This document shows positions 1 to 64,000 of a DNA stretch of 64,000 bases, in pieces. The position numbers were made by a program, and so were the translations under genes. The notes under the pieces were generated by a model. The model made no database searches. It was not told the origin of the DNA and saw only the letters and a list, made by a program, of their open reading frames with translations. Source of the stretch: Lysobacterales bacterium (GTDB lineage Bacteria > Pseudomonadota > Gammaproteobacteria > Xanthomonadales > SZUA-38); NCBI GenBank assembly GCA_033722075.1, contig JAWVZU010000002.1, positions 3,266 to 67,265 of the forward strand, given 5' to 3'. Within the stretch, counting starts at the first letter, position 1; the number at the start of each line of letters is the position of its first letter.

Positions 1-420
1 ATCCTGGCTGTACTGGTGGTGGTCGGCCTGCTCTTCGGACTGGTCGGCGGATCGCTTTACCGCAGCATGGATGCGGTCAAGATCCGTCGGGCCGGCAAGG
101 AGGTCGTGAATGCGCTGCGTCACACGCGGGCGCAGGCGATCGTCAAGCGCGAGGAACAGTTCCTGGAGGTGGACATCGAGGAGCGCAGCTACCGGCCGGC
201 CGACGGGGAGCCGAAGCAACTTCCCGATGATGTCGACGTCACCCTGCGCACGGCCTCGATGGACATCCTCAATGAAAAGCAGGGCCGGATCCGCTTCTAC
301 CCGGATGGCTCCTCCACCGGGGGTGAGATCACGCTCATGTCCGGTTCGCACGTGTGGCGAGTCCGGGTGGCATGGCTGACCGGCGAGATCACCCTGGAAG
401 CCAGTAAGGGGGCCTCCTGA
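1..420 (+). CDS. gspH: Type II secretion minor pseudopilin GspH (5' end outside window)
   Basis: Frame 1 is open from the window edge. It shows a hydrophobic pseudopilin helix (ILAVLVVVGLLFGLVGG), then a GspH-like body ending RFYPDGSSTGGEITL. The stop overlaps the gspI start (TGATG). It sits first in an H-I-J-K series. Confidence 0.75.
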   Translation: MLAVLVVVGLLFGLVGGSLYRSMDAVKIRRAGKEVVNALRHTRAQAIVKREEQFLEVDIEERSYRPADGEPKQLPDDVDVTLRTASMDILNEKQGRIRFYPDGSSTGGEITLMSGSHVWRVRVAWLTGEITLEASKGAS

Positions 421-851
421 TGCGGTTCGGTCCGGCTGGTCAACGCGGGTTTACGCTGCTGGAGATCCTGGCGGCGTTCGTGATCTTCGCCCTGGTCTTT
501 GCCACTACGCTGCAGGTGCTGTCCGGGTCCCTGCGCAACACCCGGCAGTCGGCCGAATACACGGAAGCCGCGCTCCGGGCCCAGAGCGTCATGGACAGCG
601 TGGGTGTCGAACCGCTGCTGGAGGTCGGCACCTATGAGGGTGAGCTGGAGAACGGCTACCGCTGGGAAATGGAGATCAGTCAATATGACATTCAGTCCGA
701 GCCGACGCCGGACGGGCGGACCTATGCCAACCTGTTCGAGGTGCCGATCGATCTCTACGAGGTCCAGCTGACCCTGACCTGGGGCGATCCGGACCGCCCG
801 CGCGGCGCGGTCTTCCGTACCCTTCGTTCCGTGACGGCCGAACCCCAATGA
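420..851 (+). CDS. gspI: Type II secretion minor pseudopilin GspI
   Basis: Prepilin-peptidase motif GQRG/FTLLEILAAFVIFAL at the N-terminus. The 143-aa size is typical of GspI. ATGA overlap with the next gene. Confidence 0.85.
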   Translation: MRFGPAGQRGFTLLEILAAFVIFALVFATTLQVLSGSLRNTRQSAEYTEAALRAQSVMDSVGVEPLLEVGTYEGELENGYRWEMEISQYDIQSEPTPDGRTYANLFEVPIDLYEVQLTLTWGDPDRPRGAVFRTLRSVTAEPQ

Positions 852-1540
852 CCCGGCAGAGCGGATTCACGCTGGTTGAGATGCTCCTGGCGATGACCCT
901 GGTGGCCCTCATCCTGGGCATGGCCTACAGTGGCCTGCGGACCAGTGCCAAGGCGGTAGAGCGCGGCGATGACCTGCTGGATCGCTCCAACCGGCTGCGC
1001 ATCGTGCATCAGTTCGTGCGTGCCCAGCTGCGCTCGGTCATGCCGCTGCAGATCCCTCCGGAGAACGATTTCGACGAGGAGATCCTCACCTACTTCGAAG
1101 GCGACGAATCCTCGCTGCATTTTGCCGGGCCCATGCCGGGTTATCTGAGCAACGGCGGGCCCCATGAGCAGCGCCTCTACTTCGACCGGGGCCCGGACGG
1201 AAACCTGGAACTCCTGTTCGATCATGCTCCCTTGCTGCGCGACGAGGAGTGGCCGGAGCAGGAAGAGCGGGAACCGGTGGTCCTGCTGAGCGGAATCCGC
1301 GAAGGACATTTCGAGTACCTGGCCCTCGACGAGGAAGGCGAGCCGGATGAGTGGCAGGCCGAGTGGGAGGAACCGACCACCATTCCCCTGATGGTCCGGA
1401 TTGCCGTGGAGATGGAGCCGTTCACGCGTCAGACCTGGCCCGTGCTCGAGGTGCGGCCGGTACTCGATGCGGCGACCGGCGGTCGCCAGTTGCAGCGCCC
1501 GTTCGTACTGCCGGGATCGCGCCGGGAGGGATCCGGGTGA
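848..1540 (+). CDS. gspJ: Type II secretion minor pseudopilin GspJ
   Basis: Prepilin motif RQSG/FTLVEMLLAMTLVAL. 230 aa. Located between gspI and gspK. Confidence 0.85.
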   Translation: MTRQSGFTLVEMLLAMTLVALILGMAYSGLRTSAKAVERGDDLLDRSNRLRIVHQFVRAQLRSVMPLQIPPENDFDEEILTYFEGDESSLHFAGPMPGYLSNGGPHEQRLYFDRGPDGNLELLFDHAPLLRDEEWPEQEEREPVVLLSGIREGHFEYLALDEEGEPDEWQAEWEEPTTIPLMVRIAVEMEPFTRQTWPVLEVRPVLDAATGGRQLQRPFVLPGSRREGSG

Positions 1541-2409
1541 CCGGGACACGTCAAAAAGGCGTCGCGCTGGTGCTGGTGCTGTGGATGAGCGTTCTCCTGG
1601 CCGTGGTGATCGGGAGTTTTGCCATTGCGGCCCGCACCGAGACATTGCAGGCGCGCCAGCTTTTCGACGGACTCAAGGCGGAGTACGCCGCGCAGGCCGG
1701 ACTGCACCGGGCGGTCTACGAGTTGCGTCGCCCGAACATGGAGGACCGCTGGTTCACCGACGGGCGCGCCTACGAGATCCAGTATGACCAGGCCGAGGTG
1801 GAGATCCGGATCACCGACGAGTCCGGGAAGATCGACATCAACGTGGCCGACGAGGAGTTGCTCGGACGCCTGTTCGATTCAATCGACGTGTCCGAGGATG
1901 CGCGTGACCTGCTGGTCGACGCCATTCTCGATTGGCGCGACCCGGATGACCTGATCCGGATCAACGGGGCCGAAGACGACGACTACCGGTCCGCCGGTTA
2001 CCCTTACGGTGCCAAGGATGCGCCCTTCGATACGATCGGCGAGGTGCAGCAGGTCATGGGGATGGATTACGAGCTCTATCTGGCCATCGAGCCGGCAATC
2101 ACCGTACACTCCGGCCGGCCGGTGCCGGAGCCGGCCTTTGCACCCGTCGAGGTCCTGCGCACGCTGGAGGGCATGGACGAGGCCAGCGCCCTGGATTTCG
2201 TGGCGCAACGGGAACAGAACACGGAATTGGGTGTCCCATTGCCCGTGCTTCCGGATGGTACGACGCCGCTGGCCCGCGGCGGAGGGTACACCTTTACCGT
2301 CGTCAGCACGGCGACCATGCCCAGTGGCGTGACCAATGCCATCGAGGTGACCGTCCGGATGGGTGGCGTCCCCGGTGGGCAGCCATTTCGAATCCTGCGC
2401 TGGAACTGA
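1537..2409 (+). CDS. gspK: Type II secretion minor pseudopilin GspK
   Basis: GTG at 1537 overlaps the gspJ stop (GTGA). The N-terminus QKGVALVLVLWMSVLLAVV lacks Glu+5, as in GspK. GspK-like motifs ITDESGKIDINVA and ILDWRDPDD are present. The ORF-track start at 1351 lies inside gspJ and was not used. Confidence 0.8.
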   Translation: MTGTRQKGVALVLVLWMSVLLAVVIGSFAIAARTETLQARQLFDGLKAEYAAQAGLHRAVYELRRPNMEDRWFTDGRAYEIQYDQAEVEIRITDESGKIDINVADEELLGRLFDSIDVSEDARDLLVDAILDWRDPDDLIRINGAEDDDYRSAGYPYGAKDAPFDTIGEVQQVMGMDYELYLAIEPAITVHSGRPVPEPAFAPVEVLRTLEGMDEASALDFVAQREQNTELGVPLPVLPDGTTPLARGGGYTFTVVSTATMPSGVTNAIEVTVRMGGVPGGQPFRILRWN

Positions 2410-3521
2410 TGATGTCCAATACGTTGACCCAAGCCCTGGAACGCGCTCGCCGACACCGCATGGTGACCGGCTCGGTCGCCTTTCTGCGCTGGTGGCGTGA
2501 CGAGCTGATCGACGGGTTGCCCGAGCTTTGGCGAGCCCGTCTGCGCACGGAAACGGAGCGGTTGTTCGTCGCCTCGGACGGCGACGAGGTCACCGTTCGG
2601 GATAACGCCGGGGAAATCCTCGGGACTTTCCGCGAGTCCGAGGAGCCGGCGATCAGTGCCCAGGTGGTGCAGGGGATTCTGGGCAATCTCGAGGAGGATC
2701 ATCCGGAGATCTACTTTTTGATGGACGAGGCCCGGGTGCTGCAGCGCACCCTGACCCTGCCGGCCGCCGCGGAAGACAACCTCCGCCAGGTCATGCACTA
2801 CGAGATGGATCGGTACACGCCCTTCAAGGCCGATCAGGTCCATTTCGACTGTGAACTGGTGGAGCGTCTTGGGGGTGGTACCCGCCTGCGGGTCAACCTG
2901 CTTGTCGCGCGGCGTGCCGAGGTGGAGGCGGCGGTGCGGTTCTGTCGTGAGCGGAGTCTGGAGCTGCACGGCATCGACGTGATCGGGGCCGACGGCGAGC
3001 GACGCGGGGTGAACCTGCTGCCGCCTGAACTGCGAGCCCACAAGGATCGCCGCCAGCTCAAGTGGAACCTCGCCCTGGCCGGGCTGTTCGTGATCCTGCT
3101 CTAGGGGGTGCTGTGGCAATCGGTCGCTTCCCGCGAGGAGGCGCTGGAGGCCTATCGGATGAAGCTGGACCGGTTGCGGGGCGATGCGGCCGAGGTGGTG
3201 GAACTGCGGGAGGAGCTCGAGGAGTCGGCCGAGGCGGCGCGCTTTCTCGGCGACCAGAAGCGTCGGCGCACGGCGGTGACGGGTCTGCTCGCCGAGCTGA
3301 CCCGGCAGCTGCCGGAGAACACCTGGTTGCAGCGGCTGCAGGTGAACGAGGAAACGGTGCAGATCTCCGGGCAGACCCCGGAGACGGCCCAGCTGGTGGC
3401 TTTGCTCGAAAAGTCGGAGTGTCTGAGGTCGCCGAATATCAAAGGTGCAGTGACGCCCGACCCGCAAAGCGGCAAGGAGCGGTTCACCATCGAGGCGATG
3501 CTTGTCGGAGGCCAGTGCTGA
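2409..3521 (+). pseudogene. gspL: GspL/XpsL-like T2SS inner-membrane platform gene interrupted by a single in-frame TAG (3102-3104)
   Basis: ORFs 2409-3104 and 3108-3521 share one frame, separated only by TAG plus one codon. The context is ...KWNLALAGLFVILL*GVLWQSVASREE..., so the stop lies in the only hydrophobic segment. The combined length of about 370 codons and the position between gspK and gspM fit one GspL. This could be a real nonsense mutation, a sequence error or read-through. Confidence 0.7.
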
Positions 3522-4126
3522 TGGTCGATATCCTGCCCTCCAAGGAACGCCAGCGCCCGCTGGCCTATCTGCTGCTGCTGGTCGCGCTGATCGTCTTCTA
3601 TTACGTGTTCTTCCACCGCTTCATCCTCAGCCATCTGGCGCTGTCCGAGCAGATCGAGCAACTCACCCAGTCCGAGCTTCGTTACCGGGCGGCCATCGCC
3701 CAGAAGCCGGAGCTGCAGGAGCGGCTGGCGGAGCTGCGCCGGGCCCAGACCGAAAGCGATTATTTCCTGGAGCAGGAGAACATCAACCTCGCGTCGTCCG
3801 AACTGACCACCCGGCTCAAGGAGGTCATCTCCCTGCACGCGGAAAACACCGACGAATGCCAGGTGCTGAGCCAGCAGAACATGCGCAACAATACCGACGA
3901 GGAGTTCCAGCGGGTCAGCATCAAGGTCCGGATGCGCTGTGAGATCGCCGATCTGAGCCGGGTCCTGTTCAACCTGGAGGACGGCACGCCCTATCTCTTC
4001 GTCGACAACCTGACCGTATTTCGCCAGGTGACCCGGCGGCGGCGCAACCGCGAGCTGGTGCAGGAGAAGATGCTCGATGTGCGCTTCGACCTGTCCGGTT
4101 ACATCCGCTCGGAGCCGCAGGCATGA
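3521..4126 (+). CDS. gspM: GspM-like T2SS inner-membrane protein
   Basis: ATG 3521 overlaps the gspL stop (TGATG). One N-terminal TM helix (LAYLLLLVALIVFYYVFF) is followed by a domain of about 160 aa. Assigned by architecture and position, not by a strong motif. The 354-aa ORF-track extension was rejected. Confidence 0.65.
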   Translation: MVDILPSKERQRPLAYLLLLVALIVFYYVFFHRFILSHLALSEQIEQLTQSELRYRAAIAQKPELQERLAELRRAQTESDYFLEQENINLASSELTTRLKEVISLHAENTDECQVLSQQNMRNNTDEEFQRVSIKVRMRCEIADLSRVLFNLEDGTPYLFVDNLTVFRQVTRRRRNRELVQEKMLDVRFDLSGYIRSEPQA

Positions 4127-4854
4127 AGCTCTCCCGACTGGTCGGATTGATCCTTGCCGGCGGATGCGCTCTGCTGGTGCTCGTTGCTTTGCTGCTGGGC
4201 GCCGGCGTGGGAACCGGCATCGAGGCCGACGGGGATCCCTCCGAATTCGAGCGTCCGGTTGCCGACGTGGACCAGAGCGGGGGATTCCGGCTGGAGGAAT
4301 TCGACGAGCGCTACGCGGTCATTGCCGAGGCACCGCTGTTCAACGAGGATCGGCTGCCCAGCAGGGACGAACCGGTGGTCGAGGAGTCCGAGGCACCGGG
4401 TTTCGGCGAGCCCGAGCCGGTTCCGCTGAACGTCGTCGTCAAGGGCATCATCATCACCCCGGAGGTGAAGCTTGCGATCGTCACCGACGAACGCAGCAAG
4501 GAAACCCAACGCTTGAAAGAAGGGATGCCGCTGGAAGGCGAGATGGGCGGCTGGACCCTGGCCGAGATCGAACCCAGAAAACTGATTTTCGACAGTGCGT
4601 CGCAGGGACGGGCCGAGGTGGACCTGCAAGTCCATACGAAGGCGCTTGCCGGCGGCGCTGCGCCTGCGCGCACCAACGCGCGGACGGCGAACGAGGACGC
4701 GTCACAGGAACCTGCGGCTGAGAATCAGCAGGGCGCCCAGCCCATGGATGCGGAGGCGCGTGCCGAGGAAATTCGGCGGCGCGTCGCGGAACGGCGGGCT
4801 CAGCTGCGAGCCGAGGCGGAACGTCGGCGACAGGAACAGGCCGACGAGCAGTAG
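4123..4854 (+). CDS. GspC/XpsN-like T2SS protein: N-terminal TM, PilP/HR-like beta domain, charged C-terminal tail
   Basis: ATGA overlap with gspM. TM helix LVGLILAGGCALLVLVALLLGAG. The segment VVKGIIITPEVKLAIVTDERSKETQRLKEGMPLEG..GWTLAEIEPRKLIF resembles the secretin-binding HR/PilP-type domain. The tail is Arg/Glu-rich (EEIRRRVAERRAQLRAEAERRRQEQ). It lies directly upstream of the secretin, as in xps-type clusters. Confidence 0.55.
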   Translation: MKLSRLVGLILAGGCALLVLVALLLGAGVGTGIEADGDPSEFERPVADVDQSGGFRLEEFDERYAVIAEAPLFNEDRLPSRDEPVVEESEAPGFGEPEPVPLNVVVKGIIITPEVKLAIVTDERSKETQRLKEGMPLEGEMGGWTLAEIEPRKLIFDSASQGRAEVDLQVHTKALAGGAAPARTNARTANEDASQEPAAENQQGAQPMDAEARAEEIRRRVAERRAQLRAEAERRRQEQADEQ

Positions 4855-4910
4855 CGTCGCCGGCAGAACAACGAAGAATACGAACCAATAATGAATCAAG
4901 GAGTGCCGTT

Positions 4911-7097
4911 TTGAATTGCAGAACCTCAAAGCTCGCAGCGCTGGCGCTGTTGCTTACGGCCTGCGGGAGCCTACCGGTGAGCGACGACGGCCCCGATCAA
5001 GCCACGCGGTCCGCTGCCGGGCCAACGGATCCGGCGGCCGCGGAGGTCGGGGCGGCTCAGCCCGAGAGCGACCCGGCGCCGACGACGGCCAGTCCCGAAC
5101 TTTACCCCGGCAGCGGTCGATTCATCGACTCGGATGCGGCCCAGCGGCCTGCGCTGGATGCGGTGGGAGAGGGGGAGATCATCTTCAATTTCGAAGGTGA
5201 GGCGCTCCAGGCCGTGGTCAAGGCGATCCTCGGCGACCTGTTGCAGGAGAACTACGTGATTTCGCCCGGGATCCAGGGCAACGTCACCTTCTCCACGGCC
5301 AAGCCGGTTCCCATGGACCAGGTGCTGCCTATCCTCGAAATGCTCCTGTCCTGGAACAATGCCGCCCTGGTCTATCGTGACGGCCGCTACCATGTCATGC
5401 CGATCCCGCGGGCCGTGCAGGGCCAGCTGCGCCCGGTCATGGGGCCGCTGGCCGATCAGCGTGGCTACGAGGTTCGCGCCTTTCCGCTGGACTTCATTGC
5501 GCCTGCCGAGATGGAAAAGCTGCTGCGGCCCTATGCCCGGGAGAATGCCTTCGTCAGCGTGGACAACGCGCGAGGCCTGCTGATCCTGGCCGGCACCCGG
5601 GACGAGCTCGAGAACTACCGTCAGACCATCGAGATCTTCGACGTCGATTGGCTGGAGGGTATGTCCGTCGGGGTCTATCCGCTGGAGCGGGTGGAGGCCG
5701 ACACGGTGGTCGGCGAGCTGGAGGCGGTCTTCGGTGAGGGTTCCGGTACGCCCCTGGCGGGCATGTTCCGCTTCATGGCCATCGAGCGGCTGAATGCAAT
5801 CATGGTGATCACGCCGCAGCCGGCCTACCTGGACAAGGCGGTCGAGTGGGTCAAGCGCCTCGATCGGGGCGGCAGCGAGGCAGGAACACGCCTCTATGTT
5901 TATGCCGTGCGCAACGTCAAGGCGACGGACCTGGCCGACACGCTTTCGGACATCTTCAGCGACTCCGGGCGATCGTCCAGCCGTGAGCAACGCCGCGGCT
6001 CGCTGCAGCTGGCTCCCGGCCTGGAAGCCGGCGAGATTTCCTCGATCAACGATCCGCGGCGCCGGCAGCAGCAGGAACAGACCGAGACGGCGGAGCGGCG
6101 ACCGGCGACCCGCGAAAGCGGGGGCGGCGGCATCGCTCTGGTCGACGGGGAAGAGGTACGCATCACCGCCGTGGAAGAATCCAACTCACTGCTGATCCGG
6201 GCCACGCCGGGGCAATACGATGCGGTACTCGGGGCCATCAAGCGCCTGGACATCGTGCCCCTGCAGGTACTGGTGGAGGTCCAGGTGCTCGAGGTCACGC
6301 TGAACGAAAACCTGAGATACGGCGTACAGTGGTTCTTCGAGAGTGCACTCAATGACTTCAGCTTTCCGGGCAGCGGATCCGGCAGCGGCGGCAAGGGCGT
6401 GTTCGACAGCGGCGGCTCGATCAGCGGTGATCGCTATGCCACCGTTTCCGGGGGCGGCGGGCTGAACTATGCGATCCAGGGTGGCGACGCCGCAGCGATC
6501 GTTTCCGCGCTGGAATCGGTGACGGATGTGCGGACGATCTCCGCGCCTTCCATGATGGTGTTGAACAACCGCGAAGCGAACATCAATGTCGGCACCCAGA
6601 TCCCGGTCAATTCCCCGATCTTCAATCTGGGCACCGGGACTGATGTCGGGCGCACCCAGGTGCAGTTCCGGGATACCGGCGTCACGCTCAACGTGGTCCC
6701 CCGGGTCAATCCCGGTGGGATGGTGTTCATGGAAGTGCAGCAGGAAGTCAGTGCGCCGATCGGGTCGGCCGATGCTCAGGGCAACGTGTCGCTTCGCCAG
6801 CGGCGGATCGACACGGAAGTGGCCGTCCAGAGTGACGAAACGGTGGTCCTCGGCGGCCTGATCCAGGCCGACTTCGAAGAAGACCGGAGCGGGCTGCCCT
6901 GGTTATCCCGGATGCCGTTGGTCGGCGGTCTGTTCGGAAACCAGGGACGAGACATCACGCGCACCGAGCTGATTGTGCTGATCACCCCGAAGGTGGTCGC
7001 CAGCATCGAGGAAGCTCGCGCCGTCAGCCGCGAATATCGTGAGCGGATGCGCACGCTGAAGCCCCTGGACTCGGAAAAAGTGGAAATCAATAACTAG
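4911..7097 (+). CDS. gspD: Type II secretion secretin GspD with a lipoprotein signal peptide
   Basis: TTG start preceded by AAGGAG. Lipobox LLLTAC/GS. A Pro/Ala-rich linker precedes the N0-like domain (IIFNFEGEALQAVVKAILGDLL). The C-terminal secretin core reads ISAPSMMVLNNREANINVG...VVLGGLI...IPWLSRMPLVGGLFG...TELIVLITPKVV. Confidence 0.95.
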   Translation: MNCRTSKLAALALLLTACGSLPVSDDGPDQATRSAAGPTDPAAAEVGAAQPESDPAPTTASPELYPGSGRFIDSDAAQRPALDAVGEGEIIFNFEGEALQAVVKAILGDLLQENYVISPGIQGNVTFSTAKPVPMDQVLPILEMLLSWNNAALVYRDGRYHVMPIPRAVQGQLRPVMGPLADQRGYEVRAFPLDFIAPAEMEKLLRPYARENAFVSVDNARGLLILAGTRDELENYRQTIEIFDVDWLEGMSVGVYPLERVEADTVVGELEAVFGEGSGTPLAGMFRFMAIERLNAIMVITPQPAYLDKAVEWVKRLDRGGSEAGTRLYVYAVRNVKATDLADTLSDIFSDSGRSSSREQRRGSLQLAPGLEAGEISSINDPRRRQQQEQTETAERRPATRESGGGGIALVDGEEVRITAVEESNSLLIRATPGQYDAVLGAIKRLDIVPLQVLVEVQVLEVTLNENLRYGVQWFFESALNDFSFPGSGSGSGGKGVFDSGGSISGDRYATVSGGGGLNYAIQGGDAAAIVSALESVTDVRTISAPSMMVLNNREANINVGTQIPVNSPIFNLGTGTDVGRTQVQFRDTGVTLNVVPRVNPGGMVFMEVQQEVSAPIGSADAQGNVSLRQRRIDTEVAVQSDETVVLGGLIQADFEEDRSGLPWLSRMPLVGGLFGNQGRDITRTELIVLITPKVVASIEEARAVSREYRERMRTLKPLDSEKVEINN

Positions 7098-7112
7098 AAC
7101 GGAGCGTACGGA

Positions 7113-7526
7113 ATGATGAGAGTGGTGTTGATTGCGCTGGCCGCGGCCATGCTGGCGGCGTGTGCCGGTCTGGGTCGACCGGTCAGCCTCGAGGAGCGGG
7201 CCCAGGCGCGCTGGGACGCGGTGATCAGCGGCGACTGGGAGCGTGCCTATGCGTACCTGTCCCCGGGAGCCAGGACCGCCATGTCGGAGAGCGCGTTCCG
7301 GGAGCTGATGACCAACCGCACGATCAACTGGACCGGCGCCGAGGTGGTGGAAATCGGAATGTGCGATACGGCGGTCGGCAGCTGCGACGTGATTGTCAAC
7401 GTCGGTTACCGGGTTTCCCGCGGCGTGCCGGGCCTGCGCAAGCCCATAGAACTCACCAAAGGAGTGACCGAAAGCTGGATCGAGGTAGACGGGGCTTGGT
7501 ATTTCGTTCCCGATCGTCTACGATAA
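7113..7526 (+). CDS. Small lipoprotein of unknown function (137 aa)
   Basis: Signal peptide with lipobox AMLAAC/AG. It starts 15 nt after gspD with no terminator between them. I recognise no catalytic motif. Confidence 0.7.
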   Translation: MMRVVLIALAAAMLAACAGLGRPVSLEERAQARWDAVISGDWERAYAYLSPGARTAMSESAFRELMTNRTINWTGAEVVEIGMCDTAVGSCDVIVNVGYRVSRGVPGLRKPIELTKGVTESWIEVDGAWYFVPDRLR

Positions 7527-7599
7527 CGGCACAAAAAGAGATCCAAGGGGGTCGGCGGAAGCCCTTTCCCAACGGCTTTTTCGCCAATCGTGTAAATCA

Positions 7600-7628
7600 T
7601 TGCGTTGTGGATTTCGTTTTTGTACCAT
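7600..7628 (+). promoter_or_regulatory. Candidate sigma70 promoter for the 7732 gene (-35 TTGCGT, 17-nt spacer, -10 TACCAT)
   Basis: It lies in a 205-nt intergenic stretch (7527-7731) that is AT-richer than its surroundings. The hexamers were spotted by eye only. A strong RBS (AGGAG) sits 7 nt before ATG 7732. Confidence 0.25.
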
Positions 7629-7731
7629 GTGGTCGCTCTTTTGTAGCGGAAAGCACTGGCTTAGGCGGGAAATAAGCGACTAAACGTGATTTCTGCCCGA
7701 GTGGCCCTGTGAATGTGTTAGGAGTGTTGTA

Positions 7732-9309
7732 ATGAAGAGAAAAACCTTAACGACTGCTGTGCTCGCTGGCATCGGTGGTGTGGCGGGTATCGCCAACATC
7801 TCCGGCGCCGTGAACCTGAACCCGGATGGTCTGGGCCAGGTTCTTATCTATCCTTTCTATACGGTTAATGGTGGCAACGACACGCTTGTGTCGGTTGTGA
7901 ACACCACTGCTGAAGTCAAGGCCGTCAAGGTCCGCTTCCTCGAGAGCAAGAACTCTCGCGAAGTGCTCGACTTCAACTTGTATCTGTCGCCGTTTGACGT
8001 CTGGGTCGGTGCCGCAACTTCTACCGGTGATACCGGTGCTGCGGTTCTGGTCGTGCCCGATGGCGAAGACAGCTGCACGGTTCCGGCCATCACCGGTCCG
8101 GTTCCGTTCACCAACCTGCTGCTGACCGAGCGGAATGCAGCCGGCTCCGCTTTCATCGACAACAGCATCGAGCGTACCCGTGAGGGCTACATCGAGATGA
8201 TCGAGATGGGCGTGGTCGAGGAAACCGCTGACGCCGTCAAGACGGGTCTGGAAGCGGCTGCTATCCACACCCCGCGCGGTACTGTTCCGGCTAACTGTGG
8301 CGCTCTTGTTGCCGCATGGTCCACCGGCGGTATCTGGCTGCAGGACGAAGACACCGACGTACTGGCGCCGACCGGCGGCCTGTTCGGTGGTGGTTCCGTG
8401 ATCAACGTATTCGGCGGCTACCAGGCCTCCTATACGGCTGACGCGATCGAGGGTTTCTACAACCCGATCAATGGTGACGCTTCCGTAACCGCTGCGGTTC
8501 GGAACACCCTTCACAGCCAGCCGGGTGACACCAACCCGACGCTGCTGCAGACGGACACCACCAACCTGACCGGCGATCCGTCGGTTGACCGTAGCTTCGT
8601 GTTCGATCGTGACCGCGTCGTGACCTCTGACTGGTCGCGTGCGGGCGTTCCGGATGCAGTCAGCGCGACCTTCATGCGCGACTTCATCTACAACGAGTAC
8701 GCAATCGAAACGGTTCTGTTGGGTGCGACCGAGTGGGTTGCCACCTTCCCGACCAAGCGTTTCTACGTTGACCCGGCAATTGCTGGCACCACGGCTATCA
8801 ACCCCTTCACCAACCAGTTTGGTGTGGTTGACGGCATCGGCGCCTGCGAATTCGTCGCTCTGGACTTCTTCGATCGCGAAGAAGACACCACCTTCGTTGT
8901 TGACGAGCCTGTGTTCTCGCCGGCTCCGGTCACCCTGCCGAACGTTCCGTTCCTGTGCTTCGAAGCCCAGGTCATTTCGTTCGGTGAGCCGGGTACCGGC
9001 TTCTTCGGCACCTCACCGTCGACTGTTCTGGGTTCCCCGAACTCGCAGAACATCCCGGTCGAGACCGAAGGCTTCGAGTCCGGTTGGGCTCAGATCGGCT
9101 TCGCGCCGGCTGACGTCGCACAAGGTCTCGGTGTGCGTCACACCATGACCTCGGACGACGGTGACGTCTACAACGGTCTGCCGGTTACCGGTTTCTCGGT
9201 TCAGGTGGTCCGTAATGGCACCATCACCGACGACGCTGGCAACAACGTGCTGTCCAACTACGCTGGCCTGTTCAATCACCGGTCCAGCCGGGACATCATC
9301 GGCAGCTAA
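7732..9309 (+). CDS. Secreted protein of unknown function (525 aa), probably highly expressed
   Basis: Sec signal peptide MKRKTLTTAVLAGIGGVAGIANISGA. Conserved-looking N-terminal block LNPDGLGQVLIYPFYTVNGGNDTLVSVVNTT..VKVRFLESKNSREVLDFNLYLSPFDVW. Codon choice differs from neighbouring genes (many GGT/GCT/GTT/CGT/ACC/TTC codons). It has its own leader and a perfect terminator. Confidence 0.85.
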   Translation: MKRKTLTTAVLAGIGGVAGIANISGAVNLNPDGLGQVLIYPFYTVNGGNDTLVSVVNTTAEVKAVKVRFLESKNSREVLDFNLYLSPFDVWVGAATSTGDTGAAVLVVPDGEDSCTVPAITGPVPFTNLLLTERNAAGSAFIDNSIERTREGYIEMIEMGVVEETADAVKTGLEAAAIHTPRGTVPANCGALVAAWSTGGIWLQDEDTDVLAPTGGLFGGGSVINVFGGYQASYTADAIEGFYNPINGDASVTAAVRNTLHSQPGDTNPTLLQTDTTNLTGDPSVDRSFVFDRDRVVTSDWSRAGVPDAVSATFMRDFIYNEYAIETVLLGATEWVATFPTKRFYVDPAIAGTTAINPFTNQFGVVDGIGACEFVALDFFDREEDTTFVVDEPVFSPAPVTLPNVPFLCFEAQVISFGEPGTGFFGTSPSTVLGSPNSQNIPVETEGFESGWAQIGFAPADVAQGLGVRHTMTSDDGDVYNGLPVTGFSVQVVRNGTITDDAGNNVLSNYAGLFNHRSSRDIIGS

Positions 9310-9336
9310 CAGCCGAGTCAACAGCTCTAGCTGTGG

Positions 9337-9366
9337 AAAGGGGCGCTCTGCGCCCCTTTTCTTATT
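9337..9366 (+). terminator. Rho-independent terminator of the 7732-9309 gene
   Basis: Perfect 10-bp stem AAAGGGGCGC / GCGCCCCTTT with loop TCT, followed by the T-rich tail TCTTATT. It begins 28 nt after the stop codon. Confidence 0.8.
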
Positions 9367-9514
9367 GGGGAAGCGGAACCTTTTCCCTATGATGGAATCG
9401 AAGCTGGCGCGGGTTGGTGGCAGGAATCTTCCGGGAGCCGACCCTAAATTAATTCTTAACACGTGAACTGCCAGCCTGATTTAGAATTGTTGCTCTCCAG
9501 ATTCGGAGTGGACG

Positions 9515-10546
9515 ATGAAAAAAGAACTACAGATCATGATTGCCGCCGCCGCGTTCACCGCGTCGGCAGGCGCCCAAAACAACCTGACCCTGAGCACGGA
9601 TGAAACCGTCACCACCGATGATTGCACAGTGATTCTCCGGTCGGGCGCCGCCGTGGAATTCACTACCGATGGTCTTACGGCCGAGGTGGAAGGTAATCCG
9701 GACGGATGCCTGGCAACAGGCCTGTCCGGTGGCGGTGCTGTGGCCCTTGACGCGGCGCCGTTTGACGAGGTCGAAGAAAATACGACCGTGACCCTGACCT
9801 GGGACGTTCCGGCGAACCACGACTGTACCCTGACCCGGAACGGCGCCACGTTTTTCAGCGATTCCCAGATCGACGCGAATACCTCCACGACCGATACGGT
9901 CAGTGGTGACGTGACTTACCGGATGAACTGCACCAACAGCAAGACTGACCCGCAGTTTGCGCCCGGAACGGAGTCCGCCTTTGCGACCGCGCTGGTCACC
10001 GTCTTGAACAGCGGCGGTGGCGGCGGCGGTGGTGTCGGCGAGTTCTGTGATGCGCAGCCCACCGGCCTCTCCCGGGTTGATCCGGTCGAGTTCCTCTCCA
10101 ACCGCCTCATCGAGGGCAGTTCCTCGACCTACGAGGGTATCTGGGGCCCCTGGGGCGATAGCTCGAGCACCATCTATGTCGAGATGAGCAACGGGCAATA
10201 TGCCTCGCTTCCGTTTGTCATCAGTAATACGCGATCGGACGATTTCGCGATCATGGTCTGGGACCAGATTTCCGAAAGCCCCGAGCAGGTGCGGGTCAGC
10301 GTCTCCACCTGTATCGGTGGTCCGCTCCAGGAAACCTCAGTTCCCCAATCCGGGAATAACTCCTGTTACTTCCAGGGCAGTGGGGTGTCCGGTGGCTTCA
10401 ACATGAAGGCGATCGAATCGACCAGCGGTTGCATCCTGCAAGCCGGTGTTCAGTACTTCTTCAATATCGCATTCGTGGACGCGAACGGTAACGCGGGCTG
10501 CACGCTTCCTGGAGGAAACTGCGCGTGGAACGTCAGCGAGAACTGA
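9515..10546 (+). CDS. Secreted Cys-rich two-domain protein of unknown function (343 aa)
   Basis: Signal peptide MKKELQIMIAAAAFTASAGA/QN with RBS GGAGTGG. The N-terminal beta-rich region and the Cys-rich C-terminal domain are joined by a G7 linker (SGGGGGGGVGE). Confidence 0.75.
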   Translation: MKKELQIMIAAAAFTASAGAQNNLTLSTDETVTTDDCTVILRSGAAVEFTTDGLTAEVEGNPDGCLATGLSGGGAVALDAAPFDEVEENTTVTLTWDVPANHDCTLTRNGATFFSDSQIDANTSTTDTVSGDVTYRMNCTNSKTDPQFAPGTESAFATALVTVLNSGGGGGGGVGEFCDAQPTGLSRVDPVEFLSNRLIEGSSSTYEGIWGPWGDSSSTIYVEMSNGQYASLPFVISNTRSDDFAIMVWDQISESPEQVRVSVSTCIGGPLQETSVPQSGNNSCYFQGSGVSGGFNMKAIESTSGCILQAGVQYFFNIAFVDANGNAGCTLPGGNCAWNVSEN

Positions 10547-12006
10547 TCGGCGCTGCGGCACGGCTCGCCGCATCCGCCATCACCCTGGGGTGCCTAGCAG
10601 CACCCCTTTTTGCGAGCGACCTCGGTCCCGGCGTGCTGGCCCGCCTGGGCCAGGCCGAAGTGACCCAGGCCGACGTCAACGCAGCCCTGCTCGATGTGCC
10701 GGCAGACAAGCGCGACGGCGTCATGAACAGCCCCGACCGGGTCGGCAACCTGCTCCAGACGATCCTCCTGCGACGCGCAATCGTGGCCGATGCGGACCGC
10801 TTCCTGTCCCGATCGGAGATGCGCAAGGCACGGGAGAGCGCACAGGAGGAAGCGCTGGCAACCCTCGCCCTGGAGATGATTCCGGTCGTCAACGACGAGC
10901 GCGCAATCGAACAACGGGCACGCCAGCTCTACGAACGAGAGGCGGCCGCCGCTGCCCGAACCGTTGTAAGCTTCGACCTGATTACCGTTCAGGCAGATGC
11001 GCATGGCTGGGACGGTGCGGAGCGAGTGGCTGCAGAGCAATACGCTGTGCTCCAGGCCGGTGACACGGTCGAAGAGAGCGAAGGAATTACCGTCCGACGC
11101 TTTCAGGACGTGGATCGAACCCAGATTGCCGACGAGTTTCGCGAGCGGATTAGCGACATGCAACCAGGCACTGTCAGCAAACCTTATCCGATGGTCGTAG
11201 GCTATCAGATCCTCGTCTACCGCGGTGCTGAAACACGCCCGCCACCTTCTTTCGAGGATACCCGCTCAACCTGGATGGCGCGTGCGCGGGACGACCTGGC
11301 CGCGGCAGGCCGGCGGGAATTGGCTCAACTGCACGACGAGGCTGGACTGGCAGACCTGGCGAAGGAAGCGGGCCTGGACAATGAGCCGACCGGTGCAGCA
11401 TACCTGCGCCAGGCCGAAGAGGAGGCCCTCCTGGCGGAACTCAAGAACGCGTATTTCGAAGAAGAACTGCAGGGGGACTATTCCGCGCTGGTGCGCGAAC
11501 GCTATGTCACGAGCCGGGCGCAGCATCGCACCCAGCCGCAGGCTGATATCGCGCTGGTGCGGGTTCGCGGTATGCCGGCCGTTGATCAAGGTGAGCTCCG
11601 GGAAAAGCTGGACTCGTACGTCCGCGAGCAGGGGCTCGGCGGATTCGATGAGCGGGTCAAGGCCCTCACCGGCGTGCCCGCAGTCATGGCGTCCTACCAG
11701 CGCCAGGTCCCCTTCAAGATTCTCCGGGATTCCACGGAATTCGCGCTGTACGAGATGCTCGAGCGGGATTGGGTCGCCCATGTTTCGGAGACCGATGGCA
11801 TCGTCAGTTTCGTCGCGATGGCAAACTACGTGCCGTCGCGCCAGAAGGAGTTCGCGGAGGTCGAGGAAGACCTCATGGCCTCCGTTAGCAAGGAGCTCCG
11901 AGAAGCCGCCTGGCGACGCTTTACCGATCCTTACTACAAGCTGGAGCTGGAAGCCGATCCGGAGGCAATTGCCGCCCTGAGAGTGCCCGGCATGGAAGGC
12001 GGCTAA
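10525..12006 (+). CDS. SurA/PpiD-like periplasmic chaperone with two degenerate parvulin-like domains
   Basis: GTG start overlaps the end of the previous gene by 22 nt. Signal peptide ...ITLGCLAAPLFA/SD. SurA-N-like helix bundle (GQAEVTQADVNAALLDVPADKRD...LLQTILLRRAIVADA). Parvulin-like ending PGTVSKPYPMVVGYQILVY. A second, weaker repeat lies in the C-terminal half. The start codon is uncertain. Confidence 0.7.
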   Translation: MERQRELIGAAARLAASAITLGCLAAPLFASDLGPGVLARLGQAEVTQADVNAALLDVPADKRDGVMNSPDRVGNLLQTILLRRAIVADADRFLSRSEMRKARESAQEEALATLALEMIPVVNDERAIEQRARQLYEREAAAAARTVVSFDLITVQADAHGWDGAERVAAEQYAVLQAGDTVEESEGITVRRFQDVDRTQIADEFRERISDMQPGTVSKPYPMVVGYQILVYRGAETRPPPSFEDTRSTWMARARDDLAAAGRRELAQLHDEAGLADLAKEAGLDNEPTGAAYLRQAEEEALLAELKNAYFEEELQGDYSALVRERYVTSRAQHRTQPQADIALVRVRGMPAVDQGELREKLDSYVREQGLGGFDERVKALTGVPAVMASYQRQVPFKILRDSTEFALYEMLERDWVAHVSETDGIVSFVAMANYVPSRQKEFAEVEEDLMASVSKELREAAWRRFTDPYYKLELEADPEAIAALRVPGMEGG

Positions 12007-12021
12007 ACGTCGGCGACCGTC

Positions 12022-12804
12022 ATGTTGCTGAGCCGGACCGAGGTTGCCGTATTCCGCCTTCTGCTCTGGCGGTACGCCCGCGAACGTTATCTCCAGAACT
12101 GGGCAGGCCCACTGTGGGTCATCCTGGTACCGCTGGCCCAGCTCGCAATCTACGCCTTCGTGTTCGTCGAGATCTTCAAGGCACGGGTCCCGGAGGCGGA
12201 CACGGTGGGTTTCGTGCCCTATCTGGCCGTTGCCTTCTGGCCGTGGACAGCGTTTGCCGATGCGGTGATGCGGGCGACGCCTTCGGTGGTCGAGAACCGG
12301 GACCTGATCGGCAAGGTGGCGCTCCCGGCGGAGGCGCTCCCTGCGGCCAGTGCTTCGGCAACATTTCTCCTGACCCTGGCCGGCTACGTGGCGGTGCTGA
12401 TCGTCCTAGCCGCGACGGGTACGCCTATTGGTCTGGTGGGGCTGCCCCTGATGCTGACCATGGTGCTTTGCACCTACTTTCTGGCCTTGGGCCTCTCCCT
12501 TCTCTTCAGCGCCCTGCAGGTCTACGCTCGCGACCTCAATCATGCGCTCGGTCCGCTGTTCATGCTGTGGTTCTTTACCACCCCGATTCTCTATTCCATT
12601 GACCTGATTCCCGAGCGTCTGCGTGGTCTCGCTCAGCTGAATCCGTTCTATTACATCGTCAGCCGCATTCGCGATGCGCTGCTTTTCGATGCTCCCCGTT
12701 TCCGCTTGGCAGATATCGCGTTCCTCGTCGCGAGTGCGCTTTTCATGCTGCTCTGCGTTGCCGTTTTTCGCCGTCTCTCGCGCCGCTTCGAAGACTACCT
12801 ATGA
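12022..12804 (+). CDS. wzm: ABC-2 type polysaccharide/O-antigen export permease
   Basis: 260 aa with about 6 TM segments. The ABC-2 N-terminus is typical (LLWRYARERYLQNWAGPLWVILVPLAQLAIYAFVF). ATGA overlap with the ATPase gene. Confidence 0.85.
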   Translation: MLLSRTEVAVFRLLLWRYARERYLQNWAGPLWVILVPLAQLAIYAFVFVEIFKARVPEADTVGFVPYLAVAFWPWTAFADAVMRATPSVVENRDLIGKVALPAEALPAASASATFLLTLAGYVAVLIVLAATGTPIGLVGLPLMLTMVLCTYFLALGLSLLFSALQVYARDLNHALGPLFMLWFFTTPILYSIDLIPERLRGLAQLNPFYYIVSRIRDALLFDAPRFRLADIAFLVASALFMLLCVAVFRRLSRRFEDYL

Positions 12805-13859
12805 CCGATTGCCTGATCCGTCTGCGAGGTGTCAGCAAGGCGTTTCCCGTTTCCGGAAGCCGCCTTGCGCGACGTGCCAAATCCTGGCGGACGGTTCTTC
12901 ACGGCATCGACCTGGAGCTGCACAAGGGCGAGTCACTCGCGGTGCTCGGGGAAAACGGTGCCGGGAAATCGACCCTGCTCAAGATTATTGCCGGGGTCGC
13001 CCGTGCGACCGCCGGGGAAGTCGCGGTTCAGGGGACCTTCGGCGCCCTGATCGAACTGGGGGCCGGCTTCCATCCGGAGCAGACCGGTCTGGAGAACCTG
13101 AAGGCGGGGGCGACCCTGATGGGTGTGCCGAGGGACGAAATCGGGGAGATTACGGAGCAGGCGATGGCCTTCTCCGGGCTGCGGGACCACGCCGACAAAC
13201 CCCTGAAGCATTACTCGTCGGGGATGGTCGTGCGCCTCGGCTTTGCGATGATTGCCTCCATTCGTCCGGATCTCCTGATCAGCGACGAAGTTCTGGCGGT
13301 CGGTGACGAATCCTTTCAGAAGAAGTGCATTGGCTGGCTCGAGTCCTACCTTGCCGGGGGTGGTACCTTGCTGCTGGTCTCGCACAACCTCTATCACGTA
13401 CAGAAACTCTGCGAACGCGCGGTCTGGTTACATGAGGGTACGATCCGATCGGCCGGGGACACCTTCGAAGTCGTCCAGGAATACCTGGCGTTTCACGAGG
13501 CCCGGCTCGGTCGGGCTTCAACCGCGGCAAACGACGCCGGTTTACCTGGGCTGGCTTTTGCGCCTGAAGGACGGACATCCTACAGCCAGGGAGAAACGGT
13601 CGCCCTGACGCTCGATGGTTCGCCGGAAGCCCCCCTGACATGCGCCCTGCGGCGGCTGAGCGGCGATCTGATCTGGGAACGATCCCTGCCTGTAGAGGCC
13701 GCCGAGTGCGAACTCCCGACCGCCGATCTGTTGCCCGGGCGCTATGTCGTCGAGATCAGCCGGCCGGGCGCAGCGGGCGGGGTGACCCGCCTGTTCCGGA
13801 TCACCGGAGCAAGCCGCGAGTTCGGATCCCTGCGCCTCCCCCACAGCTGGGTCCAGTGA
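12801..13859 (+). CDS. wzt: Polysaccharide export ABC ATPase with C-terminal extension (Wzt-like)
   Basis: Walker [13 protein letters not shown], signature YSSGMVVRLGFA and Walker B LLISDEVLAVGDE. About 110 extra C-terminal residues look like a beta-sandwich (GETVALTLDG...GRYVVEISRP). Confidence 0.9.
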   Translation: MTDCLIRLRGVSKAFPVSGSRLARRAKSWRTVLHGIDLELHKGESLAVLGENGAGKSTLLKIIAGVARATAGEVAVQGTFGALIELGAGFHPEQTGLENLKAGATLMGVPRDEIGEITEQAMAFSGLRDHADKPLKHYSSGMVVRLGFAMIASIRPDLLISDEVLAVGDESFQKKCIGWLESYLAGGGTLLLVSHNLYHVQKLCERAVWLHEGTIRSAGDTFEVVQEYLAFHEARLGRASTAANDAGLPGLAFAPEGRTSYSQGETVALTLDGSPEAPLTCALRRLSGDLIWERSLPVEAAECELPTADLLPGRYVVEISRPGAAGGVTRLFRITGASREFGSLRLPHSWVQ

Positions 13860-14683
13860 TGACCCTCGTTGCGATGCCCGTGTACAACGCCGCTGACGCG
13901 CTTGGCCGTTGCCTCCGCTCCCTGGAACAGCACTTGCCTCCCGAACAAGCCATCGTGATCTGCGATGACGCATCGACCGATGTACGGGTCGGCGAATTGC
14001 TGGATGGGTTCTGTGACCGATCGACACGAACCTTGCTGCGAAATCCCACCAACCGGGGATTCGTCGCGACGGCCAATCGCCTGCTGGATCAGGGGCGGGA
14101 CGATGTTGTCCTGCTCAACTCTGACACGCGGGTCACGCCGAACTGGCTTGCGGCACTGGAGCGCTGCGCCGCATCGGATCCGATGATCGGCACGATCACG
14201 CCGTTTTCCAATCACGCGGAGATCTGTTCCTTTCCCGACTTCTGCCGGCCAAACCCGGTTCCCGCCGATCCCGATGCGGTCGCCCGCGCGATCGCCCGGA
14301 TCGGTCGCCCGACCTATCCGCGGTTGCCGACGGCAGTGGGATTCTGCATGTGGGTCCGGCGTCGGCTGCTCGATGAGATCGGCGCTTTCGACGAGTCGGC
14401 CTTCGGCCGCGGCTACGGCGAGGAAAACGATTTCTGCATGCGAGCTTCCGCTGCGGGTTATCATCACGTCCTGTGTGACGATGCCTATGTTGTCCACGAG
14501 GGCGGCGCGTCCTTCGCCGAGACCGGCCTGAAACCCGGCCCGGAGACCATGGCGCGACTGCTGGCCAAACACCCGGATTACGAGACTCTGGTGCATCGAT
14601 TCATCGCAACCGATCCGATTGCCGCCCGACGGGCCGAGCTGTTGGCCGGCATGAATGCCTACGAGCGCGGCCAGTTGGCCTGA
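13859..14683 (+). CDS. Family 2 glycosyltransferase
   Basis: ATG 13859 overlaps the wzt stop. GT2 hallmarks are present: MPVYNAADALGRCLRSL, ICDDASTD, LLNSDTRV, GFCMWVRRRLLDEIGAFDE..GYGEENDFCMRA. The ORF-track start at 13640 was rejected. Confidence 0.85.
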   Translation: MTLVAMPVYNAADALGRCLRSLEQHLPPEQAIVICDDASTDVRVGELLDGFCDRSTRTLLRNPTNRGFVATANRLLDQGRDDVVLLNSDTRVTPNWLAALERCAASDPMIGTITPFSNHAEICSFPDFCRPNPVPADPDAVARAIARIGRPTYPRLPTAVGFCMWVRRRLLDEIGAFDESAFGRGYGEENDFCMRASAAGYHHVLCDDAYVVHEGGASFAETGLKPGPETMARLLAKHPDYETLVHRFIATDPIAARRAELLAGMNAYERGQLA

Positions 14684-14690
14684 TCCGGAC

Positions 14691-15581
14691 ATGGAATTCA
14701 CCGGTGAAAGGTTCCTGCCCGAGTGCCAGCGCGAGATCTGGTACGAGCATTTCCATCGCTATGTCTTCGCGCGTCACCTCGCCCGGAACCGCCGTGTCCT
14801 GGATCTGGCCTGCGGGGAGGGCTATGGCGCTTCCCTGTTGTCGGACGTCGCCCGGCAGGTCATAGCGGTCGATCGATCAGGGGAGGCAGTCGTGCATGCC
14901 CGGGGCGAGTACGGGAACGACCGCCTGGTGTTGGTCCAGGGGGACGCGTCAGCGATCCCGCTGGCCGACGCGAGCGTCGATCTGGTCGTATCCTTCGAGA
15001 CCCTGGAGCATCTCGAAGCCCAGACCGAAATGGTCGGTGAATTCGCCCGGGTACTCCGAAAAGACGGCCTGGTGTTGATTTCCAGCCCGGACAAACGCAC
15101 CTATAGTGACGAGCGGGACTATACCAACGAGTTTCACGTCCGGGAGCTGTACCTTGAAGAATTCAAGGCCCTGCTCGCGGAACACTTCCCGGCGGTGCGC
15201 TTGTTCGGCCAGAAGCTGGGCTTCCACTCGGTGATCTGGGATCCCGAATCGGCCCACGGCGGCAAGGTGACCGCCGAGGCCGTCGCCCGGGATGATGCCG
15301 AACCCGGCCCCTGGCAGCCATCACCGATGTACTGGATCGGCGTGTGCGCGGCCGCTCCGGGGGCGCTGGAACGGGCGGGCCTGACGGATCTGGCCCTGTT
15401 TGCCGATACCGAGGAATCGGTCTACGCGCATTACGAGCACGAGATCCGCAAGAACATGGCTGCCGGTGGGATCATCGCCGAGCGCGACCAGCGAATCGCC
15501 GAACTCGAAGCCCGTTTGGCGGATCGGGACCACAATATGCCGGGCTGGCTGCAACGACTTACAAGAAAAATACTGAAATAA
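14691..15581 (+). CDS. Class I SAM-dependent methyltransferase with C-terminal coiled-coil tail
   Basis: Motif I VLDLACGEGYG, then motifs DLVVSFETLEHL and GLVLISSPD. The C-terminal heptad-like segment reads IIAERDQRIAELEARLADRD. Confidence 0.85.
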   Translation: MEFTGERFLPECQREIWYEHFHRYVFARHLARNRRVLDLACGEGYGASLLSDVARQVIAVDRSGEAVVHARGEYGNDRLVLVQGDASAIPLADASVDLVVSFETLEHLEAQTEMVGEFARVLRKDGLVLISSPDKRTYSDERDYTNEFHVRELYLEEFKALLAEHFPAVRLFGQKLGFHSVIWDPESAHGGKVTAEAVARDDAEPGPWQPSPMYWIGVCAAAPGALERAGLTDLALFADTEESVYAHYEHEIRKNMAAGGIIAERDQRIAELEARLADRDHNMPGWLQRLTRKILK

Positions 15582-15585
15582 CGCC

Positions 15586-17388
15586 ATGGAATTCGATATC
15601 GACTTCGGTACCTTGAACCAAGCGCCCGAGCCCGAGGATGATGGGCCTCTCTGCGCCAGCATCGACGGGATGGTTGCTCAGCTTTCCGGCGAAGAATGCG
15701 TCTTCCAGGTGCGGGATTCGGATGCGGTGCATGTCATGACGCTGGACGTGCTCCAGGCGATGAACGCAATGCGGACGTTCCGACCGCTGAAGGAGCACAT
15801 CGATCGGATCGAGCAGCAGCTCCCGGACCTGAAAGGGCGCCGGGATGCCATCGGACGCGTGATCGAGGGTCTCATGGGTCGGGGACTGGTGGTGACCTCC
15901 GACTCGATTCTCGAGACCGCGACGTCGGGGGATGAACGCGCCGAGAGCCCAACGCCGATCGTGGTGCGGACGGCCGATCGCCCGGAGCAGCTGGCGAAGC
16001 TTCTCGAGAGCCTGAGCGACCTGGAGGAAGACATGCCCGTGGTGGTGATCGACGAATCCAGCGATTCGCAAGCCGGCGAGGCCAATGCGGACCACGTTGC
16101 CGGGCTCACCGACCGACCGGCGACCTGGCTCGGTCGGGAGTGGCGCGGTCGTTTTGCGGCAGAGCTTGCCTCGTCTGCAGGCGTCGACCAGGCGGAGCTG
16201 GCCGAACTGCTGGACGAGCCGGACACCGCGGCGTTCACCGGGGGACAGGTCTGGAACGCAGCGTTGCTCCTCACCGCCGGACAACGTCCGGTGCTGCTCG
16301 ACGACGACATGCGCTGGAACCTGCGCGAACCGGGTCAGGTCCGGCCGGTCGTGAGTTTCCGCCAGTCTGCCAGAACGCCGCTCTACTTCGCGCCCGGCGA
16401 CGAGGCCCTGGAGCCGGCCCTGAGCGCTGCAGGCCGGGACTGGTTCGCGGAACATCGCCGTCTCTGCGGCTCAGGGCTTGCTGCCCTCAAGGACCTGGAA
16501 GGATTCTCGATCGACCCCGACACGCTGCGCGGCCAGAGCTACCGTGCCCTGGACCGGCTGACCCGCGAGGCGCGGATCAAAAGCACCTGTTCCGGTTACT
16601 ACGGCGACGCGGCGATGGACACCCGATTGTGGTTCTATCTCGCGCCAAACCAGGCTTCCCTTTGGCGCGACAAGTCGGCCTATTTCGACATCATGGCCCA
16701 TCCTCACGTCGCCCAGGGGTTTGGACATGTGCAGCTGGGCGAACTGAGCCAATTCACGCCGACCATGGTCGACAACACGGAATTGCTGCCTCCCGTCGCT
16801 CCCCGGGGGCGTGGCGAGGATCTCATGTTCGGCGCGCTGGTCCGTTTCCTCTACCCTCATTCGGTGTGCGTCCACCTGCCGTCGCTGATCGAACACCGCC
16901 GCGTGCGGCCCCACGACGCCGAGAACCCGGATGCCTTCGTTCCCAATGCGTCACGGTTCTTCGCCGAGTTTGCGCTGGCCCATCAGGATGAATGCGACGC
17001 ATCGGCGCCGGCCGATCGCATGGCGCTCCTGGCCATGCGCTACCGGGATATCGCCAGCGCCAGCGACGCACGCCGGCAGACCATGTTGCGTGAGTTCCTC
17101 GGCTACATGCGTTCGCAGATCGTCCACCAGCTGCAGGCCCAGCTGACCGGGAGTTCCGGATCGCCGGACTTCTGGCAACAGGCGGTGCAGGACTGGATCG
17201 AAGCGAACGGACGGGCGCTGACCGAGTCCCGGCCGCCACGCTTGCGGGGCTGGTCCGGCGACCTGGATGCCGCGGGCTGCGCGAATGCCCTCCGCTCCGA
17301 TGCGCAGCGCCACGCGCGCTGGCTGGCGCTGTGGCCCCAGGTGTGGTCGGCGGCTCAAGGGCGCTTCGAGGAGCTGATTGGTTTGTGA
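15586..17388 (+). CDS. Hypothetical 600-aa protein with a GT-A-like central region
   Basis: The ORF is in an operon context. A GT-A-like strand (TPIVVRTADRPEQLAKLLESL...PVVVIDESSD), acidic motif VLLDDDM and GEDLMFGAL are present. The N-terminal region of about 130 aa and the C-terminal region of about 200 aa match nothing I recognise. Confidence 0.65.
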   Translation: MEFDIDFGTLNQAPEPEDDGPLCASIDGMVAQLSGEECVFQVRDSDAVHVMTLDVLQAMNAMRTFRPLKEHIDRIEQQLPDLKGRRDAIGRVIEGLMGRGLVVTSDSILETATSGDERAESPTPIVVRTADRPEQLAKLLESLSDLEEDMPVVVIDESSDSQAGEANADHVAGLTDRPATWLGREWRGRFAAELASSAGVDQAELAELLDEPDTAAFTGGQVWNAALLLTAGQRPVLLDDDMRWNLREPGQVRPVVSFRQSARTPLYFAPGDEALEPALSAAGRDWFAEHRRLCGSGLAALKDLEGFSIDPDTLRGQSYRALDRLTREARIKSTCSGYYGDAAMDTRLWFYLAPNQASLWRDKSAYFDIMAHPHVAQGFGHVQLGELSQFTPTMVDNTELLPPVAPRGRGEDLMFGALVRFLYPHSVCVHLPSLIEHRRVRPHDAENPDAFVPNASRFFAEFALAHQDECDASAPADRMALLAMRYRDIASASDARRQTMLREFLGYMRSQIVHQLQAQLTGSSGSPDFWQQAVQDWIEANGRALTESRPPRLRGWSGDLDAAGCANALRSDAQRHARWLALWPQVWSAAQGRFEELIGL

Positions 17389-18236
17389 CCGCCCGCACCG
17401 ACGCGGTGGTGGTCAATTTCAATGCCGGTGAATGGTTGGCCCGCTGCGCCTTGTCCCTGCTGAAGGAGCCGGCCGTGGCCGCGCTCACGGTGGTGGACAA
17501 CGGTTCAACGGATGCCAGCATGACCGGCTTGCCGGAAGACCCGCGCGTCGCGGTGATCTCCAATCCTGACAACCGGGGCTACGCCGCAGCGGCCAACCAG
17601 GGCGCCGGGGCGGGAAGCGGCGAGTTCCTTCTTTTTTCGAACCCGGACCTGGAGCTCGTCACCGGCTCCCTGGCTACGCTGCAGGAGCTTCTCGACGCCG
17701 ATCCCGAGGTCGGAATTGCCGGTGTACAGGTCGTGGGTCCCGGCGGTCAGGAGCAACGGGCGTGTCGTCGGCGGTCACCGACGCCGGGTCGTGCCCTGAT
17801 AACCATGCTGGGCCTCGAATGGCTGGGCCTGCCGGGCGTGAACCTCCGATCCAGCATGCCGAGCGTCCCGCAGCCCCTCGACGGGGTCTCCGGGGCGCTG
17901 CTGTTCGTCCGCCGCCGCTGCTTCGAGGCCCTGGGTGGATTTGACGAGGGCTATTTCCTGCATTGCGAGGACCTCGATCTGTTCGAGCGTGCGCGTGCGG
18001 CCGGCTGGAAGATCCTGTTCGTACCGCAGGTGACCGCCCGCCATGCGAAGGGCATCAGCCAGCGGGGGCGGCGGCTTGCCTCCGAGGCTGCCAAGCACCG
18101 CGGCATGGTCCGGTATTATCGGCGCTTTCATGCCGCTTCCTGGCCGCGAGGGCTGCGCTGGTTGTGGCCCGCGCTGGTCGGGGCCCGCTTTGCACTTTTC
18201 AGTCCATTCTGGTGGGCTGCGGACCGGTTGCGATGA
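17385..18236 (+). CDS. Family 2 glycosyltransferase (rhamnosyltransferase-like)
   Basis: GTG 17385 overlaps the upstream stop (GTGA). GT2 motifs are present: VVVNFNAGEWL, VVDNGSTDAS, NRGYAAAANQG, FSNPDLEL, GALLFVRRRCFEALGGFDEGYFLHCEDLDL. Confidence 0.85.
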   Translation: MTARTDAVVVNFNAGEWLARCALSLLKEPAVAALTVVDNGSTDASMTGLPEDPRVAVISNPDNRGYAAAANQGAGAGSGEFLLFSNPDLELVTGSLATLQELLDADPEVGIAGVQVVGPGGQEQRACRRRSPTPGRALITMLGLEWLGLPGVNLRSSMPSVPQPLDGVSGALLFVRRRCFEALGGFDEGYFLHCEDLDLFERARAAGWKILFVPQVTARHAKGISQRGRRLASEAAKHRGMVRYYRRFHAASWPRGLRWLWPALVGARFALFSPFWWAADRLR

Positions 18237-19111
18237 AACAGGTCATGGTCGTCGGCGGCACCAATCAGATTGCCGCCTATCTGATTCCCGAACTGCTGAA
18301 TCGCCGCTATCACGTCGAGGTCGTGTCCCGGGCTCCGCGGCCACCCTGGATTACGCCGAACGTTCGCCTGAGCTGGCAGTTGCACGACCTCGCCGCGTTC
18401 CCCTTGTCGGGGCCGGTCGAGCGGGCGGTCTACCTGGCGCCCCTGGGGCTGGTCGGCCAGCTGGAGACGGCCCTGGCGCCGGGCGGGCGGATCGTCTGTT
18501 TCAGTTCGACCAGTGTGGTCTCGAAGGCGGATTCGAGCAGTGCGGCAGAGCGCGCGCTGGCCGCCGAACTCGAGAGCGGGGAACGGGCAGTCCGGGATCT
18601 CTCACGGCTGCACGCCGGCGAATGGACCATTCTGCGCCCGACCCTGGTGTACGGCGCCGGGCTCGATCGGAACCTGACTCGCATCGCCGCCAGCCTGGAA
18701 AAGTGGCGCGTCTTTCCACTGCCGGGCTCCGGCAGCGGCCGGCGCCAGCCGGTTCACGCCCAGGACCTCGCACGGGCTGCCGCGGCCTCGCTGGAACGGC
18801 CGGAGGCCGTCGGAAAGACCTATACGCTGGTTGGGGGCACGACCTTGACCTATCGGGAGATGATCGAGCGGATCTTCCGCTCGCTGGGCCGATCTCCGCG
18901 AATCCTGCCGTTGCCGCCGGCGGTGCTCAGGCTCGCCGTCGCCGCCGCGCGACTGCTGCCCCGCTGGCGTGACATCACCCCGGCCATGCTGGATCGCATC
19001 AATCAGGACCTGGTGTTCGACTCGGGCCCCGCCCGCGCCGATCTCGACTATCAACCTCGCGAATTCAATCCCACCGGCGAGACCTGGCAGCGGCTGGACG
19101 ATCGTCGCTGA
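18233..19111 (+). CDS. NAD(P)-dependent epimerase/dehydratase family protein
   Basis: ATG 18233 overlaps the upstream stop (ATGA). Rossmann N-terminus VMVVGGTNQIAAYLIPELL. An SDR-like body follows (ILRPTLVYG, VHAQDLA). Confidence 0.8.
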   Translation: MKQVMVVGGTNQIAAYLIPELLNRRYHVEVVSRAPRPPWITPNVRLSWQLHDLAAFPLSGPVERAVYLAPLGLVGQLETALAPGGRIVCFSSTSVVSKADSSSAAERALAAELESGERAVRDLSRLHAGEWTILRPTLVYGAGLDRNLTRIAASLEKWRVFPLPGSGSGRRQPVHAQDLARAAAASLERPEAVGKTYTLVGGTTLTYREMIERIFRSLGRSPRILPLPPAVLRLAVAAARLLPRWRDITPAMLDRINQDLVFDSGPARADLDYQPREFNPTGETWQRLDDRR

Positions 19112-19135
19112 CCGGACGCCCGCCGGCGGCGCAGG

Positions 19136-20809
19136 TCAGGCCTTGAGACGCTTGTACTTGATGCGGTGCGGGCGGTCGGCCTCGTCGCCCAGGCGCCGCT
19201 TGCGGTCGTTTTCGTAGTCCTCGTAGTTGCCCTCGAACCAGACCACTTCGCTGTCGCCTTCGAAGGCGATGATGTGGGTGGCAATCCGGTCCAGGAACCA
19301 GCGGTCGTGGGAGATCACCATCACGCAGCCGGGGAACTCGAGGATCGCCTCTTCCAGCGCCCGCAACGTTTCGACGTCCAGGTCGTTGGTCGGCTCGTCG
19401 AGCAGGAGGACGTTTCCCCCGCTGCGCAGTACCTTCGCCAGGTGGACCCGGTTGCGCTCGCCTCCGGACAGGTCCTTGACCTGCTTCTGCTGGTCCGCGC
19501 CCCTGAAGTTGAAGCGCCCGACGTAGGCCCGCGAGGGCGTCTGGTAATTGCCGACCTGGATGTGGTCCAGCCCGTCCGAGATTTCCTGCCAGACGCTGTT
19601 CGCTCCGTTCAGGGAATCCCGTGACTGGTCGACGTAGGCCAGTTCCACAGTGGGCCCGACCCGCAGGTTGCCGCCGTCCGGCTCTTCCTTGCCGGCGATG
19701 AGCGAGAACAGCGTGCTCTTGCCCGCCCCGTTGGGGCCGATGATGCCGACGATGGCGCCGCGCGGGACCTTGAAGGAGAAGTCCTCATACAACAGCTTGT
19801 CACCGAACGCCTTGGTGAGCCCTTCGGCCTCGATGACCAGGTCACCGAGACGGGGGCCGGGTGGGATGTAGATTTCCCGGGTCTCGTTGCGGGCCTGGTG
19901 TTCCTGGGAGCTCAGTTCCTCGAAGCGGGTCAGTCGCGCCTTGCTCTTGGCCCGGCGTCCCTTGGGGTTGGCGCGCACCCATTCGAGCTCCTGCTCGATG
20001 GTCTTGCGGCGAGCCTTGTTCTGGGCCTCTTCCTGCTGCAGGCGCTGTTCCTTCTGCTCCAGCCAGGAGGAGTAGTTGCCCTTCCAGGGAATGCCGTGTC
20101 CCCGGTCCAGCTCGAGGATCCACTCCGCGGCGTTGTCCAGGAAATAGCGATCGTGCGTGACGGCGACGACGGTGCCCGGGTATTCCAGCAGGAACCGCTC
20201 CAGCCAGGCCACGGACTCAGCGTCCAGGTGGTTGGTCGGCTCGTCCAGCAGCAGCATGTCGGGTTTCGCCAGCAGGAGACGGCACAGGGCCACCCGGCGC
20301 CGCTCGCCGCCGGACAGCTGTTCGACGGGCTGCTCCCAGGGCGGGAGGCGCAGGGCATCGGCGGCGATATCGAGGGTCCGGTCCAGTTCCCAGCCGTTGG
20401 CCGCATCGATCGCGTCCTGGAGTCGCCCCTGCTCCTCGAGCAGTGCATTCATCGCCTCGTCATCCATGGGCTCGGCGAACCGGGCGCTGATCTCGTCGAA
20501 GCGGTTCAGCAGATCCTTGATCTCGGCGACCCCCTGTTCCACGTTTTCTCGCACCGTGGTGCCCTCGGTCAGCTGCGGCTCCTGGGGCAGGAAGCCGATC
20601 CGGATGCCGGGCTGGGGACGGGCCTCGCCGTTGTAGGACTGATCCTCGCCGGCCATGATCCGGAGCAGGGTGGATTTGCCCGACCCGTTGAGACCCAGAA
20701 CGCCGATCTTGGCGCCCGGGAAGAACGACAGGGAAATGTCCTTGATGATCTCGCGGTTGGGCGGCACCGTCTTGCTGACGCCCAGCATGGTGTAGATATA
20801 TTGCGCCAT
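19136..20809 (-). CDS. ettA: Energy-dependent translational throttle ABC-F protein EttA
   Basis: [54 protein letters not shown] at the N-terminus. Two ABC cassettes and a C-terminal ...[12 protein letters not shown]. The start was set at the conserved MAQ, 18 nt inside the ORF-track start. Confidence 0.95.
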
Positions 20810-20930
20810 GGATCTCGGATTCTGCACGAAGGGGCGCGCATTATCGTCGATCTATCGCCGATCGCAAACCCGCGCCCTGCGACCGGACATCCATTACAAT
20901 AGTGGTTTCACTGCAGCAACAGGATGTCCC

Positions 20931-22193
20931 ATGTTCGACGCCCAGATGACCATTGCCGGTTTCGACGACGAACTGTGGTCCGCCATGGAAGGCGAGATGC
21001 GCCGCCAGGAAGATCACGTCGAGCTCATCGCTTCGGAAAACTACGCCAGCCCGCGGGTGCTCGCAGCCCAGGGTTCGGTGATGACCAACAAGTACGCGGA
21101 GGGCTATCCCGGCAAGCGCTACTACGGCGGTTGCGAGTACGTTGACGTGGCCGAAGAGCTGGCGCGCGAGCGCGTGAAGAAGCTTTTCGGCGCCGACTAC
21201 GCCAACGTCCAGCCCCACTCCGGGTCCCAGGCCAATGCGGCCGTTTACATGGCGCTGCTTTCGCCGGGCGACACGATCATGGGGATGAGCCTGGATGCCG
21301 GTGGGCACCTCACCCACGGCGCGAAGCCCAACTTCTCGGGAAAGCTCTACAACGCGGTCCAATACGGCCTGGACGAAGCCACCGGCCTGGTCGATTACGA
21401 CGCAATGGCGGACCAGGCGCGCGAGCACCAGCCCAAGATGCTGATCGGCGGGTTCTCGGCCTATTCGCAGATCATGGACTGGGCGAAGATGCGCGAGATT
21501 GCCGATGAGGTCGGCGCCTGGTTCGTCGTGGACATGGCCCATGTCGCGGGGCTGGTTGCCGCCGGCGTCTACCCCAACCCGGTCCCGCATGCCCACGTGG
21601 TGACTTCGACGACCCACAAGACGCTGCGCGGCCCGCGCGGCGGCATCATCCTTGCGCAGGCCGACGAGGCGATCGAGAAGAAGCTGAACTCGCTGGTATT
21701 TCCCGGGACCCAGGGCGGCCCGCTGATGCACGTCATCGCGGCCAAGGCGGTTGCCTTCAAGGAAGCCCTGGAGCACGGTTTCAAGACCTACCAGGAGCAG
21801 GTCGTGAAGAATGCCAAGGCGATGGCGGGGGTATTCATGGAGCGCGGGTACAAGGTCGTGTCGGGCGGGACCGAGAACCATCTGTTCCTGGTCGACCTCA
21901 TCGACAAGGACATCACCGGCAAGGATGCGGAGGCGGCCCTGGGGCGCGCCCACATCACGGTCAACAAGAATGCGGTGCCGAAGGACCCGCGATCGCCGTT
22001 CGTCACCAGCGGCCTGCGCATCGGTACCCCGGCGATCACCACCCGCGGCTACCTCGAGAGCGATGCCGCGGACCTGACCGGCTGGATCTGCGATGTCCTG
22101 GATGATCTGGACAACACGGAGGTCGAAGCGCGGGTCCGGAAGCAGGTCCTCGAGCAATGCCGTCGGCTCCCGGTCTACGGGCACCTGCTCTGA
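20931..22193 (+). CDS. glyA: Serine hydroxymethyltransferase
   Basis: [41 protein letters not shown] and the PLP-lysine region [15 protein letters not shown]. The start was taken at [12 protein letters not shown]. Confidence 0.97.
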
Positions 22194-22217
22194 GCGCTGC
22201 GGGCTGAGGGATCAGCA

Positions 22218-22748
22218 ATGCACTGCCCGTTCTGCCAGGCAACCGATACGCGGGTGATCGACTCGCGCCTCAAGGGCGAGGGGTTCCAGATCCGGCGGCG
22301 CCGTGAGTGTTCCCAGTGTGGTGCACGCTTCAATACCTTCGAGACGCCGGAGATGAAGCTGCCCAACGTGGTCAAGAGCGGCGGCAACCGGGAGGCGTTC
22401 GATCCGGACAAGTTGCGCTCGGGCATGTTCCGGGCACTGGAGAAACGGCCGGTCGATACGGACGAGGTGGAAGAGGCCATTGCCCGGATTCTGCATGCGC
22501 TCCGGTCGGTCGATGCCGCGGAGATCCCGGCCAGGGCCATCGGGGAACACGTGATGGCCGAACTGAAGCGCCTGGACCAGGTTGCCTACGTTCGGTTTGC
22601 CTCGGTCTACAAGCGCTTCGAGGATCCGGACGCTTTCCTGGAAGTCATCGAACAACTCCGGACCGAGGCGCCGGAAGGCCTGGACTCGCGTCAGCTGTCG
22701 CTCCTCGGCAACCGCCTGGCCGGACTGGGCGACGGCGAAGAATCCTGA
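22218..22748 (+). CDS. nrdR: Transcriptional repressor NrdR
   Basis: Zinc ribbon MHCPFCQATDTRVIDSR...RRRRECSQCGARFNTFE followed by an ATP-cone. Confidence 0.95.
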   Translation: MHCPFCQATDTRVIDSRLKGEGFQIRRRRECSQCGARFNTFETPEMKLPNVVKSGGNREAFDPDKLRSGMFRALEKRPVDTDEVEEAIARILHALRSVDAAEIPARAIGEHVMAELKRLDQVAYVRFASVYKRFEDPDAFLEVIEQLRTEAPEGLDSRQLSLLGNRLAGLGDGEES

Positions 22749-22770
22749 CCCGCTGACCCGATTTCGGCCC

Positions 22771-23886
22771 ATGTCTGAATTCACTTCCGCCGATCATGCC
22801 TGGATGAGCCGGACACTGCGGCTGGCCGAGCGCGGCCTTTACTCGACCGATCCGAATCCCCGGGTCGGCTGCGTGCTGGTCCGGGACGGCGAACTCGTGG
22901 GGCAGGGGTGGCATGTTCGTGCCGGCGGTCCGCACGCGGAAATCGAGGCGCTGGCCGAAGCGGGCGATCGCGCCCGGGGCGCGACGGCCTACGTGAGTCT
23001 GGAACCCTGCTGCCACCACGGCCGAACCGGTCCCTGCGCGGAAGCGCTCATCGAAGCCGGTGTGAGCCGGGTCGTCGCCGCGCTGGAGGATCCGTTTCCG
23101 GAGGTAGCGGGCCGTGGGCTCGCCCGGCTTCGCGAAGCCGGCATTGCAACGACGCTCGGCCTGCTGGCCGAGCAGGCGGAGGAACTCAATGTCGGTTTTC
23201 TCTCGCGAATCCGGCGCGGACGGCCGTTCCTGCGGGTCAAGCTGGCCGCGAGTCTCGATGGGCGGACCGCCCTGCCCAACGGGATCAGCAAGTGGATCAC
23301 CTCGGAGGAGGCCCGCTCGGATGTTCAGGTCTGGCGCGCCCGGGCCTCGGCGATCATGACCGGAATCGGGACCGTACGGGCGGATGATCCGCAGCTCGAC
23401 GTGCGCATCAAAACGCCCCGGCAGCCGGCACGGATCGTCGTGGATCCCGGCTTTTCCCTGTCGTCGGAAGCGCGCCTGCTGTCGCGCGGCGGCCCCGTAT
23501 TCGTGATCGGAAGCGAAGAGGCCGCGGTGCCCGACTGGTACGAGAGCCGGGAAGTCGAAGCCATCCCCGTGCCCCGGGCTGGTGACGGGCTGGATCTTGC
23601 CGCGGCCCTCAAGCTGCTGGCGGCCCGGGGGATGAACGAAATTCACGTGGAAGCCGGTGCGATCCTCTGTGGCGCACTGCTGGAGGCGCGCCTGGTGGAT
23701 GAGCTGGTGCTCTACCTGGCGCCGAGACTGCTGGGGCCCGGCCGCGGACTGTTCGAGTTCACGCCCCTTGAAAGCATGGACCGCCGGATCAATCTAGCCT
23801 GGCATTCGATCGACCGGATCGGTCCGGATCTGCGCATCCGGGCCCGCCCGGAAAAGCCAGAGAGCCAATCATGTTCACCGGACTGA
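22771..23886 (+). CDS. ribD: Bifunctional riboflavin biosynthesis deaminase/reductase RibD
   Basis: Deaminase motifs NPRVGCVLV, HAEIEAL and SLEPCCHHGRTGPC, then a reductase domain. The start was taken at MSEFTSADHAWM. Confidence 0.93.
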   Translation: MSEFTSADHAWMSRTLRLAERGLYSTDPNPRVGCVLVRDGELVGQGWHVRAGGPHAEIEALAEAGDRARGATAYVSLEPCCHHGRTGPCAEALIEAGVSRVVAALEDPFPEVAGRGLARLREAGIATTLGLLAEQAEELNVGFLSRIRRGRPFLRVKLAASLDGRTALPNGISKWITSEEARSDVQVWRARASAIMTGIGTVRADDPQLDVRIKTPRQPARIVVDPGFSLSSEARLLSRGGPVFVIGSEEAAVPDWYESREVEAIPVPRAGDGLDLAAALKLLAARGMNEIHVEAGAILCGALLEARLVDELVLYLAPRLLGPGRGLFEFTPLESMDRRINLAWHSIDRIGPDLRIRARPEKPESQSCSPD

Positions 23887-24464
23887 TCCAGCACATCGGA
23901 ACGATCAAGCGCGCCGACCGCGTGGGTGGCGACCTGCGGCTGCAGATCGATGCGGGAGAGGATTACCTCCAAGGCGTCGAATCCGGCGCAAGCATCGCCG
24001 TCTCCGGCCCCTGCCTGACCGCCGTCGACATCACACGCGGTCATTTCTCCGCCGATGTCTCGGTCGAAACGCTGGACAAGACGACCCTCGCTGCCTGGCG
24101 TGCCGGCCGCCGGGTGAACCTGGAGAAATCCCTGCGACCGGATTCACCGCTGGGCGGGCATTTCGTGACCGGGCATGTCGACGGTCCGGGGCGCCTCGTG
24201 TCACGGCGACGCGACGCCCGCTCCGAGCGGATGCGATTCGAGGTGCCCGAGTCCATCGAGGCCCTGGTAGCGGAGAAGGGTTCCATTGCCATCGAGGGAG
24301 TGAGCCTCACGATCAACGCCGTTGCGGGGCGCTGTGTGGACGTGAACATCGTGCCGCACACGCTGGAGGCCACCACCCTGGGCGAACTGCGCCCCGGCGA
24401 TCGGGTCAACATCGAGGCCGACTTGCTGGCCCGCTACGTCGCACGCCTGCACGCGGTAGAATAG
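23871..24464 (+). CDS. ribE: Riboflavin synthase alpha chain
   Basis: [13 protein letters not shown]-terminus and duplicated lumazine-binding repeats ([12 protein letters not shown] / [11 protein letters not shown]). Confidence 0.93.
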
Positions 24465-24469
24465 TCGCC

Positions 24470-25613
<1,144 letters not shown>

Positions 25614-25627
<14 letters not shown>

Positions 25628-26084
25628 AGGGCAACTGACCGGCGCGGAGGGCAAGTTCGCCCTGGTGGCGGGGCGGTTCAACGGCATGATCGTGGAGTCC
25701 CTGGTTACCGGCGCGCGGGACGCGCTGCTGCGCCATGGCGTCGCCGATGAAAGTCTGACGCTGATTCGGGTGCCCGGCGCCTTCGAGATTCCCGCGGCTT
25801 GTGCCCGGGCCGTTGACAGCGGCGAATATGCCGCGGTAATCGCCCTGGGCTGCGTGATCCGTGGCGCGACACCGCATTTCGATTACGTGGCCGGCGAATG
25901 CGCCAAGGGGCTTTCGCGGCTGGGCATGGAATCCGACGTCCCGGTGGTCTTCGGTGTGCTGACCTGCGACACCATCGAGCAGGCCATCGAGCGTGCCGGT
26001 ACGAAGGCCGGCAACAAGGGGGCCGATGCCGCCATGGCTGCGCTGGAGATGGTCGATCTCTATGCCCGCATGCCCGGGTCATGA
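25614..26084 (+). CDS. ribH: 6,7-dimethyl-8-ribityllumazine synthase
   Basis: [28 protein letters not shown] and [15 protein letters not shown] are present. The start was taken at METIEGQL, overlapping the ribB end by 14 nt. Confidence 0.92.
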
Positions 26085-26530
26085 GCCGGGCCCGCAATCC
26101 GCACGTCCGCCGCTCCCGGGCGCGACGGCGGGCGCTTCAGGCCCTCTATCAATGGACCATCACCGGCCAGGAAAGCGCCGACATCCTGCGCCAGTTCGGT
26201 GAGGAACAGGACATGTCCAGCGTCGACGTCGAGTACTTCGAGGCATTGGTACGGGATACGATCGCATCGGCCCCGGAACTGACCTCCGCCCTGGGCGAGT
26301 ATCTGGACCGGGACTGGCAGCAGATCGATCTGATGGAACGCAGCGTCCTGCTCATCGGCGCCTTCGAGCTGCGCGCCCGTCAGGAAATTCCGTTCCGGGT
26401 GGCGATCAAGGAGTCGGTGGACCTGGCCGGGGCCTTCGGTACGGACCAATCGCCTGATTACGTGAACGCCGTCCTCGACCGCTGCGCCCGGGAATGGCGC
26501 GCAGACGAATACCGGGCTGCCTCCTCCTGA
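26081..26530 (+). CDS. nusB: Transcription antitermination factor NusB
   Basis: ATGA overlap with rib[17 protein letters not shown] at the N-terminus, [21 protein letters not shown] in the body and YVNAVLD near the C-terminus. Confidence 0.92.
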
Positions 26531-26540
26531 GCCCCGCGCT

Positions 26541-27467
26541 GTGAACGAAGACCAGCTGGTCAAGGCGATCGAGGCCGCAGCCCGACGCCTTCCTCCCGTG
26601 CGTCTCGGAATCGGAGACGACGCTGCGCTGGTCGATGTGCGCGAGGGGTGCGAGCTCGCGGTCTGCGTCGACACGCTCAACGAAGGCGTTCACTTTCCCG
26701 CCGATGTGGCGCCCGCCGACCTGGGGCACAAGGCGCTCGCGGTCAACCTCAGCGACCTGGCGGCGATGGGCGCCGACCCGGCCTGGGCCCTGCTGAGCCT
26801 TTCGCTGCAGCAGGTCGAGGAACGCTGGTTGGGACAATTTCTTGATGGTTTTTGCGATCTGGCGGAGCGGTTCCGGGTTGCGCTGGCCGGCGGTGATTCC
26901 ACGAAAGGCCCGCTTGCGGTCTCGGTGACCGTAGCCGGCTACGTTCAGCCGGAGCAGGCGCTGCTGCGCGGCGCCGGGCGCGCCGGGGACCACCTGTGGG
27001 TTTCCGGCACCCTGGGCGACGCGGCGGCGGCCCTCGGGGGGTGCCCTGATGAATTCCTGGACGCGCGCCTTCATCGCCCGGAACCGCGAGTGGCGCTTGG
27101 CCAGGCGCTGCGCGGCCTGGCCACCTCCTGTATCGATCTCTCGGACGGCCTGAGGCGGGATCTCCCGCGGCTTTTGCCGTCGGGCAGGGGAGCGCAGGTG
27201 GACGTGTTCGCCTTGCCGCGATCCGAGGCCCTGCGTGCGGCAGCGGATGATCGGCGGACACTGAGCTGGGCGATGGTCGGCGGGGATGACTATGAGCTTT
27301 GCTTCACTGCCGCGCCCGAGCATGGCGATGCGGTTCGGGACGCCGGCCGGCGCGCCCGCGTAACGGTCACCCGGATTGGAATGGTGACCAGGGATTCCGA
27401 GCTGCGCTGGCTGGACCGGCACGGCCAACCCTTCGAGCCCGAGTCGGCGGGCTTTGAGCACTTTTGA
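26541..27467 (+). CDS. thiL: Thiamine-monophosphate kinase
   Basis: GIGDDAALV, NLSDLAAMGA and GGD..ELCFT motifs of the AIR-synthase-like fold. Conserved nusB-thiL synteny. Confidence 0.9.
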   Translation: MNEDQLVKAIEAAARRLPPVRLGIGDDAALVDVREGCELAVCVDTLNEGVHFPADVAPADLGHKALAVNLSDLAAMGADPAWALLSLSLQQVEERWLGQFLDGFCDLAERFRVALAGGDSTKGPLAVSVTVAGYVQPEQALLRGAGRAGDHLWVSGTLGDAAAALGGCPDEFLDARLHRPEPRVALGQALRGLATSCIDLSDGLRRDLPRLLPSGRGAQVDVFALPRSEALRAAADDRRTLSWAMVGGDDYELCFTAAPEHGDAVRDAGRRARVTVTRIGMVTRDSELRWLDRHGQPFEPESAGFEHF

Positions 27468-27473
27468 AGGCGG

Positions 27474-28091
27474 TCAAAGTCCGCTTTCGGGGATGTAATC
27501 GAAGACCTTCACGACCTGCTTTACGCCCCGCACACGGGCAACCCGCTCGGCAACCTTCTCGGCTTCTTCCTCGGTTACCAGACCCATCAGGTAGGCGATG
27601 CCGCGCAGGCTGGTGACCTTCACCCGGGCCGGGTCGAAGCCGGGCAGCCCCGTGCCCAGCAGCGCGGCCTTGATCTGGCCGGTAAGCAGCGTGTCGCGGC
27701 TGCGCCGGCCGAGGCCGGTCTGTTCGCCTATGGCCAGCTCGTTGACCACCCGCTGGACGTCGCCGACCTGCGAGACGATCCGCTCCGCTTCCTGCTTGGC
27801 CTCCTCCGTTCGCACTTCGCCGGCAAGGAGCACCGTGCGGTTGTAGCTGACTACGCGGATGTGGTTGCCACGTCCTGGCGCACCGTCCTGGTGGAGCCGG
27901 TCCGTTGCGTGCAGTTCGATCGCATTGTCGTCGAGAATCGTGCCGGCGCTTCGGCGATCGTGCACCGTCGCCGCCACCCCGCCCACCACCGCCGCGGCGC
28001 AGCCGGACAGGGTGGCGATGATGAGCAGCAGGACCGCGAGGCGGAACAGGCCGGAGACGGACGGATGGGTAGGGTCAGCTTTCAAAGGCAT
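27474..28091 (-). CDS. dolP: Dual-BON-domain outer-membrane lipoprotein (DolP/YraP-like)
   Basis: Lipobox IATLSGC/AA and two BON repeats (IRVVSYNRTVLLAGEV; VKVTSLRGIAYLMGLV). The start was taken at MPLKAD, 75 nt inside the ORF-track start. Confidence 0.8.
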   Translation of the reverse strand: MPLKADPTHPSVSGLFRLAVLLLIIATLSGCAAAVVGGVAATVHDRRSAGTILDDNAIELHATDRLHQDGAPGRGNHIRVVSYNRTVLLAGEVRTEEAKQEAERIVSQVGDVQRVVNELAIGEQTGLGRRSRDTLLTGQIKAALLGTGLPGFDPARVKVTSLRGIAYLMGLVTEEEAEKVAERVARVRGVKQVVKVFDYIPESGL

Positions 28092-28425
28092 TGCGTATCC
28101 ACTCGTAGCGTGGCCAGACGGTGCCGCTGATGGACACCACGTCGAACCGGCAGGGGCGCTCGGCATACTGGGGATAGCGACCGAGAAAATGGCGCGCGGC
28201 GCGAATCAGGCGCTGGCGCTTGGTCGATCCGATGCTTTCGGCGCCGCTGCCGAACCGGGATGGCGAACGGTACCGGACTTCCACGAAACTGATCGTGTCG
28301 CCGTCAGTCATCACCAGGTCGATTTCGCCGAAGCGACAACGATAGTTGCGGGTCAGCGGCTGCAGGCCGCGGCGGCGCAGGAAATTCGCCGCTCGACGTT
28401 CCCATTGCCTGCCATTGCCGGTCAC
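28075..28425 (-). CDS. yraN: YraN family (UPF0102) endonuclease-like protein
   Basis: GRQWERRAANFLRRRGLQPLTRNYRCRFGEIDLVM..ISFVEVRYR, and conserved lpoA-yraN synteny. Confidence 0.85.
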   Translation of the reverse strand: MTGNGRQWERRAANFLRRRGLQPLTRNYRCRFGEIDLVMTDGDTISFVEVRYRSPSRFGSGAESIGSTKRQRLIRAARHFLGRYPQYAERPCRFDVVSISGTVWPRYEWIRNAFES

Positions 28426-30317
28426 GGCCCGGCACGTTCCCGGTTGTTTTCCAGGGGGCGCGGCCCGCCGGAGCGGATCTCCGCACAGTCCAGGCGTCGC
28501 TTGATCTGCCCGTCGCGGTTGACGACAAGCTGGCCCGTCGTGCCCGGGAAGCCGTCGCCGCTGAGACCGGACAGCCAGTCGAGGTACGGCAGAATCCGGA
28601 AGGCGTCATAACCGATCGCGAACAGGCGCAGCCGACTGCCGCTCGCGGACTCGAAGGTCTCGCGCAGCATGTCCGCGTCCAGCTGGAACGACTGGCTGCC
28701 CAGGAGCAGCGGGGCGTCGCAGAAGCGGACCTCGTTCAAGTCACGGTTGGCGATCGGGTCGGCGATGCCGGTGTAGACATGGGAGGTCGCATAGACTGGA
28801 AGCGAACCCGCATTGTGGAATGCCAGCTGCGGCTTGATCAGGCGGCCCTCACGCGGGCGAGCCGCCATGAACAGAGCATCCACGTCGGGGCGCATCTGCG
28901 GCACGAAGCCCAGCGGAATGCCGAGCTGTCCCTGGAGCTCGCGCCGGCGTTGCTGGGCACGGTCCAGCCCGACGACCCGCTCGATCAGGGGGCTGAAATC
29001 CACGGAATCCTCGGCATACGCGGTGACATCCTGGACGACACCGCCGAGCGCCTCGAAGCGGTCCACGAACGCCTGTCCCATGCGATCGCCCCAGGAGGAA
29101 TTCGGCTTGAGAACCAGCGCACGCGCGTGCCCGTCCGAGAGCATTCGTTCGGCGGTTGCCCGCGCGTCGTCCTCCGGCAGAAGGCCGAACTGGAAAATGC
29201 CGGGCAGGGCAGGGACCGGGCGGGTTGGATAGTTGAGCGCCAGCAGCGGTACGCTGCCGTCGGCCTCCAGGATGACCGCGGCGACGGCGTCCTTGTCGAG
29301 GGGGCCGACCACTGCCGACACCCTTTCGGCGATGGCGCGGCGATACATGGCGAGCGCCACCGATGGTTCGGACTGGCTGTCGTAGACCTGGATCTGACCG
29401 GTGCGGTCGCCCGAGTAATAGGCGGTCATGAAGCCATCGAGCATGGATTGTCCCGCGGACGCGAGGTTGCCCGAGAGTGGCAGGATCAGGGCGATCCGGC
29501 GCGGGCTGGAGAAGCTCACATCGTAGCTCGAAATCAGGGCGTCGGCGGCCTCGAGATTGGCCGGGTGGTCTGGAAAGCGTTCGCGCCAGGCGTCCACCGC
29601 GGCGCGGATAGGCTGACTCGAAAACACCGCCTGCTTGGCGCTGCTGACCAGGGCCATCCAGCCGTAGATCTCCTCTTCCGGGTCGTGGCGACGCAGCAGG
29701 CGGGTCAGTTCCTGGACAGAAAGTTGCTGCAATGCCTCGAGCACGGCGAGCCGGTTCTGCCGGGCCAGTTCCGGGTCCAGCAGTTCGTCGGCCAGCCGCA
29801 GGCGCTCGACCGCGCTGGCATAAGGCTGGTCGGCCGCCGCTAGCACCTGGCCCCGGGTCTTGAGGTACAGCCCGCGGTACGCCTCCGGCAAGCGTTCCGG
29901 CGGGTAATCGAGGTTGGCCAGGGCCCGGATGGGGCTCATGGGTGGTCTGGCGGTGGCGACCTCGAGGAGCCGGGCGAGCGGACGGTCGTCGGCTTCCAGC
30001 CGATCCAGCTGGGACCGTTTCAGGAAATCGCCGGCCCGGCGGGCGTCGCCGGCAAGCCAGGCGGCGTCGGCGGCGCGAAACCACCAGTAGTCGGCGACTT
30101 CCGGCTGGCTCAAGGCCAGTTCCTGGAACTCGATCGCAGCGGTTCCGTAGTCTCCGGCCAGATAGGCACTCCGGGCCTCGCCGGCACTGGACTGCCGGTC
30201 GGCATCGGGTCCCGGTGCGGCGCAGGCCGCAATGACCAGGATGATCGGCAGGAGCAGACAGGTTCTGGGTGGGATCGGAGTCTCGGGCACGGTCAGTCTG
30301 GTTCGGGTGTCGGCCAA
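28422..30317 (-). CDS. lpoA: Penicillin-binding protein activator LpoA-like lipoprotein
   Basis: Lipobox VIAAC/AA. An N-terminal TPR-like region and a C-terminal periplasmic-binding-protein-like domain are present. It is divergent from rsmI, as in other gammaproteobacteria. Confidence 0.85.
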   Translation of the reverse strand: MADTRTRLTVPETPIPPRTCLLLPIILVIAACAAPGPDADRQSSAGEARSAYLAGDYGTAAIEFQELALSQPEVADYWWFRAADAAWLAGDARRAGDFLKRSQLDRLEADDRPLARLLEVATARPPMSPIRALANLDYPPERLPEAYRGLYLKTRGQVLAAADQPYASAVERLRLADELLDPELARQNRLAVLEALQQLSVQELTRLLRRHDPEEEIYGWMALVSSAKQAVFSSQPIRAAVDAWRERFPDHPANLEAADALISSYDVSFSSPRRIALILPLSGNLASAGQSMLDGFMTAYYSGDRTGQIQVYDSQSEPSVALAMYRRAIAERVSAVVGPLDKDAVAAVILEADGSVPLLALNYPTRPVPALPGIFQFGLLPEDDARATAERMLSDGHARALVLKPNSSWGDRMGQAFVDRFEALGGVVQDVTAYAEDSVDFSPLIERVVGLDRAQQRRRELQGQLGIPLGFVPQMRPDVDALFMAARPREGRLIKPQLAFHNAGSLPVYATSHVYTGIADPIANRDLNEVRFCDAPLLLGSQSFQLDADMLRETFESASGSRLRLFAIGYDAFRILPYLDWLSGLSGDGFPGTTGQLVVNRDGQIKRRLDCAEIRSGGPRPLENNRERAGP

Positions 30318-30433
30318 TATCTGGGCCTATATGATGCAATGTTGAATGCCGGGGCGGAACCTCCTGTGACCAAATCGTGCCAATTTGGCGGCAACGTTTT
30401 GCCCCGCTCGCCCAAATGCGCAACCATCCGTTC

Positions 30434-31297
30434 ATGAATGCCCAACGAAAACGCGGCGTGCTCTACGTGGTGGCCACTCCGCTGGGCAACCTCGACGATC
30501 TGTCGCAGCGTGTCTGCGACACGCTGGCCCGAGTCCGGCTGATCGGCGCCGAGGACACCCGGCGGACCGGGCGTCTGCTGAGCCACCTGGGTATCGAGGT
30601 GCCGATGGTTTCCTATCACGAGCACAGCGAAGCTTCCCGGCTGGACAAATTGCTCGAGACACTGGATTCCGGCGAGGACGTGGCCCTGGTTTCCGATGCG
30701 GGTACGCCCCTGGTGAGCGATCCGGGCTACGAACTCGTGCGCGAAGCCCTGGCGCGCGGTCTGGCGGTGGTGCCCATCCCGGGCCCCAGTGCGGTGACCG
30801 CGGCATTGTCCGTGGCCGGGCTGCCCACGGACCGGTTTCTGTTCGCCGGCTTTCCACCGGCCAAGGCGGCTGCCCGGCGAGCGTTTCTGGGCGAGCTGGG
30901 CGGCCAGACGTGCACCCTGGTGTTGTTCGAGTCCTGCCATCGGATCGTCGACTGCATCGCCGACCTGGCTGGCCAATTCGGCAAGGAGCGACGCGCCTTT
31001 CTGGGGCGCGAGATGACCAAGCTGCACGAGGAATACCTTGCGGGCACGCTGGAGGAGCTCGGCGAGCGGCTGCGGAGCGGGCAGATCCCGGCCCGCGGCG
31101 AGTTCGTGGTGGTCGTGGCCGGGGCTACCGCATCGGGCGAAGGGGACGCCGAGCAGGAAGCCCGCCGCCTGCTGGCAGTGCTGGTCGAGGAGCTGCCGGT
31201 CAGCCGCGCCGCCCGGGTGGCGGCGAAGCTGAGCGGCTTGCCGCGGGCGCGCTGCTTCCAGCTCGCTGAAGGCCTGCGCCGGGGAGACACCACCTGA
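30434..31297 (+). CDS. rsmI: 16S rRNA C1402 2'-O-methyltransferase RsmI
   Basis: GVLYVVATPLGNLDDLSQR, EDTR, SDAGTPLVSDPG and PGPSA motifs. The start was taken at MNAQRKRG. Confidence 0.92.
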   Translation: MNAQRKRGVLYVVATPLGNLDDLSQRVCDTLARVRLIGAEDTRRTGRLLSHLGIEVPMVSYHEHSEASRLDKLLETLDSGEDVALVSDAGTPLVSDPGYELVREALARGLAVVPIPGPSAVTAALSVAGLPTDRFLFAGFPPAKAAARRAFLGELGGQTCTLVLFESCHRIVDCIADLAGQFGKERRAFLGREMTKLHEEYLAGTLEELGERLRSGQIPARGEFVVVVAGATASGEGDAEQEARRLLAVLVEELPVSRAARVAAKLSGLPRARCFQLAEGLRRGDTT

Positions 31298-31322
31298 TGA
31301 GGGCTCCTGCGGCTGCTCTTCC

Positions 31323-31352
31323 TTGAAACTTTCGAGCCAGACCGGATCTAAT
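31323..31352 (+). promoter_or_regulatory. Candidate rnpB promoter (-35 TTGAAA, 18-nt spacer, -10 TCTAAT)
   Basis: The hexamers are placed so that transcription would start about 31357-31360, which matches the 5' arm of the P1 helix. Confidence 0.4.
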
Positions 31353-31356
31353 GGAC

Positions 31357-31714
31357 ACGCGAGCCGGCCGGGCAGTCGCTGACCCCGAGGGTTGGAGGAA
31401 AGTCCGGGCTCCGCAGGGCAGGGTGCCAGGTAACGCCTGGGAGGCGAGAGCCTACGGAAAGTGCAACAGAAAGCATACCGCCCCCCAGGGGGTAAGGGTG
31501 AAATGGTGCGGTAAGAGCGCACCGCGTCGGTGGTAACACGCGACGGCATGGCAAACCCCACCCGGAGCAAGACCAAATAGGGGAGCGATGGCGTGGCCCG
31601 CGCCGCTCCCGGGTAGGTTGCTCGAGGCGTCCGGTGACGGGCGTCCCAGATGAATGACTGCCCCAGGCGCTTCGGTGCTTGGACAGAACCCGGCTTACAG
31701 GCCGGCTCGCGCTC
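31357..31714 (+). ncRNA. rnpB: RNase P RNA (bacterial type A)
   Basis: Universal core GAGGAAAGTCCGGGCTCC...CAGGGTGCCAGGTAACGCCTGGG...ACAGAAAGCATACCGCC...GGTAAGGGTGAAA...ACAGAACCCGGCTTA. The P1 helix forms between GCGAGCCGGCC (31359-31369) and GGCCGGCTCGC (31700-31710). The ends are accurate to a few nt. Confidence 0.92.
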
Positions 31715-31721
31715 TCACACC

Positions 31722-32846
31722 ATGGAAGGAAGGTCTCAGATGGGGTCCCAAAGCGACTCAAGGCACCAGGTTCCCGGTGGTCTCTACTGGAAGACCCGCC
31801 TGGTGACCGGGACCCGGCCTTTCTGGGCGTGGCTGGGGCGGCTTGAAAGCCGCATTCTGCGCGACGAGATCGAGGCGACCGCCATCACCCAACCGATCTA
31901 CGTCACGGCGCTGGCGCGCTCGGGCACGACGATCGTGACCGAGCTCCTGCATGCCCACCCGGCGACGACGGCGCATCACTACGCGGACTTTCCCCTGGTG
32001 GACATTCCGTTCTGGCGCAACTGGCTCCACGCCCGCACCCGGGTTGCGGTGCCGCAGGCGGTGGAAAGGGCTCACGGCGACCGCATTCTGGTCACCGAGG
32101 ACAGCCCGGAAGCGGTGGAGGAGCTGCTCTGGATGGCAGCGTTTCCGCGGCTGCACGATCCCCGGACTTCGCAGCTGCTCGGGCCCGAACAGCGGAACGT
32201 CGCCTTCGACTCGGTGTATCGCGATCACATCCGAAAACTGCTCCTGGTGCGCGGCGCCCAGCGCTATGTGGCGAAGGGGAACTACAACATCAGTCGCCTG
32301 CGCTACCTGCTCGACCTCTTCCCGGATGCGCGTTTCATCGTTCCCGTGAGGCATCCGGTGAATCACATCGCCTCGCTGGCAAAGCAACACCGCTTCTTCA
32401 GCGCAGGCCAGGAGCACAACCCCAGGATCCGGCTCCAGCTGGCGGCCTCGGGCCATTTCGAGTTCGGGCAGGACCGGCGAGCGGTCCACCTCGGAGATGA
32501 AGAGCGGGCCCGCGCCATACGGGAGGCCTGGAGCCAGGGCCAGGACATCCGGGGCTGGGCGCTCTACTGGGAATCGGTTTATTCCTACCTGTGGGCGCTA
32601 CGAACCGAGGACCCGCGGGTAGCCGACGCGCTGCTGTTCGTGCGTTTCGAGGACCTGTGCCGGGACGGGGAAACCTGGATCGACCGGATCTTCGAACACG
32701 CCGGCCTGGAGCCCCACGCGCCAACCCGTGCCGAGTTCGCCGGGCGTCTCAGTCCGCCCGACTATTATCAGCCCGATTTCAGCAGCGCCGAGATGGAACT
32801 CATCGAGACCATTACCGGTGCCACGGCCGCGCGCTACGGTTACTGA
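31722..32846 (+). CDS. Sulfotransferase family protein
   Basis: 5'-PSB-like loop YVTALARSGTTIVTELL and a second motif YNISRLRYLLDLFPDARFIVPVRHPVNHIASL. The start was set at the first ATG after rnpB. ATG 31740 is an alternative. Confidence 0.72.
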   Translation: MEGRSQMGSQSDSRHQVPGGLYWKTRLVTGTRPFWAWLGRLESRILRDEIEATAITQPIYVTALARSGTTIVTELLHAHPATTAHHYADFPLVDIPFWRNWLHARTRVAVPQAVERAHGDRILVTEDSPEAVEELLWMAAFPRLHDPRTSQLLGPEQRNVAFDSVYRDHIRKLLLVRGAQRYVAKGNYNISRLRYLLDLFPDARFIVPVRHPVNHIASLAKQHRFFSAGQEHNPRIRLQLAASGHFEFGQDRRAVHLGDEERARAIREAWSQGQDIRGWALYWESVYSYLWALRTEDPRVADALLFVRFEDLCRDGETWIDRIFEHAGLEPHAPTRAEFAGRLSPPDYYQPDFSSAEMELIETITGATAARYGY

Positions 32847-34771
32847 AGCGACAGGATCAGTCCGGCAATATCACCGATCCCGGAGACCGTCTCGTTCAGC
32901 GGGTGAGACGAAAAGAAGACCCCGGGAACCAGCGCCGGATCGATGCAGTGATCCCCGCTCCAGGCCCTGTCATTGTCTTCGATCAGTCGCGGCGGCACGG
33001 CGCCCAGGCTGGTCTGCCACGAAGCCCGGTAACCTCGCTGGTAACCGGCCACCAGGTCCGGCGCGTCGTCGTTTGCATTGCCGGGATAGATCTCCGCACC
33101 GTCGAAGACCCGGCTGATCACCGGTTGATCCAGGTCCGGGTCCCGGAATTCGGCGAGTCTAGCGGCGAGTTCGGCCTTTAGGCGAGCTGCGTCTTTCGGG
33201 TCGACGATCCCTTCCGCCTCGCGCCCCGCCAGGTTCAGAAAAATCCCGTTGAGACCGATGGCATAGGCACGGGTGCGGCTCCAGTCGACATCGGAGAACA
33301 GGGGCCCGGACTCCGCGGCGCCCTCTTTCAAGACCAGGAAGCCTGCCCGCCGCAGCCAGTTGTTGAGGTGAACTGCGCGGCGGAACGGCGCAAACCCGTG
33401 GTCGCTGATGATGATCAGGCGGTCATCGGGGCCCATGGCGTTCAGGGTCCGGCCGACGATCCGGTCGGCTTCGCGGTAGATCCAGTCGATCGCCTGGCGC
33501 TCGACTTCGCTCGTTTCGGGGTAGAGGGGATGGTCCGGATCGAGGCCCCGATAGAACATGTGGCTGACGCGGTCCGTCTGGACGAATACGCCCATGACCA
33601 GTTCCGAGTCGGCACGCTCCAGGGCGTCGAAGAACATCGCCTCCCGCTCGGCCAGAATGGTCTTCTCCATCTCCAGGAAGGCCTCACCGGAGATATGGCC
33701 CTCGTTCAGGGACCAGGTCTCTTCCGGCATGCCGATGGTGTGATAGAGGCCGATCCGGTCCGCCAGTTCGCCCGCATAGGACTCGGGATGCGTCAGCGGG
33801 ACCGCCGGATCCTGCGGATCGATGTGGATGGGCGACATGTAGAGGACCGGGTCCGGATAACCCTGGACCAGATGGAAGCGCACGATGCCGGTGACGCCCA
33901 GGGGGCCGAGAATGTCGAACTCGAGACGCACCCAGTCGGACCAGTCCCCGGCTTCGAGGCGCTGCTGCCAGTCGCCCGTCTGGACCACCACCGCCGCGCC
34001 CTGCGGCTCGAGCGTCAGCGGCACTTCCAGGCTCGCGCCGTCGCCGAAGGGATCGGTCGGTCCTTCGATCCGCGTCTCGATCCGTCCGTCCCGGTACGGC
34101 CGCATGCGGACCGTTCGCGTCGACGAACTCAGCGCCGAGCCCTGTCGGCGGGTTGCATAAAGCGTGTAGGTTCCCTGGGTGCCCAGCAGGTCCGGTATGC
34201 CCATGCCGGAGAACATGCGGTGCACCGGGTCCGGTGGGAAGGTGACCGGCACGCGCAGGACCGTCGCGCGCTCGCCTCGGTCCTCGAAGGTCGACCAGAA
34301 GGGCTCGCCGATGCGCCGGTTGACGATCTGCGCGTCGCTCAAGGGGAGCTCCGTCCCGAACAGTTCGATGCTGCGGCCGGGAACCGTCTTGGAGATCGAG
34401 AATACCGGCGCGTAGGTTTCCGGGTCGCGGCGCAAAAAATCGTAGATGCCGTGGGACCCTGCTCCGGCGCCGGTGGCAAAGCTGGCCCAGGCGACCGGCG
34501 ACTGTGGCGGGTTGCTTGTCGCCAGGGACTGGAAATGACCCGTCTCGGCCAGCCGGGCCAGGTTGGGCAGGTCGCCGCGAGCCATCCGTTCCTGGACGAG
34601 GACCGGGTCCATGCCGTCGAAACCCAGGACGATGATCCGCCGCTCTGCCGGCGGTTCGCTGCCGCAGGCGGAGAGCAGGCAGGCCAGGAGAACCGTAATC
34701 AGGCAAATGGACCGACAGTTTGCGGAATGCAAATGAATCACCGTAAGCATTGGGGTCGGAGGCGTATTCAA
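32840..34771 (-). CDS. Alkaline-phosphatase-superfamily (nucleotide pyrophosphatase/phosphodiesterase-like) lipoprotein
   Basis: Lipobox LLSAC/GS. Metal-site and nucleophile region RIIVLGFDGMDP...TSNPPQSPVAWASFATG. Distal motifs IIISDHGF and WSGDH. Confidence 0.8.
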   Translation of the reverse strand: MNTPPTPMLTVIHLHSANCRSICLITVLLACLLSACGSEPPAERRIIVLGFDGMDPVLVQERMARGDLPNLARLAETGHFQSLATSNPPQSPVAWASFATGAGAGSHGIYDFLRRDPETYAPVFSISKTVPGRSIELFGTELPLSDAQIVNRRIGEPFWSTFEDRGERATVLRVPVTFPPDPVHRMFSGMGIPDLLGTQGTYTLYATRRQGSALSSSTRTVRMRPYRDGRIETRIEGPTDPFGDGASLEVPLTLEPQGAAVVVQTGDWQQRLEAGDWSDWVRLEFDILGPLGVTGIVRFHLVQGYPDPVLYMSPIHIDPQDPAVPLTHPESYAGELADRIGLYHTIGMPEETWSLNEGHISGEAFLEMEKTILAEREAMFFDALERADSELVMGVFVQTDRVSHMFYRGLDPDHPLYPETSEVERQAIDWIYREADRIVGRTLNAMGPDDRLIIISDHGFAPFRRAVHLNNWLRRAGFLVLKEGAAESGPLFSDVDWSRTRAYAIGLNGIFLNLAGREAEGIVDPKDAARLKAELAARLAEFRDPDLDQPVISRVFDGAEIYPGNANDDAPDLVAGYQRGYRASWQTSLGAVPPRLIEDNDRAWSGDHCIDPALVPGVFFSSHPLNETVSGIGDIAGLILSLQ

Positions 34772-34845
34772 CCGGTTTGGCCCGTTGGGCGCAACCGCAC
34801 CGGCCGTGTTAGACTCTCGCGCCGATTTTTCGGCGTTCTGTCACC

Positions 34846-36162
34846 ATGCGATATCTGCTCTATCTGATCCTCCTGGTGGTGCTTCTGGGCTGCGGAAGAG
34901 AGTCGACGCCCCTGGGTACGGCTTTCGAAGGCCTGCCGGTCAGGAATGTGGTGGTGATCAGTTTCGATGCCCTGCGTGCCGATGCCCTGGGTGTCTACGG
35001 CTACGAGCGGGGGACCTCGCCCCATATAGATCGCTGGGCCAGCCGGGCGGTCATCTTCGACCGGGCCCACGCCAGCGCGCAGGCCACGCCCACCTCTTTT
35101 GCCGGCGCCTTCACCGGGCGCTATCCGTTCCGGGTCTTCCGCGGATGGCAGCTGGAGGACGAGGAGACGCTGGCATCCCGGTTCCGGGACAACGGCTTCC
35201 ACACCGCATTCCTGTCCAACAACATCCAGGTCATGGCCGAACGCGGTTTCGGGGTGGGCTTTAACGACTACGTCGTCCGCGACGCGGGTGACGACGAGGA
35301 ACTGCTCCCGCAGGTGCTGGAATGGATCGACAAGGCCCCGGACGAGCCGCTGTTTGCCTGGTTCCACTTCCTTTCACCCCATACGCCGTACGATGCCCGG
35401 CAGATGGCCGAGCGGTTCTATGATCCGAGCTACGAGGGGCCGTTCGAGGAGACCACCACGGGTGAGTTCAGTGCCGAGACTCCGGCGGATCAGGCCCGTG
35501 TTCGCGACCTCTATGACGGCGAAGTGTTCTATGCCGACTGGATTTTCCGTCAGGTTCTCGATCGCCTGGAGCGCAAGGGGCTGCTGGAGCAGACGTTGAT
35601 CGTGCTGACCGCCGATCATGGCGAGGAGTTTCTTGAGCATGGGCAATACCAGCACAACCATGTCTACGAAGAGGTCTCCCGGATCCCGCTGATCTTCTGG
35701 CATGCGCAGCTGGGCTCGGTTGTCCGCAGTGACCAGCCGGTGTCAAATGTCGACCTGTTTCCGACGCTGGCGGCCCTCGCCGGCTTTCCCGCGGACGAAA
35801 AGCCGATGGATGGCGAGGACCTCACCCAGCCCCTCCCGGACGATCGGGTCCGGATCGTCGCGGCCATGACCCACGCGCACGATCGGCAGATCGCGATCAT
35901 GCAGGACCGGCACAAACTCATCCTCGTCTGCTCACCGGACTATGCGGAGTTACTCTACGACCTGGCTGCCGATCCGGGCGAGACGCGCGATATTGCCCCG
36001 GACGATCCGCCCCGCGTCGAGGCGCTGATCGAAGAGGCGACCCGCCTGTTCGGTGAGGATCCCTGCAATGCGATGGCCAAGGCGACCCAGGGCTTGCCCA
36101 TCGAGAGCGGTCTGACCGAGGAGCAGATCGAACGGTTGCGGTCGCTGGGCTACATCCAGTAG
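34846..36162 (+). CDS. Sulfatase-like hydrolase/transferase lipoprotein without an obvious formylglycine motif
   Basis: Lipobox VVLLGC/GR. AP-superfamily motifs VVVISFDALRAD, LTADHGEEFLEHG and NVDLFPTL. The segment at the expected C/S-x-P-x-R position reads QATPTSFAGAFTGRYP. Confidence 0.8.
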   Translation: MRYLLYLILLVVLLGCGRESTPLGTAFEGLPVRNVVVISFDALRADALGVYGYERGTSPHIDRWASRAVIFDRAHASAQATPTSFAGAFTGRYPFRVFRGWQLEDEETLASRFRDNGFHTAFLSNNIQVMAERGFGVGFNDYVVRDAGDDEELLPQVLEWIDKAPDEPLFAWFHFLSPHTPYDARQMAERFYDPSYEGPFEETTTGEFSAETPADQARVRDLYDGEVFYADWIFRQVLDRLERKGLLEQTLIVLTADHGEEFLEHGQYQHNHVYEEVSRIPLIFWHAQLGSVVRSDQPVSNVDLFPTLAALAGFPADEKPMDGEDLTQPLPDDRVRIVAAMTHAHDRQIAIMQDRHKLILVCSPDYAELLYDLAADPGETRDIAPDDPPRVEALIEEATRLFGEDPCNAMAKATQGLPIESGLTEEQIERLRSLGYIQ

Positions 36163-36277
36163 CGCAGATTTTTCCGGGGGTCACGCCCCCTGATTCCCCA
36201 ATCCCGGTTCCATCGCGAGACGACGTGAACTACGTCACGTCCTGGTGTGCCCGTTCCTGCGCCAGCCCGCACCGCTA

Positions 36278-36306
36278 TTGACTCGGTGCAGGTTAGGTTC
36301 TATGGT
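36278..36306 (+). promoter_or_regulatory. Candidate Pmra promoter (-35 TTGACT, 17-nt spacer, -10 TATGGT)
   Basis: Good sigma70 hexamers lie 38-66 nt upstream of the mraZ GTG start. Confidence 0.45.
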
Positions 36307-36314
36307 GCAGCTTG

Positions 36315-36340
36315 GTGGGAAAAAGTAGGGAAAAGTGGGA
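36315..36340 (+). promoter_or_regulatory. Three direct MraZ-box-like repeats at 10-bp phasing (GTGGGA / GTAGGG / GTGGGA)
   Basis: GTGGGAaaaaGTAGGGaaaaGTGGGA lies between the -10 hexamer and the mraZ start. This matches the TGGGN-repeat operator described for E. coli MraZ autoregulation. Confidence 0.55.
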
Positions 36341-36343
36341 TAA

Positions 36344-36787
36344 GTGTTCTATGGCGAGACTGCCATCAGCCTGGACGCCAAGGGGCGCATGGCGATTCCA
36401 GCGCGCTACCGCGAGCAGATCGACTCGGTCTGCCAGGGGCGGCTGGTGCTCACTTATAACGCTTTCGACAACGATTCCCTCTGGCTTTACCCCGAAGCAG
36501 TCTGGTCCCGGGTGCGGGATCAGGTGATGGGGCTGAGCTCCTTTGATTCGCGCCATCGCGCCCTCCAACGTCGGCTGGTGGGTAGTGCGGCGGAGATCGG
36601 TCCGGACGGCAGCGGGCGCATCCAGATTCCGGCCACGCTGCGTGAAGTGGCGAACCTGGAAAAGCGGGTCGTGCTGATGGGGCTGGGGTCGAAATTCGAA
36701 ATCTGGAACGAGGAAGTGCTCAACCGGACGCGGTTCGAGCAGCCTCTGACCGAGCCGACGGAGGAAATCTCGAAACTTGTGATCTGA
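36344..36787 (+). CDS. mraZ: Transcriptional regulator MraZ
   Basis: GTG start. [23 protein letters not shown] plus a second SpoVT/AbrB-like repeat ([14 protein letters not shown]). Confidence 0.93.
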
Positions 36788-36912
36788 AGTCGAGAACGCC
36801 GTTATTGGGGCGGCAGGGAATGATGATAGGTGAAAGGATGGCGAGCAGGCCATTTCGGTACGCGCCATTGCCGGCGGTCCGGAAGGGCCTTTTTGCGTAT
36901 CAGGAGGGGGCG

Positions 36913-37848
36913 ATGAGCGCTCCCGGCCTGCACCGGCCGGTATTGCTGGCGGAGGCGGTTTCCGCCCTCGCGGTAAGCGCCGACGGCAGCTACCTGGACG
37001 CAACCTTCGGTCGGGGCGGGCACAGTCGAAACATTCTCGATGCCCTGTCGGCGGACGGGCGCTTGTATGCGATCGACCGCGATCCCGACGCCGTGGCCCA
37101 CGCCGAGGCGCAGCTTGCCGACGATCCCCGCTTCTCCATCTGGCATGGTGCCTTCGCCAACCTCGATCGGGGGCTGCGCGAGATGGGCTGCGAGCAACGA
37201 CTGGACGGCATTCTCTTCGACCTGGGCGTGTCGTCACCGCAGCTTGATGAGGGTGCCCGGGGCTTCAGCTTCCGCGCCGACGGTCCGCTGGACATGCGTA
37301 TGGATCCAACTTGCGGTGAGAGTGCAGCCGAATGGCTGGCCCATGTGGGCGAAGGCGAGCTGGCGAAGGTGCTTCGGGACTACGGCGAAGAGCGTTACGC
37401 ACGTCGCATTGCCCGGGCCATCGTCGCCCGGCGCTCCGAGAAGCCTTTTACGCGTACCGCCGACCTGGCGCAGTGCATCAGCGCCGCTTCGCCCAGCCGA
37501 GAGAAAGACAAGCATCCCGCGACGCGGGCCTTTCAGGCCATTCGAATCCGGGTCAACGATGAGCTGGGCGAGATCGAGGCGGCCCTGGAGGCGGCGGTCC
37601 GACGCCTGGCGCCGGGCGGTCGGCTGGTCGTGATCAGCTTCCATTCGCTGGAAGACCGGATCGTCAAGAACTTCATCCGCCACGAATCGCGCCACACCGG
37701 CGGGCGGCGCTTGCCGATGCCGGAAGAGCGGCCACTGCGGTTGCGCCCCGTCGGCAAGCCGACCTGGCCCGACGCCTCGGAGTGTGACGAGAACCCCAGG
37801 GCACGCAGTGCGGTGATGCGGGTTGCGGAGCGGACCGATGCGGCCTAG
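36913..37848 (+). CDS. rsmH: 16S rRNA m4C1402 methyltransferase RsmH
   Basis: [34 protein letters not shown] and [12 protein letters not shown] motifs. The start is at ATG 36913, preceded by AGGAGGGGG. Confidence 0.93.
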
Positions 37849-38104
37849 GCGCAGCACCTGGATTCTGCTTGCTTCAGTCGTGCTCAGCGCGCTGGCAGTG
37901 GTCTACGTGCGTCACGAGGCGCGCCGCGGGTTCATAGAGCTGCAGGCCCTGGAGAACGGGCGCGACCAGGTCGTGACGGACTGGGGGCGACTGCAGCTGG
38001 AGTACGCGACCTGGGCCTCCGGGGGGCGCGTCGAGTCCCTTGCGAAGGACGAGTTGGGTCTGCGTGAGGTCGAGCCAAAACAGGTAATCGTGGTCCTCGA
38101 GTGA
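37838..38104 (+). CDS. ftsL: Cell division protein FtsL
   Basis: Small bitopic protein with TM helix [17 protein letters not shown] followed by a coiled coil. ATG 37838 has GGAG 7 nt upstream. The ORF-track start at 37823 is a TTG. Confidence 0.8.
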
Positions 38105-39810
38105 ATCGACGTAGCCGCCAAACCGTGCGAGTCCATCCCGGCCGTTACTACACGGTCCTGGTGCTCTTTGCGCTGCTCGGCTCCTTACTGCTCGCGCGGG
38201 CGGCCGACATTCAGCTGCTGCGCGATCAGTTCTACCGGGATCAGGGCGATGCACGTCACGTGCGCCTTGTTCCGGTCAATGCGGTGCGGGGCGCCATCCT
38301 CGACCGCAATGGAGAACCGCTGGCCATCAGTACGCCGGTCGACTCGGTGTGGGGCAATCCGAAAGAGATGTTGAGCCGTCCCGACCGGTTGCCCGAACTG
38401 GCCGAAATTCTCGACCTGGATGCGGAAACCCTCGCCCGGCGGGTCAGCCAGCGCTCGGAGCGGGAGTTCGTCTACCTGCGCCGGCATGTGGCCCCGGACA
38501 TCGCCGAGCGCGTGGACGCGCTCGAGTTTCCCGGGGTTGCCCTGGAGCGCGAATACCGTCGCTTCTATCCGGCCGGGGAGGCGGCTGGACATGTGCTGGG
38601 CATGACCAACGTGGACGACGTGGGCCAGGAAGGGCTGGAACTCGCATTCAACGAATGGCTGATCGGCGAACCCGGTCAGAAGCGGGTCGTCAAGGACCTC
38701 TATGGCCGCGTGATCGAAAACGTCGAACTGGTGAAGCAGGCACGTCAGGGCCGGGATCTGGTGAGCAGCCTGGATCGCCGCCTCCAGTACCTGGCCTACC
38801 GCGAGCTGAAGTCGGCGGTCGCCGAGTTCGGGGCCAGGTCCGGTTCCGTGGTGGTCCTTTCCGTGGCCAATGGCGAGGTGCTGGCCATGGTCAACCAGCC
38901 CTCTTACAACCCCAACGACCGCACCCGTAACGCGGGTGCGGCAATGCGCAACCGGGCGGTCACCGACTTCTTCGAACCGGGCTCGGTGATCAAGCCGTTC
39001 ACCTTGGCCGCGGCGCTGGAGAGCGGGCGCTACGGTCACAACAGCGAGGTGGATACGTCGCCGGGTTTCCTGCAGGTCGGCAGCTACACGATTCGCGACC
39101 ATCGCGACTACGGCGTCCTGGACATGACCGGGATCCTCACCAAGTCCAGCAACGTGGGCGCCAGCAAGCTGGCGTTGAGCCTCGAGGCCGGGCATCTGTG
39201 GGACATCTACCGCCGTTTCGGTTTCGGGACGGTCACCGGGTCGGCCTTTCCCGGCGAGTCGCCGGGCATCCTGCTGCATCACGGCCGCTGGCGAGAGGTG
39301 GAGCAGGCGGCGGTCTCCTACGGCTATGGAGTTTCGACCACCCCGCTGCAACTGGCGACCGCCTATGCGGCGATTGCCAACCAGGGCCGGATTCGCGCAC
39401 CGAGCTTCGTCAAGGGGGCAGTCAATCCGGACAGCGCCGTCATCGATCCCCAGCTCGCCCGCCAGCTGATCGGCATGATGGAAACGGTGACCGCGACGGC
39501 GGGCACCGGCACCCGCGCGGCCCTGACCCATTTCCGCGTGGCGGGAAAGACCGGAACGTCTCGGAAGGCCAGCCAGGAAGGCTATTCGGACCGCTACATC
39601 GCCACTTTTGCGGGCATGGCGCCGGCCAGCAACCCGCAGCTGGTTGTAGTGGTGGTGATCAACGACCCGGCATCCGAGGAATATTACGGCGGACAGGTCG
39701 CCGCGCCGGTCTTCCGGGAAGTGATGGGGGCGGCGCTGCGCCTGATGAACATCGCGCCGGACAATCTCCTGGCCAGTCCGCCGAATTACGTGGCGGGAGG
39801 CGAGCGATGA
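38101..39810 (+). CDS. ftsI: Peptidoglycan D,D-transpeptidase FtsI (PBP3)
   Basis: GTGA overlap with ftsL. PBP dimer domain plus transpeptidase motifs (GSVIKPF = SxxK, SSN, KTGT). Confidence 0.95.
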   Translation: MNRRSRQTVRVHPGRYYTVLVLFALLGSLLLARAADIQLLRDQFYRDQGDARHVRLVPVNAVRGAILDRNGEPLAISTPVDSVWGNPKEMLSRPDRLPELAEILDLDAETLARRVSQRSEREFVYLRRHVAPDIAERVDALEFPGVALEREYRRFYPAGEAAGHVLGMTNVDDVGQEGLELAFNEWLIGEPGQKRVVKDLYGRVIENVELVKQARQGRDLVSSLDRRLQYLAYRELKSAVAEFGARSGSVVVLSVANGEVLAMVNQPSYNPNDRTRNAGAAMRNRAVTDFFEPGSVIKPFTLAAALESGRYGHNSEVDTSPGFLQVGSYTIRDHRDYGVLDMTGILTKSSNVGASKLALSLEAGHLWDIYRRFGFGTVTGSAFPGESPGILLHHGRWREVEQAAVSYGYGVSTTPLQLATAYAAIANQGRIRAPSFVKGAVNPDSAVIDPQLARQLIGMMETVTATAGTGTRAALTHFRVAGKTGTSRKASQEGYSDRYIATFAGMAPASNPQLVVVVVINDPASEEYYGGQVAAPVFREVMGAALRLMNIAPDNLLASPPNYVAGGER

Positions 39811-41258
39811 TGCGTCTCTCCCAGCTCATCGAAGGATTCGCGAAACTGCGCGGTGAAGACGTCGAGATCGGCGGCCTGAGCCTCGATTCGCGCACGGTTC
39901 AGCCCGGGGAGGCTTTTCTGGCCCTGCCCGGGACGCGTGACGACGGCGCCCGGTTCATTCCGGAAGCCGTGGCCCGAGGCTGCGTTGCGGTCCTGCGAGA
40001 TGCAAATGGGGCAGGCGCCGATGCCGCGGGCGTGCCGTTGGTAGGCATTCCCCATCTCGCCGTGAATGCCGGTGAACTGGCCAGCCGCTTCTACGGCCAT
40101 CCGAGCCGCTCGATGGACGTCATCGGGGTCACCGGAACCAACGGCAAGACCTCCTTCGTCCACCTGCTGGCGCGTGCGCTGCAGCGCCGTTCCGCGTCCG
40201 GCAGCATCGGTACGCTGGGTGCCGGGCCGGTCGGCCGTGAGCATGCGCTGCGGCACACGACGCCCGACCCGATCTCGGTGCACCGGGAACTGGCCGCGAT
40301 GCGCGATGCCGGGGTGGTCAGCGTGGCGATGGAAGTTTCCTCGCACGCACTTGACCAGCATCGGGTCGCCGGCGTGCGATTTGCCGGGGCCGCCTGGACC
40401 AATCTCACGCGAGACCATCTCGACTATCACGGCAGCATGGCCCGCTACGCCGCGGCAAAAGCCCGCCTGATGGCCTGGGAAGGCCTCCGCTTTGCCATCC
40501 TGAACCACGATGATTCCTGGGTTGACGAATTCCGGAAGCGGACCGGCAAGAACGTGCACTGCGTGGAATACGGGCTGAAGGGCGGTGACTATCGGGCCGA
40601 GGAATTGCAATTCACCGGCACCGGCGTGGTCTTCACCCTGCGCTCCCCGCTGGGCTCGACCCGCGTGGCGACCCGTCTGCTGGGGCGCTTCAATGTTCAC
40701 AACCTGCTGGCCATCGCGGCGACCCTCGGTGCCCTGGGATGGGGGCTGGCAGACATCGCTGCAGCCATCGAGGCGGCAGAACCGGTGCCCGGGCGCGTCA
40801 ACGCACTCGCCCGGCCGGGCCAGCCGGTGGTCGTCATCGACTATGCCCACACGCCGGACGCGCTCGAGCAATGCCTGACCGCACTGCGCGAACATGGATT
40901 CCGGCGCATTTCCTGCGTCTTCGGCTGCGGCGGAGACCGGGATCGCGGCAAGCGACCCCTGATGGCCGCCGCGGTGGAGGGTCTGGCGGACCGGCTGATC
41001 GTGACCGACGACAATCCCCGCACCGAGTCCGGGGACCGGATCATCGCCGACATCCTCGCCGGGCTGCAGCGACCCGACGAGGCGATCGTCGAGCGGGATC
41101 GCGCCCGGGCGATCGCCCAAGCGATTCGGGCGAGCGGTGCCGGGGACCTGGTGCTGATCGCCGGAAAGGGGCACGAGACCTACCAGGAGGTCGGTACCGA
41201 GCGGCGCCCCTTCGACGACCGCGTGGCCGCCCTGGAAGTCCTGGAGGGCGCGGCATGA
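39807..41258 (+). CDS. murE: UDP-N-acetylmuramoyl-L-alanyl-D-glutamate--2,6-diaminopimelate ligase
   Basis: ATGA overlap with ftsI. GVTGTNGKTS P-loop, and DYAHTPDAL and GCGGDRDRGKRPLM motifs. Confidence 0.95.
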   Translation: MMRLSQLIEGFAKLRGEDVEIGGLSLDSRTVQPGEAFLALPGTRDDGARFIPEAVARGCVAVLRDANGAGADAAGVPLVGIPHLAVNAGELASRFYGHPSRSMDVIGVTGTNGKTSFVHLLARALQRRSASGSIGTLGAGPVGREHALRHTTPDPISVHRELAAMRDAGVVSVAMEVSSHALDQHRVAGVRFAGAAWTNLTRDHLDYHGSMARYAAAKARLMAWEGLRFAILNHDDSWVDEFRKRTGKNVHCVEYGLKGGDYRAEELQFTGTGVVFTLRSPLGSTRVATRLLGRFNVHNLLAIAATLGALGWGLADIAAAIEAAEPVPGRVNALARPGQPVVVIDYAHTPDALEQCLTALREHGFRRISCVFGCGGDRDRGKRPLMAAAVEGLADRLIVTDDNPRTESGDRIIADILAGLQRPDEAIVERDRARAIAQAIRASGAGDLVLIAGKGHETYQEVGTERRPFDDRVAALEVLEGAA

Positions 41259-42601
41259 TCCACGGACAACTCAGTCAGGCCGCCGCCTGGGTCGACGGGG
41301 AACTGCTGGGACCGGACGCCGACTTCCGGGGACTGGCCATCGACAGTCGCAAGATCGAACCGCAGCAGCTGTTCGTCGCCCTGCACGGGGAGCGGACCGA
41401 TGGACACCGCTACGTTGGCAGCGCCCTGGCCGACGGCGCGGCGGGCGCGCTGATCGAGTCCGATACGGGTGTCGAGGGTTCGCAGATCCAGGTTTCCGAT
41501 ACGCTCGCCGGCATCGGGCATCTCGGACGGGCCTGGCGCGAACGCTTTGACCTGCCAGTCATCGGCGTCACCGGCAGCAATGGCAAGACCACCGTCAAGT
41601 CGATGCTGGCGGCGATCCTCGGGCTGCGCCGCCACTGGCTGGTGAACCGGGGCAATTTCAACAACGAGATCGGGGTTCCGCTGACCCTCGCCGAGCTGGA
41701 CGAAACCCACGTCGGCGCGATCGTGGAGATGGGCTGTGCTCGCCCCGGTGACATTGCCTATCTCGCCGGCCTGGCCAAGCCCAGCATTGGCGTGGTCACG
41801 AACGCTGCAGCCGCTCATCTCGAGGGGATGGGTACGGTGCAGAAGGTCGCCGCGACCAAGGGCGAGATGTTCCAGGCCCTTTCCAAGGATGGCTGGGCGG
41901 TGATCAATGCCGACGATGACCATGCCGATTTCTGGCGTGAACTGGCGCAGGGACGGAACATCGCCACCTCCGGTCTCGACAATGCGGCGGACGTCCGGGG
42001 GACCTACTCGGCCGATGGCGATGAGCGGCGCCTGGAGATCCGGGCCGCCGACTGGAAGGCGGACGTGAGCCTCAAGGTGCCGGGCGTGCACAATGCGCGC
42101 AACGCCCTGGCGGCAGCGACCGCAGCGCGGATTGCCGGCGCGTCCCCGGAGGATATTGCCCACGCCCTGAGCCAGTTCGTGGCCGTGGGCGGGCGCCTGG
42201 ACGCACGGCCCCAGCCGGGGGGCTGGCTGCTCCTGGAGGACAGCTACAACGCCAACCCGGCGTCGCTGGCGGCCGGGATCAGCGTGTTGCTGGAGCATCC
42301 GGGTGAGCGCTGGCTTGTGCTCGGCGACATGGCGGAACTGGGGCCCGATGCGGAAGCGCTGCATTTCCAGGCCGGCTCGACCGCCCGGCGCCAGGGTGTC
42401 GAGCGACTGTTCGGGGTGGGTCCGCTGAGCCACCATGCGGTGCAGGCCTTCGGTGAGGGGGGCGAGCACTTTGCCGGCAAGAAAGAGCTGATCGAAGCGC
42501 TCAAGTCCCGCCTGAAATCCGGCGTCGTGTGCCTCATCAAGGGCTCGCGCAGCTCTCGCATGGAAGAGGTCAGCCAAGCGCTTACCGGGGGGAATGTCTG
42601 A
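41255..42601 (+). CDS. murF: UDP-N-acetylmuramoyl-tripeptide--D-alanyl-D-alanine ligase
   Basis: ATGA overlap with mur[12 protein letters not shown]-loop and DSYNANP motif. Confidence 0.93.
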
Positions 42602-43683
42602 TGCTCTTGATCCTGGCCGATTACCTGCGCGAGTTCGAAAGCGGCTTCAACGTATTCAGCTACGTGACCTTCCGGACCATCCTCAGTGCGCTGACTGCGC
42701 TGGCCCTGTCCCTCCTGGTGGGGCCCTGGATGATTTCCCGCCTGTCGGCCTACCAGATGGGTCAGCCCATTCGGCGGGATGGGCCGCAGTCCCACCTGGC
42801 CAAGGCCGGTACGCCGACCATGGGCGGGGCGCTGATTCTGGTGGCGGTGCTGGTGGCGACGGTCCTCTGGGCCGACCTGAAGAACCAGTATGTCTGGGTG
42901 GTGGTCGCGGTGACCGCGGCATTCGGCGTGATCGGCTGGATCGACGACTATCGAAAGCTCGTGCTCAAGGACAGTCGGGGCCTGCCGGCTCGCTGGAAGT
43001 ACCTGCTGCAGTCGATCGCCGGTCTGGGCGCAGCCGTGTACTTGTACATGAATGCGGACTCGCCGGTCGAGACGCAGCTGATCGTGCCGTTTTTCAAGGA
43101 CGTGGCGATCCCGCTGGGTATCCTGTTCGTACCGCTGGCCTATTGCGTGGTCGTCGGCACCAGCAACGCTGTGAACCTCACGGACGGGCTGGACGGATTG
43201 GCGATCATGCCGACCGTGCTGGTGGCCGCTGCCCTGGGCATCTTCGCCTACGCCTCCGGCCATGCCGTCTTCGCTCCCTACCTGGGCATTCCGCACGTGT
43301 CGGGAACCGGGGAGCTGGCCATCTTCTGCGGTGCCCTGGCCGGAGCCGGCCTGGGTTTCCTCTGGTTCAACACCTATCCGGCTCAGGTCTTCATGGGCGA
43401 TATCGGTGCGTTGGCCATGGGCGCCGCCCTGGGCACCATCGCGGTGATCGTCCGCCAGGAGCTTGTCCTGTTCATCATGGGCGGCGTGTTCGTCATGGAG
43501 ACCGTCTCGGTGATCCTTCAGGTGGCCTCCTACAAGCTCACCGGCAAGCGGATCTTCCGCATGGCGCCCATCCACCATCACTTCGAGCTCAAGGGGTGGC
43601 CGGAGCCACGGGTCATCGTGCGCTTCTGGATCATCACCGTCGTCCTGGTGCTGGTCGGTCTGGCCACCCTGAAGGTGCGCTGA
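42601..43683 (+). CDS. mraY: Phospho-N-acetylmuramoyl-pentapeptide transferase
   Basis: [10 protein letters not shown]-terminus, with [22 protein letters not shown] and MAPIHHHFE motifs. Confidence 0.96.
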
Positions 43684-44855
43684 TGGTCCAGGCGCGACGC
43701 AAAACCCCTCAGAAGATCGACCTGCGCATCGACCCGGTGTTGCTGAGCAGCGCGATCGCCCTTGCCGTGCTCGGTCTGATCATGGTCGCTTCGGCCTCCG
43801 TGGCCATTGCCGAAAAGAACGATCTGCCGCTGGCCTATTTCGCCATGAAACACGCCGTGGCCCTGACTCTGGGCCTCGGACTGGCCTGGGCGGCGGTGCG
43901 CATCCCGCTGGAGAACCTCGAGCGCGCCAGCCCGCTGCTGCTGCCCCTGGTCGTCGCCATGCTGCTCCTGGTGTTCGTGCCGGGTCTGGGTCAGCGCATC
44001 AACGGCAGTGCCCGCTGGATCGACCTGGGCGTGATGCAGTTCCAGGTGGTCGAAGCGGTGAAGATCCTGTTCATCATTTTCCTGTCCGGCTACGCAGTCA
44101 AACACCACGAGAAGATCTGTACCAGCCTGCGGGGCTTGGTCGCGCCCTGCGTTGCGGCCGCCATTCTCGCCGTGCTGCTTCTGGCGCAGCCGGACTTTGG
44201 TGGCGCGGTCCTGATCATCGGCGTGACCGGCGGCATCCTGTGGATTGCCGGAGCGCGGTTTCGGGACCTGTCTGCGCTGGCTCTCCTGGCGCTACCGGTA
44301 ATGCTGTGGGTCGCGCTGTCGGAGTCCTATCGTCTGCGTCGCCTGCGCAGTTTCCTGGATCCCTGGGCCGACCCCTTCAACGAGGGGTTCCAGCTGACCC
44401 AGGCGCTGATCGCCGTGGGGCGGGGAGAGTGGTTCGGCGTGGGACTTGGCGGCAGTGTCCAGAAGCTGTTCTATCTCCCCGAAGCGCATACGGACTTCAT
44501 CGTCGCGGTTCTTGCGGAAGAACTCGGATTCATCGGGCTGGTCGTCCTCCTGGCCCTGTTTGCGACGCTGATCGGCCGCGGGCTGGTGGTCTCCATGCAT
44601 GCCCTGAACCAGGGGCACCCGTTTGCGGCCTTCCTGAGCTTCGGTATCTCCACGCTGATCGGTCTGCAGGTGCTGATCAGCGTCGGGGTGAACCTCGGTG
44701 TCCTGCCGACCAAGGGGTTGACGCTCCCCCTGATCAGCTCCGGCGGGAGCAGCGTCATGATGACCGGTCTGGCGATCGGTCTGCTGCTGCGAGCCGCGGC
44801 GGAAACCGACCTGGCCCGGCCGCCCGACGAGGCGGCGGAGGCGAGCAATCCATGA
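43683..44855 (+). CDS. ftsW: Peptidoglycan glycosyltransferase FtsW (SEDS family)
   Basis: ATG 43683 overlaps the mraY stop by 1 nt. Polytopic SEDS protein with PEAHTDFIVAVLAEELG and TKGLTLPLISSGGSS motifs. Confidence 0.93.
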   Translation: MVQARRKTPQKIDLRIDPVLLSSAIALAVLGLIMVASASVAIAEKNDLPLAYFAMKHAVALTLGLGLAWAAVRIPLENLERASPLLLPLVVAMLLLVFVPGLGQRINGSARWIDLGVMQFQVVEAVKILFIIFLSGYAVKHHEKICTSLRGLVAPCVAAAILAVLLLAQPDFGGAVLIIGVTGGILWIAGARFRDLSALALLALPVMLWVALSESYRLRRLRSFLDPWADPFNEGFQLTQALIAVGRGEWFGVGLGGSVQKLFYLPEAHTDFIVAVLAEELGFIGLVVLLALFATLIGRGLVVSMHALNQGHPFAAFLSFGISTLIGLQVLISVGVNLGVLPTKGLTLPLISSGGSSVMMTGLAIGLLLRAAAETDLARPPDEAAEASNP

Positions 44856-45919
44856 CCGGTCCCGTGCTGATCATGGCCGGCGGAACGGGGGGGCACATCT
44901 TCCCCGGGCTCGCTGTGGCGCAGGAACTCCAGCGTCGCTCCGTCCCGGTCGCGTGGATGGGCGCTGCGAGCGGGATGGAGGCCGAACTCATTCCGCGCTA
45001 TGGCATTCCCTTCTACCCGATCGACGCGCGTCGCCTGCGCGGCCAACGGCTGGTGGCCCGGCTCCTGCTGCCCCTGATCCTCCTGCGGGCGATGTTCCAG
45101 GCGATCGGCGTGGTGCGCCGGCTGGCGCCGCGAACGGTGCTCGGGATGGGAGGGTTTGCGGCGGGGCCGGGTGGTCTGGCCGCGTGGCTGCTGCGCCGGC
45201 CGCTGGTGATCCACGAACAGAATCGCATTCCCGGGTTGACCAATCGGCTCCTCGCACGGCTCGCCCGGATCGTGCTGTCCGGGTTCCCCGATGCCTTTCC
45301 CGAGGCCCTTGGCGCGGTCTACATCGGAAACCCGGTGCGCGAAGAGATCTACCAGGTGGAGCCGCCGGAGCGGCGGTTCGGCAGGTCGGAGAAGGCTCGC
45401 CTCCTGGTGCTGGGCGGGAGCCAGGGAGCTCTGCGGCTCAACGAGATTCTGCCGAAGGCGCTCGCCGGCATGGCTCAGCCGCCGGCCGTCTGCCACCAGG
45501 TGGGCAAAGTCCATCTGGAGCGTGCCAGGAAAGCCTATGCCGAGGCCGGTGTGGAAGCGGATGTCGTGGCATTCATCGACGCCATGGCCGACGCCTATCG
45601 CCAGGCAGACCTGGTCGTGGCGCGTGCCGGCGCGCTGACGGTTGCCGAACTGGCGGCGGTCGGAATCGGCGCCATCCTGGTGCCTTTTCCCTACGCCGTT
45701 GACGATCACCAGACCCGCAACGCCGAGTTTCTTGCCGATGCCGGGGCTGCCGAGATCGTCCCCGAAGCCGACCTGACCGAAGCGCGCCTGACCGGACGTC
45801 TGACGGAACTGCTGGCCGACCGCTCGCGCCTTGTTGCGATGGCGCAGGCGGCGCGGGAACTGGCAACGCCCGATGCTGCCCGAAACGCGGCGGATGCTTG
45901 CCTGGAGGTGGCGGCATGA
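44852..45919 (+). CDS. murG: Lipid II synthase (undecaprenyl-PP-MurNAc-pentapeptide GlcNAc transferase)
   Basis: ATGA overlap with fts[20 protein letters not shown], and [15 protein letters not shown]...DDHQTRNA. Confidence 0.94.
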
Positions 45920-47331
45920 ACGACAGCCGGATGCGCCGCTTCCAGAACGTTCATTTCATCGGGATCGGCGGTGCCGGCATGTCCGGCATCGCGGAAGTGA
46001 TGATCAACCTGGGCTACCAGGTGAGCGGCTCGGACCTTGCTCGCACCGGGACCGTCGAGCGTCTTGAACGCCTGGGCGCGCGTATCTGTGAGGGGCATTC
46101 CGCCGAGAACGTGGATGACGCACAGGTTGTCGTGGCCTCCAGTGCGGTCGCGGACGACAACCCGGAAGTGGTCGCCGCCGGGGAGCGACGGATTCCGGTG
46201 GTGCCGCGAGCCGAGATGCTCGGTGAGTTGATGCGTTTCCGGGAGGGTATCGCTGTTGCCGGCACTCACGGCAAGACCACCACGACCTCACTGGTTGCCG
46301 CAGTGCTGGCCGAAGGCGGGCTCGATCCGACCTTCGTCATCGGCGGTCTGCTGAACGCCCTGGGGAGCAACGCTCGGCTGGGCGAGGGCCGATTCCTGGT
46401 CGCAGAGGCCGATGAGAGCGATGGCTCCTTTCTGCTGCTGCAGCCCGCCGTTGCGGTGGTCACCAATATCGACCAGGATCACCTGGAAAGCTTCGAGGGC
46501 GATTTCGAGCGGTTGCTCCAGGCTTTCCAGGAGTTCCTGCACCACCTTCCGTTCTACGGGCTGGCCGTCATTTGCCGCGACGATCCCCATCTGGAGGCCA
46601 TGCTCCCGGAGATTCACCGGAACGTGATCACCTACGGGCTTTCCGAGGATGCGGATGTCCGGGCGACCGGGGTGCGCCAGGAAGGCTACACCATGCACTT
46701 CGAGCTGTGGCTTCCCGGCAGCAAGGAAGGCGCGGCGATGAGCCTGAACCTCCCCGGCGTTCACAACGTGCGCAATGCGCTGGCGGCGGTGGCCGTGGCG
46801 CACGACCTCGGGCTGTCCATGGAAGCCATCAGGGTGGGTCTAGGGACCTTCGAGGGCATCGGGCGCCGTTTCAATGTTCACGGCGAACTGGGCGTCGGCG
46901 ATGCGCACGTGACGGTGATGGACGACTATGCTCATCACCCGACCGAGCTGGAGGCGACCCTCGATGCGGCTCGCGGCGCTTGGCCGGATCGTCGCCTCGT
47001 GGTGCTCTTCCAGCCCCATCGGTATACCCGGACCCACCGCCTGCTGGATGACTTCGTCCGTGTGCTGGCGACGGTCGACGTGCTCCTGGTCACGGACGTG
47101 TACCCGGCCGGCGAAGAGCCGATCCCGGGCGCCGACGGCCGCGCCATCTGTCGCGCCGTGCGGGCGCGCAAGCGGATCGACCCGATCTTCGCGGCGCATC
47201 CACGGGAAGCGATCGAAGTCCTGCCGGACGTGTTGAACGACGGAGACGTGCTGCTGTTCCTGGGCGCCGGCGATGTTGGTCCCGTGGCCGCGGATTTCGT
47301 GGCCGGGCTGCGCGAGGAGGCCGGAACATGA
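45916..47331 (+). CDS. murC: UDP-N-acetylmuramate--L-alanine ligase
   Basis: ATGA overlap with mur[30 protein letters not shown] and DDYAHHPTE motifs. Confidence 0.95.
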
Positions 47332-48263
47332 GTCTCCGTGCGCCGGAAGATTACGGCCGGGTCCTCCTCGTAATGGGTGGCGACGGCAGCGAGCGCGAGG
47401 TGTCCCTGGACGGCGGCAGCCAGGTTCTCGCAGCGCTGCAGCGTCAGGATGTGGACGTGGAGCCCATCGACGGCCTGGCGGAATTGATCGCGGCAGTCGG
47501 ACAACAACGCGGTGACCGGGTGTTCAACCTGTTGCACGGCCGCGGCGGCGAGGACGGCGTTCTCCAGGGCGCAATGCGGGCCCTGGGCGTACCCTTCACC
47601 GGCGCCGGCGTTCTCGGCTCCGCGCTTTCCATGCACAAGGCGCAGGCCAAGCGGATCTGGCTGCAGTGTGGCCTGCTCACGCCGCAGTTTGCGCTGGTCG
47701 TGAGTGAGGAGGCAGCGGCTCGCGCAGCCGAGGAGCTGGGTTTTCCCCTGGTCTGCAAGCCGCCGTCGGAGGGATCCAGCGTGGGGATTTCCATGGTGGC
47801 CGATGCCGATGAGTTGTCCACGGCCTTCGAACTTGCCCAGCGCCATGAAACCGAGGTGATGCTGGAATCCTTCATCGAAGGCGCGGAATACACCGTCGGG
47901 GTATTGGCCGGAAAAGCGCTTCCGGTGGTCCGCATCCAGCCTGCCCGTGCCTTCTATGACTACACCGCCAAGTACGAGGACGACGCGACCGGCTACTTCT
48001 GCCCCAGCGGCCTGAGCAGCAACGAGGAGGCGATGCTCCAGGCTACGGCCCTGGCGGCTTTCAGGGCGCTGGAATGCTCGGGATGGGGCCGGATCGACTT
48101 CATCCGCGGATCGGACCGGCGCTTCTATCTCCTGGAGGCCAACACCACTCCGGGCATGACCTCGCACAGCCTGGTCCCCAAGGCCGCTGCGGCTGCGGGT
48201 ATCAGCTTCGATGATCTCTGCCTGGCCATACTCGAAACCAGCTTTGACGAGGTGAAACGATGA
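47328..48263 (+). CDS. ddl: D-alanine--D-alanine ligase
   Basis: ATGA overlap with mur[20 protein letters not shown] and [14 protein letters not shown] motifs. Confidence 0.93.
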
Positions 48264-49009
48264 GCGCCCAGCTGGCCCTGTGGCAAAAAACGCTTCGCTG
48301 GGCTGCTGCGGCGGCCCTCCTGGCAATCGGGCTGCTCGTACTCGCGGGCGTAGGCCGGGTGATGCGGGTCGACGCCCTGGCGATCCGCTGGGTCGAGGTC
48401 AACGGCGCTTTCCAGCGGGTCAGCGCCGAGCAGGTTCGCAGCGCCGCTGCCCTGCACCTGGTCGACGGTTTCTTCGCGGTCGATCCGCTGCGGGTCAAGG
48501 CGGCCGTCGAGCAGGTGCCGTGGGTGCAGAACGCCATGGTCGTCAAGCGCTGGCCGGACACGGTTGTGATCGACGTCACCGAACATCGCCCCCTCGCCCG
48601 CTGGGGCGGTGACCGGCTGGTCAGCGATACCGGGCACCTGTTCAGCGTGGACGGTACGGCGCTGATGGGGGGCTTGCCGGTGCTGAACGGTCCGGACGAG
48701 GCGGCACCCGAAGTGGTCGTTTTCTATCGGGCCCTGCAGGATCGCCTCGCCGGCACGGGTCTGGAAGTTGCGCGCCTGGAGCGTTCGCCGCGCGGCGCCT
48801 GGCATGCGGAACTGGCCGGTGGAGTGGAACTGATGCTCGGGAGCGACCAGCCGCTTCCTCGCGTGGAGCGCTTCGTGGCGGCTCTGCGTGAACTCGGGGG
48901 CGATCCCAAGACCCTCCTGAGACGGGTCGACCTGCGCTACGGCCATGGTTTCGCCGTGCGCTGGCGTGAGTCGGCAGAACCGGGCTTGAGCGTGGTGGGC
49001 ATGGAATGA
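48260..49009 (+). CDS. ftsQ: Cell division protein FtsQ
   Basis: ATGA overlap with ddl. An N-terminal TM helix is followed by a POTRA-like region (IRWVEVNGAFQRVSAEQV) and an FtsQ beta domain. Confidence 0.85.
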   Translation: MSAQLALWQKTLRWAAAAALLAIGLLVLAGVGRVMRVDALAIRWVEVNGAFQRVSAEQVRSAAALHLVDGFFAVDPLRVKAAVEQVPWVQNAMVVKRWPDTVVIDVTEHRPLARWGGDRLVSDTGHLFSVDGTALMGGLPVLNGPDEAAPEVVVFYRALQDRLAGTGLEVARLERSPRGAWHAELAGGVELMLGSDQPLPRVERFVAALRELGGDPKTLLRRVDLRYGHGFAVRWRESAEPGLSVVGME

Positions 49010-50247
49010 CGATGATGGGCGCACGTGGAGACAATCAGCTGATCGTCGGCCTGGATATCGGGACATCCAAGGTCGTCGCGATCGTCGGCGAAGTCGGTGA
49101 GGACGGCGAAGTCGATGTGGTCGGCATCGGATCGCATGCCTCGCGCGGCATCAAGCGCGGCGTCGTGGTGGACATCGAGTCCACGGTCCAGTCGATCCAG
49201 CGGGCCGTGGAAGAGGCCGAGCTGATGGCCGGCTGCGAGATCCAGTCCGTCTTCGCAGGCATTGCCGGGAGCCATATCGAGAGTCTCAACTCGCACGGGA
49301 TCGTGGCGATCAAGGATCGTGAGGTCCTGGAAGGCGATGTGGACCGGGTCCTCGATGCCGCCCGAGCGGTGGCCGTTCCCGCCGATCAGCGAATCCTGCA
49401 CGTCCTGCCGCAGGAATACATCATCGATGGCCAGGACGGCATTCGCCATCCGGTGGGCATGTCCGGCGTTCGCCTCGAGGCCAAGGTGCACGTGGTGACC
49501 TGCGCGGCGAGTGCCGCCCAGAACATCGGCAAATGCGTGGCCCGCTGTGGGCTGGCCGTGGACGACCTGATCCTTCAGCAGTTGGCCTCCAGCTACGCGG
49601 TGCTGACGGAGGACGAGAAAGAGCTAGGCATCTGCCTGGTTGACATGGGAGCGGGGACCACGGACATCGCCGTCTTTACCCAGGGCGCGATTCGCCACAC
49701 CGCAGTGATCCCGATTGCCGGAGACCAGGTAACCAACGACATTGCGGTCGCGCTGCGAACACCCACGCAGTACGCCGAAGAAATCAAGATCAAATATGCC
49801 TGCGCCCTGCGGCAACTGGCCTCGGCGGACGAGACGATCCAGGTGCCCAGTGTGGGCGATCGTCCGCCGAGGCGGCTTGCCCGGCAGACCCTGGCCGAGG
49901 TGGTCGAGCCCCGCTACGAGGAACTGTTCAGCCTGGTCCAGGCTGAGCTGCGTCGCTCGGGCTACGAAGACATGATCGCCGCGGGCATTGTTCTGACCGG
50001 GGGTGCGGCCAAGATGGAAGGGGTCGTGGAACTGGCCGAGGAGGTGTTCCACATGCCGGTGCGCATCGGTGCCCCGCAGTACGTCACGGGACTTTCCGAC
50101 GTGGTGAACAACCAGATCCATTCCACCGGGGTGGGTCTGCTGCTGTTCGGCGCGCGGGCCGGCGAGACGGCTGGGGTCGCAGGACCCCGGGTCGCGCTGG
50201 GCGGATTATGGGAGCGGATCAAGGGATGGTTTCGCGGGGAGTTCTGA
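49006..50247 (+). CDS. ftsA: Cell division protein FtsA
   Basis: ATGA overlap with ftsQ. Actin-like motifs VGLDIGTSKV and VDMGAGTTDIAVF, and a C-terminal amphipathic helix (WERIKGWFRGEF). Confidence 0.95.
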   Translation: MTMMGARGDNQLIVGLDIGTSKVVAIVGEVGEDGEVDVVGIGSHASRGIKRGVVVDIESTVQSIQRAVEEAELMAGCEIQSVFAGIAGSHIESLNSHGIVAIKDREVLEGDVDRVLDAARAVAVPADQRILHVLPQEYIIDGQDGIRHPVGMSGVRLEAKVHVVTCAASAAQNIGKCVARCGLAVDDLILQQLASSYAVLTEDEKELGICLVDMGAGTTDIAVFTQGAIRHTAVIPIAGDQVTNDIAVALRTPTQYAEEIKIKYACALRQLASADETIQVPSVGDRPPRRLARQTLAEVVEPRYEELFSLVQAELRRSGYEDMIAAGIVLTGGAAKMEGVVELAEEVFHMPVRIGAPQYVTGLSDVVNNQIHSTGVGLLLFGARAGETAGVAGPRVALGGLWERIKGWFRGEF

Positions 50248-50355
50248 AATTCGGCGCTCGCGGCAGGACGCCCGAACGCCTGACTAGCGTGCCCGGCACG
50301 CGGACATTCCGGGAGCGGAACCGGAATGGCAATCAAGTAAAACTGGAGAGAAGCA

Positions 50356-51504
<1,149 letters not shown>

Positions 51505-51674
51505 ACCGATGGCTACGAAAGCGCTCCTGTGGGCGCAGGGTTGCCCGCGATCCGTCCATGTATCGCGACGGGAGGCCCAGGCGGGCCAGGCTTGCTGACT
51601 ACCCAGTCCGGGCTGCGGTGATTCCGCACCGCTTCTCTCCGCCGCAGCCCGGCGGCGGCAGCCTGCCCGCCCCT

Positions 51675-51707
51675 CTGTTGTAAAAACACAACAGGTTGTT
51701 GTTTTTT
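51675..51707 (+). terminator. Possible rho-independent terminator downstream of ftsZ
   Basis: 7-bp stem CTGTTGT / ACAACAG with loop AAAAAC, followed by GTTGTTGTTTTTT. The stem is short and AT-rich, so confidence is moderate to low. Confidence 0.4.
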
Positions 51708-51804
51708 CTCACCGAAATGCTTTCCTGGCGAGGAAGCGTGTGATAGTATCGGCGCGGTTTTCCTCAAACGCCTGTATAAATTTCTCTTTCGGGTGGGCCA
51801 GATA

Positions 51805-52716
51805 ATGATAAGACAGCGGACACTCAAGAACGTGATACGTGCAACCGGCGTCGGTATCCATACCGGCCAGAAGGTGCTCCTCACGCTGCGTCCTGCTGCA
51901 CCCAACACGGGTATAATCTTCCGCCGCGTCGACCTCGATCCGGTGGTCGAGATTCCTGCCTGCCCGAACAACGTCGGTGATACCAGTCTTTCCACGACGT
52001 TGACCCGCGGCAATGCCAGGATTTCCACGATCGAACATCTCCTGTCGGCGATGGCGGGGCTGGGGATCGATAACGCCTACATCGACCTTAGCGCGTCCGA
52101 GGTACCGATCATGGACGGCAGCGCGGGTCCGTTCGTGTTCCTCATCCAGTCGGCCGGTATCGAAGAGCAGAATGTGCCCAAGCGGTTCATTCGGATCACC
52201 CGTCCGGTGGAGGTGACCGACGGCGACAAGACGGCTCGCTTTGAACCCTATGACGGCTTCAAGGTGCGTTTCTCCATCGATTTTGATCACCCCGTATTCC
52301 GTACCCACTCGAATGCCGCGGAAATCGACTTCTCGACGACTTCTTTCGTCAAGGAAGTGGCTCGGGCGCGGACCTTCGGATTCATGCGGGATATCGAAAT
52401 GCTGCGCGACCGGAACCTGGTTCTCGGCGGCAGCATGGACAATGCGATCGTTCTTGACGACTACCGGATCCTCAACGAAGACGGCTTGCGCTATGAAGAC
52501 GAGTTCGTCAAGCACAAGATCCTGGACGCCATTGGCGATCTCTACCTGCTGGGTCACAGTCTGATCGGCGCTTTTTGCGGCCACAAATCGGGTCATGCCC
52601 TCAACAACCAGCTGCTCCGGACCCTGCTCGAGCGGAAGGACTGCTGGGAAGAGGTGATCTTCGAGGACGAGCGAACCGCGCCCATTTCCTACGCTCACCC
52701 GGCGCAGGCTGTCTGA
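51805..52716 (+). CDS. lpxC: UDP-3-O-acyl-N-acetylglucosamine deacetylase
   Basis: [32 protein letters not shown] and [14 protein letters not shown] motifs. Confidence 0.96.
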
Positions 52717-52718
52717 CG

Positions 52719-52738
52719 CCGGGCCGAGTCAGGCCCGG
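52719..52738. terminator. GC hairpin filling the gap between convergent lpxC and the DUF721 gene
   Basis: CCGGGCC-gagtca-GGCCCGG is a 7-bp stem that occupies nearly all of the 22-nt gap between the two stop codons. There is no U-tract on either side. Confidence 0.35.
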
Positions 52739-53200
52739 TCAGGGCTTGTTTTCCGACTTTTCCGCCAGCCGCTGAAACGCCGCCCTGAGCTGCTCATCGG
52801 GACATGCCTGTGCGGCACGGGAAAGACTGTCGGATGCGCTCTTGCTCAATGACCGTGGGTGACGCTCAGGCGCCCTGGCCTGCTCGCGAGGCCGAACCTG
52901 GACCTCGATGGATTGGACTGGAATTTTGAAGTTGCTCCGGGCGATGTGTAAAATCCGGGAGCTTGTGTGCCGTAGCCGCGTCGCCCAGACGGAGGAATCT
53001 GCGGTCAGAATAAGGGTGGAATCCCGATAATTGGCAAGATCGCAATGCGGCCGGACGTCCTCCGGGAGGTGCGGCCACAGGGCATTTTTCAGCGCCGCCA
53101 GCTGGGCGGCCCGCTTGGCGAAGTGAGCCAATGAAGCATCGCCGGATGCAACGCCGGCAACACTCTCGGGATTCGAGCCGGAACAAGAGCGACGAGCCAT
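52739..53200 (-). CDS. DUF721 family protein (the family that includes DciA)
   Basis: Only the last 153 codons of the 442-aa ORF are credible. The core LANYRDSTLILTADSSVWATRLRHTSSRIL is typical of DUF721. Its position between lpxC and secA matches Pseudomonas-type synteny. The start codon is uncertain. Confidence 0.6.
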   Translation of the reverse strand: MARRSCSGSNPESVAGVASGDASLAHFAKRAAQLAALKNALWPHLPEDVRPHCDLANYRDSTLILTADSSVWATRLRHTSSRILHIARSNFKIPVQSIEVQVRPREQARAPERHPRSLSKSASDSLSRAAQACPDEQLRAAFQRLAEKSENKP

Positions 53201-54133
53201 ATGAACATTATCATCGTCCGCGATGTACGCCGCAAACCACTGCGCCTGAGCCTGTCGGCGCGTCGTTTGTACGGTCTTGTGGCCGCCTCGATCATGATCC
53301 TGCTCGGGATCGTAGGAAGTCTGGGCTATGTGCTCGGCGACGAATTCGGGGAAGCCCGGAGAACGGCGCTGGGAACGGTCCAGGCGCTCAAGTCCGAACT
53401 CTCGCATCAGGCTGATCGAATCCACGAACTCCGCCAGGAAAACGATCGGCAGCTCAATGCGCTTGCTTTGCGACTTGGCGATCTCCAGGCCCGGTCGGCG
53501 CGGATCGACGCGCTGGGTGAACGGCTGACCAAGATCGGTCAGATGGACGACGGCGAATTCGATTTTGATGGCCCGCCCGCCATGGGTGGACCGGAAATGG
53601 CAGCGGCGGCGGAGGCCGAGCCTTTTGATCTGGCGGTCGAACTGCTCACCCTGGAATCCCACCTGGAACGCCAGGAACGGGATCTGGGAATCCTCGAGCA
53701 GCTGATCTCGGACCGTGAGCTCGATGAATCCCTTGAGCCGGCCGGGCGTCCGGTCGATTCGGGATGGCTCGCATCCCGGTTCGGTTCCCGGGTAGACCCC
53801 TTCACCGGCGAACCGGACTATCATCCGGGCGTCGACTTCTCCGGCCGCAAAGGGGCGGAAGTGCTGGCCGTTGCCGACGGTGTGGTCATCGCCGCCGGAA
53901 AACACTACCAGTACGGCAACATGATCGACATCGACCATGGCAACGGCTATGTCACCCGTTACGCCCACAACGAGGAAAATCTCGTCAAACTGGGTGATCG
54001 CGTACGCGCCGGAGACCGGATCGCGAAGATGGGCGCCACGGGACGGGCCACCGGCGTCCACGTTCACTTCGAAGTCTGGTATGAAGGTCGACGCATCGAT
54101 CCGATGCAGATGGTGTCCCGGATCCGCGGATAG
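53201..54133 (+). CDS. M23 family metallopeptidase with N-terminal TM anchor and coiled coil
   Basis: TM helix LYGLVAASIMILLGIVGSLGYVLG, then a coiled-coil region. LytM motifs HPGVDFSG, DHGNGYVTRYAHN and GVHVHFEV are present. Confidence 0.88.
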   Translation: MNIIIVRDVRRKPLRLSLSARRLYGLVAASIMILLGIVGSLGYVLGDEFGEARRTALGTVQALKSELSHQADRIHELRQENDRQLNALALRLGDLQARSARIDALGERLTKIGQMDDGEFDFDGPPAMGGPEMAAAAEAEPFDLAVELLTLESHLERQERDLGILEQLISDRELDESLEPAGRPVDSGWLASRFGSRVDPFTGEPDYHPGVDFSGRKGAEVLAVADGVVIAAGKHYQYGNMIDIDHGNGYVTRYAHNEENLVKLGDRVRAGDRIAKMGATGRATGVHVHFEVWYEGRRIDPMQMVSRIRG

Positions 54134-54276
54134 CCGAACGGCCGATACCGCCTTGATTCGTCCTTCCCGGGGGGCGGCGGGCTTGTTTCATGAAGGTCCC
54201 GCCCTCACCTCGTTAGGTCAGGTGCACCGGTTAAATCCGTGAGGCCCTGCTTGACCCTGCTAGAGTTTTTCACATC

Positions 54277-56994
<2,718 letters not shown>

Positions 56995-57012
56995 GCCAAT
57001 ACCCGGATTTCA

Positions 57013-57399
57013 ATGCCCGTACTGGTCGCGGCCGGCATTCTTCGGGACGCTGAGGACCGTATTCTGGTCCAGCAGCGTGCCCCCGGCACCCATCAAGGCG
57101 GGCTGTGGGAATTCCCGGGAGGCAAGGTCGAGCCCGGCGAAGCGGCCCTCGATGCCCTGACCCGGGAGCTGCGCGAGGAACTCGGCGTCGAGGTGCAGCA
57201 CGCGGAGCCGATGGTCCGCGTAAACCATCGCTATCCCACCCAGCATGTCCAGCTCGATGTCTGGACGGTTGTCCGTTACGCGGGGGAAGTGCGGCCGCTC
57301 GAAGGTCAGCCGCTGCGTTGGCTCGAGCCGGTGGCGCTCGCCGACCTGCCGATGCCGGCAGCCGATCGGCCGCTCATTCGCCTGCTGACCGACCTCTGA
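57013..57399 (+). CDS. mutT: NUDIX hydrolase (MutT-like 8-oxo-dGTP diphosphatase)
   Basis: NUDIX box [24 protein letters not shown]. 128 aa, located downstream of secA. Confidence 0.85.
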
Positions 57400-58018
57400 G
57401 CGTTGCCTCCTTCCGATATTTCGCATCGAGGCGGTCGACCTCAGGATCCAGTGCTTCCAACGGTCCGGAGTTGTCGATGACGTCATCTGCGTGGTTCAGG
57501 CGCGTTGCGCGATCCACCTGTGCGGCCAGCATTGCTTCGATCTGCTCCGGCCGGCTACCGTCGCGTCTGGCCAGGCGCTCCCGCTGGATCGCCACCGGCA
57601 CGTCGATCACCAGTATCCGATCGACGGTGTCATGGAGGCCGCCTTCAATGAGGAGGGGCACGGCCAGGATGCAATAGGGATGCGAGACCTCGCGGGCCTT
57701 CCGGAACATCCGCTCGCGGACCAGGGGATGGAGAATCTGCTCCAGACGTTTTCGCCGCCTGGGGTTGGCAAAGACGACCCGGCGCATGCGACCGCGATCG
57801 AGTCGGCCGTCCGCATCGAGGACGTGCTCACCGAACTCAGTAACGATCTCGGCAAGCGCCGCCTCACCCGGTTCCACCAGCTCTCGGGCGATCACGTCCG
57901 CGTCAATGACCGGGACGCCACGCTGGGCAAACAGCTCGGAGACGGTGGACTTGCCCGTTGCGACCCCGCCGGTCAGGCCGACCAGGAGCGGCAGCCGGTC
58001 AGCCGATTCCGCTGACAC
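57374..58018 (-). CDS. coaE: Dephospho-CoA kinase
   Basis: P-loop [14 protein letters not shown] and [11 protein letters not shown]. The start was set at GTG 58018, overlapping the pilD end by 20 nt. The 259-aa ORF-track extension was rejected. pilD-coaE synteny is conserved. Confidence 0.85.
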
Positions 58019-58856
58019 CGAGGTAGCCAGCCAGCAGCTGGTCCCCCCACACCATGGCAATCCACCCTGCGGCGGCCAGGTACGGGCCGAAGGGGATCGG
58101 AATGTTGCGGTCCCGTCCACGCAGCACGACCAGCATGATGCCGACCACGGCACCGACGAAGGACGACAGGACCACGATCAGCGGGAGCATCTGCCAGCCG
58201 AACCAGGCGCCGAACATCGCAAGCAGCTTGAAATCCCCGTATCCCATACCCTCCTTGCCGGTAAGCAGGCGGAAGAGTTGAAACACGATCCACAGGGACA
58301 TGTATCCGGCAACGGCGCCGATGACGGCGCTGCTGAGGTCGGTGAACATGGCCTGGGTGTTCAGCAACAGGCCGAGCCAGAGCAGGGGGAAGATGATTAC
58401 GTCCGGCAGCAGCTGCTCCCGCAGATCGATCCCGGACAAGGCGATCAGTCCCCAGGTCAGCGCGACCGCAGCGATGCCCGACGTGGTCAGGCCATAGTGT
58501 GCGATCAGGAAGACCGTCAGGACGCCGGTAATCAGCTCGACGACCGGATACTGGAACGAGATGGACTTTCCGCAACCGGAGCAACGTCCCCGCAGAACCA
58601 GCCAGCTCAATACCGGGATGTTCTCGTACCAGCGGATGCGTTTCTTGCACTGGGGGCAGTGACTTGGCGTGAATACGAGATCCGGCGGCGGTTCCAGGGC
58701 CAGCTCCTTCTGCTCGAGGAGCTCGTTGCATTGCTGGCGCCACTCGAAATGCAGTCGGCGGGGCAGCCGGAGAATGACGACGTTCAGGAAGCTGCCGCCG
58801 GCCAGGCCAACAAGCGTGGCCAGGGCCAGCAGCACTGGCTGGTTGACGGCGAGCAA
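57999..58856 (-). CDS. pilD: Prepilin peptidase / N-methyltransferase
   Basis: Zn-binding CPQCKKRI...CSGCG cluster. Polytopic membrane protein with catalytic-Asp motifs (GIDLREQLLPD; GYGDFKLLAMFGAWFG). Confidence 0.93.
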   Translation of the reverse strand: MLAVNQPVLLALATLVGLAGGSFLNVVILRLPRRLHFEWRQQCNELLEQKELALEPPPDLVFTPSHCPQCKKRIRWYENIPVLSWLVLRGRCSGCGKSISFQYPVVELITGVLTVFLIAHYGLTTSGIAAVALTWGLIALSGIDLREQLLPDVIIFPLLWLGLLLNTQAMFTDLSSAVIGAVAGYMSLWIVFQLFRLLTGKEGMGYGDFKLLAMFGAWFGWQMLPLIVVLSSFVGAVVGIMLVVLRGRDRNIPIPFGPYLAAAGWIAMVWGDQLLAGYLGVSGIG

Positions 58857-58865
58857 GGAATCGTC

Positions 58866-60086
58866 TTAGAAAGTAGCGGCCATCTTGAAGATCGGCAGAT
58901 ACATCCCGACCACCATGCCGCCTACCACGACACCGATGATCACCATGATGATCGGTTCGAGGAGACTGCTGAGCGCATCAACGGCATTGTTGACTTCGGT
59001 TTCGTAGAACTCGGCCACCTTGTTCAACATCTGGTCCAGCGCGCCGGATTCCTCGCCGATGGCGGTCATCTGGATCACCATGTGCGGGAACAGATCCACC
59101 TGTCGCATCGCCAGTTGCAGCTGGTGGCCGACCGAAACGTCTTCCCGGATTCGCTTCACCGCGTCGCCGTAGACCACGTTACCTGTTGCGCCGGATACCG
59201 TTTCGAGGGCGTCCACCAGCGGGACCCCGGCGGCAAAGGTCGTGGCCAGCGTCCGGGCAAACCGGGAAATGGCGGAGTTATGGAGAATCCCGCCGATGAT
59301 CGGCAGCTTCAGCGACATGCGGTCAATGAAATGAGCGAACTTTCGTGATCGCTTCTTGGCCTGAACGATGCCCCAGATGCCGAAACCGAGAGCAATGACC
59401 AGCAGGAAGCCGTTCGATTGCATCCAGTCGGACGCGTCGACCAGCATCCGGGTGAACGCGGGAAGATCGCCGCCGAAACTCTCGAAGATCGACTCGAACT
59501 GCGGAACCACGTAGACGAGCAGGATGGCGGAAACGAGAATGGCCACGGCGACGACGGCAGCCGGATAGAACAAGGCCTTCTTGATCTTGCCCTTGATCTC
59601 CTCGATCCGCTCCTTGTAGGTCGCGATCTCGTCGAGCAGCGTGTCGAGTACACCGGCTGACTCGCCGGCGCGCACCAGGTTGATGTACAACTCGTCGAAA
59701 TACAACGGGTGTTTTTCGAGCGCTTCGCTGAGCGTCGATCCCGATTCGATCGAATTCTTTACATCGGTGATCATGTCCTTCATGCGCGGGTTGTTGTGAC
59801 CCCCGGCGATGATGTCGAAGGCCGAAACCAGCGGCACGCCGGCCATCATCATCGTGGCCATCTGGCGGCTGAAGACGGCAATATCCTGAGGCGTGATCTT
59901 CTGGCCGGCAGCGCCGAAGAGGGGCTTGGCCTTCTTCTTGACCTTGGTCGGATTGATCCCCTGACGGCGCAGGTCCGCCTTGACCATGTTGGCATTCTTG
60001 GCGGGTGCCTCGCCCTTGAGCTTCGTGCCCCGCTTGTCGGTACCTTCCCAGACGAAAACCGGGAGTTCTGCCGCTTTGGTCGCCAT
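58866..60086 (-). CDS. pilC: Type IV pilus platform protein PilC
   Basis: Duplicated GspF-type domains (FSRQMATMMMAGVPLVSAF / FARTLATTFAAGVPLVDAL). 406 aa. Confidence 0.93.
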   Translation of the reverse strand: MATKAAELPVFVWEGTDKRGTKLKGEAPAKNANMVKADLRRQGINPTKVKKKAKPLFGAAGQKITPQDIAVFSRQMATMMMAGVPLVSAFDIIAGGHNNPRMKDMITDVKNSIESGSTLSEALEKHPLYFDELYINLVRAGESAGVLDTLLDEIATYKERIEEIKGKIKKALFYPAAVVAVAILVSAILLVYVVPQFESIFESFGGDLPAFTRMLVDASDWMQSNGFLLVIALGFGIWGIVQAKKRSRKFAHFIDRMSLKLPIIGGILHNSAISRFARTLATTFAAGVPLVDALETVSGATGNVVYGDAVKRIREDVSVGHQLQLAMRQVDLFPHMVIQMTAIGEESGALDQMLNKVAEFYETEVNNAVDALSSLLEPIIMVIIGVVVGGMVVGMYLPIFKMAATF

Positions 60087-60087
60087 A

Positions 60088-61809
60088 TCAGTCCACCGTA
60101 ACTCGATTGATTTCCGCCAGGCCGGTGATCCCTTCCCGGACCTTGTTCAAGGCGGATTGGAAAAGGTCATTGATACCCTCTTTCTCGGCTACTTCAGCGA
60201 TCTGTAGCGCATTGCCGCCGGCAAGCACGATCTTCTGGATCGCCTCCGACATCGGCATGACCTGGTAGATGCCGACACGGCCCTTGTAGCCCTCGTTGCA
60301 CCCGGAGCACCCGACCGGCTCGTAGACCACCAACTCGTCCAGCTCGTCTTCCCGGAACCCTTCCTTCAACAACGCTTCCCGCGGAAGTTCGCTCTGCGCC
60401 TTGCAATCGTGCAGCCGACGCCCGAGTCGCTGGGCGATGACCAGCGTGACCGACGAGGTGATGTTGAACGGCGCAATGCCCATGTTCATCAGGCGCGCGA
60501 TGGTCTGCGGGGCATCGTTTGTGTGCAGCGTGGAGAGCACCATATGGCCCGTCTGGGCGGCCTTGATCGCAATCTCCGCCGTTTCCAGGTCGCGGATCTC
60601 CCCGACCATGATGATGTCCGGATCCTGGCGCAGGAACGAGCGCAGGGCGGCCGCAAAGGTCATGCCCTGCTTGGTATTCTGCTGGACCTGGTTGATGCCC
60701 GCCAGGCGGATCTCCACCGGATCTTCCGCGGTCGAGATGTTGCGCGCCTCCGTGTTGAGGATGTTGAGCGCCGTGTAAAGCGATACGGTCTTGCCGCTGC
60801 CGGTCGGGCCGGTTACCAGCGTCATGCCATAGGGCTTGTGAATCGCATCCAGGAAAAGTTCTTTCTGCTCAGGCTCGTAGCCCAGCTTGTCAATCCCCAT
60901 CTTCGCCGCGGACGCGTCGAGGATCCGGAGCACGATCTTCTCGCCGAACAGCGTCGGACACGTGCTCACCCGGAAGTCGATCGCTCGCGACTTGGAAAGG
61001 TTCAGCTTGATGCGGCCATCCTGCGGCACCCGTCGTTCGGCAATGTCCAGGTTGGCCATGACCTTCAGGCGGGCGGCCAGCCGCGGCGCCATCTTGACCG
61101 GGGGGTTGGCAATCTGGCGCAGTACGCCGTCCATGCGGAACCGGACCCGGTAGCTCTTCTCATAGGGCTCGAAATGGATGTCGGACGCGCCGCGCTTGAT
61201 CCCGTCGAGCAGAACCTTGTTGATGAAGCGCACCACCGGCGTGTCGTCGGACCCCATGTCCACGGCGCCTTCATCTTCGTTCTCCATCTCGTCGACGTCC
61301 GCGAAATCGACATCGTCCAGGCCTTCCTCGTCGTCCAGGCCTTCCATCATCTCGTCGGTCTGCGACAGCGCATCGTCGATGACACGGTCCAGGACGTCGT
61401 CCCGGACCAGGACGGCGTCGATCCCGAGGTTCGTATGGAACTTGATTTCGTCCAGCGCGCGAAGGTTGGTCGGATCGGACACCCCCACGAAGAGACGATT
61501 GCCCCTTTTGTGAAGCGGGATTGCACGGTGTTGCTGGATCAGTTTCTCTTCGACGAGCTTGATCGGTGCCTGGGCGAGATCAAGCGTTGTCGCGTCGAAC
61601 AGTGGAACACCGAACTCGTTGGCGGCCGTGATGGCGACATCGCCTGCTTCGGCGATACCGTTCTGCACGAGGTAGGAGACAAAAGGGATCTTCTTCTTCG
61701 AGGCCTCGTCGCTGGCCTTCTGGGCCTCCTCCGCCTCAATCAGGCCTTCGGCAACGAGTCGCCGTGCAAGTCCCGTCAGACCGAATACCGCCTTGGATGA
61801 AGTTGCCAT
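60088..61809 (-). CDS. pilB: Type IV pilus assembly ATPase PilB
   Basis: N-terminal T2SSE_N domain. Walker A GPTGSGKT, Asp box, Walker B IIMVGEIRD, His box LSTLHTN and a tetracysteine-type region CSGC. The start was taken at MATSSKAV. Confidence 0.95.
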   Translation of the reverse strand: MATSSKAVFGLTGLARRLVAEGLIEAEEAQKASDEASKKKIPFVSYLVQNGIAEAGDVAITAANEFGVPLFDATTLDLAQAPIKLVEEKLIQQHRAIPLHKRGNRLFVGVSDPTNLRALDEIKFHTNLGIDAVLVRDDVLDRVIDDALSQTDEMMEGLDDEEGLDDVDFADVDEMENEDEGAVDMGSDDTPVVRFINKVLLDGIKRGASDIHFEPYEKSYRVRFRMDGVLRQIANPPVKMAPRLAARLKVMANLDIAERRVPQDGRIKLNLSKSRAIDFRVSTCPTLFGEKIVLRILDASAAKMGIDKLGYEPEQKELFLDAIHKPYGMTLVTGPTGSGKTVSLYTALNILNTEARNISTAEDPVEIRLAGINQVQQNTKQGMTFAAALRSFLRQDPDIIMVGEIRDLETAEIAIKAAQTGHMVLSTLHTNDAPQTIARLMNMGIAPFNITSSVTLVIAQRLGRRLHDCKAQSELPREALLKEGFREDELDELVVYEPVGCSGCNEGYKGRVGIYQVMPMSEAIQKIVLAGGNALQIAEVAEKEGINDLFQSALNKVREGITGLAEINRVTVD

Positions 61810-62000
61810 ATCATGCAAGCATTTCGACTGCGACCAAGAATATCACGTTGGAACGGCGAGATGCTAAAGAGCTCCCTGCTCAACCGCGAATCTGGTAAGA
61901 CCGTTCTGCAGGGGCCTGACCCGTGTACGCCGGGGTCAATGGCGCTTCGAACGACGAAACGACACCTCTCGAGCTCTCCACTTCCGCGAAATATTGGCCA

Positions 62001-63101
62001 ATGAGCGTTTTGGTCTATACGGGAACCAAGGCCCAGCTCGTCAAAATGGCGCCCGTGCTCCGCGAACTGGATCGGCAGGAGGTCGACTATGCGTGGTGGT
62101 TGTCCGGCCAGCACGAAGAGACCATTCAGGATCTGATAGCTGATTTCCAGCTGCGCCAGCCCCAGCGCATCATGCTCGGTGGGCTGGAGGCCGATACGCA
62201 GGTCAAACTGCTGCGATGGGCATGCCGATCCTCGTTGAGCCTGGTGGCGGCGCTTCGTCGGCAAAGCCCACGGCCGACCTGCATGCTGGTTCACGGTGAC
62301 ACGGCGAGTACGCTGCAAGGCGCAGCGATAGCACGACTGCTTTCAATCCCCGTCCTTCATGTTGAAGCCGGCCTTCGTTCGAGCCGCCTGATGGACCCGT
62401 TCCCGGAAGAGATCATTCGTCGCGCGGTTTCGCGTCTCAGTTGCGTTCATTACTGCCAGGACCGGTGGTCGCTCCGTAACCTGGATGGCCAGTCTGGCGC
62501 CAGGGTGAATCTGGGCGCGAATACGCTGCTGGATACGCTTCGGCTGTCGCTACGCTACGAGGATCATGCGCAATTCGACGAAGACCCGCCCTACTGTATT
62601 GCGTCAATTCACAGAACCGAGAACCTGAAGGGGGCTCGCTTCAGGTTCATCGTTGAGGAACTGGTGACTATCGCGCGGAAACTGGAGGTCCGTTTCATCC
62701 TCCATCCGGTCACTCGAGCAACGCTGCGGCGCCGCCCGGAGCTCGAGCGCCGTCTGAGGGCGGCGCCGGGGGTCAAACTCATCGAGCGCATGAATCACGC
62801 GCGGTTTGTCGCTCAGCTATATGGTGCAAGGTTTGTCGTTACGGATGGCGGCAGCAATCAGGAGGAGTGTGCCGCCTTGGGGATCCCATGCCTGCTGCTG
62901 CGCATGACCACCGAGCGACAGGACGGCCTCTCCACCAGCGTCGTGCTCAGTAGACTCAATCGGGACACCATCCAGGGTTTTGTCGCCAAGCACATCGCAG
63001 CGGGGTCAGCCCGCCGGTCTCTGCCGGAACACCAGCCAAGTCGCCATCTGGTTCAGGACCTCATTGAACGTGGACTCGCAACCGCCCGGCCGATCCGTTG
63101 A
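62001..63101 (+). CDS. UDP-N-acetylglucosamine 2-epimerase-like protein
   Basis: WecB-like motifs VLVYTGTKAQLVKMAPVL, VHGDTAST, HVEAGLRS..DPFPEE and TDGGSNQEECAALGIPCLLLRMTTERQDG. The start was taken at ATG 62001. Confidence 0.78.
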   Translation: MSVLVYTGTKAQLVKMAPVLRELDRQEVDYAWWLSGQHEETIQDLIADFQLRQPQRIMLGGLEADTQVKLLRWACRSSLSLVAALRRQSPRPTCMLVHGDTASTLQGAAIARLLSIPVLHVEAGLRSSRLMDPFPEEIIRRAVSRLSCVHYCQDRWSLRNLDGQSGARVNLGANTLLDTLRLSLRYEDHAQFDEDPPYCIASIHRTENLKGARFRFIVEELVTIARKLEVRFILHPVTRATLRRRPELERRLRAAPGVKLIERMNHARFVAQLYGARFVVTDGGSNQEECAALGIPCLLLRMTTERQDGLSTSVVLSRLNRDTIQGFVAKHIAAGSARRSLPEHQPSRHLVQDLIERGLATARPIR

Positions 63102-63178
63102 CCCCCCGCCGGATGCCGTCCTATTGAGGGTCGGGCGCGCTGGGCAATTAAGCGGTTAACCTGGACTGTTTCCTTTCC

Positions 63179-64000
63179 TCATCTGTCAACCGGCTCGGTG
63201 TTCGCAAACAGCAGCGCGGTTATCTGCTCGGAGATCAGGCCGATGAGAAAAACCACGATTGAAACCAGGATCAGGACGGCCCCCATGTTGGTGAAACGGG
63301 ACAACATGGTCAGCGTGTAAGTCATGTAGCCGGCGCCGACGACGAAGAAAAACGCCGATATCGGCGCAAACAGCTTGAGTGGAGAATAGAGGGTCCCGAC
63401 TCGAAATATGATGAGCAGGAACTTCACCCCGTCCCGCAGCGGCCGGATGTGGCTCTCACCCTCGCGCTGCAGGGCGGTAATCGGCACGAAGCAGACCGAA
63501 CGCCCCCCTCGCAAGATCGCCATGGTGAGCGTCGTCGGGTAGGAAAAGCCGTTCGGCAGCAATGAGACATAGTTGCGAGCGACCTCCGCTCGCACCACGC
63601 GGTAGCCCGAGGTGAGGTCCGAGATCGGGGTTTCGGTTACCCAACTCGCGAGCCGGTTGTAGAACGCGTTGGCAAGCCGGCGGGCGATCGAGGCATGCCC
63701 CGCCGGCCCGCGCGAGCCGACCACCATGTCGAAGCCCTCGTCCAGTCGTTCGAGCAACCGGTGGATGTCCTCGGGACGGTGCTGCCCGTCGGCATCCATG
63801 AACATGACGTATTCGGACCGGGTTGCTCGCAGCCCCCTTTTGATTGCGGCGCCGTTCCCCATCGAGCGCGGGCTCGCAAGGCGCTCGACCCCATTGAGTG
63901 AACAAACTTCTGCAGTATTGTCCGTTGAGCCGTCGTCGACGACGAAGATGCGCGCGTCATCTGGTGCGTGTTCGCGAAGCGCCGGTAAAAGGGTCTCCAG
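63179..64000 (-). CDS. GT2 polyprenyl-phosphate glycosyltransferase (ArnC/GtrB-like), 5' end outside window
   Basis: The reading frame stays open to the window edge (LETLLPALREHAPDDARIFVVDDGSTDNTAEV...). MGNGAAIKRGL, FMDADGQH and two C-terminal TM helices are present. Confidence 0.85.
   Translation of the reverse strand: METLLPALREHAPDDARIFVVDDGSTDNTAEVCSLNGVERLASPRSMGNGAAIKRGLRATRSEYVMFMDADGQHRPEDIHRLLERLDEGFDMVVGSRGPAGHASIARRLANAFYNRLASWVTETPISDLTSGYRVVRAEVARNYVSLLPNGFSYPTTLTMAILRGGRSVCFVPITALQREGESHIRPLRDGVKFLLIIFRVGTLYSPLKLFAPISAFFFVVGAGYMTYTLTMLSRFTNMGAVLILVSIVVFLIGLISEQITALLFANTEPVDR

Follow-up and report, generated by a model that had tools for sequence, protein, structure and literature searches.

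A premature amber codon, probably a recent nonsense mutation, in the gspL/xpsL-type gene of an Xps-type type II secretion operon

The stretch of DNA analyzed here (64,000 nucleotides, called the window), from the MAG of an uncultured Xanthomonadales bacterium, carries an Xps-type type II secretion operon whose L gene is interrupted by a single in-frame amber codon. This codon is probably a genuine and very recent loss-of-function nonsense mutation, in which Tyr232 (TAT) became TAG together with a linked Met235Leu change, in one strain. We infer both that the function is lost and that the base call reflects real DNA. The finding is of an ordinary kind and does not represent a new arrangement: a recognisable secretion gene of a MAG has been knocked out by a single base, or that base was miscalled.

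Results

The interrupted gene

A preliminary description of this DNA had reported two open reading frames, 2409-3104 and 3108-3521 on the forward strand, that share one frame and are separated by TAG (3102-3104) and a GGG codon (3105-3107). Sequence and translation bear this layout out. The L gene starts at the ATG at 2409, which overlaps the TGA of gspK (a further ATG is found at 2412), its frame continues through GTG 3108 (3108 - 2409 = 699 = 3 x 233), and it terminates at a TGA located at 3519-3521. The translation across the junction is KWNLALAGLFVILL*GVLWQSVASREE. The features of the gene are the following:

2409-3104, forward strand: N-terminal L fragment, 231 codons plus TAG, covering the PilM/GspL-like cytoplasmic domain, the NLLP motif and 13 residues at the start of the helix
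3012-3023, forward strand: N-L-L-P motif, residues 202-205, marking the natural junction of PilM and PilN some 30 residues before the stop
3063-3128, forward strand: transmembrane helix region, a single predicted helix (residues ~219-240) cut by the TAG, placed by hydropathy, structural model and homologue alignment
3102-3104, forward strand: premature amber TAG, ancestral codon TAT (Tyr232); position 3104 is G in the window and T in the sister scaffold
3108-3521, forward strand: C-terminal L fragment, 137 codons from GTG 3108, with a coiled-coil stretch and a PilN-type periplasmic ferredoxin-like domain
3111, forward strand: second substitution, ATG (Met235) to CTG (Leu), 7 bp 3' of the nonsense change

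The best database match, a protein of 369 aa (P0001), is intact and reads FVILLYGVMWQS at the junction. The fused L translation matches it from end to end with 99% identity, so the pair of reading frames is not a product of chance. The two fragments are exact matches to separate GenBank entries, the N-terminal one to MDX1568907.1 (R3200_00360), annotated as a hypothetical protein, and the C-terminal one to MDX1568908.1, annotated as 'PilN domain-containing protein'; both entries belong to a 67,970-bp MAG contig labelled 'Xanthomonadales bacterium'.

The stop had also been placed inside the only membrane helix of the protein, with neither fragment retaining a full helix, and the hydropathy profile agrees. 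When the Kyte-Doolittle scale was applied with a 19-residue window, a threshold of 1.6 and Tyr restored at the stop, values above 1.6 were obtained only for windows starting at residues 217-223 (a span of about 217-241). The maxima of the separate fragments, 0.69 for the N-terminal and 0.29 for the C-terminal one, are both below the threshold, so neither holds a full helix. The C-terminal fragment has no membrane helix and no signal peptide of its own. The uninterrupted transmembrane segment that links both domains in the intact allele is broken in the window by the TAG at codon 232.

Operon context

The genes that surround the L gene are the following:

1-2409, forward strand: upstream pseudopilin genes, namely gspH to 420 (cut at the window start), gspI-like 420-851, gspJ 848-1540 and gspK 1537-2409
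3521-4126, forward strand: gspM (T2SSM_b type), with its own GGAGG at 3507-3511
4123-4854, forward strand: xpsN (GspC analogue), ending in TAG
4911-7097, forward strand: secretin gene gspD, ending in TAG

The gene order in the window is H-I-J-K-L-M-N-D, and the sister scaffold described below adds gspE, gspF and gspG upstream. Profile searches matched GspH, N-methyl pseudopilins and GspK (T2SSK_1st, 71 bits) on the upstream side of the L gene, and T2SSM_b, XpsN and the secretin on the downstream side. The operon is of the Xps-type type II secretion kind, with its L gene between gspK and gspM. The other T2SS genes had been described as intact and translationally coupled. They are intact, the I, J, K, M, N and D proteins having 0 amino acid differences from those of the sister scaffold (gspH, cut at the window start, was left out of this count). 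Coupling is supported by stop/start overlaps at 420, 848/851, 1537/1540, 2409, 3521 and 4123/4126, but it does not extend to gspD, the start of which (4911) is preceded by a 56-nt spacer and overlaps nothing. A scan of positions 1-8000 for promoters and terminators returned background-level matches only.

Identity of the L protein

The structure and profile evidence, together with the place of the gene in the operon, identify it as an L-type T2SS component. In Pfam searches the C-terminal fragment matched PilN (56.7 bits) and the N-terminal fragment matched PilM_2 weakly (24.6 bits for a cut-off of 27, covering profile positions 49-157 of 340), and neither fragment matched the Pfam T2SSL (PF05134) or the NCBIfam GspL models. 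Within the L family (49 members) PilN was matched by all 49, PilM_2 by 21 and T2SSL by 11, and the JGI label of the homologues is 'general secretion pathway protein L'. A profile built from the 49 homologues was then compared with the PDB sequences. The N-terminal part matched PilM (3jc8_Ma, 5.5e-10; 2ych, 2.5e-8) and residues 201-324 matched PilN (3jc8_Na, 1.7e-6), while the match to the cytoplasmic domain of PulL (5tkw) was weaker (1.2e-3). Two PilM-PilN complexes, 2ych and 5eou, were among the PDB matches to the L protein.

An AlphaFold2 model of the intact allele (mean pLDDT 86.8) consists of an alpha/beta cytoplasmic domain, a long helix (214-285) that includes the membrane segment, and a ferredoxin-like C-terminal domain. 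Foldseek searches with the modelled cytoplasmic domain found PilM (5eoy_B, 1.6e-8), GspL bound to GspE (4pht_X, 3.9e-8) and the GspL-type structures 1yf5 (2.1e-7) and 5tkw (1.4e-6); judged from the model, this domain groups equally with the PilM and the GspL cytoplasmic domains. The C-terminal domain matched 4bhq (PilN), 5uvr (PilO) and 1uv7 (EpsM).

The NLLP motif has the PilN-type (I/V)NLLP form and is followed by the membrane helix. Its L203 is invariant, conservation of N202, L204 and P205 reaches 90% or more, and most of the 80 loci described below show it. We take this motif to correspond to the one at the N-terminus of PilN through which PilN binds PilM; the sequences therefore point to an L family composed of a PilM-like domain fused to a complete PilN. 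The earlier label 'GspL-like' holds as regards role and architecture, but by sequence the protein matches the PilN and PilM models and not Pfam T2SSL. GspL itself corresponds evolutionarily to PilM plus PilN (PMC3815138).

The sister allele and the reliability of the base call

The intact best match is encoded on a 71.5-kb ENA scaffold, XULI22-1_SAMN30677859_METAG-scaffold_190 (the sister scaffold). Around the operon the window aligns with it without gaps over 13,521 bp with 8 mismatches, that is, they are 99.9% identical. At position 3104 the window has G and the scaffold T (TAT to TAG), and at 3111 the window has C and the scaffold A (ATG to CTG); besides the stop, the latter is the one other change in the 1,113 bp of the gene. 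The preliminary description had the TAG right and missed this linked substitution. The Met235Leu replacement appears conservative, since the homologue alignment has Leu in 17 and Met in 19 of 49 sequences at that position. A Logan contig from run SRR21430010 also carries TAT and ATG and agrees with the scaffold at every position (100%) of a 5,812-bp overlap. The two may be the same reads assembled twice, in which case they amount to fewer than two independent witnesses. Comparison with the closest relatives, which had been suggested as a check, thus returns TAT (Tyr) in both the ENA scaffold and the Logan contig, a result that fits a recent nonsense mutation as well as a base error.

The second of these, an assembly or consensus error in the MAG, is the less likely. 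It would mean that the organism has TAT (and perhaps ATG) and that the window acquired its bases through miscalls or through a chimeric path across a low-coverage strain bubble. Both the scaffold and the Logan contig speak for it, as does the fact that the stop allele is found in a single deposited assembly, the GenBank MAG record: exact-pattern scans of genome and metagenome contigs found no independent assembly with the stop allele, and no other assembly or contig has a record of the 231-aa product. The same is true of the ThiL and epimerase alleles specific to the window. The change also lies at the edge of a G run, which it extends from 4 to 5 (TATGGGG to TAGGGGG), and a C-homopolymer of the RNase P RNA differs in length by one C between window and scaffold, so some weakness of the consensus at homopolymers is conceivable. 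Furthermore, of the eight differences in the first 13.5 kb, six are synonymous transitions; the two transversions, at 3104 and 3111, each change the protein. However, transversions and close pairs of SNPs are common elsewhere between the two assemblies (15295/15298/15305, 22382/22385 and 56409/56418), and two linked substitutions are improbable as independent random errors.

The comparison over a longer distance also argues against an error. Along 54.4 kb, 55 substitutions and a few indels separate the window from the scaffold. In 43 genes (the thiL hot-spot and the L gene were excluded, and pilC falls in an N gap of the scaffold and was left uncompared) there are 36 coding differences, 11 of which change an amino acid and 25 of which are synonymous. 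Random consensus errors would be mostly non-synonymous and the differences observed are mostly synonymous, which suggests that the assemblies differ mainly by genuine strain polymorphism under purifying selection and not by noise, and that the MAG consensus generally reports real variation. None of the 44 other compared genes has a frameshift or a stop in the window, the internal stop being limited to the L gene. In addition, a second Logan contig from SRR21430010 matches the window at 100% identity along 2,809 bp (28614-31422) and bears the window allele at 31143, where the ENA scaffold differs. A window-type allele is therefore independently present in this run, and variants of this type exist in real reads beside the haplotype with the intact allele.

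The stop codon in relatives and the use of TAG

An alignment of 49 sequences, the reference with Tyr restored and 48 homologues, showed a hydrophobic helix that is continuous in all 49. The column of the stop contains Ala in 14 sequences, Val in 10, Tyr in 9 and Leu in 7, and a stop in none; Tyr is found in the closest homologues and in the restored reference. A scan of GTDB species representatives identified at least 598 loci that encode relatives, mostly from Lysobacterales/Xanthomonadales. No in-frame stop or split of the L gene was found in the 48 homologues or, along the matched stretch, in the 80 best of these loci.

The 46 genes of the window that were mapped from the sister scaffold end in TGA (35), TAA (6) or TAG (5). 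The TAG-ended genes are xpsN, gspD, secA, ribE and that of an M23 peptidase, and the secA product has a SEC-C domain at its C-terminus. ARAGORN found no tRNA gene, hence no suppressor, within the window.

These results bear on whether the interruption could be tolerated, either because read-through or suppression of UAG yields enough L protein or because the two pieces cooperate as the separate PilM and PilN do. Such a tolerance is highly improbable. PilM and PilN of type IV pili are indeed separate polypeptides that match the halves of GspL (PMC3815138, PMC9765573), and a truncated cytoplasmic GspL partly complemented a Ralstonia gspL mutant (PMC9765573). There are also two candidate in-frame restarts just past the stop, GTG 3108 and ATG 3159 (the latter with a GGAGG 9 nt upstream), and the products of near-cognate read-through would probably be functional, as several of the residues inserted occur in the same column of the homologues. 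However, GTG 3108 lacks a properly spaced ribosome-binding site; the break falls some 30 residues beyond NLLP, halfway through the helix, and leaves a C-terminal piece without helix or export signal peptide. TAG terminates 5 of 46 genes, including two of the same operon and secA, and no tRNA that could act as a suppressor is encoded in the window. Split relatives number 0 of 48 homologues and 0 of the best 80 of at least 598 loci. Finally, a 99.9% identical strain does not have the stop, so the feature is not conserved. The read-through proposed in the preliminary description is therefore unsupported, TAG being an ordinary terminator here.

A long shot, and the least probable of the readings considered, is that the amber allele is alive, with the pieces or a trace of read-through supporting secretion as a split GspL that resembles PilM plus PilN in spite of the mid-helix break; in a milder form, it would be a selected, reversible 'off' allele that phage pressure or public-goods cheating keeps beside the intact one.

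Four other candidates were rejected. A genuine two-gene split, also proposed earlier, is contradicted by the single reading frames of the 48 homologues and of the best 80 of the at least 598 loci, and by a break located about 30 residues past the PilM/PilN boundary. Recoding of TAG is contradicted by its use as a terminator, by the lack of a tRNA gene in the window and by the absence of the stop from relatives. A templated double mutation (from a quasi-palindrome or a nearby repeat) was discarded because the 9-13-mers that span both changed bases have no other copy in the window on either strand; the two alleles have similar predicted energies of local RNA folding (-29.3 vs -30.6 kcal/mol). 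A mutator of the mutT type, considered because both changes are A:T to C:G, was discarded as well, since both assemblies have the same intact mutT homologue (57013-57399) and the spectrum of differences is mixed.

Discussion

Among the three readings that the preliminary description had left side by side, a recent mutation is the one favored by the evidence, a base error is less likely, a split arrangement did not hold and read-through is unsupported. The amber codon has the hallmark of a recent nonsense mutation: the sense codon of the relatives is one substitution away and the rest of the gene is undecayed. The remainder of the L gene and the I, J, K, M, N and D proteins are unchanged at the protein level, which argues that the lesion is recent. 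The two changes located 7 bp apart are what one haplotype would give, and similar close pairs exist elsewhere in the comparison.

In the intact L protein, the PilM/GspL-like cytoplasmic domain is expected, by analogy with GspL, to recruit the GspE ATPase to the membrane; this expectation is based on the similarity of its fold to that of GspL in the GspE-GspL complex 4pht. The domain would be followed by one membrane helix and by a PilN-type periplasmic domain that would pair with GspM. The stop at 3102-3104 is predicted to yield a 231-residue cytoplasmic piece ending in a 13-residue hydrophobic tail, half of the helix. A restart at GTG 3108 or at ATG 3159 would produce the periplasmic domain without helix or signal peptide, and this domain would remain in the cytoplasm. 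Since neither piece would span the membrane, nothing would connect cytoplasm and periplasm any longer, and little or no activity of the secretion system is expected. The other genes of the operon are untouched. GspL is known to need its single membrane segment and its periplasmic region to act with GspM and GspC (PMC3815138). Strong Rho polarity on gspM-N-D is not predicted, since gspM is preceded by a GGAGG of its own and the stretch left untranslated (3105-3520) is rich in G and poor in C (C/G 0.67).

The nonsense allele could readily revert. Of the nine possible single-base changes at the TAG, eight restore a sense codon, six of them giving K, Q, E, S, W or L and two giving Tyr, and several of these residues occur at this column in the homologues. 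In Ralstonia solanacearum, phage phiAP1 selects for spontaneous loss-of-function mutants of gspL, whose virulence is reduced (PMC9765573), and by analogy a selected knock-out is plausible here.

For users of this record, MDX1568907.1 and MDX1568908.1 are to be read as one disrupted gspL/xpsL-type gene, and metabolic or ecological inferences about this strain should treat its Xps-type secretion system as probably non-functional. If the stop allele is present in the reads, this would be a small case of strain-level loss of secretion, with knock-out and intact alleles possibly in one sample. Such a coexistence may be compatible with phage escape or with cheating.

Comparison with known systems

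The L gene resembles the GspL/XpsL group (EpsL of Vibrio, PulL, OutL, XpsL) in its location between gspK and gspM and in its bitopic layout, in which one membrane helix and then a coiled coil lie between the cytoplasmic domain and a periplasmic ferredoxin-like domain. Unlike them, it has no T2SSL or NCBIfam GspL match, and in the window it is interrupted by the amber codon. With PilM and PilN of the type IV pilus alignment subcomplex it shares an N-terminal part similar to PilM, a C-terminal part similar to PilN, and the NLLP motif just before the helix. It differs from them in that the L family is fused in one polypeptide, belongs to a secretion operon and has a shortened PilM-like part. Moreover, the separate pilus genes, which are part of a pilMNOPQ cluster, break before the PilN motif, whereas the break in the window is inside the helix. 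The closest parallel to the lesion as such is the phiAP1-selected gspL mutant of Ralstonia solanacearum (PMC9765573), in which there is also a single small gspL lesion in an otherwise intact operon with an expected loss of secretion; here, in contrast, the lesion is a nonsense codon in an environmental MAG.

Sequence differences between the window and the sister scaffold

Contigs assembled from run SRR21430010 (Logan) were aligned to two stretches of the window.

1-5112, contig L002
28614-31422, contig L085

At position 31143 the contigs of this run have the allele of the window, while at positions 2325, 3104 and 3111 they have those of the sister scaffold deposited in ENA. This mixture of alleles within one run indicates that the sample holds at least two closely related haplotypes that coexist, or a recombinant.

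The window and the ENA scaffold, which are 99.9% identical, also differ at the following loci.

26915-27020, dense patch of differences in thiL (26541-27467)
31360-31713, + strand, bacterial RNase P RNA class A (328 bits)

The thiL patch comprises 17 nucleotide and 9 amino acid differences, and within it a paired +1/-1 indel at 26950/26955 leaves the reading frame intact. The patch resembles a short tract acquired by recombination from a more distant allele, or a locally misassembled stretch. The RNase P RNA gene, flanked by rsmI and a sulfotransferase gene, contains a run of six C residues in the window versus seven in the ENA scaffold (indel at about 31481), and the one-C indel reduces a hairpin loop from CCA in the scaffold to CA in the window. 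Either the two sequences truly vary here, or one assembly has miscalled the homopolymer.

Motif and candidate internal start in the L gene

A PilN-type N-L-L-P motif (window 3012-3023) lies shortly ahead of the membrane helix of the L protein and is also found in most of the 80 best GTDB species-representative loci encoding relatives; the L family carrying it spans Xanthomonadales. The AlphaFold2 model of the intact allele is confident at the motif (pLDDT about 90), which suggests that N-L-L-P may dock in cis onto the PilM-like domain of the same protein. Pfam PilN was matched by all 49 family members and T2SSL by only 11. Downstream of the motif lies a potential start.

3147-3161, GGAGG (a good ribosome-binding site, 9 nt before the ATG) and in-frame ATG 3159 inside the L gene

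This candidate internal start could produce a soluble 120-residue PilN-domain fragment.

Genomic surroundings and related systems

57999-61809, - strand, pilB-pilC-pilD, type IV pilus cluster
7113-19111, region after the secretion operon: several hypothetical proteins, an ABC-2 transporter pair, glycosyltransferases, a methyltransferase and an epimerase
2752-3360 of the sister scaffold, upstream of the window: XrtH-associated protein (PF28117), preceding the secretion operon

The pilus cluster adjoins coaE, downstream of secA-mutT. Inside pilC, at window 59795-59822, the sequence of the ENA scaffold is interrupted by a gap of 10 N, and that of the window is continuous. PilD is likely the prepilin peptidase shared with the T2SS. 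Since, in the sister scaffold, the PF28117 protein precedes the secretion operon and the ABC-2, glycosyltransferase, methyltransferase and epimerase genes follow it, the T2SS may be embedded in an exosortase or exopolysaccharide-type locus.

Follow-up and report, generated by a model that had tools for sequence, protein, structure and literature searches.

A type II secretion, npdA and glycan-export gene block in a Lysobacterales genome: a probable S-layer biogenesis island

Why would a type II secretion system (T2SS), secreted proteins, a chaperone-like protein and a glycan ABC exporter follow one another on a single bacterial DNA strand? This question is raised by positions 1-19111 of the window, that is, the whole stretch of 64,000 nucleotides analysed here, whose source organism is known solely as a metagenome-assembled genome (MAG). 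A previous sequence-only reading took these genes for one co-oriented cell-surface module, possibly a surface layer. Here, we propose that the block is probably an NpdA-type S-layer biogenesis island, in which the T2SS would export NpdA and an ABC-exported, probably methyl-capped glycan would serve as the LPS-type anchor of the lattice. The one-module idea holds, and most of it is already known, since the NpdA family and its linkage to an upstream T2SS cluster have been published (Shetty 2011; Gajbhiye 2023). The linkage of a PPIase gene and glycan genes downstream of npdA was not found described in the NpdA literature, as far as surveyed.

Layout of the block and the T2SS genes

Every plausible gene of the block, from gspH to the epimerase-like gene (16 to 19111), lies on the plus strand. 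Neighbouring genes either overlap by 1-4 nt (gspH/I, I/J, J/K, K/L, L/M, M/N, wzm/wzt, wzt/GT2, p600/GT2 and GT2/epimerase) or are separated by 4-56 nt, and there are translationally coupled junctions among them. Two exceptions had been pointed out, before 7732 and before 9515, and both gaps measure 205 bp (7527-7731 and 9310-9514). Thus the description of co-oriented genes with short or overlapping junctions was accurate. The linkage counts given below refer to 80 species-level loci (GTDB species representatives), most of them from Lysobacterales, with denominators that vary by gene.

The T2SS part begins with gspH for a minor pseudopilin (16..420; Pfam GspH, E = 1.4e-8), the 5' end of which is perhaps cut by the window edge; gspE, gspF and gspG fall upstream of that edge, where homologous loci have them. 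It is followed by the pseudopilin genes gspI (420..851; N_methyl motif; collinear in 64/65 loci), gspJ (848..1540; N_methyl motif; present in 63/65) and gspK (1537..2409; T2SSK_1st, E = 1.5e-19; present in 65/66). The next gene (2409..3521) encodes a gspL-like assembly platform protein of the PilN-domain type, as judged from its sequence, its translation and an ortholog alignment. It carries an in-frame TAG at 3102-3104, within a transmembrane helix, where the aligned orthologs have Y, L, F or A; this stop, if real, would disable the T2SS, and it counts against the S-layer island reading. The gspM gene of XpsM type (3521..4126; 144 bits for NCBIfam NF040576, cut-off 60) has an ATG overlapping the gspL stop. 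The gspN/C-like protein (4123..4854) gives a weak XpsN match (NF041470, E = 1.2e-11, below the cut-off), and PF28060 XpsN is found in its orthologs. The product of gspD (4911..7097), a secretin, scores 480 bits for TIGR02517 (cut-off 351) and contains the Secretin, Secretin_N and N0 domains; a secretin gene is located upstream of npdA on the same strand in 72 of the 73 species-level loci with room for it. The published T2SS linkage was thereby reproduced, in 64-72 of 65-73 loci.

Between gspD and npdA lies the gene for a 137-aa lipoprotein of outer-membrane type (7113..7526; lipobox LAAC, Cys17), which is kept in 76/77 loci and in both betaproteobacterial loci described below, with C17, C84 and C91 invariant in the ortholog alignment. 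The NpdA paper calls it the 'X' ORF. The AF2 model (pLDDT 82) has an NTF2-like fold according to the Foldseek matches (best E = 1.8e-5). The predicted fold is not pilotin-like.

The 525-aa protein and its neighbours

The npdA gene (7732..9309) encodes 525 aa, and BLASTP aligns about 490 of them with NpdA of Paracidovorax citrulli (E = 8e-31). By homology, therefore, the protein belongs to the published NpdA S-layer family. NpdA is the S-layer protein of Delftia Cs1-4, where the layer is lost in the mutant (PMC3110197), and of P. citrulli, where a deletion mutant together with cryo-EM established it (PMC10765051). Consequently, the suggestion of a surface layer has been borne out at the level of homology, and the label of unknown proteins holds only in part, since the main one is of a published family. 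Among the genera with orthologs named in that study are Nitrincola alkalilacustris, Rudaea, Chiayiivirga and Wenzhouxiangella (PMC10765051), all of which were also among the loci retrieved here. More than 3580 NpdA homologs and 4402 clusters at 50% identity were counted, and profile searches of Pfam and NCBIfam gave no model for the family.

The protein has a signal peptide of about 25 aa and is acidic, with 62 D+E against 26 K+R. Its AF2 model has a pTM of 0.83, and the fold search gave at best a weak galectin-like similarity (E = 4.7e-3), so that a glycan-binding site of NpdA is not demonstrated, which counts against an anchoring glycan. Upstream of the gene, a conserved promoter-like block on the plus strand (7600..7628) consists of a -35 element TTGCGT (7600-7605), a 17-nt spacer and a -10 element TACCAT (7623-7628), followed by a leader of about 100 nt and a GGAG Shine-Dalgarno sequence. 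No base of the -35 and -10 elements varies among 8 loci that share only about 51-55% NpdA identity with the window, which is consistent with an npdA promoter; a generic sigma-70 scan made no call on the block. Downstream, an intrinsic terminator on the plus strand (9335..9366) is composed of a GC-rich hairpin and a U-tract; the hairpin folds at -26.3 kcal/mol (z -3.6), and equally good folds occurred in 0/200 shuffles. This expression architecture, together with the coupled junctions of the block, speaks for the island reading.

Then, could the 525-aa protein be a soluble T2SS substrate of an ordinary kind, an enzyme or adhesin for instance, that does not form a lattice here? This appears highly improbable. 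It is true that in this MAG the protein is known from sequence alone, that the fold search yields lectin-like beta-sandwich hints only, and that 1 of 16 further npdA-carrying cultures had no visible S-layer. However, cryo-EM revealed layers in the other 15, with Rudaea cellulosilytica (Xanthomonadales) among those imaged (PMC10765051), and the homology to the two experimentally verified S-layer proteins is full-length. Moreover, the 525-aa protein has no catalytic domain, and its acidic composition, the promoter-like block that its gene has to itself and the strong terminator are typical of abundant structural proteins.

The interval between npdA and wzm nearly always holds two ORFs, the first for a Cys-rich secreted protein and the second for a parvulin PPIase. 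According to the slot analysis, the acidic Cys-rich protein (9515..10546; 343 aa, 10 Cys) belongs to a very divergent family that is found here in gammaproteobacterial loci and is missing from both betaproteobacterial ones. Its family alignment shows 8 near-invariant Cys; no Pfam match was obtained, and the one resemblance, PKD/Ig-like, is weak (E ~0.01). The PPIase-like ORF (10525..12006; 493 aa, GTG start at 10525) shares 22 nt with the 343-aa gene and encodes a parvulin-type, chaperone-like protein with an N-terminal signal or anchor, predicted to be periplasmic. The window copy scores 21.5 bits for Rotamase_2, under the Pfam cut-off of 27, while in 55/58 loci the positional orthologs match Rotamase families strongly (E down to 4e-25), and P. 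citrulli has one too. In addition, a hairpin with a T-run on the plus strand (10587..10611), a match of the terminator scan (-17.8 kcal/mol, z -2.8), lies 40 nt 3' of the 343-aa gene, where the PPIase ORF encodes its signal peptide, and is possibly a partial terminator.

Genes for glycan export and synthesis

The wzm gene (12022..12804) encodes an ABC-2 permease (PF01061, ABC2_membrane, 57.6 bits; 63/67 loci) and is followed by wzt (12801..13859; ABC_tran; 64/67 loci), whose ATPase product ends in a short domain related to Wzt_C. In these counts, as in those for the next two genes, the gene is on the same strand as npdA. The window copy of Wzt has no Pfam match to Wzt_C, so that its C-terminus, like the PPIase domain, is under threshold, which counts against the island reading. 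Its C-terminus is homologous to that of Wzt_C-bearing orthologs (hhalign probability 98.3%, E = 2.4e-14), and orthologs with the Pfam domain include both betaproteobacterial ones.

The proposed order was correct through wzt and differs beyond it, where the genes run GT2, methyltransferase, 600-aa protein, GT2 and epimerase-like gene. The first GT2 glycosyltransferase (13859..14683; PF00535, E = 8.7e-13; 62/66 loci) has an ATG that overlaps the wzt stop. The class-I SAM methyltransferase (14655..15581; Methyltransf_11, 76.6 bits; 53/65 loci) has a coiled-coil-like C-terminal tail, and the betaproteobacterial loci have methyltransferases too; it is a candidate for the chain-terminating cap enzyme. 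An exporter of the cap-recognition type is suggested by this conserved methyltransferase, by Wzt_C in the orthologs and by the homologous C-terminus in the window. The 600-aa protein (15586..17388; 44/65 loci) is soluble and acidic, has no TM segment and remains unassigned to a family, with no match in Pfam, NCBIfam or PDB. Three glycosyltransferase-type genes had been counted; two are demonstrable GT2 genes, the second at 17385..18236 (PF00535, E = 3.3e-15; 54/63 loci), and the third, that of the 600-aa protein, has GT-A-like motifs (VVVIDESSD and LLDDDM) by eye only. The NAD-dependent epimerase/dehydratase-like protein (18233..19111; PF01370, E = 2.6e-11), present in only 13/58 loci, forms the variable end of the module. 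Neither a WecA-type initiating enzyme nor a WaaL ligase was found in the 64-kb window, another point against the proposal.

Conserved gene order and the role of the glycan

Is the segment 7113-12006 linked in other genomes to the T2SS, to the glycan locus, or to neither? Across the 80 species-level loci it accompanies both. In these loci, with NpdA identities of 40-55%, the same collinear order was found: T2SS, small lipoprotein, npdA, (Cys-rich secreted protein), parvulin PPIase, wzm, wzt, GT2, methyltransferase and further GTs. The core order also occurs in the two betaproteobacterial loci, P. citrulli and Acidovorax sp. 56. Exceptions, which count against the island reading, are locus L060, where the T2SS and NpdA occur but glycan genes do not, and locus L045, where an NpdA homolog stands by itself; L044 is a similar case.

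An ordinary O-antigen or EPS locus could also have been placed beside T2SS-npdA in an ancestor and kept by vertical descent, without any specific tie to the S-layer. Part of the synteny may indeed be such simple inheritance: one order, Lysobacterales, supplies most of the loci, a housekeeping ABC-F gene downstream is syntenic too in at least 9 of them, a few genomes carry NpdA but lack the glycan genes, and distal genes vary as is typical of O-antigen loci. However, the PPIase-wzm-wzt-methyltransferase core stays beside npdA in Betaproteobacteria despite different flanks, as well as in Oceanospirillales (Nitrincola, L024/L082) and Marinicellaceae. The NpdA identity across these groups is 29-45%, which suggests a divergence at which neutral gene order usually decays. 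In addition, an independent S-layer family shows the same three-way linkage: in the A-layer locus of Aeromonas salmonicida, the wzm and wzt genes of the O-antigen cluster flank vapA and the T2SS for the S-layer, and LPS tethers the layer (PMC4483657). Inherited adjacency as the whole explanation therefore has a small, though not negligible, chance.

What, then, would the glycan do? If the chain exported by Wzm/Wzt were transferred en bloc, in the periplasm, to NpdA, to the Cys-rich protein or to both, it would serve as a decoration of the lattice and not as its anchor, and the system would resemble the slg clusters of Geobacillus and Paenibacillus or Gram-negative protein O-glycosylation. The wzm, wzt, GT and methyltransferase genes are the same ingredients as in ABC-dependent S-layer glycan clusters, they are tightly and conservedly linked to the structural gene npdA, and the anomalous migration of NpdA on SDS-PAGE as oligomers of at least 150 kDa (PMC3110197) leaves room for modification. 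Against this, Wzm is the sole polytopic membrane protein in the module, which has no oligosaccharyltransferase candidate, and a Wzy_C/PglL-type domain is absent from the module ORFs and from the 20 further ORFs of 200 aa or more that were scanned in the window. An LPS requirement has been reported for the self-assembly of NpdA (Engelhardt, as cited in PMC3110197), the NpdA work in that paper describing LPS dependence and not glycosylation, and in the closest precedent, Aeromonas, the glycan is an O-antigen tether. On these grounds we favour anchoring, and regard decoration of NpdA as quite unlikely.

In the S-layer island as we propose it, NpdA, the lattice protein, would cross the inner membrane via Sec by means of its signal peptide, fold in the periplasm, probably with the aid of the adjacent parvulin-type chaperone, and be moved through the outer membrane by the Xps-type T2SS encoded immediately upstream, which may be dedicated to NpdA or may be the general Xps system of the cell. 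The wzm/wzt genes, the two GT2s, the 600-aa protein and the methyltransferase would yield an undecaprenyl-linked polysaccharide in the cytoplasm, whose probable methyl cap would be recognised by the C-terminal domain of Wzt before export. The chain would most likely be ligated to lipid A-core by genes elsewhere, giving an LPS-type glycan of defined length that anchors and assembles the NpdA lattice, with the NTF2-like lipoprotein and the Cys-rich secreted protein as putative accessory parts.

NpdA relatives and the 525-aa protein

The 525-aa protein encoded at 7732-9309 (+) is a homolog of NpdA ('nanopod protein A'), the S-layer protein of Delftia acidovorans Cs1-4, in which the layer is lost in the mutant (PMC3110197), and of Paracidovorax citrulli AAC00-1, as established by deletion, proteomics and cryo-EM (PMC10765051). 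A BLASTP search aligned it with P. citrulli NpdA (WP_011797163) over ~490 aa, with an E-value of 8e-31 and 29% identity. With the experimentally verified NpdA proteins, to which it is 29% identical, it shares the motifs PYF/YT..NG, VKVRF, DF.(L/V)(Y/F).SP.DVW, TREGY.E, FDREE and FSP, as read by eye; the ortholog sequences were taken from the supplementary file of PMC10765051. Formation of a paracrystalline surface lattice, and its loss upon npdA deletion, have been shown only for the orthologs of Delftia and P. citrulli (PMC3110197, PMC10765051). NpdA, regarded by its authors as a new family, has published orthologs in 62 beta- and 49 gammaproteobacterial species, Xanthomonadales genera included, and the genera named comprise Nitrincola alkalilacustris, Wenzhouxiangella, Chiayiivirga, Rudaea and Lysobacter sp. 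(PMC10765051). All five were also recovered by our species-level NpdA profile scan.

The N-terminus of the protein, MKRKTLTTAVLAGIGGVAGIANISGA/VNL, contains a signal peptide of ~25 aa, which leaves a mature protein of ~50 kDa, and the composition is acidic (62 D+E versus 26 K+R). Both the signal peptide and the acidity are typical of S-layer proteins. Profile searches gave no domain match in Pfam or NCBIfam and no sequence match in the PDB. AF2 modelled the protein with good overall confidence (pTM 0.83), and a comparison of the model with the PDB by Foldseek returned no match at E <= 1e-3, only weak galectin-like beta-sandwich matches.

More than 3580 homologs of the 525-aa protein were found, nearly all of them without a name. 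A published S-layer function with experimental grounding is thereby assigned to a large, mostly 'hypothetical' family, comprising ~4400 clusters at 50% identity (4402 in the NpdA-family profile search) and found, in a scan of one genome per species, in at least 570 species of GTDB. The hosts of NpdA S-layers include nitrifiers, sulfur oxidisers and plant pathogens. Some family members, such as P0244, P0245 and P0247-P0250, are ~930-975 aa long with two profile matches each, which suggests tandem 'double NpdA' proteins; one member reaches 1647 aa. The core of these results, an NpdA S-layer protein with an adjacent T2SS, is already published and the window is a further case. For the window alone, the gain lies in annotating it correctly, not in a discovery.

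Gene order in the window and across genomes

The sequence-only reading had proposed that the T2SS, the secreted proteins, a chaperone and a glycan exporter form one co-oriented cell-surface module. Based on the ORF listing and the domain scans of the window, every gene of the module is indeed on the + strand. The T2SS part consists of gspH (16-420, +), gspI (420-851, +), gspJ (848-1540, +), gspK (1537-2409, +), a gspL-like gene interrupted by an in-frame TAG (2409-3521, +), gspM (3521-4126, +; XpsM type, 144 bits against a cut-off of 60), a gspN-like gene with a weak N match (4123-4854, +) and the secretin gene gspD (4911-7097, +). It is followed by the genes for a 137-aa lipoprotein (7113-7526, +), NpdA, a 343-aa Cys-rich protein (9515-10546, +) and a PPIase-like protein (10525-12006, +). 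The glycan locus begins with wzm (12022-12804, +; PF01061, 57.6 bits) and wzt (12801-13859, +; PF00005, 69.2 bits). The order downstream of wzt differs slightly from the one proposed, being a first GT2 (13859-14683, +), a SAM methyltransferase (14655-15581, +; 76.6 bits), a 600-aa protein (15586-17388, +), a second GT2 (17385-18236, +) and an NAD-epimerase-like protein (18233-19111, +). Three glycosyltransferases had been counted, of which two, the GT2 enzymes, are demonstrable. The 600-aa protein has no Pfam or NCBIfam match even at E <= 10, and its candidacy as the third rests on motifs read by eye. The next gene, encoding an ABC-F protein on the other strand (19136-20827, -), marks the downstream boundary.

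Most junctions within the module are overlaps of 1-4 nt, which suggests translational coupling. The only long spacers are a pair of 205 bp each, before 7732 and 9515, where they had been noticed from the sequence.

Does the stretch 7113-12006 travel with the T2SS, with the glycan locus, or with neither? A survey of 80 loci, together with the betaproteobacterial loci, indicates that it travels with both. The survey covered the best 80 loci of the at least 570 species, searched by tblastn with the window proteins, and each denominator counts the loci with enough flank; the flanks taken were 10 kb long and reach as far as the module boundary. On the upstream side, gspH was found in 64/65 loci, gspD in 72/73 and the lipoprotein in 76/77. 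Downstream, wzm (63/67), wzt (64/67) and the first GT2 (62/66) were nearly as constant, followed by the second GT2 (54/63), the methyltransferase (53/65) and the 600-aa protein (44/65), and the epimerase was found in 13/58. All matches were collinear and on the same strand. For example, three distant contigs, with NpdA identities of 45-55%, preserve the complete window order from the T2SS to the second GT2, that is, T2SS(E...D)-lipoprotein-NpdA-secreted protein-PPIase-Wzm-Wzt-GT2-MT-600aa-GT2. The gap between npdA and wzm in the species-level loci nearly always holds two ORFs, the Cys-rich one first and the parvulin-type PPIase second. Consequently, besides the T2SS, a parvulin gene and a cap-type locus for ABC-dependent glycan export travel with the S-layer gene. 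Both the NpdA homology and this linkage support a combined surface-layer module.

The flanks in P. citrulli, which carries a verified NpdA, and in Acidovorax sp. 56 differ from those of the gammaproteobacterial loci. The order in these two loci is T2SS, a hypothetical protein of 139-140 aa, NpdA, the PPIase, Wzm, Wzt (with Wzt_C), methyltransferases and glycosyltransferases. The Cys-rich gene is lacking in both, and the Cys-rich protein is gamma-specific. The exceptions to the linkage are L044, L045 and L060, which are without glycan genes or without any module neighbours. The NpdA homolog of L045, a locus in a Rhodanobacteraceae MAG (10001-11671), has neither T2SS nor glycan neighbours, and in L060 (10001-11569) the T2SS and NpdA are followed by metabolic genes in place of wzm/wzt. 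The surroundings of the L045 homolog comprise a response regulator, a GlmU-like gene and a TamA-like Omp85 gene. In addition, the ABC-F gene bounding the module is syntenic in at least nine loci (L004, L022, L023, L027, L042, L051, L057, L077 and L083). Therefore, part of the conservation of gene order within Lysobacterales reflects vertical inheritance.

It has been reported that a 12-gene gsp cluster and a hypothetical ORF 'X' are conserved upstream of npdA, and the locus was compared by its authors with Aeromonas vapA and Pseudoalteromonas slr4 (PMC10765051). The gsp clusters of Delftia and P. citrulli resemble that of the window, in that the gsp order ends with gspD, followed by the small hypothetical 'X' and then npdA. 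The published accounts of NpdA describe the upstream T2SS neighbourhood only, whereas the window adds the parvulin, wzm/wzt, the methyltransferase, the glycosyltransferases and the Cys-rich protein. The terms isomerase, polysaccharide, LPS, methyltransferase and glycosyl do not occur in the text of PMC10765051, and the downstream linkage is therefore undescribed there. Our literature searches found no specific published link between NpdA and a glycan or between an S-layer and a PPIase; a paper on Acidovorax oryzae wzt concerns a strain-specific cluster and was set aside.

Proposed secretion, folding and anchoring of the layer

The T2SS is of the Xps type, and its GspD secretin exceeds the curated threshold (TIGR02517, 479.8 bits against a cut-off of 351). 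The pseudopilins H, I, J and K and GspM are present in the window, which begins downstream of the genes for GspE, GspF and GspG; these three are encoded in the orthologous loci L001, L003, L004, L086 and L087. The TAG in gspL lies in frame at 3102-3104 (+), in the middle of a predicted transmembrane helix (...LFVILL*GVLWQS...). The orthologs have Y, L, F or A at this site, and the stop amounts to a one-base difference, because the closest ortholog carries Tyr there. If real, the nonsense mutation would disable the T2SS. The window apparently stems from a Xanthomonadales MAG, so the stop could equally well be an assembly error or a population variant as a true inactivation. Another secretion-type ATPase/platform pair, at 58866-61818 (-), encodes the type IV pilus proteins PilC and PilB (TIGR02538, 859 bits) and is not a second T2SS. 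A UDP-GlcNAc 2-epimerase gene follows that pair at 61923-63101.

The lipobox of the 137-aa lipoprotein and its position beside the secretin fit a T2SS pilotin (GspS/PulS, AspS). Its predicted fold is NTF2-like instead, and the pilotin reading was rejected on that ground: a word-indexed homolog search yielded 3 proteins, and the AF2 model built from this 3-sequence alignment is confident (pLDDT 82) and matches NTF2-like folds only. The Cys-rich family is very divergent: eight cysteines are near-invariant, and Pfam gave no match. Profile searches of PDB sequences with the lipoprotein, the 600-aa protein and the Cys-rich protein gave nothing significant. The window PPIase-like protein scores 21.5 bits for the PPIC-type rotamase domain, below the cut-off of 27, and a parvulin PPIase occupies the same position in 55/58 loci (best E 4e-25).

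As for the glycan, in E. coli O8/O9a-type pathways chains of defined length carry an end cap that is bound by Wzt. The pathway of the window looks like this cap-recognition, ABC-dependent type, because the orthologous Wzt proteins carry the Pfam domain Wzt_C, the C-terminus of the window Wzt is homologous to theirs (hhalign probability 98.3%, E 2.4e-14), and the SAM methyltransferase is conserved. Wzm, Wzt with an extra C-terminal domain, a methyltransferase and cytoplasmic GT2 enzymes are shared with O8/O9a (WbdA/WbdD). However, the window Wzt has a shorter C-terminal domain that scores below the Pfam threshold, so that Wzt_C was not called, and the methyltransferase is small and single-domain, unlike the WbdD kinase/methyltransferase ruler. 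Unlike O8/O9a, moreover, the window is without an initiating enzyme or ligase: neither an initiating phosphoglycosyltransferase/WecA nor a WaaL ligase was found in the module or in the 20 other scanned window ORFs of at least 200 aa. In P. citrulli, a Glycos_transf_4 gene is located after the cluster.

How, then, would the glycan serve the layer? The locus glycan could decorate NpdA itself, or it could tether the NpdA lattice as LPS. ABC-dependent glycan genes for a chain with a methylated end also stand beside the S-layer gene in the slg clusters of Geobacillus stearothermophilus and Paenibacillus alvei. These clusters encode a polytopic WsaB-type oligosaccharyltransferase, whereas the window module is without one, and their hosts are Gram-positive, with an envelope that differs from that of the window organism. 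Within the module, Wzm is the sole multi-TM ORF, and domain scans found no oligosaccharyltransferase of the Wzy_C/PglL type. The two observations argue against en-bloc glycosylation of the protein and for ligation to lipid A-core. We therefore favour the tethering of the lattice by LPS, in which the SAM methyltransferase would make the chain-end cap, the exported glycan would be ligated to lipid A-core by genes located elsewhere, and the LPS would tether the S-layer, as in the Aeromonas-type function adopted here as a model. Non-covalent anchoring on a dedicated O-antigen of uniform length is also found in the RsaA layer of Caulobacter crescentus, although RsaA is an unrelated protein exported by a type I system rather than a T2SS, and its glycan genes are arranged otherwise. 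Self-assembly of the Delftia S-layer protein reportedly needs LPS, as relayed by Shetty et al. (PMC3110197).

The closest analogue in organisation is Aeromonas salmonicida, whose A-layer is tethered by LPS and whose sps T2SS genes and vapA are located between wzm and wzt of an O-antigen cluster of the ABC-2 type (PMC4483657). As in the window, one locus combines a T2SS, a gene for a ~50-kDa S-layer protein and an ABC-dependent glycan cluster, and the likeness is one of organisation only. The S-layer genes of Aeromonas are inserted between wzm and wzt, whereas both genes lie downstream of npdA in the window. Moreover, the descriptions of the Aeromonas locus are without a parvulin, an NTF2-like lipoprotein and a Cys-rich protein, all three of which the window has. 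The addition made here is modest, namely the conserved parvulin, the NTF2-like lipoprotein and the cap-type Wzm/Wzt glycan locus, with Aeromonas as the analogue. It is quite possible, and we propose it tentatively, that the NpdA S-layers of Beta- and Gammaproteobacteria need a fixed and undescribed set beside npdA, consisting of the parvulin as a dedicated periplasmic chaperone, the lipoprotein and a methyl-capped 'S-layer LPS' glycan, exported by Wzm/Wzt, as the specific anchor of the lattice. If so, the npdA island would be a self-contained, transferable S-layer cassette, and the Aeromonas arrangement would be generalised to thousands of environmental lineages. The resulting candidate parts list for the folding, export and anchoring of Gram-negative S-layers is concrete and testable, and P. 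citrulli, Delftia and Rudaea are tractable.

Expression signals around npdA and the remaining genes

A generic sigma-70 scan found nothing 5' of npdA and also missed the npdA terminator. In its place, the promoter was sought by alignment conservation and the terminators by folding. Eight loci, whose NpdA proteins are only ~51-55% identical to that of the window, share invariant blocks in the intergenic region 7527-7731 (ATTGC...TACCAT...CTCTT...CCTGT...GGAGTGTTGT). They include a promoter-like block with -35 TTGCGT (7600-7605) and -10 TACCAT (7623-7628), invariant in all eight. Judged by this conservation, the blocks are read as a sigma-70-like promoter, with a predicted start near 7635, and a conserved leader of ~100 nt. 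A sigma-54-like TGGC-N7-TTGC matches the same stretch in the relatives; it was not adopted, the window copy being degenerate. Downstream of npdA, folding predicts a strong terminator at 9335-9366 (+), with -26.3 kcal/mol and a z-score of -3.6. The promoter-like block and the strong terminator fit separate and high expression of npdA. A second terminator-like GC hairpin with a T-run, at 10587-10611, lies 40 nt past the stop codon of the Cys-rich gene, among the signal-peptide codons (the first 30) of the PPIase gene. It may be a partial terminator, which throttles read-through and lowers downstream expression.

The remaining window is occupied by housekeeping genes, that is, glyA, rib genes, nusB, the dcw cluster, secA and pilBC. 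A 499-aa ORF without a Pfam match is flanked by a sulfotransferase-family gene (31650-32846, +) and a sulfatase gene (34846-36162, +), and this group, at 31650-36162, is set among the housekeeping genes.

Follow-up and report, generated by a model that had tools for sequence, protein, structure and literature searches.

A likely NpdA-family S-layer protein gene beside a type II secretion operon in an uncultured Xanthomonadales genome

Gene content of the locus

The window, the 64,000-nucleotide stretch of DNA that was analyzed, opens inside a type II secretion system (T2SS) operon; all genes and features described here are on its + strand. The distal part of the operon (1..4854; Pfam GspH, N_methyl, T2SSK_1st and T2SSM_b) comprises gspH (..420, cut by the window start), gspI (420-851), gspJ (848-1540), gspK (1537-2409), the PilN-like gspL (2412-3521), gspM (T2SSM_b; 3521-4126) and gspN (XpsN; 4123-4854), with gspE, F and G on the source contig directly before the window begins. 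That contig (L087; window coordinate = L087 coordinate - 2888) also supplied the gene calls and Pfam families for the operon. The gspD secretin gene follows at 4911..7097 (728 aa; Pfam Secretin 6e-45, Secretin_N 7e-30, and GspD N0).

Between gspD and the gene of main interest is a small lipoprotein gene ('ORF X'; 7113..7526, 137 aa, lipobox LAAC), kept in nearly all of the ~80 homologous loci that we compared. Its product is homologous to a 139-aa ORF at the equivalent position in Paracidovorax citrulli (E 2e-11). The AF2 model (pLDDT 82) has an NTF2-like fold, for which Foldseek gave YchJ, the PBP2a N-terminal domain and the CaMKII hub (E 2e-5 to 1e-3); the alignment behind the model is shallow, because the homolog search gave only 3 proteins. 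A pilotin role for the lipoprotein is unsupported, the fold being NTF2-like and no T2SS pilotin appearing among the listed PDB matches.

The npdA homolog occupies 7732..9309 and encodes a probable S-layer protein precursor; a 525-aa ORF starting with ATG had been called here by a first-pass annotation made from the sequence, and that call stands. The upstream gene stops at 7526, so the leader is exactly 205 nt (7527..7731). It is AT-richer than its surroundings, as first described (GC ~0.49-0.51 vs ~0.65 window-wide), but is not uniquely the longest non-coding stretch, since the downstream spacer (9310-9514) is also 205 nt; the remaining cluster spacers are all <=56 nt. The strong ribosome binding site that had been noted is present, AGGAG at 7720-7724 with a 7-nt gap to the ATG at 7732. 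Past the gene lies an intrinsic-terminator-like hairpin with a U-rich tail (9335..9366). Its perfect 10-bp stem (AAAGGGGCGC/GCGCCCCTTT) begins at 9337, the 28th nt past the stop, as originally reported, and RNAfold predicts a longer stem of 12 bp (9335-9361) closed by a 3-nt loop; folding of the surrounding 66 nt (9310-9375) gives -29 kcal/mol (z = -2.7 relative to shuffled sequences).

The protein begins with the Sec signal peptide that was expected: MKRKTLTTAVLAGIGGVAGIANISGA preceding VNL; the n-region is basic, the core is hydrophobic (Kyte-Doolittle segment 9-27) and positions -3/-1 carry small residues. From its sequence the signal peptide is predicted to be residues 1-26, with S-G-A at -3 to -1 and VNLNPDG as the mature N-terminus; it lines up with that of P. 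citrulli NpdA, put at 25 aa by SignalP 6 (PMC10765051). The predicted mature protein is 499 aa, 52.8 kDa, with pI 4.1, and is poor in Cys, Met, Lys and His; the four Cys previously counted are residues 115, 189, 372 and 409. Its AF2 model (pLDDT 84.9, pTM 0.88) is all-beta-rich and multi-domain, with no beta-barrel. That secondary-structure and domain pattern, with no outer-membrane-protein family matches, speaks against a porin or other outer-membrane beta-barrel. Pfam and NCBIfam scans gave no match, neither the protein alone nor its family profile found a match or an S-layer relative among PDB sequences, and Foldseek of the model against PDB returned nothing at E <= 0.001.

Downstream, a secreted, Cys-rich 343-aa protein with a signal peptide and a poly-Gly linker is encoded at 9515..10546; it has no Pfam or NCBIfam match. 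Its gene sits in a slot of variable content, bounded by npdA and the peptidyl-prolyl isomerase (PPIase) gene: homologs are confined to the closest loci, other loci have a different ORF in the slot and P. citrulli, unlike the target locus, has none. The PPIase gene (10525..12006) encodes a 493-aa PpiC/SurA-like homolog with an N-terminal signal/anchor; its Rotamase_2 match is weak (4e-4, under the Pfam cut-off), and syntenic ORFs in other loci (L001, L003, L004 and L086) match Rotamase families. An ABC-transporter-dependent glycan module follows (12022..18236; Pfam and source-contig gene calls), consisting of wzm (12022-12804), wzt (12801-13859), a first GT2 gene (13859-14683), a SAM methyltransferase gene (14691-15581), a gene for a conserved cytoplasmic 600-aa protein of unknown function (15586-17388) and a second GT2 gene (17385-18236). 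The module is syntenic in most of the ~80 loci and also in P. citrulli. Pfam detected no Wzt_C domain in the window's Wzt, unlike that of P. citrulli and those of some other loci.

Membership in the NpdA family

NpdA ('nanopod protein A') forms the S-layer of Delftia acidovorans Cs1-4 and of P. citrulli (PMC3110197, PMC10765051). It was identified earlier in Delftia (PMC3110197), the P. citrulli protein has been validated by knock-out, mass spectrometry and cryo-EM, and its authors call it a new family (PMC10765051). The family has had a name since 2011 and a survey of it appeared in 2023, so the 'unknown function' first given to the target is out of date.

The experimentally validated sequence used for comparison was P. 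citrulli NpdA (P0268, WP_011797163) and not Delftia DelCs14_5206. BLASTP aligned it with the target over residues 1-455 at 29% identity (E 8e-33), and hhalign of the family profile extended the match to span 1-532 (probability 100%, E 7e-41). A Wenzhouxiangella AB-CW3 protein, listed as an ortholog in the NpdA paper, also matches the target (35% identity, E 4e-75). An alignment of 14 gammaproteobacterial and 14 betaproteobacterial members contains 57 invariant columns, and the target keeps the family residue in all 57; these include K66-V67-R68, D80-F81, C115, E155, H179, W335, P340-T341, R382-E383-E384, F395-S396-P397, G451-W452, G482-L483-P484 and H516, besides others. The features that describe the family recur in the target: a Sec signal peptide, a mature size of ~52 kDa (52.8 kDa vs 52.4 kDa reported for NpdA), no known domain, and a gene placed after a gsp cluster and one small ORF. 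The genera of our genome matches coincide with the ortholog table of the 2023 NpdA paper, which lists Dokdonella, Chiayiivirga, Rudaea, Wenzhouxiangella and Nitrincola (PMC10765051), the same genera that hold the closest homologs of the target. We found the family to be large: at 50% identity it forms at least 4,400 clusters, and members occur in at least 556 species genomes.

The target differs from the validated betaproteobacterial NpdA proteins in belonging to the gammaproteobacterial (Xanthomonadales-type) branch, whose S-layers are evidenced by imaging alone. Of 16 further cultures with npdA, 15 showed an S-layer on imaging, among them the xanthomonad Rudaea cellulosilytica; among gammaproteobacterial carriers, S-layer images exist for Rudaea, Congregibacter and Haliea, and the npdA-bearing culture of P. 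valerianellae had no clear bead-like S-layer (PMC10765051). Two further points count against the S-layer reading: identity to the validated proteins is only ~29%, and the invariant charged motifs TREGxxE and DREE are unusual among S-layer proteins. The invariant acidic motifs might be Ca2+ sites, and the conserved first 100 residues of the protein might act as a cell-proximal anchor or as a lattice contact.

A rival reading is a T2SS cargo that is secreted in quantity but stays soluble, for example a lectin or an enzyme acting on polysaccharides, the NpdA fold having been recruited to another extracellular role in this lineage. One domain of the AF2 model is weakly similar to galectin/ConA-like beta-sandwiches (~150 columns, E about 0.02-0.2), residues E155, R382-E383-E384, H179, H261 and H516 are readable as a binding or catalytic site, the validated NpdA is distant, and the ortholog is not the top protein of the AB-CW3 proteome. 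The validated S-layer proteins, however, have the identical invariant residues, the locus architecture matches the validated one, images show S-layers on Rudaea, a xanthomonad, and on other npdA carriers among the Gammaproteobacteria, and no enzyme family was matched in Pfam, NCBIfam or PDB. We do not read the weak galectin-like match as a sign that the protein is a lectin. We consider the soluble-cargo explanation improbable.

The target is thus a newly found member of the already described NpdA S-layer family, and the best explanation, which we regard as likely, is that the gene encodes the S-layer subunit of the uncultured Xanthomonadales bacterium from which this metagenome-assembled genome came, an assignment made from sequence. 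The first-pass suggestion of a T2SS cargo or surface-layer component gains support here, from full-length homology to a validated S-layer protein and from an equivalent T2SS-linked locus.

Other Gram-negative S-layer proteins share some of these features. Slr4 of Pseudoalteromonas tunicata is likewise gammaproteobacterial, with a Sec signal peptide and a gene directly 3' of a conserved T2SS, but it is described as a separate family with a model that threads onto RsaA, found mainly in marine Gammaproteobacteria (PMC7821379); we set it apart by that description. RsaA of Caulobacter crescentus also forms a Gram-negative S-layer, with an O-antigen anchor, and its secretion genes adjoin; O-antigen mutants shed it into the medium, as they do VapA of Aeromonas. 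It uses type I secretion, however, and has no cleaved signal peptide, whereas the target carries a Sec signal peptide and lies next to a T2SS. An RsaA-like, type I-secreted RTX-type protein was considered for the target and rejected on account of the Sec signal peptide and of the neighboring ABC transporter, which is of the Wzm/Wzt type; no RTX or HlyD-type match was found in the gene neighborhood.

Conserved neighborhood, export and a candidate S-layer module

The order of the locus is that of the validated one (gspE-N, gspD, small lipoprotein, npdA, PPIase, wzm/wzt, glycosyltransferases, methyltransferase) and holds across ~80 genomes. The likeness to the P. citrulli locus extends from the gsp operon and homologous lipoprotein upstream to the PPIase, wzm, wzt and methyltransferase/GT genes downstream; the NpdA papers describe only the upstream gsp genes (PMC3110197, PMC10765051).

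Export through the linked T2SS is the step that we think probable for the target subunit. An S-layer or other cell-surface protein might leave by another route, the T2SS linkage then reflecting co-regulation or co-inheritance. The linkage is not absolute, because Thiothrix, Nitrosococcus and relatives retain npdA without gspE-K or gspE-I, and around one homolog (locus L036) the cluster genes are all missing. On the other hand, the gsp operon, lipoprotein gene and npdA follow one another in constant order on one strand at nearly all ~80 loci, which span several orders and Betaproteobacteria as well; AB-CW3 has an extra gspC-F cluster elsewhere, consistent with a dedicated npdA-linked T2SS, and the analogous linked T2SS of Aeromonas is described as a dedicated S-layer exporter. 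A different export route therefore appears unlikely.

The Aeromonas A-layer is a parallel, by descriptions of locus and protein rather than by sequence comparison. VapA/AhsA, like the target, is a Sec-dependent S-layer subunit of ~50 kDa whose gene comes directly after a T2SS cluster and is linked to wzm and wzt. It is secreted by the dedicated Sps/Aps T2SS (PMC4483657, PMC4413209), and its tether is the LPS O-antigen, with wzm and wzt flanking vapA and its dedicated T2SS (PMC4483657). The arrangement differs in that the Aeromonas S-layer genes lie between wzm and wzt, whereas in the target locus both come after npdA. The tether is experimentally supported in Aeromonas; for the target, synteny suggests by analogy that the S-layer is possibly tethered to a Wzm/Wzt-exported glycan.

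With NpdA as the subunit, the following pathway can be sketched. The precursor would be exported by Sec and cleaved after Ala26. It would then fold in the periplasm, probably with the help of its conserved Cys residues and of the adjacent PpiC/SurA-like isomerase, after which the co-encoded T2SS would drive it out through the GspD secretin. On the outer membrane it would self-assemble into a paracrystalline coat. More speculatively, this coat may be held by a glycan that the adjacent Wzm/Wzt-GT-methyltransferase genes make and export.

The conserved linkage of T2SS, lipoprotein, npdA, PPIase and Wzm/Wzt suggests a widespread Gram-negative pathway for S-layer assembly and anchoring that parallels the one in Aeromonas. 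We tentatively propose that the NpdA locus is a self-contained S-layer biogenesis module of ~20 kb, distributed from Comamonadaceae to Xanthomonadales. Besides the S-layer subunit it might include a T2SS and a periplasmic PPIase, both dedicated to it, an NTF2-like lipoprotein of the outer membrane, and an anchoring glycan, likewise dedicated, exported by Wzm/Wzt and possibly methyl-capped. In the Xanthomonadales sub-clade of the target, the Cys-rich secreted protein in the variable slot could be a second secreted component.

The assignment does not overturn current understanding; its fresh points are only the conserved downstream glycan/PPIase module and a family with neither a domain model nor a solved fold. 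Members are still annotated 'hypothetical protein', with no Pfam or NCBIfam model, yet can be named as S-layer proteins, which tells what coats the cell surface in many uncultured Xanthomonadales and in related Gammaproteobacteria. The family is a reasonable target for structure determination, because a confident AF2 model has no fold relative in PDB.

Expression signals and codon usage

The first description of the gene as stand-alone holds for its transcription signals, with promoter-like blocks of its own and a terminator, but not for its locus, which is inside the conserved ~20 kb cluster. Scanning for simple consensus sequences picked up no sigma-70 promoter and missed the npdA terminator; the terminator was confirmed through folding, and the promoter-like hexamers of the leader were recognized solely by conservation. 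These hexamers are TTGCGT (7600-7605) and TACCAT (7623-7628), with a 17-nt spacer, and further conserved boxes are GTCGCTCTT (7631-7639) and GCCCTGT. Transcription from this putative promoter would give npdA a leader of ~95 nt. The leader blocks are invariant across 8 genomes whose NpdA proteins are just 51-55% identical to the target. We found no covariation-supported fold in the npdA 5'UTR: the sole consistent helix joins two invariant boxes (GCCCUG and the SD region) and is therefore uninformative, and the single-sequence fold of the leader is no better than shuffles (z = -1.1). An Rfam search of 7000-10000 found no family, its lone sub-threshold sRNA match being the terminator hairpin itself.

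Codon bias was measured within the window and across genomes, comparing the target gene with the neighbors in each genome; the window holds glyA, the rib operon, lpoA, the dcw cluster and similar genes, and no ribosomal-protein genes. The exclusive use of GGT and GGC for glycine, first seen in part of the gene, extends to all of it (29 GGT, 27 GGC, 0 GGA, 0 GGG; n=56), and the absence of GGR against a 32.5% background has a binomial P of 2.8e-10. Of the other codons first listed as abundant, GCT (21 of 50 Ala codons vs 8% background, P = 8e-15), GTT (37% vs 13%, P = 1e-5) and CGT are enriched, as is CCG, but TTC, AAC and ACC do not differ significantly from the neighbors (TTT makes up 2/31 Phe codons and AAT 5/30 Asn codons). 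The npdA homolog thus carries a codon signature of translational selection, and this recurs in the homologs of 80 other genomes, with GGR depletion in 79/80 loci and GCT enrichment in 80/80. Recent horizontal acquisition, as the source of the atypical codon usage and lower GC in place of high expression, is very hard to credit: GC3 is 0.73 vs ~0.80 for many neighbors and the gene and both spacers are AT-richer, but the shift is selective and not a general AT drift (GGA and GGG absent; GGT, GCT, GTT and CGT up), in 77-80 of 80 loci the bias, measured against flanking genes of the same genome, points the same way, the gene keeps its synteny and a vertical distribution together with the cluster, and its ortholog is well expressed as protein.

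High expression, as first read from the codons, is supported by the conservation of the bias over 80 genomes and by the protein level of the AB-CW3 ortholog. In that one published proteome the NpdA ortholog scores 0.25-0.34, vs 0.001-0.08 for T2SS parts; it is abundant but not dominant, the top protein being a TonB-dependent receptor. The PPIase ortholog is also abundant there.

The NpdA family and its new member

The 525-aa protein encoded at 7732–9309 (+) is a homolog of NpdA (nanopod protein A), which was first found in Delftia acidovorans Cs1-4 (PMC3110197) and forms the S-layer of Paracidovorax citrulli, as Gajbhiye et al. (2023, PMC10765051) established with a deletion mutant, mass spectrometry and cryo-EM. 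The first-pass annotation had called it a high-expression secreted protein of unknown function, either a T2SS cargo or an S-layer component. Family homology, locus and codon bias all favor that proposal, while "unknown function" is out of date, NpdA having already been characterized as an S-layer protein. P. citrulli NpdA matches our protein at E = 8e-33 with 29% identity over residues 1–455, and an hhalign comparison of the family profile with NpdA covers residues 1–532 (probability 100%, E = 7e-41). The ortholog of Wenzhouxiangella strain AB-CW3 listed in PMC10765051 matches over its full length (35% identity, E = 4e-75). With 14 gammaproteobacterial and 14 betaproteobacterial members aligned together, 57 columns are invariant, and our protein carries the family residue in 57/57; examples in its numbering are K66-V67-R68, D80-F81, C115, E155, H179, W335, P340-T341, R382-E383-E384, F395-S396-P397, G451-W452, G482-L483-P484 and H516. 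By every computationally testable feature of the family, this is a new member of the gammaproteobacterial branch, at ~29% identity.

For P. citrulli NpdA, a "hypothetical protein", the published description gives a signal peptide of 25 aa, a mature mass of 52.4 kDa and no conserved domain (PMC10765051). The N-terminus of our protein, MKRK-TLTTAVLAGIGGVAGIA-NISGA|VNL, shows the n, h and c regions typical of an SPase I signal peptide, in agreement with the earlier prediction of Sec export; the predicted mature protein is of 52.8 kDa and pI 4.1, with abundant V, G, T and A and few C, M, K and H residues. Its AF2 model is of high confidence (pLDDT 84.9, pTM 0.88), beta-rich and multi-domain, with no barrel. 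The protein had no significant match in Pfam or NCBIfam, nor in PDB by sequence search with the single protein or the family profile, nor in PDB by Foldseek with the model.

NpdA orthologs have been reported for 62 betaproteobacterial and 49 gammaproteobacterial species, among them Nitrincola alkalilacustris, Wenzhouxiangella, Chiayiivirga, Rudaea and Dokdonella, and cryo-EM revealed an S-layer in 15 of 16 further cultures, including the xanthomonad Rudaea cellulosilytica (PMC10765051). A database clustered at 90% yielded at least 3,580 matches, nearly all of them labelled "hypothetical protein"; at 50% identity the family numbers at least 4,400 clusters (4,413 at E ≤ 1e-3), and neither Pfam nor NCBIfam has a model for it. 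Homologs occur in at least 556 species genomes. Most of these belong to Lysobacterales/Xanthomonadales (Dokdonella, Chiayiivirga, Rudaea, Aquimonas, Wenzhouxiangella, Marinicella, Ahniella), with Nitrincola and Halomonas as further carriers. Comamonadaceae members are now named "cell surface protein" by NCBI, most others still "hypothetical protein". Some members of ~930–975 aa (P0121, P0122, P0124–P0126 and others) include two full NpdA-like units in tandem, and one member reaches 1,647 aa.

The most conserved segment of the family is the N-terminal ~100 residues of the mature protein, which by conjecture would suit a role in anchoring or export recognition. Charged motifs are strictly kept across Beta- and Gammaproteobacteria, namely T-R-E-G-x-x-E-x-x-x-M, D-R-E-E and three His (residues 148–159, 382–384, 179, 261 and 516 of our protein, from the joint alignment). 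Such conservation is unusual in a protein class normally known for fast divergence, and the motifs could serve in metal binding, glycan binding or export recognition.

Expression signals and codon usage

The gene has its own transcription signals. It follows a 205-nt leader (7527–7731, +; the upstream gene ends at 7526), which is AT-richer than its surroundings as first described (GC ~0.49–0.51, vs 0.647 for the window). It is the joint longest non-coding stretch of the cluster rather than the sole longest, because the spacer 3′ of npdA is also exactly 205 nt; the remaining spacers are of ≤56 nt. The strong ribosome-binding site was confirmed as AGGAG at 7720–7724, 7 nt from the ATG, as was the terminator, a perfect 10-bp stem starting at 9337, the 28th nt past the stop. 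In the RNAfold prediction the stem lengthens to 12 bp, closed by a 3-nt loop and followed by a U-rich tail, and the enclosing 66-nt stretch (9310–9375) folds at −29 kcal/mol (z = −2.7). A simple consensus scan found no promoter for the gene and also missed the terminator hairpin.

Several leader blocks are invariant in eight genomes whose NpdA is just 51–55% identical to ours, and the leader looks functional. One block is promoter-like (7600–7628, +), TTGC(G/A)(T/C) and TAC(C/T)AT with a 17-nt spacer, in the window TTGCGT-N17-TACCAT; it is far from the sigma-70 consensus, matching only ~7/12 positions. The others are GTCGCTCTT (7631–7639, +), GCCCTGT (~7703–7709, +) and the Shine-Dalgarno/start block TTAGGAGTGTTGT(A/G)ATGAAGA (7718–7738, +). 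No Rfam family matched the leader, and RNA structure in it received no covariation support. The GCCCUG box could pair with the Shine-Dalgarno region, both sides being invariant.

Codon usage sets the gene apart more strongly than was noted from its first part: all 56 glycine codons of the whole gene are GGT or GGC, against a GGA/GGG background of 32.5% in the 41 other window ORFs (binomial P = 2.8e-10). Of the codons originally listed as abundant, GCT, GTT and CGT are significantly enriched, as is CCG, but TTC, AAC and ACC do not differ significantly from the neighbors. Simple AT drift or foreign origin is argued against by the selectivity of the shift: the gene lacks GGA and GGG and has fewer minor Arg codons, GGT, GCT, GTT and CGT are raised, and TTT and AAT are not. 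GGT/GCT/GTT/CGT-type codons are translationally preferred in highly expressed gammaproteobacterial genes; the scanned window ORFs include no ribosomal-protein gene. The expression-type bias is conserved across homologs. When each was compared with flanking cluster genes of its own genome at 80 loci, the GGA/GGG fraction was lower in 79 (median 0.035 vs 0.226), minor Arg codons were lower in 77, and GCT was higher in all 80.

The proteome table of one relative, AB-CW3, gives scores in three conditions (PMC7691419). Its NpdA ortholog, a 514-aa ORF preceded by XpsD and an ORF of 145 aa, scores 0.34, 0.30 and 0.25, comparable to DnaN (0.17–0.29) and AhpC (0.13–0.20), with T2SS components at about 0.001–0.08. 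The small lipoprotein ortholog is fairly abundant (0.13–0.19), and the neighboring PPIase (0.25–0.51) equals or exceeds NpdA. We call the ortholog well expressed, not dominant, because a TonB-dependent receptor tops this proteome (PMC7691419). S-layer oligomers are SDS-stable (PMC10765051) and may have been under-sampled.

The npdA locus and its neighbors

The source contig is 71.5 kb, from a Xanthomonadales MAG, and carries gspE, F and G just ahead of the window. Gene order is gspE-F-G-H-I-J-K-L(PilN-like)-M(T2SSM_b)-N(XpsN)-D, a 137-aa lipoprotein gene, npdA, a 343-aa secreted ORF, a PpiC/SurA-like PPIase gene, wzm and wzt, and genes for a GT2, a SAM methyltransferase, a 600-aa cytoplasmic protein and a second GT2. 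When every window protein was compared by tblastn with 85 loci, order and strand proved unchanged in essentially all loci reaching far enough. In one Rhodanobacteraceae MAG (JANOQN010000002.1, match at 10001–11671), alone among ~80 loci, the 10 kb to each side of the homolog hold none of the T2SS, lipoprotein and glycan genes, and this homolog may be a stand-alone paralog.

This is the canonical locus of the family. In P. citrulli npdA lies downstream of a 12-gene gsp cluster (PMC10765051), and the validated locus there runs T2SS, 139-aa ORF, npdA, PPIase, Wzm, Wzt (with Wzt_C), methyltransferase and glycosyltransferases, so that the sole difference in layout is the additional 343-aa ORF of the window. 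The accounts of NpdA consulted here cover the upstream gsp genes and small ORF, not the downstream PPIase and glycan genes (PMC10765051; PMC3110197).

The 137-aa lipoprotein (7113–7526, +; lipobox LAAC) is conserved, its gene separating gspD from npdA in nearly all loci, and the P. citrulli 139-aa ORF is homologous (E = 2e-11), with a lipobox in both. Its AF2 model (pLDDT 82) is NTF2-like in fold; the PDB matches listed include YchJ, the PBP2a N-terminal domain and the CaMKII hub but no T2SS pilotin. The 343-aa Cys-rich ORF (9515–10546, +), with a GGGGGGG linker, follows the second 205-nt spacer, has a moderate codon bias of its own, and has homologs solely in the closest relatives. P. citrulli lacks an ORF in this slot, which in other lineages holds unrelated ones of 383 aa, 426 aa (with Flg_new_2) and, in AB-CW3, 361 aa. 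The 343-aa ORF may encode an accessory S-layer or surface component. The long (493-aa) PPIase (10525–12006, +) matched Rotamase models weakly, below cut-off (4e-4), and its gene is kept immediately 3′ of npdA in lineages ranging from Comamonadaceae to Xanthomonadales. No Wzt_C domain was detected in the 352-aa Wzt of the window (12801–13859, +), although it is present in that of P. citrulli and two further loci (L003, L004). The ~600-aa cytoplasmic protein (15586–17388, +), without known domain, is syntenic inside the glycan module in most loci.

Proposed export and anchoring, and the remaining window

Judging from the experimental record of its family, the protein would form the outermost paracrystalline layer of the cell. 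Conserved synteny and the Aeromonas systems suggest that the subunit, after Sec export, would fold in the periplasm and exit through the co-encoded T2SS; the linked Sps/Aps T2SS of Aeromonas has been described as a dedicated S-layer exporter (PMC4483657; PMC4413209). Specialization of the npdA-linked T2SS is consistent with a second gspC-F cluster elsewhere in the AB-CW3 genome. More speculatively, a glycan exported by the adjacent Wzm/Wzt might anchor the S-layer: the O-antigen cluster of A. salmonicida carries vapA and its T2SS as an insertion that separates wzm from wzt, and LPS tethers the A-layer (PMC4483657). Possibly new, in a modest way, are the conservation of a PPIase gene and a Wzm/Wzt glycan module downstream of npdA, the second secreted ORF with its variability, the promoter-like blocks conserved in the leader, and the existence of so large a family without domain model or solved fold relative.

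The window from 19136 to 64000 (ORFs scanned before 50356) is otherwise ordinary housekeeping: an ABC-F ATPase (19136–20827, −), glyA (20808–22193), a ribD-ribE-ribBA-ribH operon (22582–26084), a BON-domain protein gene, LpoA/LppC (28422–30317, −), sulfotransferase, phosphodiesterase and sulfatase genes (31650–36162), and the dcw cluster, which begins with mraZ/rsmH and continues with the mur genes, ftsW, ddl, ftsQ and ftsA (36344–50247).
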